Below, piece after piece: positions 1 to 64,000 of a DNA stretch of 64,000 bases. Source of the DNA: Phoronis australis (lineage: Eukaryota > Animalia > Phoronida); the NCBI GenBank assembly GCA_002633005.1, contig NMRA01000059.1, positions 1,017,133-1,081,132 on the forward strand, in the 5' to 3' direction. A model generated the notes under the pieces. It did not search any database, was not told the origin of the DNA, and saw only the letters and a program-made list of their open reading frames with translations. Both the position numbers and the translations under genes were made by a program. Position 1 is the stretch's first letter. Every line of letters starts with the position of its first letter.

Positions 1-200
1 CAAAATTTCATTTTTTTCGAAAAATTTACGGAATTAGACGATACCATCAGTTTATATAGAATTTTGAACGGGCTTTCAGAAGATGTTTTCCATTTTTCGC
101 TAGAACGTCTACTTTTCGAGTTATTTTAGATTTTCTGATAACGCTGTTCCTTTGTTGAGCGCTCTTACTGCATTGATGTAGGTTTATCTTCTATTGAACT

Positions 201-505
201 AGACTGTAGCCTATTTCTTATTGATTTATGACATCTAAGTTCATCATATGAATGTTGTGATGTTGTTCATCATCGCCACTACCATCATCATATTCGTCAT
301 CATCGTCATCATCTTCTTCATCATCTCCGTCGTTGTCTTTTCCGTTAATTTCGCCAAGTGTCGCACAAGACTGTAGCTTTTTTCTTACTGATTTCGGACT
401 TCTACGTTCGTCATGTGTATGTTATTAATACTTCTTTTGTTCACCATCGTCGTCATCTTCGTCATCATCTTTATCGTCATCTTTTTGGTTAATTTCGCCA
501 AGGTT
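201..505. repeat. Degenerate ~170-bp tandem duplication with (CAT/CGT)-rich low-complexity cores
   Basis: gactgtagc...gttaatttcgccaag occurs at 201-359 and again at 370-502. Confidence 0.6.
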
Positions 506-1934
506 CGCTCCTCGGAGCGCTTTCATTGCATTTTCAGCACTTGTGTGCCAACTTGGACTCCCCTATATAGGTACCTATGTTCTGTGTTAAAGAGTTGTGG
601 CCTACTGTCCCACGCTGTTATGGCAGGCAGATTGAGAAATGTTAGCCCTGAACCTTACCAGTGGTTGATAAATGTGTGGGCTGTAGTGACCAGTGTTGTG
701 GAAGGGTGTCACATGACCACGCCATTATCCTTGGCCACAACTTTACCTTGTGCCAGGTGCTGATGACATCTTTTTACTGGTGTTATCTGGAAAGGTTTGG
801 AAGTTTCTGCCCTCATAAGTTCTGTTTTCCTGTTGTTTGACATTCACTTTATTGAGTTGTGTGCGGTGGACAACTAGTTGTGATAGTGTTTTACAATGTG
901 CTGTGTTGGTAGCTTAGAGATCATAGCAACAGTTCTAACTATGTGGTTGTTTTCCAAGTGAACAGAACTACGTTAAAATTCAACAGTTTCATTGCACAAG
1001 TCTGCGACTAGATATTTGTTTCTTTTTTGATTTGAAAAATTTCAGTTCGAGCTAACTTTCAACAAAATCTTGACAAGTGTTGTTCTGCACACCTTGTCAA
1101 AATCTTGGCCTGCTGCAAATTCATTGACAAATAAATACTGTGGTGTAAAACAACCAAGCATTAATTTCTGACTCAAAGATTTCTACAAAAATACGATTTT
1201 ATTGGGACAAAATTTCGACTTAACTGCCATATAGTTCTGGCAAGAAGTTCATCCGGTTTCATAAATCTGGCAGAGTTCTATTGCTGTATGTCTAGTTTTT
1301 GTTTTTGAAAATTGTGCAATTTGAATAATTAGTGAATGCATTAAAATTGGCCATTGTTGACTGTACCTGTGGCCTTTTTGACCCAACTTGTATTCCTACT
1401 GCAATGTATCGGGTTTTGTCTGGCATTTATGCCCAAATTCATACTGTTTTCAAAAATTTTTGTTGCGTTCGCACTGTAGAGGATAAAGCAAGTTGCTGTA
1501 ATTTTCAAAGCTTTAATTAGCATTTTTTCAATGAACTTGTCTTAATTGTAGGATTAATGAGGAGATGGGCATTCTATAAACCCAAGACTCATCAAAAATC
1601 AAGACCACGCAAAATCATTCGAGTGAAAGGCGAGTTGAGCATGTTCGCGATGATATTAACGAGTGTTGGAGCTTCAGCAAATCAATGTGCTGGTCTGCCG
1701 GGCCAGTTACTTGAATATGAGACACATCTACATAGAGCCTATATGTGAAAGTTGACTGGCCCGGCTGCAAATCCACTGGCCCCTGGCCACCAGGCCAGTG
1801 TGTATTTTGAACGCTGATAATAACACAACCTAGAAATATGCCGACGAATAAAGTAACTTTTGTAAATTGTATTTAACTTTTTCCACCAACTTGGGATTGT
1901 CATGACGTGATCTCTATCTGAGTTTTTGATATCC

Positions 1935-2390
1935 ACTGCTGTATCTCACCACTTGCAGGATCTTAATGAGATTTTGCAGATGTATTCCTTAGAAGCTGCA
2001 ATTTTTCAGATAGATCTGACAAACATTGTGCCCCCTAGTGGCAATTAATTTTTTTCATTTTCCTCTGTTTGTCTCAGAAGTTCCTGGACCGATTTTCATG
2101 AACTTTGGTAAATAGCTTACTATTAAAAAATGACATATTCCTGTTTCAGGATGGATTTGATGTATTTTGCGCCATCTAGTGGCCATTTTGCTGTCTTGTC
2201 TGTTTTCTAGACTTTTTTCAAACCCTCTATCAACCACTCTAACATTTGTTCTTGCTGTGAAGAGGAGGGCTGATGATAATTTTCAGAGGCTCAAACTACT
2301 GGGGCGCATCCTAGTGGCATTAAGTTTGCATCAATTGTTGGGTATTCCAAACCCTCTAAAGGATCTTTATTAAATTTGGCAAGTGAGTGT
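1935..2390 (+). mobile_element. Unclassified interspersed repeat with recurring gcgccatctagtggc / gccccctagtggc modules
   Basis: Colinear similarity to 63270-63960 (caggatctt.atgagattt...gccccct.agtggcaatt...tctcagaagttc...ccatctagtggccatttt) and partly to 22340-22620. Confidence 0.6.
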
Positions 2391-4334
2391 ATAGTAAGAT
2401 TAGTGTATTGCAAACTGTGGATTATCCTAGAGTTTATTGTCCACATTTTGTTTAATACACACCCCAAACTGCCTGTGCGTAATATGTTTTTTGCTATATG
2501 ATAACATAACTGAATATGTTGTACACCTTTGACAATGTAGATTAGGCTAAAAAGTATTGTTTATTCTGGTATGTGTTCGAGTCAAAGTGTGGCATTTTTT
2601 GTTGCCCATTACCTTCAAAAAATAAAATCTTTCTGCGCAAAAATAAGGTGTTTTATTTACTTATCACCTGTCAAATCACAGCGTTTCAAGCCTTGTTGAC
2701 ATGCCTTTTTATGATGAAACCTTTGCTGAAATTGATCTCGCCGTCATTTTTGTCTTATAGTTAGTGACCACAGGACTCAAAATGACTTGGGTACAGACCA
2801 CAACCAATTGTACTTTGTTTAGTCTTGACCATCTTTTTTCTATTTCTGAAGCCACTTTTGTCAGTTTCTTGTTGGTATTGAGACTTCAATGGTAAAGGTT
2901 ATAGCAAACTTTTCAGAACATGTGAGCCTTAGGTGTCAAACCTGGCTGTAATTCGCATGTCATGAATAATTTTGTTCATTTCCTTGAATTTTAAGTATAG
3001 CTTCGAGTCATCTTCTGTTAGTTTCTTTCACTTGATCCTTACTCATGAAGTTAGGCTTTTGTATATTTAATATGGTGTGCCGCTGTCATGTAAGCCCTAT
3101 TCAGGATTATGATAAAAATTCTTCAGTTTTGGAAAATACTAGCTTAGTGTCCATATTTCTGTCTTTCATCGGTTCACCATGTCGTTGCAAATGCACAAAT
3201 TTTACCAATCTATTAAAATAGCTTCGCCATACAAACTGTGCTAAAAGCATTCATTTGTAAATTTTCCTAAAAATGTATTTTTGTTGAGAAATTCGACAAA
3301 ATTTTACCTGTCCACCATATTGTATCCCAAGCTGAAAAATTTTTTCGTTTGTGAATTACAGAAAAATCTCAGGTTATAAGAAATGGTTTTCTTTTCTTGG
3401 ACTGTGCAGTTTCTTCAGTAATATTACTGCGAAATTTATCGGGAAAGTTCTAATTTTCAGATACTGAAAACTTTTAAAGAATTAAAATTCTTACATTTAA
3501 AATTAGAGAGTCATATCAACAATTATGATTCTAATTACAGTATTGGCTGTTAAAAAGTGGTAACCTTATCTAAAATTATGGACTTGACCTAAAAAAAACA
3601 CTAATGTGCTTTTTTAAATCAAAAAAGTGTATCTTCACCCTTTTCTGATATTTTAATGATCTCGAGTTGTACGATATTATAACATTTTCATTGTTAGGTC
3701 AATCTGTTTATAAAAGAAATATCCCAACCCATTTCAGCTGCCATCAGGGAATGCTAGGAAAAAAATACTCACAACCCTTTGGTCGAACTGGCTTTACTTT
3801 CTTTTTGAAATTTTGACAGCCAAAATATACCGCATCAAGAATCGGTTTTCCAAAAGCCACAGAGGTCAAGCAGTTATGCTATTTTTTTGCTTAGGCTTTT
3901 ACAGAGGTTGTAGTCTCACGGTGAGATCGCTCCAAATTGCTATAAACATAATTGCCAGAATAGTTTGAAGTGCCATTTTTTCAAAACATTTTTGGTAGCT
4001 AGCTATGGTACAGAAGGTGAACACGGAAGAGCTTTTAAATTATAATTTGGAGCTTTTTGTCTTTTGAAAAATTTGAGTTATCTCCCGTTATGTTCTTAAT
4101 TGGTAAAATTTTGCTGCATCAATACTTTGTTTCATCATGACAAAAAAGCTTGAAGTGCTTGAAATTTAAATTGTACAAAATCATAAAATGTATTGCCATC
4201 ATACTTCATGAGTTTTTTCCTATTTTTAGTAAAACCTGCTTCATTTAATTATAGAAACTACAAAAATGTTTCTTCAATTTAGAAATACAAAATGGCAAAA
4301 TTGAAATTCTATTTTATAAAAAAATAAACAGGAA

Positions 4335-4570
4335 TAAACCTTTATTCATGATTTGTGCAGTACAGCTGTGATTAAGAAACACACACTGAAGTTTAAACCT
4401 TTATTCATTATTTGTGCAGTACAGCTGTGATTAAGAAACACACACTGAAGTTTAAACCTTTATTCATGATTTGTGCAGTACAGCTGTGATTAAGAAACAC
4501 ACACTGAAGTTTAAACCTTTATTCATGATTTGTGCAGTACAGCTGTGATTAAGAAACACAAACTGAAGTT
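4335..4570. repeat. Minisatellite, 4 x 59 bp
   Basis: Unit taaacctttattcatgatttgtgcagtacagctgtgattaagaaacacacactgaagtt at 4335, 4394, 4453 and 4512. Confidence 0.95.
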
Positions 4571-7500
4571 TTGTTTTTTTAAACAGTGTGATGAGCTTTG
4601 GAAAATGACAGTTTTATTCAAATTTGTGCAAACTTTGAAAGTAGAGGCCCTATTAATTACCAATTTTTAAAAAAACATTTTGATCTCAAAAGTGTTGACA
4701 AATTGTATATTGCTACCAAACTCATAAAAGTGATCCATATTAATGGGAAGTCTTATTTACCCACTTCTTGTGGGAAACCCTCCAATCTCTCCCCCACTTC
4801 TCCCCCAGCCTTTCAGTGTCCAGCCTCTTCCAGCCTGTCTCTCATGTCTCCCACAGAAGCCTTTCCTCCCAGCCACTCCCTCCCGCTCCTAGACTTCCCC
4901 TTCTAGTCTCCCCCCCACTCGGCACCCCTGGGTAGAGTAGTGTTCTATGGTCTCTGATCTTATATTCAGGTTGTGCTGCATCACATCAATATTGTATTGT
5001 GTCTCCAGACTGGGAGATCAACACAGCTAGCTCTGCTATAATTGTATCTAGTCGATGGAAGTTGACATTGCAAACCTTGGTGGCACTGTTTACACATGTT
5101 GGCTAAGTTCCTCAGCGCTTTCACCAGATATTATGGATTTTATCTTAGCCTACACCTGTCTAAAGGTTTTGTATCCACGCAATCAATTTGACCGCCACTC
5201 GCCTATTGTGTGTTGAGTCAGTTGGACTATTACTACTAGGGATGATGTTGTCGCGTGTCAATGCTTTGTATGTGAAACTGGTTCATGGATGATTATCATA
5301 CTTTACTTACCTGTGGACTGTGGAGAGATCAAACATTCTTAAGTTGTAATCAACGGCTGGTTAAAGTCCAAGTGATGTGGGAGTTCATCTAGAGACCTTG
5401 TCGAGCTCAGCTGTGTCTGGCTAACAAATTAGTTTTGGCGGCAAATATATGGCAAAGTAGCTGTACTCCTCTAATATCTTGCTACACACACGCACACGTG
5501 GACTGATTGATTAAGTGTTGTCAACAAAGAATTCTGAAATTCGGGTAAGCGGATTTGCATCGTTATTAATTGATTTGCGGCTATGAGTTGTGTTTACGTG
5601 ATAGGCCATAGTGCAGTTTATTGAGGGATGACAATTATGCATGCCTGGTACACATGTGTTGTGGTGCTCTACTTTTGTATGTTTTAAAACTATTTTCGCT
5701 GAGCTATCTGCAGTCTCCCCAGGCTTACAGGTATTTGGCACATTTTTGTTTGTGAAGCAGTGTGTGAACATATTATTCTGTTTGTACATAAATTAGGTGA
5801 AGAGCTATTCAGAGTTATTGTGTACACCAGTCTTGCCAGAATTGAGTGGCTTCTAGTATTATTGTGTATGGTCCCAATGTATCAGAAAGATGGTGGCTAT
5901 AGTTTTAAATTAAGAATGGTAATGCATTATATGATTCTGCTCATCTTTTGTGGAAAAAAATTTCATTTGACTGCCTTTTTATGTCCTAAATTGGCAATAT
6001 TTTACCATATCTGTTAAAGGGGTATTTAACCTTGCTTTCTGTCAAAAACTTTGATTTAGACTACTAAAATGGTTTCATCGTATTTCTTACGCAATTTCGA
6101 AGTGTTCTTCGGACTTGGGAAGAGACTAGTGTTCATTGTTGTTGCATCTGATCTGGCTCAATAAATTTCAGGTCACTGTGCGAATATGTTGGGTCAAACT
6201 TTGTCTAAGTGAATTATTGTAACCAATTTCACTTCTGACGCATGACAGGCTGCCAATAATGACATTTTGGAGGCGTAAATATGCCTAGAACTGGAAGGTT
6301 GTTTTGAACACGGGAAAACGGTTTTTCGCCGCTTTAACGATGTTGTGTTGGTATATTGTTGTCTTATTGGTTTACTTCCATGCGGTCTCAACAAAGGCAG
6401 CGATAGTTGTTGTGGTCAGGTTCATGGTGGCAGTCTTTCCATAGAGGAGTTAATATGGACAGGTCAAATTTTTATCTGGTCAGCTACTGTCACAGGTAGG
6501 CAATTTGGCTTTTTCGACTTTGAAATATTGTCTCTGGTGAGTTGTTTCATGAGGCTTTTAAAATTGACTTTGTGGTTTTGTGTCGTACGTGTAACTTGGT
6601 TTTTTGACTTGGTAATTCTTGGGTAGGTACAATTTTGGCTTCCCTAATTTCCATGTGATGCACAGGTCTAGATCTGGAATGCACAGTGGCGCGGGAGGAC
6701 GGGCTCTACCCGTTATGTGGAAGAGAACACATGGAGTTATTGCCAACGTCTTACGATATGGTCATTGTCTGTACTAATCTCATAATTGAGAAGGAGGATA
6801 TGAATAATTGAATACAACAATTTCTCATTCCTGGCTCCTTGAAAAATTAACCATGTCTTGTCATACCTCATATTCTATGTTGAAGTTTGTTCATGTTCGT
6901 TCAATGGGTTTCATGGGCACCGTAGTCAGTGGAGGACAAGCATTTTACCGCCATACTGTGCATGATGGAAACAGTGCCCAATAGACACATCTCCAGATTT
7001 CTCTGCGGTCTTTGAAAATTGGTACGATAAAATGTCATTGATAATTACCATGATTGTTCTTCATTTTTAAAAGTTTCTAGCATTGTTCTGAATTCTCACA
7101 TTTTTTTAGAATATTGGTACAGAACTTGATTATGGTAAAAGCAATGGTTTGGTTTCAGTTGCATTCAAGAAACAGTGGGAAGATAAAAGTGACCACATTG
7201 TGTTCTAGGTAATAGTCACTTACTGGGGTGCTGCTGTTATAGAACCAGTTTGTTGCCAGCCATATTGAGTGGAGAAAGCTGGTTCTCAAAATATGGTACT
7301 CCGGTCAGATGACTTGTTACCGTGTTCTAAATTTGCAAGATTTTGTTACAGTTAATGTTTTCAGTTTTGTTTGCAAAATGGTAGACAACTGGAAATTTCT
7401 TGTCTAATTTTTGGAATAAAGCAGATTTTTGTAAAATTTTTGTTTTATGGTTAACATGACTTGTCTACTATTCTTGCCGAATTTTGGTCATATTTGTGTC

Positions 7501-7856
7501 ATTTTTACATTTCAAGCCTTTGGTCTGTAGGAAAATAGTAATCTTGGCCACTCCTGTGACCTCATATCCATTGAGTGTCAATTGTTGCTGTAGTTAGCTG
7601 GACTCTGCTATATATGTAAACTTAATTCTAATTGTGATATCAGCAGAAGTTGTTGCTGTGCACCTAAGGATTGCAGTCACAGTTGTGACCAAGTTAGACA
7701 AGTTAAAAAATACCTTTTGTTTTCTTCACTCATTAAAATGTGCCTTCTGTTGAGTATAGCACCACTGCCAACAGATGTCCACAGATGTCACTTTTTCTTA
7801 CTTTGCAGCCCTGAATGAAGACCAAATTGTGACATGTGGCTGATGAAAGCAGTTTG

Positions 7857-7859
<3 letters not shown>

Positions 7860-7897
<38 letters not shown>

Positions 7898-7924
7898 CAT
7901 GTGTGCGTGCGTGCGCGTGTGTGC
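7860..7924. repeat. (TG)n / (TGCG)n microsatellite about 500 bp upstream of the ATG
   Basis: Directly visible alternating purine-pyrimidine run. Confidence 0.95.
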
Positions 7925-8427
7925 AAGAGTACATCACCTGAGTTGATCTGAGTGCTCATTGAGTGCTCACGTCACAGTTATCCCTTCAACCTTCTCAGCC
8001 TTTAACACTGTGTGGACAATGCGATACTTGGAAATGAATCAATTGGGCTTCATTTATACAAGATGTGTTGTCTTCAGGATTCAGTGGCACATTTGAGGCA
8101 GATATGGGCAGGTTAACATTGAATAATGTACTTGACTTGAAGGAATAGATATAAGGTAATCGTCAATATTCAGTTCATTTACACTGCTTATTGCAGACGT
8201 TCATCGCTGCCAGTTTTGGGTTAAAACTGATGTTGTGTATTGTTACAGAATTGTGAGGTTGGGGAAGTTTGACCAGAGATATCATGTGGTGCTTCAGACC
8301 ATCTCGCTGTTGAACCATTTATGAATAGATCGGTGATGCAATGGCAACATAATGTTTTGCCACACTGCTGGTGGTAATTGTACGTGGAGATCGCTGGGAG
8401 TAGTCACGTGATAACGTGCAGTGGCGT

Positions 8428-8744
8428 ATGTCTACGCTTGGCCTCACTATGGGCTTGTCGAGGCAAGACAGTAAGAACTCTGGCGAGATGGCCGTGGAAA
8501 TGGGGGAGCTGTTGCGCAAGAACAATCGCTCGTCGTCAATGGCAACAATTGAAGGTGATCTGCCTTCGAGCGCCAATTCATGGGTCGACTTCAAGCCATC
8601 TAATCAGCTACTTGAACGTAGTTTGGCTGCAAAGTATAACTTAGCACGCCACAAAGTGGCGCCAAAAGCCACGATTCAGGGACGTGTGTATAATTTTCTG
8701 GAGCGGCCGACGGGATGGAAGTGTTTTATCTATCATTTCACTGT
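8428..8744 (+). CDS. KCNQ1: KCNQ1-like K+ channel, coding exon 1 (cytoplasmic N-terminus to start of S1)
   Basis: First ATG after an in-frame TAG at 8401. Encodes ...[24 protein letters not shown], near-identical to the human KCNQ1 pre-S1 motif [24 protein letters not shown]. Donor GT|GTAAGT at 8745, phase 2. ATG 8449 is an alternative start. Confidence 0.9.
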
Positions 8745-10809
8745 GTAAGTAATTCTTTTGTTTTGCAGTTATGAGTGAATATCTACAATGTTTTTCCCAA
8801 GAAAGTATTTAAGTTTCTCAAGGGGTTAAGTTGTATTGGAAACGTTATATAATAATCTTCACCATTTGCATTAACTATTCCTGAACTTATTACTTCGGAG
8901 ACATGTTTTAGCAATCAACTTTTATGCATTTGCAGTGCTTCTTCGCCTCGTGGTCAAGTGAAATTTTTTTTTGCAATTTCTCAACGAAAATCAAAATTAA
9001 GAAAGATTTAGTCCATTATTAGCATGGGTTGATGTCTCGATGTCGCAAAACAACGTTTGGCAAAGCTTTTAGTATAGAAAGCAGGGCAATCAGCCTTTGA
9101 AAAAAATGGCGATTTTGGCAATTATTTTAGTGCAAAATGAGCAAAAAATTACCTTACCCATGAAAAGATTCATATACCATATTCATCTGGGCTAACGTTC
9201 ACTTGTGGCTAGTAACACCCAAGCCCCGAAGTTTCCCAATTCTTTACTTTTAATCACCCAGTTTATTAACATACCATTTGTAAAATTTAGGCTTATTGTA
9301 GCTCCCTGACCGCCAACTTAGAAATTGCATGCGAGTTGCTTACCTGAGACTACCAAACAGCACATTGGCTATAGTTTGCTGTTTTTGTTGTATATAGCTT
9401 CGGTATTCAGAGCTCTCTAAGGGTTGGGCTAACAGCCATTTTTCAATACAGTTGTGACAAGAGGAAACACGAGTTAACTCAGTTGTAGGGTTTGCTGTTC
9501 CTCTTCCACGGGGATTTAATGCTGTCGGATTTCCCAGGATTTTTATGAATTCAGTGCGAAGCGCCATCAAATTGCCTTTTCAGTGTGTTGAGATATTCCC
9601 AGAAAACTGTCCAAATTAGCAAAATGCCGGAAAGAAACTGTTTTTCCCATCCAAGCCAAATTGGCTTGTCTTGCACACCATAGAGATTTTGTCATGGGAA
9701 TACCATAATCGATTTTGTGCATTCACAACTCTAAAGAGGTGTGCAGTTTAAGACAAAATACTGTTAACCTATCATGATGACTAGTTCTTTGAACAGCTAC
9801 AATGACTGCTAGTAACTATTAAGACGGCAAAATTTTAATTACAAAGTGGATTCGTCACCTCACATACTTTCTTGTTATTTCCCCTTCATATTGGGTCATC
9901 AGGGGAGACTACTCTTGTGATGAATTTCTTGGCTTCCACCATGCAATGATTCCTATCTTGTTGTTTGGGTTAACACTCATCCCTGACTTTTGGAGAAGTT
10001 TGTTTTTATATGCCTCAGCTCAGTTTACTTGATTCTTGGTTTCTCTATCGAAAATATCTTTGTTGCTGGCTTGTGTGAAAGCAGTAGTTTCTCCCAGGAT
10101 TCACAGTCATATTGTGAGCTGTATATCACCATAATTTTAATCAGTGTTGCTTACCCTCATGTTTTGCAACCATCTCTGCAAAAAATACTGACTAGCTTAA
10201 AACGGCAAGCTCACGCAATCGTACAAGAGATTCACTACATTTGGAGATTTTTGTACTTTAGGTAAAGATGTCTCCAAGTACTGCAAGTGCAAAACTAAAT
10301 GGTTTCCAAATTTAACATAGTTTTGCAAGCGTTTAAACGAAAAAAGTTGTGTATTTCTTAGCCAGTCAGATGCTCGAAACGTTAGCTCCTTTCCGAGCTC
10401 GACCTCCCGCGTCTTCACATCTCCCTGGTGTGACATCCGTTTAAGTAATATTCACCCAATACTAATACAGGGCACAGTTGTTGCACATTCCCAGTAGTTA
10501 GCAGATGTGACAATTTACTCTGGGATCTTCCTCATTAAAAATGTCCTTTCGTGAATACTGGAAGGAGAAATGAGGACCACTGAGTATTCCTCATTAAAAC
10601 CATCCTTTCTTGAATATTGGAAGGAGAACGGAGGACCATCGGCTTCTTTGTTTTCTTTGTTGTTAGGTGATAATTGGTCACATTCTAAACAGAGTTATGA
10701 TAGCCCAACAATCCAAGGGTGAACAATTTTTGGAGGCCAAAACAGTTGATGCCGGTGAGTACCTCTCAAGGCTATGCAGGACTCACAAAAAGGTCCAAAT
10801 GTGGCTAAT

Positions 10810-11257
10810 TTAAGAACATCGTATAGTCGGCTTTATGTGGTGTTCTCTAAAACGTTGTTAGGAACTGTTGGTGAAAGTGTTTCACTTCTGGCTGAGGTAA
10901 TAGAACTTTCTGGATTTTTATGAAAAAAATGTAAAGACACATTATACCGAAATGACAATTTAGAAAACAGTAATGATGTTTTTGAGATTTTGTCTTGAAC
11001 GTTTATATCAAGCAAAGTTTGGTCATTTTATTGATGAAGATGTTTTGCTAAGAATGTTCATTTTTGCAGAACTTCACTAAAAACATGGTCTTGTGACCCA
11101 ATTGATAGCAGACTGACACTAAATCAAAATTCAAAAAAAACAAACAGGCTCTCTATTCAGAAAAATGTAAAATGTACTTTTATTGAATTAAAATGTTAAC
11201 TTTCATAGATATTGTACTCTATACATAGGCTTCCTGATAAAGTCCTACATGATCTTA
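10810..11257. mobile_element. Old TTAA-bounded MITE (Kolobok- or piggyBac-type ends); relatives near 20800-21120 and 26100-26591
   Basis: ttaagaacatcgta...cctacatgatcttaa ends. Shared core acatg....gtgacccaatt.at.gcaga.tg at about 11085, 20967 and 26427. Confidence 0.45.
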
Positions 11258-13980
11258 AGTAATTAAGAATTAGGGTAACAATGTGTGTCTGATGGAAAAT
11301 TTTTCAGAAAAGTTTGAATATGGGTCAAAAACGTGTCAGTGTCAGTTGAGCTCGATTAATCCCCTGCGAACTTTAAAGTGATCTATTATATAAAATGCAA
11401 CGTTCACACAAACCCCATCTTCCCCGCACCTTCGTTGTGTCCACTTGGGCACCGCTGTGGTCCAGGTCATACACCGGGCCCTCTAGTTCAAATTAATGCC
11501 ATTCTGGCCATCACAGCACAAATAATACCCATGTTTCACAAGGACAGGCAGATGCATTAACTTTTTTTGCAAACAAAATTGCATTACAATGGAATAATAG
11601 TTTGCGGTCTTGTCCTGTTCTGCTACATACTTGTTGAGCTACTTGGACAGTGGTACCAGTGAGTGTTATGTAACCGGTTGGTTTTGAATCCTCATAATAG
11701 TCACATTTAGTACTGTGTCCATGAATTCTGTTTCAAGTTTGTTGCGCTTAGTTTTGTGTTACCGCTTTCAACCAGTTTGCAGCACCACTGTTTTAAGGAA
11801 AAGATCTTTGGCGGTCTTGCGTGACTCTTGTATTTGAGATGTTGTTCTTGTGTTTTTGATCTGTGAAATGCTTGTAATTGCTTGTAAAATACTGACATGT
11901 AAAACATGGAGTAGTCTTTGAGTGGCTGGGACTGTGTGAAAAAACACCTGCGTGCGCTTTTTGGGGCATGTGCGCTAAATTGGTTGGGTATGGAACTATC
12001 TTTGTTGGTTATCTATAGTTTTGAAATCTCGCCAATTTCAGACAAAAGGAATAAGGAGAAATGTGTTTTTTTCATTTTTCAAAAATTGCTTTGAATGCCT
12101 ACAATTTTTCAAAATATGTTCTGCGGGTTGCTATGGTACAGAACTTCGGTATGACAAAACATCTTTCTGGTACAGCATATCATTTATGAAAAAAATGACA
12201 AAGCATAATTTCACCTGTCCCCCTTTTTCTGTCCTAAATTGATGAGATTTTATCATACCTCTAGAGAGTTGATCAGAATCGAACTAAATCCTGGGTAAGG
12301 TTGTACAGCTGCTGGCACAATTGTCAACTTCCTGTCGTCTAACTTTCGGTCAGCTTAATTTGCAGAAACTTGCCAATCGACTGTGGAGGCTTTGTTGAAG
12401 CAGAAGCAGCACTCTGTTTTTTGTTTGTTCTTTGCTATAGAGTTTCTCCTCTGTGTGGTTCATTTTGCAAAATTCTGTCTCAAATTTCTCTCATGTCATT
12501 AAGTAATTTGCTAATGATTGCTGGTTCTGTTTTGCTTTTCAGAAACAGGTTATTAGAAAAATGTAGTTTGATGCACAGTGCTCAGACAGATGTCAGATTT
12601 TAATGAACTTTCTATGAATATCATCAGTTGATAACTGGTGCTGTCCTATTTTGCTGTAGCCAGTACAATGATCTGTAATAGCGTGCTATTTTGAAGACCA
12701 AAGGCCCGTTCCCACTTATGTTGACGGTTTGGGATTCGGTCAGTGGGAATGCTTATAATTGGTCTTAGATCAAAGTTGAAAGCACAGGTTTACTTCGAAG
12801 TTGGACTTAAAGCCTTAAACCGTAACACCAGTAAATTTGGTTTCTACAGTATGGTAAGAGCATCGCTCTGAGCCTACTAGTATCATAAATTGTCAAATGT
12901 AACGAACTGTCAGGCGTATTGGCTTGATTTTGCCTATGTCACCACGAGAATCACTTTTTAATTCAAACGGCTCCGAATAACATCCGCACGCAATGGTGTC
13001 CTTTTCAGCCCCCTATTCAATACAACTGTTATCAGTTTTTTATTGTTTCGCCAGGGATTTCGCGGTGACGCAATATGGTACGAAAAGGCAGCTTCACCTA
13101 TCATTTGACGGGCCTACATTTCCATGCTCAAATTTGCATTCTCTTATATTGCTAAGGCTTTGCTAGGACTACCTGGTTAACACAGTACATCTAAAATAAC
13201 AAAATTCCATTGAAGTTAGGCTTTAACAGTGCAGCATGGATGTTTTGTTACACTGAGAACTTTTGGTGTCACAGATGTCACTGTCAATTATGGCACGATT
13301 TGGTGTCAAGGGCAGTTGGTCCCAAGAGTCAGGCATGTTGGTAAACATCATTTATTATTAATCATCAAAATCCAGTTTCGTTATATAGCCATGGTGGTCC
13401 CAAGTGACATCAACTATATTTCTGATCTAGTTTTTGTGCATGTCACTAGTCCCAGTCATTACATGTCACTAGTCCCAATTGTCTAAGCAAAGTCAGCCTG
13501 CTCACCAATTATTGAGTCGTAAAATTTAATATAGCTTTTAATTGCCATGCTTAAAGGGATGGGGTGATGGCTGAACAACACAAAACTATGGTTTGAGAAG
13601 TTCTATACCACAGCTAAAAGCAAACCTTTTCAGACCCCAGTGCGATAGTAGACTAGTAATGGCAAGTTCATAAAATGCTTTTGATCTGACTATGACATCA
13701 TTACCAGACAGTCAACCATTTTCGTTCTGATTTGTGTGTGTGGCTTGTACACCAGTCTCTGTGTTTAACTGACGGATGGTGGAACATATCACTAGTGCGT
13801 TGGTCTATCATTTTTGTTCCGATAATAAAATTTGGGGTAGGCCGCCTAACTCTTTGTCTTTGTCTTTAGAGTAATAAACCGAAACCCTGGTTAGATATGT
13901 CGTTATTTACTTAGCGCTAATTTTAAAGTTTGTGCTTCTTTGTCGCAAAGGACATTATCAGCTTGTCCCATATTTGCAGT

Positions 13981-14124
13981 ACCATATAACAGGACTGATC
14001 AATGGTTGGGGTAAGGACCATATAACAGGACTGATCAATGGTCGGGGTAAGGACCATATAACAGGACTGATCAATGGTCGGGGTAAGGACCATACAACAG
14101 GACTGATCAATGGTCGGGGTAAGG
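13981..14124. repeat. Minisatellite, 4 x 36 bp
   Basis: Unit accatataacaggactgatcaatggtcggggtaagg; explains the repetitive ORFs 13923-14150 and 13932-14168. Confidence 0.95.
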
Positions 14125-14584
14125 AGTCTTTTCCAATTTTTTATAGTCATATAGGCTTATCAAGTTAGAAACAGCCAGGGAGTACTATCTTTAAGTGGAA
14201 AGGGTAATCTAGACAAATAACATAGAAGTAAAAGTGCTTAATCTTAATAAAGTATAATTAAAGCAGAGATCATTTAAAAAAACCTATGTGTTACTTGACC
14301 TCTAAATCTATGGGTTATGTTAAATGGATCAAATCATAATCTTGTCTTGTTGAATTATGTACATCAATTTGTGATAATCATCTTCAACCCACACAAGCAT
14401 TAATTGTACTTGGTTTCAGGTCCTTAGAGTAATTTGTAGAATTAGCAGCTCCAGGTCATCTTTGTGAAAATGGAGGTTTTTAAAAGTGGTCTTTTGTGGC
14501 TTAACATTCAGATAAATAAAAGTTAATGGCGTTTGATATTAATTTTACTATAAACATGATGCCTGTCAAAATTTAAATTTTGGT

Positions 14585-14900
14585 TTAAGGGGAACTTGCA
14601 GGGTAATTACTGATCTCTGTTATTGTTTGGCCAAATTAGGTAGAAACACTATATATAGCGACGATGAAGTAGGTTGAAAATTCCCCAGTCATTTTGAAAA
14701 CGAAGTTTTGTGGCGAAGATTATCCTCCGCAAATCACTGAACCGTGTCAAGTAAGTATCCTGCAGTGGGGAATAACCCTGCATGATTTGGTCTATCGGAG
14801 CCTGCGAGATACGTCATTAGTGCAAAGGTCACCTATTTGCAGAATTTTTTGTTTTCTCATTTACAAATTCTCAATGAATACTGCACTTTGTTTAGTGTAG
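14585..14900 (+). mobile_element. Interspersed repeat fragment; inverted relative at about 33700-34028
   Basis: tacgtcattagtgcaaaggtcacctatttgcagaattttt (about 14810) is the reverse complement, with mismatches, of aaaaattctgcaaacaggtgatctttgcactaatgacgta (about 33752). Outer ends are TTAA. Confidence 0.55.
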
Positions 14901-16900
14901 ATTATGTTAAAATAGCATTTCCATGTAGTTCCTGTGTTACATTTGCATAGTCAGAAGCATGCAAATACATCTCTAAAGCTTCGGTTTTTGACTTGTTCCT
15001 TACCTATTTGTGGGCATAGAGAGAACTGACTGGTCCTCATTGACTGGTCATTACTGACCGGTATGTTATTGACAGGTCGTTACTGATGGGTTGTTATTGA
15101 CAGGCCATTGTTGCTTGGACACTGCTTTGCCAATAACGAAGTGAGTTGACCTAACTCCGTTAGCCTGGACATTATGAACTAGTCTGTACATTCAGCCTAA
15201 TACTTACCCATTTAGTCCTTTTAACCCAGTAACAGTAAATATTTTATGGAAGTACAAACCCTGTAGAATTTGATTTATTTACACTCAATATTCAAGGTGA
15301 AATCTCAAAAGCACTGTTACAGTTTTCGGAATTATTAATACGTCTAACTGCTTTATGCAACTTTAATTTTTTTATTAAAAAGGAGACCTATTTTTGGAGC
15401 TCCTCCTGCGAAAGTAGAACATTTTCAAAACAATTCCTAATATTCAATCAGCCATTTCTGAAATATTATGTTCCAAAGTTTGCCAAATTTGGGCATTTTT
15501 AGGATCTTTCATGAGGGTCCTTCATAAACCTTAAACATCCTCCTTAACTATGGATATGCTCTTTCCGTGTCCGTAAGTCTCATCTGATCTTCGTAAAGAT
15601 GTTGAGACCAGTTTAGATTGACCTGCAAGTACAATTAGCAGCTGTAAGGCCGTTTCCATTCAGTTAGTTTCACTACAACTGAAGCTTTGATGTGAACAGT
15701 GATTTACCTCGAAGTTGAGCGTGAGTGTTAACATCAACTTCGGAGTTATAGTTTAGTGAATATCACGTTAGCCAGTTCCGTGAGCTATATACAATTAATT
15801 TATCTCATTGGACCTGTATACGTTCATACGCGTTATTGTTTTCGTCTTTGCCATCGAAAATGACAAGAGCCTCCCCCTCTCCCCACATAGACACAAGGAC
15901 GAAGAAGATTGACGGCATTTTAACAGAAAATTGGAGTCTTGTAACTTGCAGCAAATCTATGTAAAAGTGGAATGATATTTGACTGGATCTCGTTTTGCGA
16001 TTTTTTATTATTTTTAAGGAAAGAATCCAGCAAGCACATGGACAAATTGAAACATAATGCTTATACTGTCAAAATAACAAATATTGGAACAAATATTTAC
16101 AAATGTTAACCAGTCACTGCCCCCTGTTGGCGAATGCAGTGACACCTGCCAATAACTCTTGATGACATCGAAGTTAAGTGTTCTTATTATACCCAAGCAT
16201 CGACTCTTCGCTTTTAAATTCACCTATTAATTTCGAAGTTAACTAGTGCTGTTAGCTTTGATAAAAGACTGAAATTAAGTGTTCCCACTGACTGAAGCTT
16301 TGGTAATACATAGGCAATGGGAATAGCCGTTTAGATGAGTTGCACATTCTAGTATCAATTCTGTTTTCCATGGTAATGAGTTCTTGTAACTATATGTTTG
16401 TTTATGTTGACATGCTGTTGCTTTAACTGCGGTCAAGCACAGCAAATGAAAAAGTAATTAAGTGTTTGGATTCGATTTAGATTGTGTACATGACTGTGCC
16501 TCCATGCATCAAATAGTAAAAGTTATTAAATAGTTCATTGAAAGTAGATCTAGCGTATTATTTATCTGTTCACACTTAATACTACTGTTATCCATTAAAC
16601 ATTTGTTGTTGGCAGTAAATTTGCCTTAGTGCAAGTGTTGTTTAAGTAAACACTGACTTCTGCCATGTTGGTTTCATCATCAATTCTCTCATAAGTTCAG
16701 AATGAAATAGGCTCTTGTTTTGAAACACAATATAACAGCTGACCAATATTCATTAACAAAACAGGAGAACATAAATACATGAACTCATATTCCTGAACCT
16801 TTTGATCAGGCACACCCACACATCCATCAGTTGTTTCTGTAGATTACAAAAATTGTAAATCTCATGGTGTTGTCTTGGGTAGTGTATATCATCCAGCGAA

Positions 16901-17244
16901 TACGGTAAAAATTCTCCAGTTTGGGACAGTCTTTAAATTTGGGACACCCAAATTCAAGCTGAAATTCGAATTGTCTTTCAAGATTGGGACTTGAACGATT
17001 TTGGCTTTCGTCATATTTCTAAAATATCGTACTATGTGTTTTATATCAACTGAGGGTGGACTTGCTGTTCTTAAAAGTTGTTGAAAATAGCCACTCATAT
17101 CAGGGTGAATGTTTGTTTTTTGTTGATAGTAATTCTTGAATTTTTGACGACCAATGTTACCTATTTCCAAAATTTGGTACAAACTCCGATCTTGAGCAAA
17201 ATGATTAATTTTTGACTGTACCAAATTGGAGAATTTTTACCATA
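16901..17244. mobile_element. Tc1/mariner-type MITE (TA-flanked)
   Basis: TA|CGGTAAAAATTCTCCAgTTTGGgACAGTC ... GACTGTaCCAAAtTGGAGAATTTTTACCA|TA, with internal tttgggac repeats. Confidence 0.8.
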
Positions 17245-17377
17245 TGTATAATTTGTGTTATTGTAACTTTGTTAGTCTGTTCATCATTTTACATAAATAG
17301 TTATGTAATCCTTATTTTGTATAAAAATAATTGTCGTTTCCTAGTTTACACAGGCTGATTACTTAGCTGCATATTAT

Positions 17378-18117
17378 GGGCCCTTTCATACTAAAGTTGA
17401 TGTTTTGGGGAGTTGCATTCAGCATGACTGGTTTACTTCGGTTCAGGATCGAAGTTAACAGCTCCAGTTAACTTCGCAGTAAACAGGTGGATTTAATAGC
17501 TGAGCCTCAACGCTGCAGTACAGTATGAACGGTCAACTTCGGTCCCATCGAAGTTATCGCCAGGTGCCACTGTTATCATCGACAATTACAGAGTATTGTC
17601 GTCGCTAATAGTTGCTTATATTTTGCTCTAATTATCACCAATCGAATTAAAAATAAGTTTTATGTCGGCTCATGTAAATGTTCCCAAATTGTCACATTAA
17701 AAAAACCTTAGCGTACAACACTACCTTGCGATTACTTCAATGACAACAGCACCACCTACCAATTACTTCGAAGTCTGTTAACTACTGAAGCCAGTATGAA
17801 CAGTTTAGTTGAAGTTATCACCAGGGGTCACTGTTATCGTGAACAATCAAATAGCAGTGTTCTCGTTAATAGCTGCTTATATTTCGCTTGAATAATCATC
17901 AATCGAATTAGAAATAAGTTTTACGTCAATTAGAACTCGTAAATGTTCCCAAATTGTCACATTAAAGAAATATTAGTGTGCACGCGATGTATCAGCGCTA
18001 TAAGCCATTTACTTCGATGTTCGTTAACTGCAAAAGCCAGTATGAAAGTTTCAGTTAACTCCACAATTTACATCGACGCTCCGCTCACAACGGAGTTAAG
18101 TCAGTATGAAAGGGCCT
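17378..18117 (+). mobile_element. PIF/Harbinger-like MITE, family H copy 1 (with internal duplication)
   Basis: TIRs ggccctttcatact ... agtatgaaagggcc. Internal block aatcgaatta.aaataag...aaatgttcccaaattgtcacattaaa occurs twice. Superfamily inferred from the TIR only. Confidence 0.75.
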
Positions 18118-20130
18118 TTTGGTAACATCACTCAATACTGTTTTATGACACCAAGAACACTGAACTAAAAATGTCTTTGTTTTTTTTAAGAAATTTGCCA
18201 TATTGCGTATTGAGTTCTAAGTAGATACGGAATTTCCATATTATGTTATTTATGTTGCTATTTTTAAACTAATGGTTATCTTGCACCGCATAACCTCTCA
18301 TTTTCACTGGATCTATTACACACCTTTGAGATGATATCCAATGACTTTTCATACTAAAATATCCATACTTACAAAAGCTTATTAAGAATTATGCTTTATT
18401 AACATTTTTATGGTTTAGGCCGATGAGTCTTGTAACACTGAGCAACGTTAAACCACCCAATGGTAATGTTCTTTTTGTGCCTAAGGCATTCTGTTGTTAT
18501 ATGAAGCTTGCAGCCAATTTTTTCTTATAGCAGCTTTGTCTGCCGTAAAACTGACATGAGACATCAAGACCATAGTTCTGCCATATGATTGTTGGCCGCC
18601 CTGGAAATTATTCGATTTTGCTTTACTCAGATAAAATCTTTTAGTCCCACTTATACGAGGCAAGTCTTGTAAAAAATGCAGTGAGGATGTGTTTCCGTGA
18701 CATGTTTAGCTTCAAGTGACATTATCACTGACAAAAAATATCTTGCTGACATCAGTCCCAGAGCAGAATCACACCTGGACCGATCGCGGTCGCAGTCATA
18801 CGCTATGCTGGTTGAGCTAAATCCCACTCAATAAATGGCAGACGAGTATTTTAAGGACAAATAACTGTAAAATTTACTGGCCTCAATTTCAGCGAATGTC
18901 TGGCAAACAATGTCAAGAATTGGCTAGTTGTAATAAATCAAAAAAAACTCAACATGTTTTGTTGTTTTATAGCTTTTGGTTTGTAAATATAAAGGTACTA
19001 TCTTTATGTTGTCTATCCCATTAAGTAATAATGTCAAAGTGCATTTTTCACCCGTAAAAGCAATAATAGTGTCCCTTTAAATATGTTTATTATCTTGGGA
19101 CAGTCGATGTTAAAATGTCTGGTTGGTTGTGTTTGATAAAAAATGCTGCTCAGTGTGAGAAAACTTATTGCTAGTATCTCCGTCATTCGCATGGATTAAA
19201 AGTTCTTGTCTCAAAATTTGATGGACACTGTCAAAATTAGTGGCATATGTGTTTTATAGTGTGTTCGTGTTTTTTCTACTCTGCGTAGAGCTATTTTGTA
19301 GACATATTCCATAGTCTGTGTTTTGTGTGAAAATACACTGCCAGCATTCACTTCTATGGCAACACTACATGCACATGGATCCTAAACTCCATTTATTGTT
19401 TATTTGTCTTTTGTATTAGTCAAGATTAAAAACTTCAGTCTAGTTATTTTGTTTTACTGTCAATTTTCCGTGTTGTGATATTCTTCTAGAGTTTGCTAAC
19501 CAAGCTTAAAACGTATCTGGTGTTGGATAATGCTTAGATGTAGTTGGTCATCTAATGGATCGGAGTTTATCTTGCAAAAGACGCTTACACGTTTATGGTG
19601 GTTATCCCATGTACCTAAAAATGATAGCGCCGTATAGAGTGACATTTGGTGAAATTGAATGAAAAGCCTTCTTATGAAGTTGTTGATATAGGACGACAAA
19701 AATCAATAAAGAACAGTGATGAGGATGATTTGGATAACAATAACGGTTGAAGAAGATGAGTGATAAAGTTAGAAGGTGGTATTCGATAACAATAAATTGA
19801 TTGAATTAGAAGATTTTTAGAGCTGGAAATGATTACAAAAAACTAAATAGGGGGCTGGTGAAGATAATACGTTGAATGAACCATTTGCAGAATTAACGAC
19901 CTTGCGATAACAAAAGAAATCGAATGAATACCAGAACTGATAAATATGATAACGGCATCAAAACTGCACAAAGAAGATTAGATCACACACCTGGTTAAAT
20001 AATAATAATGACCGTCTAGACATTTTCGTTTTCAATACTGGGTGTTCAGTTTGTATGTAGATTTGTTGTAGTTGATTACAGTTGACATCAATTACAAGGA
20101 CACTGTCATGTTTGGACTGGATGTGTTTAA

Positions 20131-20645
20131 AGGGCTTTTCATATTACCGTCACCGCGTCGATGTTTTGGGGAGTTGCGGTCAGTATGAAGGTTAAATTTG
20201 GCCAGGTCTTGGATCGAAGTTAACAGCGCCAGTTAACGTCGTAGTAAACAGATGGATTTAACTGGGGAGCGTCGATGCTGCGATGCAGTATGAATGGTGA
20301 ACTTCGGTCCCTTCAACGTTATCACCATGTGGCACTGTTTTCGTCAACTTGAATTAAAGGGTAGTGTCATCACAAATAGTTGCTTATATTTGCTCAAATA
20401 ATCAATCTAATTAAAAATAAGTTACATTTTACATCAAGTAGCACATGTAAATGTTCCCAAAATTGTCACATTAAAAAAATCTTAGCATTCAGCGCTACCT
20501 TGCGATAACTTCGATGACAACAGCATCACCTCCCATTTACTTCGATGTCCGTTAACTACTGAAGCTGGTATGAATGGTTCAGTTAACTTTGTGGTTTATG
20601 TCCACGCTCCATTCAAACTGGACTTAAATCAGTATGAGAAGGCCT
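20131..20645 (+). mobile_element. Family H MITE copy 2
   Basis: Colinear with 17378-18117 (gatgttttggggagttgc..., aaatgttcccaaa.ttgtcacattaaaaaaa); ends cagtatgagaaggcct. Confidence 0.75.
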
Positions 20646-23600
20646 GATGTGGTGTGGAGTTGTGTTGAGGTTGTCAGACCATAGATAAATGTTTAAACAG
20701 TGGGACATTTCGGAACATAGTTTATTTGAAATGGCCAATTACTGGTACATCCAAAACGCTGCTAGGAATTGTTCTTAGAATGTCTTGCTGTGACATGAGT
20801 GGCTATCATGAATTGGGACTTTCAGTGATTTTCATGAAAAATTAAATTGCATGAGTTACAAAACTGCGTTCATGAGATCTCATCAACATTTACATCAATC
20901 GAATTTTGTTATTATTTTACTATGAATCAATGTACTTTTCTTTTTTTGGTAAATTTTATTAAAAAGACATGACCTTGTGACCCAATTAATGGCAGATTGG
21001 TATAAATTCAAAAAAGTGAAATTCTACGGGCTTTCTACTTTCAGAATACATATAATTAAATTCTATGGTTTTTGTAGACATTTGACGAAATGCACTGACT
21101 ATTCAGTATGTCCTACATCACTCTGTTGCTTATGAATTTTGACTTTTTCATGGCATTTTTTCCTGAATGTATACTTATAAATTCTTCATTGTTGATTCTT
21201 TACAAAGAGAATGCCATTGTCTAGATTATTACTCGTGTACTCATTAGTATGTTTTTTATTTCCTTACTTTTGTGCTGAATATTGCTTTGCATTACAAGTA
21301 CTTTTTTATTCGCAAATTCCAAAATAGAAAACTGGCAGTTGGAAGACTAAATGTGAGGCCATTCATCGTTCAAATCCGTGCTGTGTATTATTGGGCTGAT
21401 TATTGTAACAGGTTGGACTACTTAATGTCATTCTACTTGTTTGATCAAACATATCTTAATCCTCTTATTTTTGGCATACATGTAGATCCAAGGGTGTTGC
21501 TGAGTTTTGTTGTCGGCTGACCGTGGGATTGATCATGCCTGTATTGGCACTTAAAAGTCACAATAACAGCCAATAGATCGGATAAGATCTCCACCTGACT
21601 AGACTGGTCAAACAGTTCGAGAGGCTCTTGTCTATTCAAGGTCTAAAGTTGCTATTGCAGCTCCACACATGACAGTTGGAGCCTTTTGTCTATGCAAGGT
21701 CTAAAGTTGCCATCTCAGCTCCACACGTGACAATTGCGTTTGCCTGGTTATGTTATCTACTTTAACACTTAGCCACACGACAATGTCATAGGAAATAAAC
21801 TAATCAATATTCGCTAAATGGAAGCACGACCAACCGCTGTGCAAACATTTTACAATAATGCCCATCATCACTGGACCTGTATTGTTGGCTTGCTCATTGA
21901 TTTGTGATTGGCCATTGAAGTTGCAACTGATCAGGGGAATCGCTGATGGTGTCTTGGATAATGAGATCTGTTGTTTTGCAGCGGAGGTGCGGGGGGGGGG
22001 GGCAGGAGGTCATAAGCTCTGTAATCCTAATGGTCTGCTGCCAAGAATATTTCAAACAAGAGATTTGAATTTTTGTTAAGAAAAATCCTCGATGGCACAA
22101 TTGGTGATTGTCGTGAGACAACTCCTGCACTAACATTTAGGGTTTTGTCACCTCAAGGCCTAAGCCAGACTGTGACTTACCCATCTTAATCGATTCAAGA
22201 ATTACTGATGCTCGTGGCTTTAAGCGATTCTGAAGGAAATCTAGTACTTGCTAATTTCTCTTATAAAAGCTTGATTTTTAAAATGCAAAGACTGCTTCTA
22301 TAGAGATGGCAACAGATGAGGATGAGTTTTAGACTAATCATACTATATCTGCCCCCTAGTGTCAATTGTTTTTTACGTTTGCCTCAATATCTTAAGTTTT
22401 CATTGGCTTATTTTCATGAAATTTGGCAAATAATTGTGTTTTACAGAGATCGACAATGCCATCTTTTCAGTTCGGATGGGTTTGTCGCAGTCTGCGCCAT
22501 CTAACACCTACAGAAGCACACCATTAGTGGTCCAGTTGAGGCCGCATTTCAATGCTCTGTGTTGCTCTTTTTCACCTTCTCAAACTGGTGAATGCTTGCC
22601 AAACACATCTCACTCACTATATCAGTTCATGTACCCCGTTTGAGGGTCAATGAGCTGTGTTTGTCGGGTCCATGAGTCATATTCATAAGTGAAGGAATTA
22701 TTGGTTGTATGTTGATGAATGCAGCAGCTGTGTTGTTTGGGTAACCTGTGGAAGTCTGCACACTATCACTTAGTAGGCTTGAGATTTTTAACACCCCTTC
22801 ACCAGACAACAAATGAAACAGTTCCTTTAAAGTAACAAAAGCAAATTACTGAGTGTTCTTTGTTGTCTACATTAAATGAATGATACACAAACTTGTCTGA
22901 GATATTGAACCTTTCCTAAGCATTGTTTTTAGCTTGTAGAACATTAACGTGGAAATCATTCATCACTGTCATTGCTATATCAGGTTATTGGAACAACACA
23001 TTGTCCATGGAGCTGTAGTCTCAAAGTTCACTGACTCACTAACTCATGCCTCCACTGATATAATGCAACTTCCACTACCAAAAGCACCACTAACCTGTGG
23101 GTGATTGACTTGGCCCTGTTCACACATGTGGTTGGTCTGTGAGAAGCGTTCATTAGGTTGGATATGTTAATTAGTGCTCCAACTGGATTGTTCCAGTAGC
23201 CTTATGTCTAAGTAAAAACAGTTCTACACATAACCCACTAGCCAAATCTGCAGAGGATGGAAATTAAAAAGTTAAACTTTGTGTGTTGGACAATACCTGA
23301 TATTTGAAAAAAATGAAAAACAATGGTGAGGTGTTAAAAATGGGTGTTTTGGGCAAAGGGAGAGTTGTAGATAAAATGATATTTTGAAAGGATAAACAAA
23401 ATAAAATTAGTATCAAAATGCTAAATAAAATGCTGAAATCTAGATTTTTTTGTTGACAGAAATTCATTTTCCATGTGTTTGTGTTCAGGGAAAATTGAAC
23501 TTTCAGCCTGGCATTTGTATTTGTTTGAGCGAGTCGGTTTGTTTTTGGTACCGTAGTTGTTTTTATCACCCCATGTTCGGGAGTTTCTTGTTATGTCTGT

Positions 23601-25115
23601 GTTGCGAACGGAATTCTGAAGACAAACTCAGTCACCTCATGCCCAAGAAAATCATTGATTGTTACGCAAGATGATCCGGCAAGTCGGTCATCAGTAATTA
23701 CTACGTTTTCTCATAGTAATCGCCTTCAGGGCATTTTTGTGCCTTGTTTACTGCACTGAATCATGGACCCATTCATTGATTGCCATTTTTCGATTCTTGG
23801 TATAAAGTACACTGCGAACATGTAACCATCTGATTGGATTCATAAACATTTATTGAGTTGTGGTTAGGGACAGTAGACGCCCACTAGCCACCTTGATATC
23901 TTCCCATGTTCATTGTTATTCCGCCCCAGAGAGTTCACTCAGTACTACGTAAATCGTTTGGGTCTTTCGTTGAGCAGGAAGTCGATTCTCATGTGTTCAC
24001 CGTAGATGGACCTTATCAGTTTTTTTCATCTGGAAAACTCATTTTTGGATGGACTAAAGGTCTTGAATTTATTAATTTATTATCTCTGTGTCTGGCGCTA
24101 TGCTTTAGCTTAGTTGATGATCTGGATCTGTTCAAGTATAAAAAAATGCACACATTTCCAGGTTGGCATCTGCTCGCAAGCTCAACAAAAATGACGTTCA
24201 TTTCCCACTACTCCAGTACAGTAGCCAAGAGAATTCAACAAATATTTCACTTGATACAAGGAGACACACTCGCCTGAGTACACTGAACCACACACTCGCC
24301 TGAGTACACTGAACCGTAAAACAACCAAACTAAACGGTGTCCCTTCGACTGCACTCCTGATATGTTTCGCATGTTCTCTCAAGTGGATTATGTTTGTGTC
24401 AAAGAACTATTATTAAAAAAAACTGTGCTTGTGTGGTTGACATTAAGCTTTTAAAATGTTCTTTGAAGAAATACAATGCTGCTGAAAATCTACAAATTTT
24501 AAACTAAAATTCATCAGCACGATATGTCACGCAGTTTGTTTTTTGATAGAGTTCTGGTTTTCCAATAAATTGGAAAAACGCTTTGCAGTTAATCCCGGCT
24601 GTTCAATACAACTTGCAAAAAGGCAATTTAGAAGATTAGTGGCAGTTAGATGTGGAATAGTTGCCTATAATTACTGTTTACTATGCTTTAATAAAATTGC
24701 CAAATGAATACCACTCTGATGAGACCAATTAAGCGCAGTTAGATTTGAGTAGAGTGGTGTCTACCTGCCCCCACCTGTTTATTGAAACCTCGTTTTGCTA
24801 TCTACTTTGACCTTTGCTTAGTGTGTGTTGCCTGATTTTTTTCATGATTGTTGGGTTTGTTTTAAGAGATGTTGGCAGATTGGGCATCTGACCATTTTCT
24901 GCCATCTGACCAATTGCAGGAACAGATTCAGGGGGTAGACAGGGTTTAGAACTCCTTTGTTTGGCATTATTGTTGTGTTTGCAGGACAATAAATTCCAAA
25001 ATAAAGTCCATTGACATTTCCTGTCTGGTCGCATCCTGTTTGGAACACTGCTTCCTGTATGCCTGTTATGCAATAATGCCATGCTTGAGGCTTCAATTAA
25101 CAGCTCCACTCTTTA

Positions 25116-26095
25116 AGGCCCTTTCATATTGACTTCCCGTCTGACCAGAGCGTCCATCAGGGCTTGGAATTTTCCGCGAAAATGCGGATTTCTGCTTTTT
25201 TCAAATGTTCTGTCCGCACATTTTATTGTATTTCCGTGTAAAAAAAAAAACGGATTTGATGTAAAATTTCCGCGGCAAATTCCTTTCTTACCGCGGCGTT
25301 GCAGATGACATTCACCTCGAAAAGCAGAAGTTGCTCTTTATGTTTTGGAGGAACGTAAGCTGTCAACATTGCCGGGGCATCTGGGATAGCGTGGAGGGAT
25401 TTTCAATGGCGTCTCGTGTTCTTGTAAACTGCGGCGACAAATACTACGGCTCTGCAGCCAAAAATGTGTGGGTTGGGAGTGGACGGACGACCTAAAAGGA
25501 CGCAGACGCATGCTACTGGTGGTGGTAACGTTTTTTTTTAGTCCTCCCGATTTTTGTCGGGGAAAGGTTCACATCGACCATTTCAAGGCTGGGTAGCGCG
25601 CATGATTTGGGCCGTAAAAGTTTCCGCGTTTTTTGTCATTGGTCATTCCAAGCCCTGGTCCATGTAAACTGCGAAGCTAACTGAACCGTTCATACTGGCT
25701 TCGCTAGTTAACGGACATCAAGTTAACAGTAGATTACGCTGTTTTCATCGAAGTAACCACAAGGTAGCGCTAATGCTTCGCGTGCACGCTTAGATTTTTT
25801 TAATGTGACAATTTGGGAACATTTACATGTGCTTTTTGCTAATTCGATTTGTGATTATTCGAGCAACCTATTAGCAATGACACTACCCTTTAATTGTTGA
25901 CGACGACAGGCCTGGCAGTAACTTCGATGGGACCAAAGTTGACCGTTCATATTGGACCGCAGCGTCGATGCTCCGCTTTTAATCCACCTGTTTACTGCGA
26001 AGTTGACTGGCGCTGTTAACTTCGATCCAGGACGGAAGTCAACTGTTCATACTGCTACTCCTCAAAACAGCGCGTCGACATTAGTATGAAAGAGA
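25116..26095 (-). mobile_element. Family H MITE copy 3 (inverted), interrupted by a nested insertion
   Basis: Starts aggccctttcatattgactt; contains tttttaatgtgacaatttgggaacattt (reverse complement of the family core); split at 25157/25658. Confidence 0.75.
25158..25657 (+). mobile_element. ~500-bp hAT-like MITE with 6-bp TSD, copy 1
   Basis: TIR CAGGGCTTGGAAT...ATTCCAAGCCCTG; TSD gtccat at 25152-25157 and 25658-25663. Confidence 0.9.
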
Positions 26096-27162
26096 ATATA
26101 AATTATGTAGAGCTCTGGAAAATGTTCAAATTTGGCTAACTTTGGAACATCATATCACAGAAATAACTGATCAAATTCATATGAAACTTCTGATTGGATG
26201 GCAATATGCATTGTTCTCTAAAATTCTGTAAGGAATTGTTTATGTAGTTTTTTGCGTGAGGTGCTATCAAATATAGTTTTTTAATAATTATTCTGAAAAA
26301 TATTAGAAATTGCATTTAACAAAAACGAAACGATATTAGAAGAAATTTATAACATTGTTTTGAATTCGAGCATTCATATTAAACGAATGTTAGTGATATC
26401 ATTATTTTGCTAGTTTTCACTAAAAAGACATGGCGACTTGACCCAATTAACAGCAGATTGGTGTAAAATCTAAAATCCAATTCCACAGGCTTTCTGGTGT
26501 CACAAAATACGTACTTTTCCCCATGTTGAATTCTATTTTCAGATATTTTGCTGAATGCTTAGACTTGTCGATAATGTCCTACATAACCTTAAATATTATT
26601 TTGAGTTAAAAAATACTTTTATGCAAATAATCTTGTTTACTTTTAGGTATTTTTAGGCCTTAACAAAGATGGTTAATGTCATGACTATAATCTGTTTGTA
26701 ACAGCGTATTATAGGATGATTGATTTCTTGTAGTCAGACAAAGGATTCATTTAGGTGTGTGGCTGCATTGTAATCGAGTAGGGAAACAAAATCTAAAATA
26801 TGTTTACTTAGCAGGTTGGTTGAAGCTAATGGATAAAAGTGAGGAGTGTTAAGAGCTTATTTTATTTCATCGACGACTTCATTTTGGTAGTTGATTTTTA
26901 CGAGTGGCATTCAAAAATCAAAAGAATGACAATTGTTGAAGGAACCCTCTCACCTTTGTAGTGGTGATAATGAAATCATCAAGGTTACTAGTGGCAATGG
27001 TTTCCATGGAAACGTATGTAAACGACAGAATATGATGACATGTTTCATTCACGTTTATCAGTGTTATATACACTGTTATGCATTTTGGTTAAATACCCAT
27101 TTCGTTTAAATTGAGAATCTAAAAATCAGGAGTGGGCATTGGCTGAACTTGGGACTATCAAA

Positions 27163-27659
27163 CAGGGCTTCGAATGACCAATGACAAAAAAAACGGAAAT
27201 TTTTACTGCCCAAAACATGCGCGCTTCCCAGCCTTGAAATAGTCGATGTGGACCTTTTGCCGACAAAACTCGGGAGGACTAAAAAAACGGTGCCACCTCC
27301 AGAAGCGTGTGTCTGCGTCTTTTTAGCTCGTCCGTCCACTCCCACCTCCACACATTTTTGGCTGCAGAGTCGTAATATTTGTCACCGCGGTTTACAATCA
27401 CACGAGACGTCATTGAAAAATCCACCATGCTATCCCAGATGCCCCGGCAAAGTTGACAATTTATGTTCCTCCGAAACATAAAGAGCAACTTCCGCTTTTC
27501 GAGGTAAAAGTCGTAGGCAATGCCGCGGTAAAAAAGGAATTTGCCGCGGAAATTTTATATCAAATCCGATTTTTTTTGCGCAGAAATATAATAAAATACG
27601 CGGACAGAACATTTGAAAAAAGCGGAAATCCACATTTTCGCGGAAAATTCCAAGCCTTG
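27163..27659 (-). mobile_element. ~500-bp hAT-like MITE with 6-bp TSD, copy 2 (inverted)
   Basis: Reverse-complement similarity to copy 1 along its length; TSD atcaaa at 27157-27162 and 27660-27665. Confidence 0.9.
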
Positions 27660-29167
27660 ATCAAAGGGTATTTATGTAATCAAAGGTGGGTGTTCACCCA
27701 TACCTCCAAAAGACCTAGATTGTAATATTGGTGTCAGCTTATACCTGCGCGAGAGTCCAGCAAAAATGTTGCAACTCGCGGTTTGTTGTTAAGCAAATTG
27801 TGCGGTAGGATTGCTAGCTGAAATTATCTTGCTTTGGGCTTGTAAGCTGACAGCAAGGGCATGTAAAAGTGAAAATTGTGAAGAATCAGGGTTGGGTTTA
27901 GTTAAATCTGGCTCTAACTCCGTACAAGTTAAAGTACTATCTGTATGCCAGTTTACTTTGATGACGCTGAAAACATAAGACTCTTGAACTAAGAACCTGT
28001 TTTGTGGTCTGTAACCTGAGGTGGTCAATGCAAAGTCACAGTGTGTCCTAATTAGTTTTATCTATATGTGGCTAGCAATTAGAGGAGATTCATCTGTCAA
28101 CTTCTCATGTGGTCACAATGCTGCCATTCACTCATCAATATGTGCATACGAACTAATTCCAACCTTACTTCGTATTTTTGATATATATGTAAAACTCGAA
28201 ATGTACATTTGGAAATTTAAATAGAGAGCTTAGTGTTTCAGGTCAAATGTGTACAGAACACAGAAATTAGAAGAAATTCTCTTGGTGTGGACTACTGAAA
28301 TTTTTTTTTTAAACTTATCAACGAAAATAAAAATTAAGAAAATTCTATTTCTATTTCCATTTTAGCTTGGTGTATGCTGTGTAGGTGTCATGTGACATCT
28401 GGTAAATCTTGTGATAGTAGTAACGATCTAACTGACATTTGAAAAATGGAAAACTGACTCTTTTGGCAATTACTTTTGTACAAATAAGTGAAGAATAACT
28501 GTAGGTTTGCAGAGTTATGTCACCATGATGGACAGAAAGTGAGGGACAGAAAGTGAGGGACAGAAAGTTTACCTTGACACTTATATACTTACCTGTTTGA
28601 TTAATGACTGCTATGCTTGCTCATTGATTTAGAAACTAAGTTATATTTATTGTGAGTTAGCAACATAAACATAGCATACTAATACGGCTATAATTTGAAC
28701 TGATCATTGCCAGCAACAACAAAGAATTTTAGAACATAGCTAAAATCCTGTGTAGTAAAGGGCATTTGGCATTAATTTGATGTCGCCAGCTTTTTCTAAA
28801 TGCTGTATGTATATTTTACAGAAATTCTAATTACTTCGCATTCATGAAATTAGATATCACTGACGTACCATACAATTATTCATGAAATGATACTTGCTGG
28901 TATGAATTACTAAAAAAATCAACAATTATAATGCGTATTGTAAGTTTTGATTACATTTTGTTAAAATGAAGCCTATTGCTTAAAGTTGCATTTTGCTCCG
29001 AAGTTGATCAACTGGCCTCTTACTCTCATAAAATAGGTCTCATGGTATTCTTTGGGTTCCATTTATGTTACCAATGCAGTTAATGCATACATCCCCATGT
29101 TCAGTTTACAATTTTAGGATTGGCCAACCCTAATAATCGTTTCTTTAGTTAATGATGATTTTTATGT

Positions 29168-29990
29168 TAATAATAATAATTATAATTATAATAATAAACT
29201 TTATTTAAAAAGGATAAAAATACAATAAATGTAAAACATGCTTTAGCCAAAGGCTAATATCCAGCATGGTCCTCTGCAGCAAGAAATTAAATTAATTAAA
29301 TTAAATTATTTATTAAATTAAGTTAGATAAACAGATTAAATTAAGATACAATAAGATACATTAAATAAAATAGTATTTACAAATTGGATATACAAATTGA
29401 ATTAAAGATAACGAAAATAGAACCTTGTCACCTTAAGGAATATTTTAAGACCAGTTTTATTCAATTAAAACGACTTATTCGATTTTTGTTTTTAGCCTGC
29501 TAAAGGACCAGTTGTAGCTCATTTACATGAATCAAGCCCGTCTCACTGAAAGGTTCTAAAGTAACATTTCAACATTTTTTCGGTATAATTCTATTCAGGC
29601 TGTGGAAACAAAATCGTACCACGGACAGCACCCTTACCACGGACAGCACCCTTACCACGGACAGCACCCTTACCACGGACAGCACCCTTACCACAGACAG
29701 CACCCTTACCACGGACAGCACCCTTACCACAGAATCTAAACTGCAGCCATATTCAGGCACTTATTGCGGATAATTTTTAGTCCAACATGCCAAACTGCAG
29801 GACCCTATGTGTAGGAGTTGTTTCTGTATGCAAAACACATGACAATACTTCTTGTAACTGCACGCCGATACTCTAAGAATTTATCAACAATAAAAGTTAA
29901 ATGCTTATCCATAGCCAACTATAATACATATTTAAGTATTGATGTCTGTTATTTAAATCTGTAGATCTATAGAACTAATAAAAGTCACTG
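29168..29990 (-). mobile_element. Decayed 3' end of a non-LTR retrotransposon (CR1/L2-like)
   Basis: Minus strand reads LKYVL*LAMDKHLTF (compare the post-RT motif KYLG..LD..L.F) and PEYGCS, and ends in AATAAA followed by a (TTA)n-type tail. Contains stops. Confidence 0.5.
29617..29732. repeat. Minisatellite, about 6.4 x 18 bp, inside the LINE remnant
   Basis: Unit taccacggacagcaccct. Confidence 0.95.
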
Positions 29991-30054
29991 ATGTTGTTAG
30001 TGTTAACTCAAACTTACACTCTAGAGAGCAGTGGTGGTCTCTGGTGACCAGTTA

Positions 30055-30512
30055 CAAGATACCTAAACTACACGGTTAACCGGTTAACGGACTCATAATC
30101 ACGGTCACAGACGCACGAACAAGACTCACGTACCTGCAAACACCGTTCACTGACTCACAAACACGGGAACGGACTCACAAAACACGATCCATTCACCCAA
30201 ATACACGGGACACGGACTCACATTCACGAAGAAACACGGTTAACGGACCTCCAAACACGGTTCACGGACTCATCGGCTTCCTGGGTCCGCTGACATCTAC
30301 ATTTTGTCCGTACACTGTGTTTGGCGGTCCGTTAATCGTATTTCTTCGTGAATGTGTCTCCGTGTCCGGTGTATTTGGGTGAATGGATCGTGTTTTGTGA
30401 GTCTGTTCCCATGCTTGTGAGTCAGTGAAGGGTGTTTGCAGGTATGTGAGACGCGTTCATGCGTCCGTGACCGTGTTTATGAGTCCGTTAACCATGTAGT
30501 TTAGGTACGTTG
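30055..30512 (+). mobile_element. Foldback-type MITE with ~200-bp inverted arms and 5-bp TSD, copy 1
   Basis: CAAgaTACCTAAACTACA...TGTAGTTTAGGTAcgTTG; TSD agtta at 30050-30054 and 30513-30517. Confidence 0.88.
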
Positions 30513-33100
30513 AGTTAACGTATTGCACTATTTGTGCGTGGTAAGGGTCCCCTGTTTGTGTGCATACAACAATTTTTTTATGTGGAAAGTGTTTGTAGGG
30601 GGTGGTGTAGTGCTGGTCTCTTGTAAAACTTGTGCAGTGCCTGGTAAAGATTTGTTTTTCCTCCCTGCTGGGTCTGCATATAAGCCTATATTATCGTGCA
30701 AAGAGATTTCATCCATCCCAAATATTGTTGCATTTTTAATATGTCTAATTCCCTGTTGTTTATTAATTGGTCAAGGTCAGTTGAAAAACGGAATATACGT
30801 CAAGCTTTCATTAAGATACAAGTCCATTTCAAGTAAACCTTTGAATAGTTTGCGATGAATTAATACTTTGGGCATTTAAATTGAGTTCGATGATTGAAAA
30901 TTTGCTCATAACTCAGTTATATGCCCAATTTCTTTCGTTGTTAATTCTTTGAAAAACCTCGATGGTTAATGAAGAAATGATTACCAGAAGGCATTATAAT
31001 TGGTTTTCTGACAATTTCGTCTTGATTTAAAATGACTAATGTTTCTGCTCTTCTGTTCTTTTCTTTCGTTTTGAATATTCTCGTGAGAGCAATTTGCAAG
31101 CACTGTCACTGCCCGATGGTGCAAACAGGCTAATTAAAGGTTTGGTGATTTCCCATCTGAACAAAGTCAGGCTGAAAGCACTGTTGCCAGTGTCAGAGTT
31201 ACACTCTCCAGAGGCAGATCGGCTGTTGTAAAGTCCAGATACTTGTTAGTACAGGTGAATGACACGTGCAACAAAAATTGATATCTGCGCCACCTGATTG
31301 TTGTTCATACTTTGTGATACGTAAAATATACACGACATACTTAAAAAATCGTGATAGTTGAAGATATGGTTTTGAAAATGATTTGTTTGAAAATTTGGGA
31401 GTCAGTGGGTGGCTCTTTCCAAAGCAATGGTTAATACTCGAGGAGTTGTACTTTATTTGTAGGAGTTACTTACATATGCAAGTGTCAATTAAAACATATA
31501 AATAGAATAAAAAGCAATGTTCTGTTTATTCATTACTAATTAACAGATTTCAGGTCGTTTAGAGTTGAAATTCCCTGCCGATTCGCATTCACAAAGTCAT
31601 GACCATATAAGGAAATGTGAAGTCACAAGTGTATGAATTAATTAATTTAGGTGGTGTACTAAACATTGGTGTTATAAATATTGGTATTTGAGGCTGTGTG
31701 TTTAGTCGCACTGATAAGCCGAATGAGGTATTAGATACGGGCAAATACAGTAGTTAATTGTGCCAGTGGAGGTAGAACCTCCACTTTCATGCAAGCAATT
31801 CAGACCAGCATTTGTAGAAATGAATTTGAAAACATTCAGCCCGCAGTATTAGAGATTTATAGTTGCCAATTGTCCCACTGTTGGTGGGACCACTCCGCTT
31901 TTTGAAGCTTTGTCCCCGCAACAACATGAGATTGCCTCTCACTTTTTGCGATGTTATTTAGATGCTCACATCATTGTGTTAACGTCTAGCTGGATATTAT
32001 CATCATTTTATCACTGTCCTCATTTTGTTCCATTTCACTGGCAGGAGTTAAAAACACTGTTGGCATGATGTTTATTTATTTTCCTTCAAACTTTTTCCTC
32101 TTAAGGCACCTCAGATCTAAATGTGGTGGTTTTTCATTTTTGAAATATTGACAAAGAATTTAAAAATCATTACAACTACATAGATTTTTATCTCCAATAT
32201 TTCGCTTTAATTGCTAAAGCATTATAATTTAGCCAAAATCTGATTTAATGAATATTGACAACTATGAAATAAGTAATTGTGCAAGTTGACCTGGAGTGTG
32301 TTCCGTAGTTGGTAGACACTTACCAAAACCAAAACTCATGTGAGTAAAAAAGCGAGTGTTTCAGGAGTATGCTCGAATCTTAGGATACCTTAGCAATATG
32401 GAGGCTATTGATCAGTGACCTTGAAAAACTAAATTTCTCTTGTCCGCTATCACTATGGCTTAAATATGTGAAATTTTTAGAATTGGCTTCATCTTTTTCC
32501 TTAGATTTATAGTAATTACAACATTGTGGACAAAACTTTGTTCACTTATAATATGCACGAAACATAAGTCATGTCTACATTATAAGTTGCCCTTTGACAA
32601 CTAGCCCTCATTCAGCTGAGCGTGCATACTACACACCCATAATACACCTTGCTACAATATGGCACAGAGAGGGTTATATATCCTTGTATGTATGACACAT
32701 AATAAGTGTGAGGTGGTAATTACTTATGCCTTGTTGCCAGGTTTGCGTCCACATTGTGAGTTGTGCTGGAACAAGTTACCCTAGAACAAGTTATCCTACC
32801 TGGATGAGGTGCAAGTAGCATCCACACTATAGTCACGTCTACACGGGGACTTACCCTAAAACATGCTGCACTAACGCATCTTGCCCCACTTTGGGCAGAG
32901 TGTCCACACGCATGATTGATAATTAGCACTAGGTGGAAGTTGCCGTTCTGCACAGTCGCAGAAACTTGGAAAGTGAATGGACAAAGTATTTATAACCTGA
33001 AGCACGTACCTCGTAATTACTTCTGTTTAACCCCTGGCTTGCGACCACACAATAAATAGAAGTGATGCAAGTTACACCAGAACAAATTACCCTACCTTGA

Positions 33101-33290
33101 TAGGGTAAGTCTATGTGAGTACTTGTACTAGGGTAAGTCTATGTGAGGACTTGTACTATGGTAAGTCTATGTGAGTACTTGTACTAGGGTAAGTCTATGT
33201 GAGGACTTGTACTATGGTAAGTCTATGTGAGGACTTGTACTAGGGTAAGTCTATGTGAGGACTTGTACTAGGGTAAGTCTATGTGAGGAC
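33101..33290. repeat. Minisatellite, about 6.8 x 28 bp, each unit containing GG|GTAAGT or TG|GTAAGT
   Basis: Unit tagggtaagtctatgtgaggacttgtac at 33101, 33129, 33157, 33185, 33213, 33241 and 33269. Confidence 0.95.
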
Positions 33291-35031
33291 GTTACTGAAG
33301 TGTGGCAGTACCACTAAAACGTTTAGTTCTTGGTAGTGATGAGTGATTATAAGTAGATCAACCCAGGTAATAAGAGAATTGGGGTAGGGAGTGAGATTAG
33401 GTATTTGAAATAGGCTTACATCCATGTGCAAGTGGTTGAGTAAGGGCTACACATTAGTTATAAAGCACCTTTCACACCAACTCCAATGACGATGACATGT
33501 CAATGTTTTGGAAAAACATGTCAGTCAGGGTGAAAGGTTAACTGTGTAGTTAACAGGTGACTTTAGCAGTGGAATTTGTGTGGATGCTTCAATACAGTGT
33601 GAACAGTTAAGTTCGGTGTTGTGTAATTTTAAAGCTGTATGCTCCTAACTATGCTAACCTATAGCAGAAACTAAACAACAATGCTATTTGAAGATCATCT
33701 ACGCTAAACAAAGTGCAGCTGTATTCACTGACAACTTGTAAATATGAAAACAAAAATTCTGCAAACAGGTGATCTTTGCACTAATGACGTACCTTGGGGA
33801 CTCACGTAGCCTGCATCAAGCAGTGTTATTCCCCAACGCCATGTCACAATATTTGCTGGACACAGTTGAGTGGTTTACAGCGAATTATTTTTGACACAAA
33901 ACTCAGTCTCAAAAACATTTGGCAATTTTCAAAGTATTTCATATTCAAATCATTACTGTGTTGCATCTCTAACTATTTTGACCAAGTAATCGCAGAGATA
34001 AGGAATTAGCGTGCAAGTGCCACTTTAAAGGGCATTAAGTGTCACTGTCAATGAGGACATTTGTGTATCATGTAATGATACGTTAATCAAACTCTTATTT
34101 TTCGTTCTGCCATTCTAAGAACTTCATCTAAACATAAATTTTTTTCTTACGGTATTTAAAAAATTGCATGTATGTAACATTTTCACATGCCATTTTAGGA
34201 TTATTTCCATGACCTGAGTTTCAGCAAGCGATAAGTTCTTTGTCCATTTACTACTGAAGCTTGTCTGAAAATAAAAATGCCTTAAATGTATTTCATAGCC
34301 CCTTGTGCATGTAAAACTTGCTCTATGGCTGAGCACTAGTCTCATATTATCTTGGGTCATATTACATATCAACTATAGTCAGTGTTGTAGGTTATTAAAG
34401 CACATTGTCATACTCAGTGTTTGAAAGTCATAGACCTGTTTTAGGTGTGTGAATGCAGTTCTTAGAAAACTTCAAGACTAGAAATCTCTTGGTTTTGTGA
34501 TTATGTTACCACGTAGTTATGACAAATCATTTAGGCGCATCCAACAATATCAGATATAAGGCGTTTTTCCAAGAAAAACCTTTTGACCCGTGCAGTTCGC
34601 ATCTCATTTTCTTTGTAAGCCAACAATAGCACATTATCTTATTTAGGTTCTATATAGATTCTATTTAGATCTGGTCAGATTATCTCCACATCAGATGCAG
34701 TATTTCCAAACAAAAGCATGGCATCACATTCCAATCTCGGGAATCAATAGCAATGACAAGCGACCATTTCGGCTTTTGATAACATCTTGAATGCTTCCCT
34801 TTCTGTAAATTGTCAGTTTGATGAACTATTTTTTGTGGACTTGTGAAATATCTTTGATTTACATGGCATGTTGTTTGGCAGTTCTAGGGGAGCCAAGTCG
34901 TGGATGAGACAGTCTCGCCACCTGGTGATTGGTTTGCATGTGGTCATATCTGCATGAGCTTCCCTAAAATTGGGTGTTTTGTGCATTTTTTGTACATTCG
35001 TTTTTACTTATCGTTTTATGAATTAATGATG

Positions 35032-35214
35032 ATGTCACATTGAAAAAAATCTTCGCGTGCAGCGCTACCTTGCGATAACTTAGATGACGTCAGCGTCACC
35101 AACCCTTTACTTCAATGGTCATTAACTACCGAAGCCAGTATGAACGGTCCAGTTAATTGCGCTGTTTACGTCGACGCTCCCTCAGACCGGAGTTAAGTCA
35201 ATATGAAAGGGCCT
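35032..35214 (+). mobile_element. Family H MITE 3' fragment
   Basis: tgtcacattgaaaaaaatctt...gcgctaccttgcgataactt...ggagttaagtcaatatgaaagggcc|tta. Confidence 0.7.
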
Positions 35215-36616
35215 TACGGTAAACTATAAAGATTAACCTCGTAAAACGATTTTTTGTATAATAGAAACTATAGTATTTGATTTTTGATATGATATCAGCC
35301 TGCCATTAATTGATTTCTTGCAAAATTTTGCGCAAAAGAAAGTTAAATTTATGTAGGATTCCAAATTATTGTAAATTCTTAAGTGTTTTCTAGAGCCTCT
35401 GGTGGTATTAGGCAGTGCATAGGTATTCCATTTTTGAATATGTGTTTTAAGGTTGGCCAAGCCCTAAAAACCCGGGAGAGTCTTATTGAGTCCCTGATGG
35501 TTTTGTTCTTGTTTGAATCTTATTTTATGAAAAAAAGCCCAATTGGATTTTCATTTTTAGCCAGCTAAGGTAGAGCAAAATTCAGCAATATGAAAATCAA
35601 TGATCAATTATTTTGCAGAGTTCCCTAGTTTATATTTTTGGATAAAGTTTTTGTTCTACTGTACAACCTGTCTGCTGTCAATATACAACCTGTTCATTGG
35701 CTGAATTGAGCTGCCTTCCTGGGTTATGTAACCAATTCTTGCCATATTGTTTATAGCAAACAAAATGTCCTACCAACCTATCAGGTTAGCAACTATTATT
35801 TCCCAGTATCTCAGTTGTGGGAGTGATTATTGGGGGGAATGTGAAATTGATTATTTGCTCATTCATAGTAATAGGACTTCCTGGATTATAAGGTGATAGA
35901 ACTTTCCTTTGTACTGGAGATAAGAAAGCGTGTGACCTGGTTTTGGAAATCAGGCACTTCTTCCGTGTTGGGAGGCAAAGAACTTCACATCACATATCTA
36001 TAGTTATTTGCCCAGTTTATCAAACTTTCTGACGTCGGAGTTGCAACCCACAGCACAGCAGTAATACTCTGTTGGCATTGGAAATACGAATAGAGTAATG
36101 CAAGTGAGAAAAAACTTGTAAAGAATCAGACAACAAATAACGTGAAACTCCAAAAGTGCCTGACGGATGTTTACAGCATTGTGGGTAAATACAGCATTGT
36201 GGGTAAATACAGTGGGATTCCAGTGTGACTGTGTAATCCGGGATGGCCCTATTTCTTGACCAGGTCAAGTGCACTCACGGCTCTTTGGTTAATTTCCACC
36301 AGAATCCTGATAAATAATAATTAGCTTTTATGAGTCACTATCAATAAATTAAGCCAACCATGTTGTTTTCATCTATTTGGGCTTGCACCTTGTGCATTGA
36401 CTATCAAGGTGAAAATAACTGAACTTGCATTAAACTTCGGGGGGGGGGGGGGCTACATAGATGTTGAAGCCAATATTGATTAGAATATAATTTCACAGTT
36501 ATCTTTGAATTTGTGACTACAGGCCTTTAGTGTGGCTCATGAGACCTTTTTTTCACTGTCCAGTTATACTGAAATGGTTAAATCTCATCACCTAAAGGCG
36601 AAACTCACAAAAACTC

Positions 36617-36752
36617 AAGATCACATGTGACTTTGTTGGTTATCGCCGTGCATTATAAATCCAAGATTATGTGTGACTTTATGAGATATCGCCGTGCATT
36701 ATAAACATAAGATTACACATGACTTTGTAGGATATCGCTTTGCATTATAAAC
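36617..36752. repeat. Degenerate tandem repeat, 3 x 46 bp
   Basis: aagat.a...gtgacttt.....tatcgccgtgcattataaa at 36617, 36663 and 36709. Confidence 0.8.
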
Positions 36753-37307
36753 AAAGCACGTAATCACTCTAATTTTACTCGATAAATTCTTGCATCTGTA
36801 ATGAAATGAAAGCCATGTTTATAGAATGTCTTCATGTTTTCAGTGATGTCAACGGTTGTTTATGAGCTGACAACCATACCACAATGCATTTGAAAAATAA
36901 TCGTCAGCGTTGCTATTTAAGTTTTGTCATACATGAAATCCTAAATGCTGACTTTGTTAGTTTTGTATGAACTGAACATTCCATACTGCCCAATTGCTGA
37001 TGCCTTTTATTGCAGGTACCATGATGAATATACTGAATCTCCATCATCTATCCATTAAGCTTGCTTCAACTGAATGTGTCAGTTTGCCTGATCTTCTGTT
37101 CCTAAATTTGTTTTACAGACTCCAATTCATTTTCATTTTATGGCTTTTGTATCTTTTTCCAGATACCATTGTGATGCTGTAATGATAGGCAGTGGGCTAG
37201 CTTAGCGATCTACTCACGTCTGATGCAATGTGTATCCACAACTTGCACTATTTTTGAAGCTGTTTAGCAGTACAAAGCTGATGACCAGTGTCTTGTTTCT
37301 CTTCCAG

Positions 37308-37398
37308 CTTTATGATGGTCCTGGTCTGCCTAATATTTAGTGTGTTGTCCACAATAGATCAGTACGATTCTTTTGCAAATGAAACGTTGTTCTGGATG
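37308..37398 (+). CDS. KCNQ1: KCNQ1-like exon 2a (S1, S1-S2 loop, start of S2): [30 protein letters not shown]
   Basis: Acceptor tcttgtttctcttccag, 91 nt, phase 2 to 0, donor ATG|GTAAGT. Matches human exon 2 [30 protein letters not shown]. Not shown in the ORF track. Confidence 0.93.
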
Positions 37399-38071
37399 GT
37401 AAGTCCCATTGGTAGATTGTAGTTGGTGGTAGAGGAGATTGAGCAATCAAAATGTGCTGACGTTCTGTTACAAACAAAATGACCTCACCTGCCAAGAGTA
37501 TCACTGGATGTCCAGCTATTCATTCTTATTGAAGCTTTGTCGAAATCGGAGATAGTCACTTACAGGTATTGTGAGAACCAATTTGACGCCCATTATTCAG
37601 TGGACTGGTTCTCAAACGCGGGGACCCCAAAAAGTGACAACTTTGAAATTGATGTTTGTTGTAAGCATGATATGCCCGCAAAAACCAAAATTTTGTCTCC
37701 TTACAGAAAAATGTATTTTTTGTTCTAAGCAACCTAATATGTGACATTAAGTTTGTGGAAGATTTCAAAGACAGGTGTATTAAACACAAATACTGCCTTT
37801 TCAAAACTTCAAACATTGACATGTGTTTTGGTTACACAGATTAACGTGAAGGTCAGCACATTTTCTTTGCAGTACCAATTGAACCAACTGAATGTAGACC
37901 GTCGTCTGCCTCTCTGTGTCACCGCATGCCTCTGTTGTCTTCTCCATCTTTGTAGTCTGCACCTTGCTCTGATGCATGCACAAAACTGCCTCTCATAAGC
38001 CATGTTTACACGAGAGACTGCTGACCCTGTCACAGCTGCTCCAGTGCAAGTGTGTGTCAACACAACTGACA

Positions 38072-38112
38072 CGGTGCGGTGCGGTGCGGTGCGGTGCGGT
38101 GCGGTGCGGTGC
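38072..38112. repeat. (CGGTG)8 microsatellite
   Basis: Directly visible. Confidence 0.95.
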
Positions 38113-38918
38113 ATGCGAGTGACACTGTGGCGGCCAGTTTTGACACGGTTTGATAAGCAGAGCCAGTTACACTCTATGAGTTGCTTCAGTGTCAACTATG
38201 TCTGAGCACAACTGTGGCAGGGTGGAAATGGTTTATCTTTCAATGCGCTTGCACAATAGCGTATATTCGGTGATGAGCCGGGATTCCAAGTGGTGTGGAC
38301 ATTTGCAACGGTTTATGGGAGCATGCGCAGACAGTCTTCGTGTAAGTGACGTGGTGATCCAGTTTGCAATGTTATGTTGTGTAAATGCGCCTAAAGTGGA
38401 GCAAGTCGTGCCGTGACTACTGACACGGTGACAACGGTCTCTCGTGTAATAGCGGTTATAGATGCTGGTGTGTGACTGAGAATCAATCTCCACCAATTTC
38501 AAAGCACATGCAGTTGTGGCCTTAGCAATTGTTTACAGCTCCTGCTATTTTGTAACCGACGTTCACCGTGACCATAAAAAACCAAACAAATTCATTTTGG
38601 CTAATCTCATTCAAATTCTTAAAATTGTGTAAGAATAATTGGGAGTTATGGAGCATTTTGATGAAGCTTGCTTTGCGTAACAAGAAGGCATCATACTACT
38701 TGTAGGCATTCCTCTATCTTCTGCTATCTGCTCGTTATCTGTTATCCGTCTCAACCTCCTTAGCGTTCATTTACAGCTTCTGCTACGTATTGTTTCTGTG
38801 GTGTTGAATTGGACCCAGACCTACGGTTTCTGTCGTTTGTTATGTGGCCATCTTTCTTTTACTTCTTTTATATCTTTCAGTACAAATGTATTGTTCGTTT
38901 TTTGCCATAATCTCCATG

Positions 38919-39108
38919 AAATTACTTTGGTCACATCTCACAGACGTTGTGATTGGACAGGAATAAATTACTTTGGTCATATCTCACAGACGTTGTGATT
39001 GGACAGGAATAAATTACTTTGGTCATATCTCACAGACGTTGTGATTGGACAGGAATAAATTACTTTGGTCATATCTCACAGACGTTGTGATTGGACAGGA
39101 ATAAATTA
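38919..39108. repeat. Minisatellite, 4 x 46 bp
   Basis: Unit aaattactttggtcatatctcacagacgttgtgattggacaggaat at 38919, 38965, 39011 and 39057. Confidence 0.95.
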
Positions 39109-42100
39109 GTTCATGATGAGCATTTGAGAAAATCTGTCAGTTTTTTAAAATTCCATATCAGCTTACAATGCGAATTTTTAGTCAAACCTATAACAAAAAT
39201 GTATGCGCATCTTTTCCCATCTATTAAGACGCTCTAATTCACTATCAAAAAACTGTAATGTTTAAAGGTATATTGAGTGTTTTTAGTTAAAATAATCATT
39301 AGCTTGCGACATCCCATTTCACGCAATATTGCAAGTGTTATAGAAAAAGCACTAATTAAGGAAAGAAATTCTAAAGCAATAAATGTCAATTTCGTTGATC
39401 TTCCTTCGAGGATACCACACATATCACGTGGGTTATTATACTCTCTGTTGTAATTTCATTTCTGGTATTGCCCATTTCCTTATTATGACTTGTTGACACA
39501 AAGTGAATGTGGCTAGAAATGCTTGGAGCTGTTACTCCTGAGGCACGATTCAACATGAGATTCGTTGTCCTTACCTATTAACCTTGACTGGGGAAAATGT
39601 TTATTTTCTCCAGATAAATCGCCCTTATTGTCGATCAGCGTCTATTGTCGCATTATTTTCCCTGTTCACCTCAGTGCACTGATTTTCAAAATGGTGGTCA
39701 AGTTAATGAATATGGCATCGACCACCAGTCATCTCTGGTTGCTGATTCGTCAAGTGCCACCATTATCCAACGGAAATGTGGAATGTAAAATGCTGATGTC
39801 ATCAATTCTTGTGATTCTCTTGTGAAATCTCACCAATTCTGACAAAAATAATTGTCAAAATTGGTCCTTGTTTGTTTTTCAAAGGCTTCTAAAATTGTTG
39901 TGAATCACCAAAATTTCTTAGAATCATTGTCAAATGATAGCTATGGTATAGATCTTTAAAAATGACATCAATAATTAGGTATTTAACCAAGCAAAAAAAC
40001 AAAATTTCAGTTGCCCGCCATGTTGTGTCCAAATTGGTGTGATCATACCGTACATAGCGCCCTCTCTGATGCTGCTCTATTTTCCCACCATGGTGTGCAT
40101 CTGTAATGGAGGTGCCCCAGAGTACTACGCTGCAGCTGCTTTGCTAATCACTGTTCAAATTACATTCAGTGTAAGCTTTCCATTCATCAATTCAATGTCG
40201 ATAAAAAGTTTTTCTCAGTGTTCCTTTGTAAAGGAGACATTAACATTTTTGAAAAGTTGAGCGACGCATTGGCTCTAGGTCTATTCTATAACCCGTTTTT
40301 GTACCTCCACAAAAGTGGACAGTTGAATCTAGATGTAGTGATAGAACGAATTTTGAGATCAATAAGTGATGCTCATTAAATTAAACCACTCATTGGTGCA
40401 GTTTTAAGTTGAATACATCTGCACATGGCTATCCCTTGATTACAATGAGAAGCCCTTAATTATAGAAATAATCTCCCCTGTGTCAAAAGTTAATGCATTG
40501 TTATGATGTTTTTTTGATGAATGGCTTCGAAATTGGTTTTATTTTTTTCTTCACGCTTTTTCATGATTTCCAGTAGTTGAGCATTGTTTGTGTTTGTCTT
40601 GTTAGAAGTGTAATCTCATTTCCATTAACATCTAAACTGCTCGTTTTAAAAATGATATTAATTAAACATGGTCTCATGTCATTTCATGTTTCATCTACTT
40701 TAAGCTACGGTTTCTGTGTTATTTTATTTCCATCCTGTAGCCGCAACTTTTTATCCGTCTCAAATATCAGTTAAATATTCTATTGAATACCAATGTGTTT
40801 GAAAACTGAGACTCAGCTAATGTGGGTTATTTTATCATGATTACATTTATGATCTCATTTGTCACAAACGGTGCCAAAATGTGACAAGACTATTAGTCTT
40901 CAATAACCATCGTATTAAATGTTCAGCGTTTTCAGCCAATCAGATTGCATGTTACATAGTTTAAATTGACTGAATTGTTTAGACAGGCTTTTTCAAAGCT
41001 AGGTTCATTTTGATTTTTAGTTCATTTTTGTCTCCAACATAAAAATATTTACTTCTAATTTCTCAGGTCTCCTTCACCCTAGATTCTTATAAGTTGATGA
41101 TTAATTGTATTTGAAATTTTGATATGCTATACTTGAAATTTAGGAACCCGAACGGTAAAATCACCTTCACAGATGATGTGGGTTCTTACTGTTGCATTTG
41201 TGACCACCTGTTTCCCTTAGGCTAGATTTTATCTCAATTGATTTTTTGTTCATCAGTGTTAATTCGTATGAGAAGTGTGCATCACAACAAGTACCTGTAC
41301 ACCTGGGGTGTTATACACACCAGTAAGCAAGTAAGGCCGTGTGTAATAAAAAGTTTGCAGAAGGTAATCTTCAGTTACAGAACGGACTGCTTGATGCTGG
41401 TGTAAACATTCAGTATTTAGGACTGTCTTTGTCCATCCGCAAGCAACACAATGTTGTTGGCACAATACCTCAACAAAGAAGCTTTAAACTTTGTTCATAT
41501 TTTGTGTCCGGAGCAACACCAGGTCCTAATCAATAATGGTGACCTTGACATGACAATTAATTTGAAGGTCACAGCAGAAAATCAAGTTTCAGCTTGGGGG
41601 AAATGTTATTGGAGTGATTTCTGAAGGATGAAGCTTCTGATCATGTTCAAATTTTGTTTTAGTCGGGGCATTTCCAGTCGTCAGTCAAATTAAGCGTCCT
41701 TGACCTCTTGACCTTGTTATCAAGGTCATCATAAGAGATTTTAAGAGTTCTAGTTGGAATTTGCTGTCATTGCAATGCCTCAGGAAAGAAGCTTTACATG
41801 TGGTTAATATTACACACTGTTGTGAGATGGGGCATCCACACGCATCACAATGTTTTGGCAACCTTGACTTTGTTTTCAAGGCCAAAGCAAGAAATTTTTA
41901 TAACCATTTTACTGGGAAAATCTTTTGGCACGGTGGGGTTTATCTTCTCATCCAAATAACCAGTGGAGAGATGCTGCCACTTATACACAATTCATTCCAA
42001 TGCAATACTCACCCAGGGCAATAGGGAAAACGGGGTTGCCCAAGACAATTATGATGAGAATTGCTACTGAGTTAATCTTTTCTGTGGGACATCCCCTGTG

Positions 42101-43416
42101 GTCTTGAGCCAGAAAAGTAAATAAGTTAAGGGCTCTCATGGAAAGCAACACTGACTGGCGATGATTTTAGGCCTTTTGATTTTGAGTGCAGACGATATAC
42201 TCTACATAATGTCTACACTTATCCGCTGGACAACCTTTATTGCTGCATGATGGCAAAAGTATTGTCCAAGTGTGGAAACATGATATTCAGTGGCGTGTTA
42301 CTTTTATTCCATGGAGCCCCCTCATCTGTGCTGTTTGCAAGTTGTCCAAGATAAACAGCTTCTGTGTGGTGGACCTTCCACATCTGGCAAAGATGAATTG
42401 CTTGTAATATATCCTCCCTTATGGTTTGTTATCACTTGTTTATGAGTCTGGCCTCCTAATGATAACCTGCTCTGGTGACGGCTCCCTCACCGTTTGTTTT
42501 TTATTTCCAAGTCAAAAGAGTGATACTTTCAGCCAATCCTACATGGAGTTGCTCCTGTTTACTGTACTATGAATGTGTTACACTATATGCCCTAGGGGGA
42601 CCAGCATCACTCATGTCACAGTTGAAATGTATCATGAGTATATAGAATGTTTCCTGTAAATTATGTTGGTATGGAAAGTGGCCCCAATTTTGTTCAACTG
42701 GTCTTCAAGACTGAGGGTTTCTGTTAATTTATGGAATGCTGCTGGAGAGTTCTTGAAAAATCGTGATATTTTCAAAATCAAAATACCCCGTAGTTTGGCA
42801 GTAGCCTCTCCTATAGATAAAATTTGTTGAACACACAACAGTGTTCACGTTTAATAATTTTCAACGATATTCCCTCGTATCTTTGAAGGTTGTTCGCAGT
42901 GCAACAACTGCCAAGAGACATAAGAAAATTAAAGATTAAAACGACAGCTATATTTTTGAGACTGTCAAATACCGTTAAAATTATTGATTGTGAACAATTT
43001 GTTGCGTGTTCAATAAATTTTGTTCTTTTCATAAACTTTTGTTTATGTTGAGGTAAATTTGGTTACCCCAGCAATTAAGGTCTGTTGGATAAAAAGTGGT
43101 TGTTTGTGAACACCTGCACCCCATTATGCATATTGCTAAATTTGACCGAACGAACGCGGTCTATCCTTGTAATGCGGTCTATCCTTGTAATGCAGTCTAT
43201 CCTTGTAATGTTTGATCTTAATTGTTATTAAAGCCATTTCTGTGTTAATAATGATTGCTGAAAAAACTACAGTCGAGTATTACTAAGGTAAATCACATTT
43301 TACTAATCTTAGTTGAGACAATAACCTTTTTAAACATTGATTTTCAAGCTTTGGAAAATATTTACTATTGGTTACCATTGCTAAGGGAGCTTGAATAGGT
43401 GTGTTGGTTGTTAATA

Positions 43417-44510
43417 TACCGTAAACTAGCGGGTTTAACGCCCATGACCGGGTATCCACAGCCGACTTTCACGAAGTTTCAATGTAGCGCCTACTTTTTG
43501 GGTAATAGCCCGTCCCCACTTTGCACTAATTTCAGCCTGTCTGGTATTCGATCATCCCCCACTTACCGCTAACAGAATTTGAGCTTCAACTTGTGCTTTT
43601 GTTCGCAGCTTTGCATCGGGCTCGGACTTTGTGTTTTCGGCAAACATGGCATGCTTATGTACAATGCAGTTTTTAGCCGGCATTTGTGGAATAACTTATG
43701 CACCGCAACTACCATTTCTTAAACTTATTAACTGATCTTTTGTTAAATTAATATAGGCTAACACCGTAGATTTTTGTAGAACTGTCGCTTTTCCTACTAC
43801 AAGATTAGTCATGGTTCAGTTATGATCTTGATCCTACTGTGAAGTTATTTACGTGTACAAATTGCATGCACAGAACACAGGATTTTGCTAGATTTATCTC
43901 TTGGGTCGATCCAGATTTGAATTACGCAATTAGTCACGCCCCCTCTTTGCAATTGCACACAATTTGGAGCACGGGATTTTGCTAGACCCCGGGTCGACCC
44001 TGATGTTTGTATTAGCAATTGATCACACACCCCTCTCAAAGTTTGTGTCGGGCCGGATCGAATCGTCCGTGTTTTAATCGAGGAAACGAAATGTAGTCAC
44101 GTTCACTGAACTGAAGCAGTATTTGCTGATATGGTATGTGGACTGCCATTCCAGTTTCATAAAGTTCTACGGTATGACATTTTGCAGTGCTCTGATATAT
44201 TTGAAAACATCTGAGCTTTTAGCAGTGTCTCCCGAAATCGCCCTTTCAAAGTCGAAATCCTGTATCTGTTTGGTCCGTGAGAAACTTTGTGGTTGTCGGT
44301 TTGGCTGATTGACTGAACTTAATACATTGGTTCCGTGTTGGAAAGAACACCCTGCGAGCTTGCCTAGTTTGGCTAAAATTTTTATGTAGGTGCCCACCCC
44401 GACTTTCCAATTTTCGGTTTAAGCGCCTACTCACTGGGTAATCGCCCACCCCCTTGTCTCGGGGTTTCGCAATTTAAACACCCAGGGCATTTACCCGCGA
44501 GTTTATGGTA
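43417..44510. mobile_element. ~1.1-kb non-autonomous Tc1/mariner-pogo-type element between exons 2a and 2b
   Basis: TA|CCGTAAACTaGCGGGT...ACCCGCgAGTTTAtGG|TA. CpG-rich relative to its flanks; internal repeat gggtaat.gccc..ccc; no transposase ORF. Confidence 0.75.
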
Positions 44511-46383
44511 GTATAGTAGGACAGATTACACTAACTTGAATTCTAAATCAATTTATTGTAAGTGCTCTTGTATTCTATTTATTGGTAAAATGTGACAACT
44601 CATCGTAATGTAGAGGGCGCTATAACTGTAAAATCCATAAATACGCATTTCTCTGAAGAAATAATTGTCTTTTGAAAAATAATATTGAAAGCTTGTAGTT
44701 CGAATATCAAAAACGTTATGAATGAGATGCAGAAATAAAGATGGTCGCTTGTTTGCTCTCCGGTTAAGCAATTGTGTAACGTGGACATTTGTGTCGTGAA
44801 ATTTTCTCAAACACGTTGATACCTTTGTCTTGCCATCAACATTATCTTTTTGCTAAATTTTACCAAAAAAGGCACAGTCGCAGGAGCCAATTAAGGACAG
44901 ATTGTTAATAAGACAAAAATCAAATTCTAAAGTCCCAGTTGAGAAAAAAGCTACTTTTACTGAGTTAAATCTGTAGTTTTGTAGAAATTTGGCAAAACAC
45001 ACTTTTCAATAAGGTCTTACACTATATGGATACATTGTGTTAGCATATCCTTTAAGCTGCAACAGTTTCAGGTGATGGAGTTTTCACCAAAGGTGTTACA
45101 AGCACACTGCCTTCGTGGTGAACCAATGAACTGTGTCGCCATATTGGAGAGATATCCCCATTATTGCTAAATTACCATTTAACTGCAGGCATTTCCAGTA
45201 TGTGTAAATGCCAATTGGCCACATCATCAAACATTGATAATACGTCAATATTGCTATAAGCCAAGGCCACACCATGCTAAACTGGGGTAATTTTGGTTTA
45301 ATGGCAAGACCTGACACAGAAATGTCCATATGATGATTATCATCATCGTCGTCATCATCACCACCACCATCATCATCATTCTCATAATAATAGTAATGTT
45401 ATTAATGACAAAAATATATATTGTGAATGTATTAGTAATGACCCCTGCATCAACAAAGAGCGATGCTTGGTTACAAGCAAGCATAGCAAACATTAGCCAT
45501 AGATGAAATTCTCTCACCTAGCAAAACTGTCATGTACAGGTATTAAAGCGAAACCAACCTAATGTTCTTTGTCAAAATTTGGAGTTCCGCTTCCTGGGAA
45601 TCTGAGAATTTGGGCTACAGGCTGTTTTAAGAGCGTTTTGATGAACACCACATTTCATTTACATTGAACAGCGTTAGTAGTTAGTCTTTCCAACTAACAC
45701 CCTGTCAGGTGTCAGTTTATAAAATAATTGTCCCAAGCTCGTGGTGGTGAGAAAAATGTAAAAAGTCAATAATACTGGCGCCATATTCACGTCTCATAAG
45801 ATATTAATAAGTTCATGCAATAAAATTGTCTGGTGCTATGTCTCGCACAAGATGTTGTCATAGACGATCCATTAAACGATGATAACATGAGAGTTAAGAT
45901 ATACCCAAGAACTCGATCACACAGAATGACCACATATACCCAACTCCTCAACTGAACGAGTGCAAAACTGATTCTCTTCACACTTATTATTAGTATAAAG
46001 ATGCAAAAATCGCCAAGCCTAATCTTTGTGTAGTTGTCTCCCCTTTCCTCATCGTTTTGTTTACTTTGATGTTTCTCTTCCTGAAAGCCATGTCTTCTGT
46101 CTCCTACAAACCACCCTATATGTTATTTACACCGTATTAATTCATTGATTTTTTGCAGTTATTGTCTTCGGCTTATTGATGAATCATTCTTTGCAGTAAT
46201 CACTTCTTCCCTCCGCCTCCCCCTATAACATTTTACGCTTCACCTTTGCCTTCAACACAGCTGACCTCTGACCTGCTAATCGTCTGCTGGTGCCCTTGTG
46301 GTGTGTGGTGGCTCCCTCTGTTGGCAGACGTGTTGCCAGTGGCACCCCCTATTGATAGTCTCTCTGTGTTGCCTACATTTTAG

Positions 46384-46474
46384 GTTCATGATGGTCTTGA
46401 TCTGTCTCATCTTTAGTGTTCTGTCAACCATAGATCAGTATGTTGAGTTTGCCAATGAATGCTTGTTTTGGATG
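46384..46474 (+). CDS. KCNQ1: KCNQ1-like exon 2b (duplicate of 2a): [30 protein letters not shown]
   Basis: Acceptor tctctctgtgttgcctacattttag, 91 nt, phase 2 to 0, donor ATG|GTGAGT. 70/91 nt and 26/30 aa identical to exon 2a. Confidence 0.92.
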
Positions 46475-47563
46475 GTGAGTTCTATTTTTTCGCTGACCTG
46501 TAATCAGCTCTGTGTTGTCTGGTGTGTCTACTGTAGTTATTGTGATCACTCAATTTTTAGAATGGCACCTGCTTGCATTCCTTTTTAACATACAGCACTA
46601 AGTCTGTGCGACTGTGGTACTAATTCTTTACACCTGCTAGTTAGACTTGCACTTCTGGAAGTTTTAATAAAATGTGTTCGTTTTACTCAGATGAAGAATA
46701 ATGTAAACAGCAACCTATACTTGAAGCGAGTGTGTACATTTTATGATAACATTACTGATGGTAGGTGCCATCCTCCACTGTTGCCGAATTCAATTTTTTG
46801 TTGATCTTTTAGCTTAATTGCATGGCATGCTATCTGTGTTGCCATGGTATTTTTTGTGACCAGATTGTATTCATCTCAGCACTAGATTTGATTTTGACCC
46901 AGTCTCGTTTGATATCTAATCTAGATGTGATGTGTGTTAAATTTTCACAAATTCAAAACTTTCTTTGTTCTTTCAAGCTGAATGGTTTGAATCTATAACG
47001 GGACTTATTAAACATTTATCATTACATAACTCACTTTGTTCAGTTTTAAAAATAATTCAAAAACATTACAGGTGAAGCAGTAATTTAAAATTTTATTTTG
47101 AAAATTCGATAAGTTGAATTCTGAAAATGGATTTATATAAAACATTTGATAAAATGTGTCTTTCTATTTAGTATTGTTGCTATTTTTGTGATGCATTTTG
47201 GCGTCAATAAAAAGTGTTGAATGTCAAACAAACCCATCACCCTCATGTTATGTAAAATTGGTCTTAAATTGTGACTTAGCCAAATTGGGGGAGATTTCAA
47301 GGCTTAGAAAGAACAGGCAGTTGATTATTGCTTGAGACCAAGTTTGGCATGGTGTCTCAGTGCTGAGCGTGGTCTCAAGGAAAAACCAAGTGTCAGTTCT
47401 TTGGAAACTTGGAAATCACTGGTCATCGGAGTAAGGAGCAACTTGGGACCAATTTTATAGTGGGGAGTGGTCTGAATCAAAAGTTGCCTTCTTGGATGGA
47501 ACTTGTATTTATTGTGGTTTAAAAATGTTTGTTAGTCCCATTAATCTATCGTATGTTTTGCAG

Positions 47564-47690
47564 GAAATTGTGCTGGTTGTGTTTTTTGGCGTTGAATATC
47601 TGGTCAGGCTCTGGTCTGCTGGTTGCCGTAGTAAATATATGGGTATCAGAGGACGGTTTCGGTTCGCTCGAAAACCTATCTCTATCATTG
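47564..47690 (+). CDS. KCNQ1: KCNQ1-like exon 3 (S2 and S2-S3 linker)
   Basis: ttttgcag|GAA...ATTG|gtaagc, 127 nt; [42 protein letters not shown]. Confidence 0.96.
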
Positions 47691-48787
47691 GTAAGCAACC
47701 TGTCTTCACTCAGGCGTTGAAAACTGCACCTCGTGTTTTTTGCATGACAAAATCTTAAATTTTGGTCCACTTGCGCAAATTACCAATAAAAATAGTGGCA
47801 ATGGAAACTCAAATTTCTGTAGTTGTCGCAAGTGAAACAAGCGACAAACTAGAAATTCCTGTGTTAGGGTAAATCAGGTGGATCTCTTTAAGCTGTTTGT
47901 TCTCTGTCTGTTCAGTTGTCAAAAAGAGATACCTTTATTCATTAGCACCATCTGGAGAATATCGAGTCGTCCATTACCACTCTTCTTTTGCAAACTTCAT
48001 CCTGTTGCACAGTAATTAGAGACCTGGGCTTTGTTTCGTGAAAAGTGACTTAAAACTTAAGACAGAAATTTGGTCTTACACTCCACAGAACTATATCTGA
48101 AAAACAATTAAATCTCACTTGAGCAAAAGGCTATGTAAATATAACTGCTACTTACTGTATCAGATGTGATTTCTATCTAGACTTTGATGCATTGGTAATT
48201 ACTTCAGGCTGAGCCCTTGTCTTGGTAGGTTTCCCATTTTGTACAAGAAATGGGGAGGAAGTTTCTACCTAGATATTTTTTCTTATAGCTGCAATGTTAA
48301 GTGACATGAATTTTGTAGCAAAACATTTTTGTTGACTGTGACTTGATGTACACTTTCATTGGAATAAGCATAAAATTAAAAAGAATATGTCTAAAATCGG
48401 ATAATTCATAAATTTGAGGGCGGTTTTATGATTGTTGAAAGCGGACATTGTTTTTCAAAAAAGCCAATGTTTGTTAGTCATGTTTTGTATATCAGTATGC
48501 TTATTTTCCAAGATCGATGTCAAAGAAGTCTTTACTATGTGATCTAATTAATATGTGTTTGTCCTTATGAAAGCAAGTTATATTGCTGTATAGTTCAGTA
48601 AACTGTTAAGGTTTTACACTGACTAGATTGAAAATCGTTTTCCACTTCACTCACTCCTGTCTATATGCTGAAAACAAATGCTGGGATTGCTGACAATGTA
48701 ATGTCAATTTTGTTGACTTGTAATGCCTCACTCTCTTGAGTATTGCGATACAAGAAAGTGTACATTTTCTTGACTTGTTTCTTGCAG

Positions 48788-48866
48788 ATCTTATAGTCGT
48801 TGTTGCCTCCATGATAGTGTTGTCATTTGGTTCCAATGGTCAGGTGTTCGCTGCCTCCGCCATCAG
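48788..48866 (+). CDS. KCNQ1: KCNQ1-like exon 4 (S3 and S3-S4 linker)
   Basis: cttgcag|AT...ATCAG|gtgagt, 79 nt; DLIVVVASMIVLSFGSNGQVFAASAIR. Confidence 0.95.
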
Positions 48867-49036
48867 GTGAGTTTGGCCTTAGTCTTGAAACCCATGGGGG
48901 AGTTCTATAAGGCTAGTGGTCTTGCGAGTTTGCGTAGATCTTCCTTGTCTACGTGATACATCACCTAGCCAAGTGCGTAACCTCTCCAGCTTCACTCTGT
49001 AGGCACAATTGTCATTAAATGTTAATAAGATCCAGT

Positions 49037-49403
49037 CAAGGTACCTAAACTACATGGTCAACGGACTCATAAACACGGTCACGGATGCATGAACACGACT
49101 CACGTACCTGCAAACACCGGTTTACGGATAAAATTTAGATGTCAGCTGACCCAGGAAGCCGATGAGTCCGTGACCTGTGTTTATGGCATGCTTAATCGAA
49201 GTGAACCGTGTTTGGCAGTCCATTTACGGTGTTTCTTCGTGAATGTGAGTCCGTGTCCTGTGTGTTTGGGTGAATGGATCGTGTTTTGTGAGTCCGTTCC
49301 CGTGTTTGTGAGTCAGTGAACGGTGTTTGCAGGTACGTGAGTCGTGTTCATGCGTCCGTGACAGTGTTTATGAGTCTGTTAAGCGTGTAATTTAGGTACC
49401 TTG
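49037..49403 (-). mobile_element. Foldback-type MITE copy 2 (inverted core, deletion in left arm)
   Basis: CAAGGTACCTAAA...TTTAGGTACCTTG; TSD ccagt at 49032-49036 and 49404-49408. Core gacccaggaagccgatgagtccgtga is the reverse complement of the copy 1 core. Confidence 0.88.
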
Positions 49404-49500
49404 CCAGTGCTCTGACTGAATACTGTAACATAATTCAGAAATATTTTTTGAAGGCCTCCCATATTATATGGTGGCAGGATAATAAAAATAGTCAGAATCA

Positions 49501-49697
49501 GCATTCTACAAGGAATAGAATTTTGTATTCTGTCAATTTGCATTCTACAAGGAATAGAATTTTGTATTCTGTCAATTTGCATTCTACAAGGAATAGAATT
49601 TTGTATTCTGTCAATTTGCATTCTACAAGGAATAGAATTTTGTATTCTGTCAATTTGCATTCTACAAGAAATAGAATTTTGTATTCTGTCAATTTGC
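49501..49697. repeat. Minisatellite, 5 x 39 bp
   Basis: Unit gcattctacaaggaatagaattttgtattctgtcaattt; explains the three repetitive ORFs at 49379-49717. Confidence 0.95.
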
Positions 49698-49737
49698 TTT
49701 CTTCTGACTAAAGGCATATTATTAATCTATTTGTTAA

Positions 49738-49977
<240 letters not shown>

Positions 49978-50718
49978 TGATATTTATCAAGTTCAAGTAA
50001 TTAGTGATATATGTTATACCAAAAAAGCGAGATAGTTGGTTCTGTTCTCTGTTGTTTTTTTTTTTTGAAAATAGAGGCAGTGGTGCTGTGTATTTATTTT
50101 TAGTTGGTCACTTTTTCAAAAGAGAAAATTCACTTGAAACGATGAAAAAATTTCATCGCATGGCAAATCATGACCTTTCAAACCTTGCTTACGTGCCTTT
50201 TCACAGCTTTTCAAAAAAAATGAGACCTTGGGTGAAATGGATGTGAGTGGATTGTTTTAATGTTTTCCTCTAGTCGGTGAGTGCAGGTCTCAAAATGTGC
50301 CGAGGTAAAGACCACCACCTGCTATGTATTTTGGTCATATATATATATATAGTTTATAATACATAACATATATTTGCTTGTGTGTGCGTATGTGTGCATA
50401 AGTGCGTACACACGCACATACATACAAACATACATACATACGTGTACACATAAAACTCACTTTGGTCCTTTGGCACTAACCTCTGTGTTGGGTCTTGCGT
50501 GATATGTGGGTCTGCAATTTCTTCAACTATCGTTAGGTGAGTGGAATACTGTTGACCTAAAATATTGGTGTTTATCACTGACCTAAATGCCATGATAAAA
50601 TCTTGTATAGGTTATGGTGTAATTAGACCGAATAGTAGTGATATGATGATATAAGTTGCTCCCCTCAAAGTGATTTTGGAAAGTTTCAAGCAATGGCAAA
50701 GAGCATAATGACATTAGC

Positions 50719-50853
50719 AAAGGAGGTGAAAGCCTCTTAGGAGCTACCAAACAGGCAGTATATAAAGGAGGTGAAAGCCTCTTAGGAGCTACCAAACAGG
50801 CAGTATATAAAGGAGGTGAAAGCCTCTTAGGAGCTACCAAACAGGCACTATAT
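50719..50853. repeat. Minisatellite, 3 x 45 bp
   Basis: Unit aaaggaggtgaaagcctcttaggagctaccaaacaggcagtatat. Confidence 0.93.
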
Positions 50854-51127
50854 CTGTCTTATCTTCTCACAAAATCTTTTTTGAAAGAAAGCGGGGCTTC
50901 ACCTGTCTATCGAGATTTTTTGTAAATAACAGATAACGTGGGTCTGTCAATTGATTCGTATCAAACTTGTTGTAAAATGGAAATGGGTTGCATCTCTGTA
51001 ATAATTTTAAACACTGTTTGTGGCATATCACAGTACACAGTATTCTACCTTCCATATGCTATACTTGGAGAAAAAAGCAGAAATTTGTGTTTCAGTCATC
51101 ATGAATCTTTCTGTCTGTTTCCCACAG

Positions 51128-51271
51128 GAGCTGATCACTACGCTCTACATTGGTTTTCTTGGTCTTATCTTCTCCTCCTATTTTGTTTATCTCGCTGAGA
51201 AGGACAGCGGGCGAGAGAAGGGCGAAAAGACAGATTTCATGAGCTATGCAGATGCCCTCTGGTGGGGTGTG
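51128..51271 (+). CDS. KCNQ1: KCNQ1-like exon 6 (S5, turret, pore helix)
   Basis: cccacag|GAG...GTG|gtatgt, 144 nt; [48 protein letters not shown]. Confidence 0.97.
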
Positions 51272-52081
51272 GTATGTTTTTGAGTATTCTTGTGATAGAA
51301 AATGTTGTGATCTAACGAAGCACTCATCATTTACGGATTGAAGTACATACTCTTGTGAAATTAGCTTTAATGAGTTTGGTATTATTTGTGTCTTCCTGCG
51401 TGTCTTGTGTCAGATATCGAAAAAAACTGTAAATTTACCTCTGAAAGCGTATATTTTCTGAAAGTAGAAATTTTTCACAATTTTATTTTTGAGTTGATGC
51501 CAATCTACCATAAATTGGGTCATTTTCCCATATGTTTTTAGTAGATTATGGCAAAAAACAAATGAGGTCCATTCATAGCAAAACAACAGTTTCAATAACG
51601 CGACCAAATATTACTTGAATTAAATGTTCAAAATGAAATCTCAAAAATCCTTTCATTTTATGAAACTTTGGGATTTGTCATAAAAAGTGCCATGTTTAGA
51701 TAGCGCCCTCAAGCAAAAGTGGAAAGTTTTAAAAGCAATTCCTAACAGCATTGTGGAGTACAGTGTATTAAGTTGTGTTTGAAAGTTTAATTTGAAGCTA
51801 TTTCTGAGATGCAATGTTCACAAGTTAGCCAAATTTGGACATGGGTTCTCCAGAAGCAAAATGTTTGCATAGCATTGAGACCTTTACAGTAGCAGTCAAG
51901 TGTGCTGCAATATAACAAACACAGCAAATGGATTTGTTGCAGCTTGTGAGCGTTGATAAGGTTCCAATCTTCCCAGGGGGGGGTTGTTTATTTTTTTCTT
52001 CCCATGACATAATGCAACATGGCCGTGATGCAATCTATTCACAATATGTCTTGCATCTCTTCAGTTTTGTCATCCTTTCAG

Positions 52082-52192
52082 ATCACAGTGACAACCATTG
52101 GTTACGGTGACACGGTGCCCAAAACATGGATGGGAAAAATCGTAGCCTCCTGTTTCTCCGTGTTCGCCATATCTTTCTTCGCCCTCCCAGCC
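52082..52192 (+). CDS. KCNQ1: KCNQ1-like exon 7 (selectivity filter and S6)
   Basis: cctttcag|ATC...GCC|gtaagt, 111 nt; [37 protein letters not shown]. Confidence 0.98.
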
Positions 52193-52779
52193 GTAAGTGA
52201 TCTCTCGTTCACGTTACCAACTAACTGGAGGTGGTTGCTCTAACCTCTCAACTGAGTCAACGTTCTGTGTACAGGAAGATCTCACTGATTTAGTGGACAT
52301 GATGGCCGACAAGTGAAAGTTTATGTTATTTTTTTTTTTCATGAAACATATGTAGCATCAAATGAACAATGTTCTACGCTCCAAGTTTTATATCACAGCT
52401 ACTATTGGACAAAGTTTTGAACATTTGTGGGCATTTGTAACAAAGTTAGAAGCCCTTGAGAGATGTAGAAGGACATTTTGGCAATTGTTTTTGTTCTGTT
52501 CTAATGGTGACATTTTATCGTAGCTGTCCAATCAGATCATTGCCATCCATTTTGTTAGTGTAGTTGGCTTGAAACATTGTCTGCTTACTTATGAAACGGC
52601 AAAATCTTGCATTGCACTCGCTCAATTTCAAAATTAGGGTATTGAGTGAAAAATCTGTTGGTGACATAACATCTCTAATAGATTGTTGGTGACTTAACAT
52701 CTCTAATAGAATGTTGTTTTAGTTGAATAAGAAATCCACGGTGTATGGTTTCTGGAAAAAGTTGGTCAGACACAAATGA

Positions 52780-53148
<369 letters not shown>

Positions 53149-53626
53149 TGAAGTACTCGTTCTCGACACTTTTTGATGTGGGTAACGCTCAGCTTTTGAA
53201 TCAGGCCAATTACCATCTTATAAAGTTGGTCTCTCTGTGTGTTTCTTAAAGCAGCAAAATACCCCGCCTCGAAGTTAAAAGTTGGTCTCCATTTGTTCCT
53301 TACTCAGATGCAAAGTGAATTTCTATGCTTGCAAAGAATTTACAATTAGTTATTCATTGAGACCACGGTTGGCACATAAATTAACATGCAGTGACTTGTC
53401 AACTTATCAAGCCCTATCTCAAGCAATAACCAACTGTGAGCTCTTCCCAAGCCCAGTAATTGTCTCGAAGCCAAGTAGGGAGCAATTAAGTTAAGACCAG
53501 ATTTGAAGCGGTAAGTGTCTTATTTTTTACGGAAGGTGGGTTATAGTTGTTAATGCTGAAGGAATAAACTCTGTTGTCTAAATTATGAAAAAATGGAAAT
53601 AGTTGAGAATATGTTATGTATTAATC

Positions 53627-53914
53627 TGAAAATTCTCCAATTTGGGTCAGTTAGTAGAATTTGGGACACGGAAACTCCCGCTAAGTTGAATTTTCTTCAT
53701 ACTAGAATTTGGGACAATGGCGATTTTGGCATCCATCATCCTCAAATATCACACAATGTGTTTTCAATCTACAGAGTGGGTAATTTTGCAGTTTTTCTGG
53801 TGATTCTTGAATTTGGGACAGACAATATTGCCTATTTTCAGAATTTAGGATAAGCTCCAATCTTGAGCAAAAAAAATATTTTTTACTGTCCCAAACTGGA
53901 GAATTTTTACCATA
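53627..53914. mobile_element. Second, more decayed copy of the 16901-17244 MITE
   Basis: aaaattctccaatttggg... to ...actgtcccaaactggagaatttttacca|ta; shares ctcc.atcttgagcaaaa. Confidence 0.7.
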
Positions 53915-54256
53915 TTGTATGTTGAGTGCCCAAACACCAGATGGCGTTGCTGCTCTTTGGTCTCAGGTGTTTGCTTTACTTTATTGATGTGGTTTTATTG
54001 GTGCTTAGTTTATTTTAAAATTCATCATCTGCTATTTGTTGAAAGCCTTTTAGTTTTTACTGCCTGCAATTTGGTCTTGCGGTGTGAGCATTATCATTTA
54101 AATGATCACTCCTGCTTTGAAATTTAGTTTAATCCTCTTCTTTGATATTTTACATATGAATAGTAAAACCAAACTTTATGCATTGTAATTAAATTTATCA
54201 GTTAGATTATTACGTAAAATTTTATTCACAAGTTTTTACAATTAATTCTCCTACAG

Positions 54257-54325
54257 TGTCTTTGGCGAGTTCATGCGGCAGAGAAGACATCAAATTCCTT
54301 AGCTACCTGGAAAATGCATATCCAG
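54257..54325 (+). CDS. KCNQ1: KCNQ1-like exon 9 (completes calmodulin-binding IQ helix A and TW motif)
   Basis: tctcctacag|TGT...CAG|gtaagt, 69 nt, phase 0-0; CLWRVHAAEKTSNSLATWKMHIQ versus human [21 protein letters not shown]. Not shown in the ORF track. Confidence 0.92.
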
Positions 54326-55143
54326 GTAAGTATTGCATTGGTCGAGAGAAACACCTGTCATCTAGGACGGTATTCAACACACTTAACTCTCAGTAGAGTT
54401 GTCCTGTCCTGTAAAATTATGTTAAAAGATTATTGACCTCTGAAAAGTGGTCATCAATGTTTCTGGGCCCATTTAGACCATGTGTTGGTCTTGACAGTTT
54501 TTTCCTGACGTAAACGTATTGTGGAAAAAATTTTAAAATTCGAACAAACGCTATTATCAATTTACAAATTTTGCCTTGTTTACCCGTTATTGAAGTTGTT
54601 AAAAATTTCACAATTTGTTGTTTGACGACTATTTTGTAATACAGGGCCCATGGCAAATCTTTACTCGAGCCTCTATTAAAAAATTGACGAATCACATGCC
54701 ACACTTCTAAGGATAAAAAAGAACTTTTTCATTATGGCGCCTCCTAACATTTTGGTGTTGCTGACTACTGACCCATCCCCAGACTATAAGGGTGCTATCT
54801 TCTTGGTCAAATTCTGCAACAACAAACTATAACTAATTGAATAGCAGTACAGTTGTATTTGTTGGAGGACATCCTTTGATTGGTCGTGGGTGGCGCCGAC
54901 TTTACTGACAGTTAGCAATAGATCAATTGCATGACTCATCACTAATATTTCATTTTGTTTTGTGTGTTGCTGCTACTCCAAGGGAATAGACATAACATGT
55001 TAAATACATGCTACTTGTGTCTTTGGCAAATAGTTTGTACTGTTAAATACAGTTTAAATACTGGCTAGTCACTCACAAACTTTGTTGTACCTAACATTTC
55101 ATGAGGACTGTAGAGTTCAGCACCATGGCAACAAGAGAAGACT

Positions 55144-55594
55144 AAGCTGTAGCGCAGAAACCTGGCGTGCGTTCAGTAGACGCTAAGACCTACGCTAGGA
55201 CCTAGCTTAAACCTAGTCAACGTCACGTGTTCTCATTTAAAATGCACGACAATATCTCACGTAATGTCGCGAAGTCCTGCTCTTTAGCGAGGTCCTAGCG
55301 TTACTGAACGGGAGGCTGGAGTGCTTTTCATAGAGGCTAGACACTCATGTGTGAAGCTAGTCTGATCTCGTGTTTTGCTTGTTGTAGTGCTTGGCGATAT
55401 TTCGCGGAGACTTGCAAGAAATGTAATTTTTGGATCTCTGCCCAGTTTTCTGTGGTGAATTCAATGATATCATAGTGTCTTGTTAGTTTAGCGAGTTTAC
55501 GAAAGTTTCTGAAATATCACTGCATATATGTGCTGTTGGGGACATGATCTCGTAAGCTATCAACCGCGAGTGTCTAGCGTTATTGAACACGCCC
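55144..55594. mobile_element. Two adjacent decayed MITEs with related TIRs (about 55144-55317 and 55318-55594)
   Basis: cgttcagtagacgctaagacctacgcta pairs with tagcgaggtcctagcgttactgaacg; gctagacactc pairs with gagtgtctagc followed by gttattgaacacgccc. Confidence 0.55.
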
Positions 55595-55777
55595 TTATAT
55601 TCCTTGCAAACTTTTGTTGTTCTCAACTGAGCTCCCACCATAGAGATCCTAACTTGTAAACATTACGGGAGCTCTGTGACATGCTAATAGCTACGTTTTT
55701 ATGCTGTAGTCGACCGCAGCCACTCAAGCCACTTGTGTTGTAAAACCCTGACGCCTTTTCTTGTTATGTTTTCGTAG

Positions 55778-55801
55778 TCTCTGCAAGGATATTGTGCTAC
55801 G
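55778..55801 (+). CDS. Candidate 24-nt microexon (SLQGYCAT)
   Basis: ccctgac branch-like site, then gccttttcttgttatgttttcgtag acceptor, 24 nt open in phase 0, donor ACG|GTGATT. Prediction only. Confidence 0.35.
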
Positions 55802-55930
55802 GTGATTATAACTTGCTTGATGAACCTTGAACCTGACCTACGTCTGAACTCTTTAACCTGCCTTATATATTGAACTCTTTAACCTGCCCTATATATTGAA
55901 CGCTTCTTGCTCTCTCTCTCTCTTCTCCAG

Positions 55931-55951
55931 CTGATTAACTCTGACTACATG
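55931..55951 (+). CDS. Candidate 21-nt microexon (LINSDYM)
   Basis: Very strong tract cttcttgctctctctctctcttctccag; no AG from 55788 to 55928; 21 nt open in phase 0; donor ATG|GTAACG. Confidence 0.62.
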
Positions 55952-58900
55952 GTAACGGTTTTTCTGTCCCACAGTATTCACTGCTTGGTGTCTGTTAGGG
56001 CTGTGCTCATTGGCCTATCAGATGTGTGTTTGTCATCCTTACCAACATTTTACAATGAAAAAGCAGGACACCTGGATCTACTGCCAGGTGAAAATGTGTG
56101 CCCAACACCCAAAAATGTCATGCCATATGAATTGTTTTTTCGTAGTCCATCACGAAGGTGAAAATTCACTTACTACAATCTTGTTTGTTGTGGATGATTT
56201 GAACATTTCCACCCTCTATGAATGGATATTTTTACCCTCAAAAATATCATGCCGACAGCTTTTTTTTCTTTCCATGTGTAGTTGTGCCTGTGAAATAGAA
56301 TTGTGAAGTAGGAGTTTATAGTGTGGAAAAGCACAATAACACGCGGCCACGTATCAACACATTGGCGCAAGTGGGTATAAATATCACATAGGTCATAAGT
56401 GCAACAGTTGGTTACTCCAAGTTATTTATGTTGCATTCATCTTGTAAATATGACTAGTCGAGTAAAGTTCTGGACAACTGGGTAATACCGTATAGTGCGA
56501 TAATGGCTTTGAGAGATAGGGCACCTTGCAAAATGCTTTTTTTGAAAGTTTTATTTCAAATGAACACTTGTCTATTGGAATATGCTACAGTCTGGTAGGC
56601 CGAGTTATTTCATACTGAAGCCTATATTTTCTGTAAGGCAACAAAAATATCACTTAAGTTAAAAATTCCACTGAAGTGAAGGGATTGGACTCATCAATAC
56701 TTGTGTTGTTTAGCACTTGTTCTTCTACTGAAGTCCTTGACATGTCAACTTCATTGCCCAGTCTTTTAAACATTAAAAATCATATGGACACTTCCTCACA
56801 AAGCAGAAAGTTTTCCATCAATGATCGGAAGTTCCCCTTGAGTTTAGAGTTGGCTTCGGCTAACCCAAAGATGCGTCTCTTCCGAAGTTTGGTGTGGAAT
56901 TGTTGGTGACCAGGGGACGGTTTAACCCTTGTGGGACAAAATTCCTCATTCAAAAAGGGAAAGCACTATTCCTCAAAGGTGATCGAGTGTTGCCAGGGGC
57001 GGGTGCGTTCTTTGGACCCGAGAAACTTCCCAAAAGGCAAGAAATGGTGTAAGTGAAGACAAGTGTTATTTTCAGGAACTCAGTAGCATACCACAGTAAA
57101 ATGGCAGCCTCTGAAGTGTTGCATTATGGGATAGAATTTACTGTTTCCATTCCCTAGTGATGATTTCTCACTCTGATTGCTTCCTGGGCGACTTTTGCGC
57201 TCATTGACCGTACTCCATTTCCATTCTGCTGGTGACCAATTGCTATCCATGACCTTCACCCATCATAACGCATTTTGGTTGTGATAGACCGACCCGAAAA
57301 ACCTCTCCTCATTTTCGGGTCTTTGGATATTCCTGAGAAAACCACAAACCTTTGCTTGGCCATTGACATGGGGTTTCAAGACTATACACATTACCTAATG
57401 GCCTTTTACAGTTCCATTGCTACAACAGGCCTAATTACCATGTTTATTGCCCCTACAGCCCCAATGGGTAATAAACTATTGAAATCACTGATAAAAGTGT
57501 GTCCAGTTGATGCTCCTGTAACCCCAGAGATTCTATCACGAACATTTTGCGTTATGCCCCAGTGGGGTCTAATGAATGTGAACACACCTCGTCTAATGAG
57601 CACAGTCATATGTTGTATGCCAGTACTTAGAATAGAGTGGCCGATCTGTAGTGAGATAGCTGCTTGCTTCAATGTATTAGTATCTAGTATTCTATCCCTG
57701 ACCCCCTTTGCTATTATTTTCTCGTGCATGCCCAATTTATTTTACTTCAGCAAAACTGGTGTTTATGCCTTGATCACATATCAGGTGACGGTTGGCCGAT
57801 TCCTCTGATTGAATTTTATCGCCATGCCTACAGCGTGATACTCATAGTCTCTATTATTTCACAAATTGTTGGTTTTTGATATTGACACCCTGATAGCACT
57901 CCCAACAATCTCGCAATATTGGCCGACTTACGGCTGAATTTTGAACTTTTTTCTGCTGTAAAGTCATCAGATCAGTGTTGCAGGCTTTATATGACTGAGG
58001 CATCATTCAGGCTTAACCAAGGTTGGCATAATTGTTCTTATTCATTAAATTACCGGTCTAAAATTTGATATTCTCGTGCTGTTAACAACATTTTACACAC
58101 TGTTCATGAACCTAAAAATGTTTATAAAAATGCATGTGATTTTTGTAAATAGTATATTTTTGTAAATAGTATATTTTTGTAAATAGTATATTTCAGCCAG
58201 TGGTCAAGTGTCAATGATATTTCATGGCTAGTTCTTCTGAGTTTTAAGTAATTAAAAATACCTTAAAGCCCCATTATTTTGGTTCATGTTTTCATTTCGA
58301 ATATTTGTTTGTTTGTTAAACACTGTCGGTGTTTCTGTCCATACATCAGAAAAGCGTGGATCAATTTTAGTTCATTTTATTGACAACAGGAATATTCTCC
58401 CTCATTATCTTGATATATTCCAGTTTTAGGTTTGCAATTTCAGGTTGGATCAGTTAGTACTCATGACATGGTTGATTGATTTTTGATGTTCTTAAATCTG
58501 TTATTATTTTTTTCACACACAAACATGAAAGCAAGTTTTTTCTCAATGCTCCATTCATAAAATTCCAGGATATAAATCCTTTCGTAGTTCCAATTCCATT
58601 TATTGTCAGTTAATTCCTGTAACAAACATAAAAAGTTCTGGTTAAATTTTCAAAAATGCTGTCTGTGATGGCAATATCATTGATTCTGATTTCTAAATGT
58701 TGTCATATATTTGTGATTTGTCTAGGGTCACAGGGTGTCTCTTGAATTCCACATCTGACTATGATAAAAGTCTAAAATTCTCATGACAAAATAGTGATTA
58801 TTATTTTGAAATTGCGAACATTACGTTTAATTCATTTGTCAGAATTTTCTATGCCTGTAAATAAATCCTATAATACTGTTATTTTCTCTTGCTTTATGTG

Positions 58901-59415
58901 TTTGCGTGTTGCCTTGATTCTTACTTTTGCGTAATATATGTCCTTTATCTAGTATTTCCACGTCTTTTTTCTACATAAAATAATGTTTAATGATCAGTGT
59001 TTCTGAAATCCAATGGCATGAAAGTTAATAGATAAAAAAGCATGGTGAATGGATAGTCAACTATGGAGGGACTCTTAACTCCACTCAGTTCATCTGTTGC
59101 TCTATGACAGAGTCTAATAATTACCGTAACATTTCTAGCCCATTTATGGCCCTTTTCTTGTTTATCATCGTCCTTTTTGTGTCATTGGCGTTACAGCCAA
59201 GGGCTCTTAAATTGGGGAGCTCCAAAATCAGAGGGCAGGGTTCGAGCCAAGAACATGGGCTTTTAAACACAAAATTTGTTGGAGGTCAGGGTTGAATGAA
59301 TGATCTGGGTTAACACTCGAGCAACTACATTAAAATCTGGCTTCACCTACATGAGTCAATTAAAACATCGGTAGATTGTTGACAATGTATGAAGGAGCTA
59401 AGGGGTCTTGAATTG

Positions 59416-59703
59416 AGTGATTACACACAGTAATTAAGTAGACTGTGGCCCAGTGATTACACACAGTAATTAAGTAGAGTGTGGCCCAGTGATTACACAC
59501 AGTAATTAAGTAGACTGTGACCCAGTGATTACACACAGTAATTAAGTAGACTGTGGCCCAGTGATTACACACAGTAATTAAGTAGACTGTGGCCCAGTGA
59601 TTACACACAGTAATTAAGTAGACTGTGGCCCAGTGATTACACACAGTAATTAAGTAGACTGTGGCCCAGTGATTACACACAGTAATTAAGTACACTGTGG
59701 CCC
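59416..59703. repeat. Minisatellite, 8 x 36 bp
   Basis: Unit agtgattacacacagtaattaagtagactgtggccc; explains ORF 59360-59695. Confidence 0.96.
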
Positions 59704-60137
59704 AGCTTTTTACTCAGTGAGCTTTTTTGAATTTTTCATCCCAAACATTATGTACATATTGATCTGGCCACACTTTGCTGACGCAAACGCTTTCACTGTT
59801 TTTACGCACAAATATGAAAATATTAGAATGTGCATGAGCCAAAAGATCCTTTTTGTGCTTCCTTCATTTAAGAGCAGGATAGTTTAGGTATTTTCCCGTT
59901 AATACAGGGTGACAATGAAACTGACAGATGGTTATTCAAAGATAAGCGTGCTGCTTTCTTTTGGGTGCTAAAATTTCCCTAAAACAAGTACTGTTAAAGA
60001 CAAAGGTACTTTTAAGGGAGTACTGCTAGTAGAAATAAGGGGTGGGCATTGGACATTGTACTATATTCATGAGCTTGCACCTGCAGTCAACAGGTGGAGT
60101 GTCAGTGGTTACAACATTAAAACCTTGCTCGTTCCAG

Positions 60138-60327
60138 GACGCCAAGTCTCATCATTCCATGCAGGATAAAAAGATCTCGCGGCGACCGAGCCTCATCAAA
60201 AGGCGTAAGTTCTCCAAGTCGCGGCTGGACCGCACCGACAGCACCGTCAGCAATCACGTGTCGTCGCTAGACAGGAGGGAGGACGGTTGTGACAAACCTA
60301 TGTTTTATATAGAAGACACAAAGGGAG
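60138..60327 (+). CDS. KCNQ1: KCNQ1-like exon 10 (basic, Ser-rich helix A-B linker); 3' boundary uncertain
   Basis: ccttgctcgttccag|GAC. GC-rich coding-like island, in frame with exon 9: DAKSHHSMQDKKISRRPSLIKRRKFSKSRLDRTDSTV...EDTKG. Best distal donor GAG|GTGGGT at 60328. Confidence 0.75.
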
Positions 60328-61410
60328 GTGGGTATTGGCAAGGCTGCTGTGTTTTTGACAGAGTGTTTTAAAAATGAAATCCTTTGAGCTGAATTAGTTC
60401 CATAGACAAGTTCCTGACCACCTCAACCCTTACGTCAAGTTTAGGCTGTGCTTCAAGCAAAGTAAATTTTAGGGCTCCGTATGACGTTGCATTTTGTTTG
60501 GTCAGTGATGGTTAAGGTATGGGAAACTGCGCATGACTTAGAGCCATGTTACAGGTACTGATGGACTGTCGGAACCCACCCTGTACAAATAAAAAATGTT
60601 TATTCTGGAAGGGCAGTCTCAAATTTGGACAACTAGTATGTACTTACAGTAGATTTTCATTTACCATCCCCCTTAATAAGAAGCAAAGTGTAATGTTCAA
60701 TAATTCTTTATGTTATTTAGTGTCGGTAATCACAAAACATCTTGACCACTAACACTTGTTATCATTTTTCGGCTGATACAGAGATCTGACATAGAAATCT
60801 CACCATTTGTGTTGTAGCGACAAAATTTAATATGCTTGTGAAACGCACGTACGACAGAGGTATTGTAGAACACTCGCAACTTCTCATTCTCTGAATTCAG
60901 CATTTGCTGCTCACAAAACTGTCCCATCTCTACACGCTAATCTCTTTACTAGGGTCTGGTTATAACTTGAATCTTTCTTTCGTTTACTAAGTACACATGT
61001 CGACGTTAACTCGCACTCAGTTGGCTTTGTCATGCTCTTCAAATTGCTTAAAATACAATAATTTCTCAAAATTTAAATGCATGAATGCTTGATCAGTTTT
61101 TGCAACAGCTTGTTCAAAAGTCATTAGCCAAGGGTTGGCTAGTATTGCGGCTCATATCCGAATTCTTGCTCGTTTTAAAAGCCTGGAGATTTTATTGCTC
61201 TTAGCTACTGTGTTAAGTACTGCAAACTATTTTTCAAGATGATTCGGGTGATGGTAAGTGTGTGTGGTGTTCTGATGTATTAAGTCACATGGGTCAAGTT
61301 ATGAGATGCAATTAGCTGATTTGAAGTCACATGACCTGTTCACATGACTTTGTCCATATCAGTCACTGGTTGATTTGTTCGCAAAAAATGTCAACACCTT
61401 GCACTAGCTT

Positions 61411-61620
61411 TTAAAGGAGAAGGCAACCGTTTTAGTGCCGTTTTTTGTTAAAGAAAGATGGCGGGGAATGATTCAGTCCACGAACATTACTTTTGGAGTG
61501 ATGCATGCATGATTAAAACCAAGGGTAATTTATTTAGCTTGAAAATTTATCTAAGATACCGGTAACGAGAAAATCTCAATTTAACCAAATACGACACTAA
61601 AAGCGATTGCCTTTCTTTTT
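61411..61620. mobile_element. Small decayed MITE
   Basis: ttaaaggagaaggcaaccgttttagtgccgt is an imperfect inverted match to acgacactaaaagcgattgcctttctttt. Confidence 0.45.
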
Positions 61621-62997
61621 GTTTCACTTCATTCTTCACGATTCCTGTTGTAATTGTTTGATGAGCAACACCTGTGCCATCCAAAATCTCATAGGACCAC
61701 CATCATGATCATGTGATATTTACCACAGTTCTGCACTTCTGGACAATCATTCTAGCGCTATTCACTGTTTTTGATTTTTTACTTTTTACTTGAAAAATGA
61801 TTGCACCATTTGCCATTCTAATGACAATAAAGTTACAATGTTATACTCTAAGCTGTAAACTTGATAAGTTGGTTTATTCGCTGTGGGTGCATCTTGTGTT
61901 GTTCTTCACTTGTTCAACTCAGCTGCGGGGTGCATTCTGTAAAGTATGTTTCTTGTGAGAAACGTTAGATCACACAATACTGCGCAATATCACATGAGTG
62001 AAAGGCCAATATCTTCCTGAGAATGCTCAAGATTTCGCTGCTGTTGACTACCAAAATGGCTGCCGCTGAAGTTCTTGTTGAATTATGGGAAAATTCTCAG
62101 TTTCTGTTCCACAAGCGAAGATTTCTTATCACAAGTGTGTCGCCAGTGTCCTGAGTTACACAATGTATCCTAGATGGTTGATAGGGCCTAATGTTGTAAA
62201 ATCTTGTCTGCTTTCAATTCCAAACATTTGAAAAGGAATAAAAAAAGTTAAAGAACTTTTAGGGTTCGGCAACTTTTAATTGCTTTACATATATGCATAC
62301 CTTTAGCTCTTATTGTGAATACACTTTTTACACACAGCATTAAACATGTCTTTTTGTTGACAGTTATTTCATTGTACCTTGGTCAAGACTGCTTTGTGAA
62401 CAACAGTTACTCATTTTCCATTGTTTTGTTTTGCTTAAAATATGTTTCAAGCTGCTTTGAGTCTGTTTCATGACAGTAATTTAAAATTCAAAACAGAAGT
62501 TTGGTGTTAAGCTCTCACTTCACAACTGCTGAATGAAGGTTTAGTAATTATGAGCACATTATAGTCTTTAGTAATTATGAGCGCATCAAAGTCTGAAACT
62601 AATTTATAGAAATTATCTCAGCAACGTGCAGTTATGTGTATATTCTTGGTGACTGCACTTTTGCATAGGTGAGATTTTAATTATTTTACAGTAGTTATGT
62701 GGAGCTCAAGACTGAATTTCTTAAGTCATGGAACAGACCCCTGAAGTGACCTCAGTTAAATGGTAGTGTGTCGCACAGTGCAGTAAACATTTTGAGGGAT
62801 GTGTGACAATATTCTCTCGTTACTCGTTGTGTGTAATAGGCTAGGGCCAAGTTAGCAGTCCTACCCCGTGGTTTATCCATGTGCGACTGACTAACTTCAT
62901 TGCAGCATTTATGATCTCCTAATAACCTGGTCTTCTGTTTGATTACAGTAATTCTCTACTTATTTTGCTAAAAATAATTGTCAAAATCATCATTTTT

Positions 62998-63329
62998 GTG
63001 CATATTGCCGTCATCTCTGTCTGGGTATCCACACCTGTATCTCCTAAACCCCTCACAGGATCTTGATGAGATTTGTCAGGGTGCATATTGCCGTCATCTC
63101 TGTCTGGGTATCCACACCTGTATCTCCTAAACCCCTCACAGGATCTTGATGAGATTTGTCAGGGTGCATATCGCCGTCATCTCTGTCTGGGTATCCACAC
63201 CTGTATCTCCTAAACCCTTCACAGGATCTTGATGAGATTTGGCAAGGTTCATATTGCCGTCATCTCTGTCTGGGTATCCATACCTGTATCTCCTAAACCC
63301 TTCACAGGATCTTGATGAGATTTGACAGA
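62998..63329. repeat. Minisatellite, 4 x 83 bp, expanded from the start of an interspersed repeat
   Basis: Unit gtgcatattgccgtcatctctgtctgggtatccacacc...gatgagatttgtcagg at 62998, 63081, 63164 and 63247. Confidence 0.93.
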
Positions 63330-63960
63330 TGTGTTCTTATGAAGCTGAGGATGGATGGTAACAAATTTCAAACGTCTTCTTTGACTACTGGTGTGCCCCC
63401 TTAAGTGGCAATTTATTTTTTTGCTTTTGCCTCCGTATCTTTGAAGGCCTTCAACAGATTTTCATAAAATTTAGCTGTTAGGTATCTGTTAGTGAGATGA
63501 TGCTATCCTCTCGTTTTTGGATGGCCCGGGTTCAAGGTACTTTGCGCCACCTGGTAGCCATTTGTACTGTTTTCGCGTCTGCTTTTGGCATCTGCCTCTC
63601 TATCAACCAAGAATGATTGTGAAAATTGGCATATACGTTCATTGTGTGAAGAGGGCAATTGATGATGATTGTCCGATGACTTCATACACTGTGGCGCTTC
63701 CTAGTGGCAGTTATTTTTTGTGCCCATAGCCTCCTAGTGGCATCTTCATTTTTTCCTCGGTTTCTCAGAAGTTCTTTCATGGATTTCTATGAAATTTTGT
63801 AAATAGCTTTGATGTCATATACCAGTTTTTGGATGGATTCAACATATTTTGCACCATCTAGTGGCCATTTTTATGATACAAATAAACACCCCTAGAAGCA
63901 CACTGTTTGCAGTGCATTTGTAGGTGCATTTCAATGCTCCGCGTTGCTCTTGTTCCATTT
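63270..63960 (+). mobile_element. Second copy of the ctagtggc-module interspersed repeat
   Basis: Similar to 1935-2390. The 3' part (acacc...agaagcacac...gcatttcaatgctc.g.gttgctctt) matches 22504-22570. Confidence 0.6.
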
Positions 63961-64000
63961 TTACAAAGGCCAGTTACCTTTTTTGCAAATATTGGAAAAT

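Follow-up and report, generated by a model that had tools for sequence, protein, structure and literature searches.

Two old, intact copies of exon 2, probably spliced one or the other, in a KCNQ1 (Kv7.1) channel gene of Phoronis australis

Exon 5 of the voltage-gated sodium channel genes covers the S3-S4 segment of domain I. In SCN1A, SCN2A, SCN3A, SCN5A, SCN8A and SCN9A this exon exists as a tandem duplicated, mutually exclusive pair, 5a and 5b, the members of which differ by few residues, and inclusion of both or neither leads to NMD-type products; the pair is common to the vertebrate paralogues, a developmental switch has been shown, and RNA structure and Rbfox2 act on the choice, NMD not being its main cause (PMC12772994, in the part available). 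The Drosophila cacophony (Cav2) gene provides an invertebrate example, in that its mutually exclusive voltage-sensor exons IS4A and IS4B, not shared with vertebrates, alter S4 itself and shift the activation voltage (PMC11828482, in part). Potassium channels, as exemplified by the homologous exons of KCNMA1/slo, and other voltage-gated channels have repeatedly and independently gained tandem duplicated alternative exons, the proportion of families being 4 of 14 in human and 5 of 13 in fly (PMC8373072 and PMC9741552, each in part); the term 'kcnq' occurs 0 times in one supplement file of each of these two sources, the file of the latter possibly lacking gene tables.

With the locus described here, this enrichment of duplicated exons, known from Nav, Cav and BK channels, would reach Kv7.1 as well. 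In contrast to the SCN pairs, it concerns a potassium channel, its copies of an S1-S2 exon lie 9 kb apart, and it is known here from sequence and from reads of one copy, whilst relative to cacophony it alters the outer S1-S2 portion, by four residues, rather than S4. Within the KCNQ genes, a mutually exclusive exon candidate (cluster 1817) has been predicted in human KCNQ2, the peptide of which presumably belongs to the cytoplasmic tail and not to the voltage sensor. That candidate also differs in residing in KCNQ2 rather than KCNQ1, and in that its exons, of 133 and 124 nt, show only weak likeness (PMC5740500, in part). Invertebrate KCNQ1 (Kv7.1) members, representatives of the same protein family, are covered in the available part of 10.1101/2025.09.21.677649, and the available portions of PMC9579139 and PMC10018040 hold nothing on a duplicated KCNQ exon. 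A preliminary description of this DNA knew of no such pair in a KCNQ voltage sensor, and our literature search, itself of incomplete coverage, likewise found none reported for KCNQ1; within that coverage, the present pair would be without precedent as a duplicated alternative exon of a KCNQ1 voltage sensor.

The window, by which we mean the whole 64-kb stretch analysed (64,000 nucleotides of contig NMRA01000059.1), encodes the gene on its plus strand. Coding exon 1 (8449..8744) begins with an ATG at 8449, extends up to the start of S1 and ends in a phase-2 GT donor. It is followed by exon 2a (37308..37398) and exon 2b (46384..46474), each encoding S1, the S1-S2 linker and the start of S2 (human residues 130-159, the register of 2b being that of 130-159 of 9u7f_A), each with AG and GT intact and an open frame, and separated from one another by an intron of 8,985 nt (37399..46383). 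The remaining exons are exon 3 (47564..47690; S2 and S2-S3, human 160-201), exon 4 (48788..48866; S3), exon 5 (49818..49914; S4 and S4-S5), exon 6 (51128..51271; S5, turret and pore helix), exon 7 (52082..52192; the selectivity filter TIGYG and S6), exon 8 (52888..52983; the end of S6 and helix A) and exon 9 (54257..54325). A probable exon 10 (60138..60329), the 3' end of which is not fixed, has 41-45% identity to the KCNQ1 of Lingula and Capitella; as a query it gave a relative for none of four candidates. Exon 1, either copy of exon 2 and exons 3-9 together form 370 open codons, and the six-transmembrane core, with its TIGYG filter and helix A, is intact across exons 1-9, the C-terminal exons lying beyond the window.

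The gene belongs to the KCNQ1 (Kv7.1) subfamily. Exon 3 scored 65-70 bits against KCNQ1 chains and 38-49 bits against KCNQ2-5, and ten KCNQ1 sequences ranked ahead of KCNQ4 among the matches to exon 2b; PDB entries 9u7f, 6uzz and 5vms served as comparison structures for the family. In tblastn comparisons with KCNQ1 proteins, the best E value for exon 1 was that of Lingula anatina. One tree left the gene unplaced among protostomes and a second grouped it with Lingula at 71% support, and on this basis the gene appears lophotrochozoan-like, with Lingula nearest.

Exons 2a and 2b are each 91 nt in length, run from phase 2 to phase 0 and are bounded by good GT-AG sites (TTCCAG ... GTAAGT in 2a, TTTTAG ... 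GTGAGT in 2b), which agrees with the preliminary description, as does our recount of 21 differing nucleotides, 13 synonymous codons (one of them divided between exon 1 and exon 2) and four changed residues. These are V135, D149, S150 and T155 (human numbering) in 2a, replaced by I135, V149, E150 and C155 in 2b, the other 26 of 30 residues being identical. The two copies matched each other in a self-BLAST across 105 nt (E 6e-16), and an nhmmer search with 58 outside exon-2 sequences retrieved exactly these two matches from the window (E 2e-25 and 4e-23; next best 0.67). Exons 1, 3, 4 and 5 gave one nhmmer match each in the window. Exons past about exon 10 fall outside it, so that the earlier claim that no other exon is duplicated stands only for the portion of the gene covered. 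The splice sites of both copies match the quality of those of the gene's other exons: the donors agree with U1 at 7 (2a) and 6 (2b) of 11 positions, the range elsewhere in the gene being 6-11, and the acceptors carry 16 and 15 pyrimidines in 20, compared with 12-16.

As had been proposed, inclusion of both copies or of neither breaks the reading frame. With both, the frame reads VHDGLDLSHL-TAG and stops within 2b, and with neither, a TAG is met at base 7 of exon 4; since both kinds of transcript thus reach an early stop, the frame allows one copy per productive mRNA. To this extent the statement that exactly one copy must be used was upheld, though the frame leaves the manner of the choice unexplained.

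Both the age of the duplication and the selection upon it, as put forward in the preliminary description, were borne out. Synonymous differences numbered 13 over 16.7 sites, and non-synonymous differences 7 over 73.3 (Fisher p 8e-8); dN/dS was given no number, as the synonymous sites are saturated past the limit of correction. The flanks of the two copies, which had been said to lack similarity, were 24-37% identical in register, and of 200 shuffles as many as 79 and 68 equalled or exceeded their local-alignment scores. Saturated synonymous sites and unrelated flanks indicate that both copies have long been under purifying selection, and an old tandem exon duplication is thereby supported. We also simulated the divergence with one copy released from constraint, scoring as similar to the pair those replicates that had at most four residue changes and no stop, given at least ten synonymous codons. 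With one copy neutral from the start, 68 of 12,000 replicates reached at least ten synonymous codons and none of the 68 resembled the pair; with half of the branch neutral, 17 of 744 qualifying replicates did so.

We consider it probable that the two old, intact copies of exon 2 are spliced one or the other, which would give two full-length Kv7.1 subunits that differ by four residues. RNA support was sought in four runs (three raw-read runs, of each of which 18-19% was read, and one contig set) over a 12.2-kb stretch, exon 1 joints lying outside it, with three reads required for a joint. Exon 2b is spliced to exon 3: the joint was seen in two of the four runs with seven reads (five, with two starts, in X2 and two, with two starts, in X3), bounded by GT..AG, and with every read a first mate on the minus strand. 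Among the junctions for which the preliminary description had proposed counts, 46474>47564 was accordingly found, whilst 37398>47564 was not among the joints listed, and neither a joint into or out of 2a nor one between 2a and 2b was listed in the four runs, at a depth so low that the joint of exons 3 and 4 was likewise unlisted. The earlier proposal that one gene makes two channel subunits is supported in part, by the intact pair, the frame rule and the 2b joint, the use of 2a being likely. The bin of 2a held 187-260 minus-mate bases beyond the share of its repeat in all three raw-read runs, an excess that gives only a weak hint of reads on 2a, since longer repeat alignments or a single intronic read pair could also produce it. 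The read tables of the 12.2-kb stretch were dominated by two repeats (37568-37604 and 48032-48128), and with 234 loose ends outside the listing, any reads on 2a were hidden from direct view.

With the 2b joint the only one of the pair to have been seen, exon 2a could have long been an alternative exon that has recently fallen silent, 2b alone being used today and 2a persisting as a young fossil. Neutrality confined to the last 25% or last 10% of one branch yielded 233 of 2,644 and 1,418 of 4,949 qualifying replicates resembling the pair, hence the simulations are compatible with function lost within the last 10-25% of one branch. Nonetheless, we regard this as unlikely, in that 2a has kept a perfect frame, its donor is the consensus GTAAGT and its acceptor is strong, it retains T155, a residue conserved across species and changed in 2b, and the read depth was too low even for the joint of exons 3 and 4 to be listed. 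Exon 2a matches the peptides of relatives at least as closely as 2b does, sharing as many as 28 of its 30 residues with them.

Alternatively, the choice of copy could follow the promoter, with 2b used mainly together with a first exon of its own in the 9-kb intron, producing a channel that is short or that differs at its N-terminus, while 2a is used in the long transcript from exon 1. Lophotrochozoan KCNQ1 isoforms that begin at or just before exon 2 are on record (Lingula X2, Tubulanus X2 and several Octopus models), another locus (L049) carries two exon-1-like stretches, and our reads leave the upstream partner of 2b unseen. However, the intron between the copies contains no copy of exon 1, 3, 4 or 5 by nhmmer or tblastn (best nhmmer E for exon 1-like sequence, 0.089), no listed joint led from within it to 46384, albeit at low depth, and transcripts from exon 1 would still need to skip a good 2b, making this explanation distinctly improbable. 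Least credible, and very improbable, is a fusion by rearrangement or assembler of two KCNQ1 paralogues, one contributing exon 1 and 2a and the other 2b onward, for although two KCNQ1 genes occur in several of the molluscs compared and the identity of 2a and 2b (70/90 nt) falls within their range against the exons of other animals (61-75), no second exon 1, 3, 4 or 5 is present in the window, and a mis-join of haplotypes, one form of the mis-assembly that the preliminary description had raised, would yield near-identical copies with shared flanks and is contradicted by diverged copies and unrelated flanks.

Returning to mutually exclusive use of the two copies, the four residue differences are spread over S1, the S1-S2 linker and the beginning of S2, and would probably alter gating or the size of the current only slightly. 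Among the 30 positions of exon 2, none varies as much as 149 and 150 (2.8 and 3.0 bits), and position 135 switches between V and I among species. In human KCNQ1, V135I and A149V are wild-type-like, and A150T and A150V traffic normally with low current (PMC5842040, in part); residue A150 sits in a loop contacting S4 (PMC6743773, in part), and the isolated voltage sensor has been labelled at T155C (PMC7069725, in part). A fine-tuning effect of the exchange on the channel is thus likely, as two of the changes are at the most variable positions, two substitutions are wild-type-like and those at 150 lower the current. The functional difference may stem mainly from the acidic residue, which is shifted from 149 (D-S in 2a) to 150 (V-E in 2b) beside S4, with T155C a second candidate, and mixed tetramers would be possible if both forms were made in one cell. 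The pair offers a natural experiment on the segment of human residues 130-159, in which variants at 150 reduce current.

A search of related genomes for the same pair, as the preliminary description had advised, found a second exon 2 in none of 80 related KCNQ1 loci, and exon 2 was single in each of the 11 that span exons 1-3 on one contig; hence the pair looks lineage-restricted, the closest exon 2 in the set having 75/90 nt identity, so that no close relative took part in the comparison. No second exon-2 peptide occurred among the listed isoforms of the named species (10 clusters). Two sets of proteins considered as exon-2 splice pairs, P0263/P0265 with P0261 and P0276/P0280 with P0275, were rejected in that they differ outside exon 2 too. 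The boundaries of exon 2 here are those of 79 of the 80 fetched loci, and cysteine at 155 occurred in none of 107 distinct protein peptides and none of 34 peptides from loci. In the KCNQ1 locus of another animal (L001), exon 4 is duplicated, which suggests that such duplication recurs in KCNQ1. We tentatively raise the possibility that invertebrate KCNQ1 genes have undergone repeated, independent duplications of one or another voltage-sensor exon (exon 2 in this gene, exon 4 in L001) and switch between the copies, so that a single gene tunes the outer face of the sensor, in this case by placing the acidic residue at 150 instead of 149, beside S4, and by a cysteine unseen in the other KCNQ1 examined. 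If true, this would amount to splice-based diversification of Kv7.1 currents, alongside or in place of accessory subunits. The importance accorded to the pair in the preliminary description was nevertheless overstated: the event is of a familiar type, such pairs being enriched in voltage-gated channels, the few changes lie mostly at tolerant sites, including the two most variable of the exon, two residues of 2b are wild-type-like, and seemingly one little-studied lineage is concerned.

It is likely that 2a is used in mRNA, and it would still be spliced in some tissue or stage, the choice of copy being set by regulated competition between splice sites across the 9-kb intron, with NMD removing the products that contain both copies or neither. 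Exclusion through steric spacing is ruled out by the distance of 8,985 nt, and a mismatch of U2 and U12 sites, another mechanism tested, has no basis here because all sites of the pair are U2-type GT-AG. For competing RNA pairing of the docking/selector kind, none of 15 region pairs within 600 nt of the exons stood above shuffles (best 4/100), and the 25 longest of 32 inverted repeats at 36-48 kb were weak, with no convincing case among them. Upstream of 2b, sequences that we take to be splicing-factor motifs were in mild excess, with YGCY present 8 times (2.6 expected) and TCTT/CTCT 7 times (2.4 expected).

As judged from its sequence, the gene in the window is a KCNQ1-subfamily channel. Exon 3 (human KCNQ1 residues 160-201) and exon 2b (residues 130-159), the second of two exon-2 copies, both had KCNQ1 structures as their top match, and the highest-scoring named proteins among 288 were those of Lingula anatina, Tubulanus polymorphus and Capitella teleta. 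In a 22-row tree, built from the window protein and 21 others hand-picked for clade coverage, the window protein grouped with Lingula (71% support), which points, tentatively, to a non-molluscan lophotrochozoan as the source. The 3' exons of the gene lie beyond the window end.

The duplicated exon-2 feature is real. Both copies, 2a (37308-37398; AG acceptor, GTAAGT donor) and 2b (46384-46474; AG acceptor, GTGAGT donor), are 91 nt long and differ at 21 nt, with 13 codons changed synonymously and four with a changed residue, all in agreement with the preliminary description; their splice sites are equal in quality to those of the gene's other exons. An exon-2 DNA profile built from 58 outside sequences found exactly two matches in the window, against one apiece for the profiles of exons 1, 3, 4 and 5, hence the statement that no other exon is duplicated holds for these, the 3' exons being outside the window. 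The flanks of 2a and 2b were unrelated, as had been reported. Exon 1 (8449-8744) joined to either copy and exons 3-9 gave 370 open codons, and the predicted failure of the other combinations was confirmed: with 2a and 2b together the frame ends VHDGLDLSHL-TAG within 2b, and skipping of both shifts the frame to a TAG early in exon 4.

Across the 30 whole codons, 13 differences were counted over 16.7 synonymous sites and seven over 73.3 non-synonymous sites (Fisher p 8e-8), with synonymous sites saturated. The copies were identical at 70 of 90 nt, comparable to the 61-75 of each against exon 2 of other animals, indicating an old duplication. In simulations with neutrality imposed on one copy from the outset, 68 of 12,000 replicates gained at least 10 synonymous codons, and no such replicate combined a maximum of four residue changes with an absence of stops; this combination appeared in 1,418 of 4,949 qualifying replicates when neutrality was limited to the final tenth of the branch. 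Constraint thus acted on both copies through most of their history, and the claim of an old duplication under purifying selection stands for that span.

RNA data comprised three raw RNA-seq runs from a single study (X1-X3) and one contig set (X4), mapped to positions 36800-49000; 18-19% of the reads in each raw run were used. The GT..AG joint from donor 46474 to acceptor 47564 was found in X2 (five reads, two starts) and X3 (two reads, two starts), though not in X1 or X4 at this sampling, showing that 2b is spliced to exon 3. This answers in part the junction check proposed earlier; at this low depth neither a 2a joint nor a 2a-2b joint (37398>46384) was listed in the four data sets, a blank that carries little weight, since listing requires three reads and the exon 3-4 joint was likewise absent. 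X1 had no depth over 2b and some in the exon 3 and exon 4 bins. A repeat dominates the bin holding 2a, and the minus-mate bases left after repeat correction (260, 220 and 187 in X1, X2 and X3) fit a few 2a reads, amongst other explanations. Short fragments of dispersed repeats at 37568-37604 and 48032-48128 attract numerous RNA reads that originate at other loci and fall on both strands.

The copies probably form a mutually exclusive exon pair, as first proposed; the frame rule, the constraint and the 2b joint argue for this, whereas use of 2a in mRNA is something we infer. Recent silencing of 2a is an unlikely alternative: a loss confined to the last tenth of the branch still fits the observed pattern, but 2a keeps an open frame and its splice sites show no loss of quality relative to the gene's other exons. 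Promoter-coupled use of the copies is somewhat less likely again, and a paralogue chimera deserves very little credence.

As to how one copy of the probable mutually exclusive pair might be chosen, steric exclusion was rejected because the copies are 8,985 nt apart. All splice sites belong to the U2 type, and the exon flanks gave no mutual base-pairing beyond that of shuffles. The remaining model is that regulated splice-site competition would pick 2a or 2b, with NMD clearing the out-of-frame products. In SCN genes, NMD inhibition barely altered exclusive use of exons 5a/5b (PMC12772994, in part), so the frame rule alone is not to be read as the mechanism.

The residues of 2a are V135, D149, S150 and T155, and those of 2b I135, V149, E150 and C155 (human numbering). 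Across 107 distinct exon-2 peptides, variability over the 30 positions was highest at 149 and 150; position 135 was I in 64 and V in 36, and position 155 was T in 99 and C in none (34 locus peptides: 33 with T, one with S). In human KCNQ1, V135I and A149V are wild-type-like, and A150T and A150V traffic normally with low current (PMC5842040); A150 is placed within an S1-S2 loop that touches S4 on activation (PMC6743773, in part). The choice of T155C for spin-labelling of the isolated voltage sensor (PMC7069725, in part) suggests that this change is tolerated. Both subunits would be expected to fold and work, with net charge unchanged, and the shift of an acidic residue from 149 to 150 may modestly change gating or current; the chance of a measurable difference between 2a and 2b channels is roughly even, and the effects of the pair are probably subtle.

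A metagenome contig scan retained 80 of 116 confirmed exon-2 loci from related animals, and none of the 80 had two exon-2 copies; all 11 that cover exons 1-3 on a single contig had one. In 10 protein clusters (Lingula, Tubulanus, Capitella, two Octopus genes, Haliotis, Patella, Mytilus, oyster, for which 15 of 53 members were listed, and one further, for which 15 of 41 were), the members listed likewise included no named species with two exon-2 peptides. Exon-2 variants among other cluster members were rejected as splice pairs, as their differences extend outside exon 2. The pair thus looks lineage-restricted relative to a comparison set of distant relatives (exon 2 identical at 61-75 of 90 nt). 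In one locus (L001), exon 4, which encodes S3 and the S3-S4 linker, is present twice between exons 3 and 5, at 10880-10958 and 11439-11517; each copy is 79 nt long with AG/GT sites, and 480 nt separate them. Of 25 codons, 12 differ synonymously and seven change the residue. The frame into exon 5 is preserved with either copy and disrupted with both or neither. The two copies make an independent second candidate for a mutually exclusive pair in a KCNQ1 voltage sensor.

Other variation was also seen in these relatives. Two exon-1-like stretches (L049:3473-3565 and L049:7943-8014) lie upstream of a single exon 2; their 3' ends are homologous, they share a donor phase, and they are likely duplicated alternative first exons. 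Some isoforms of the Haliotis KCNQ1 models P0173, P0244 and P0245 have a six-residue insert at the exon 2/3 boundary, at the S2 start, that is absent from other isoforms of the cluster and is possibly a micro-exon. Exon 2 is continuous with exon 3 at L006:1107-1322, the other 79 loci having an intron there. Several assemblies among L002-L080 gave at least three distinct exon-2 peptides, each on its own contig, pointing to several KCNQ1 paralogues in the animals concerned.

Voltage-gated channels are enriched in tandem duplicated alternative exons, which have originated repeatedly (human, 4 of 14 families; fly, 5 of 13; PMC9741552, in part). Known cases include SCN exon 5a/5b, cacophony IS4A/B, located in the voltage sensor (PMC11828482), and KCNMA1/slo (PMC8373072 supplement); a human KCNQ2 candidate pair has exons of unequal length and weak similarity (PMC5740500 supplement). 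The earlier impression that no KCNQ voltage-sensor pair was known is upheld for KCNQ1, for which no duplicated exon was reported in the literature searched, a scope short of most subscription papers and perhaps of the PMC9741552 gene tables. The pair is hence of a well-known kind, and in KCNQ1 seems not to have been described previously.

Intron 1 (8745-37307) spans 28.6 kb, whereas the introns from 2b to exon 9 measure 0.7-1.3 kb each. It contains many minisatellites and a number of inverted repeat pairs, roughly 450-500 nt in size, among them 25156-25657 with 27163-27661 and a 450-nt palindrome (30060-30507). The sole stop-free frame of at least 150 codons in the window (57269-57808, plus strand; 179 aa) lies inside the intron after exon 9.
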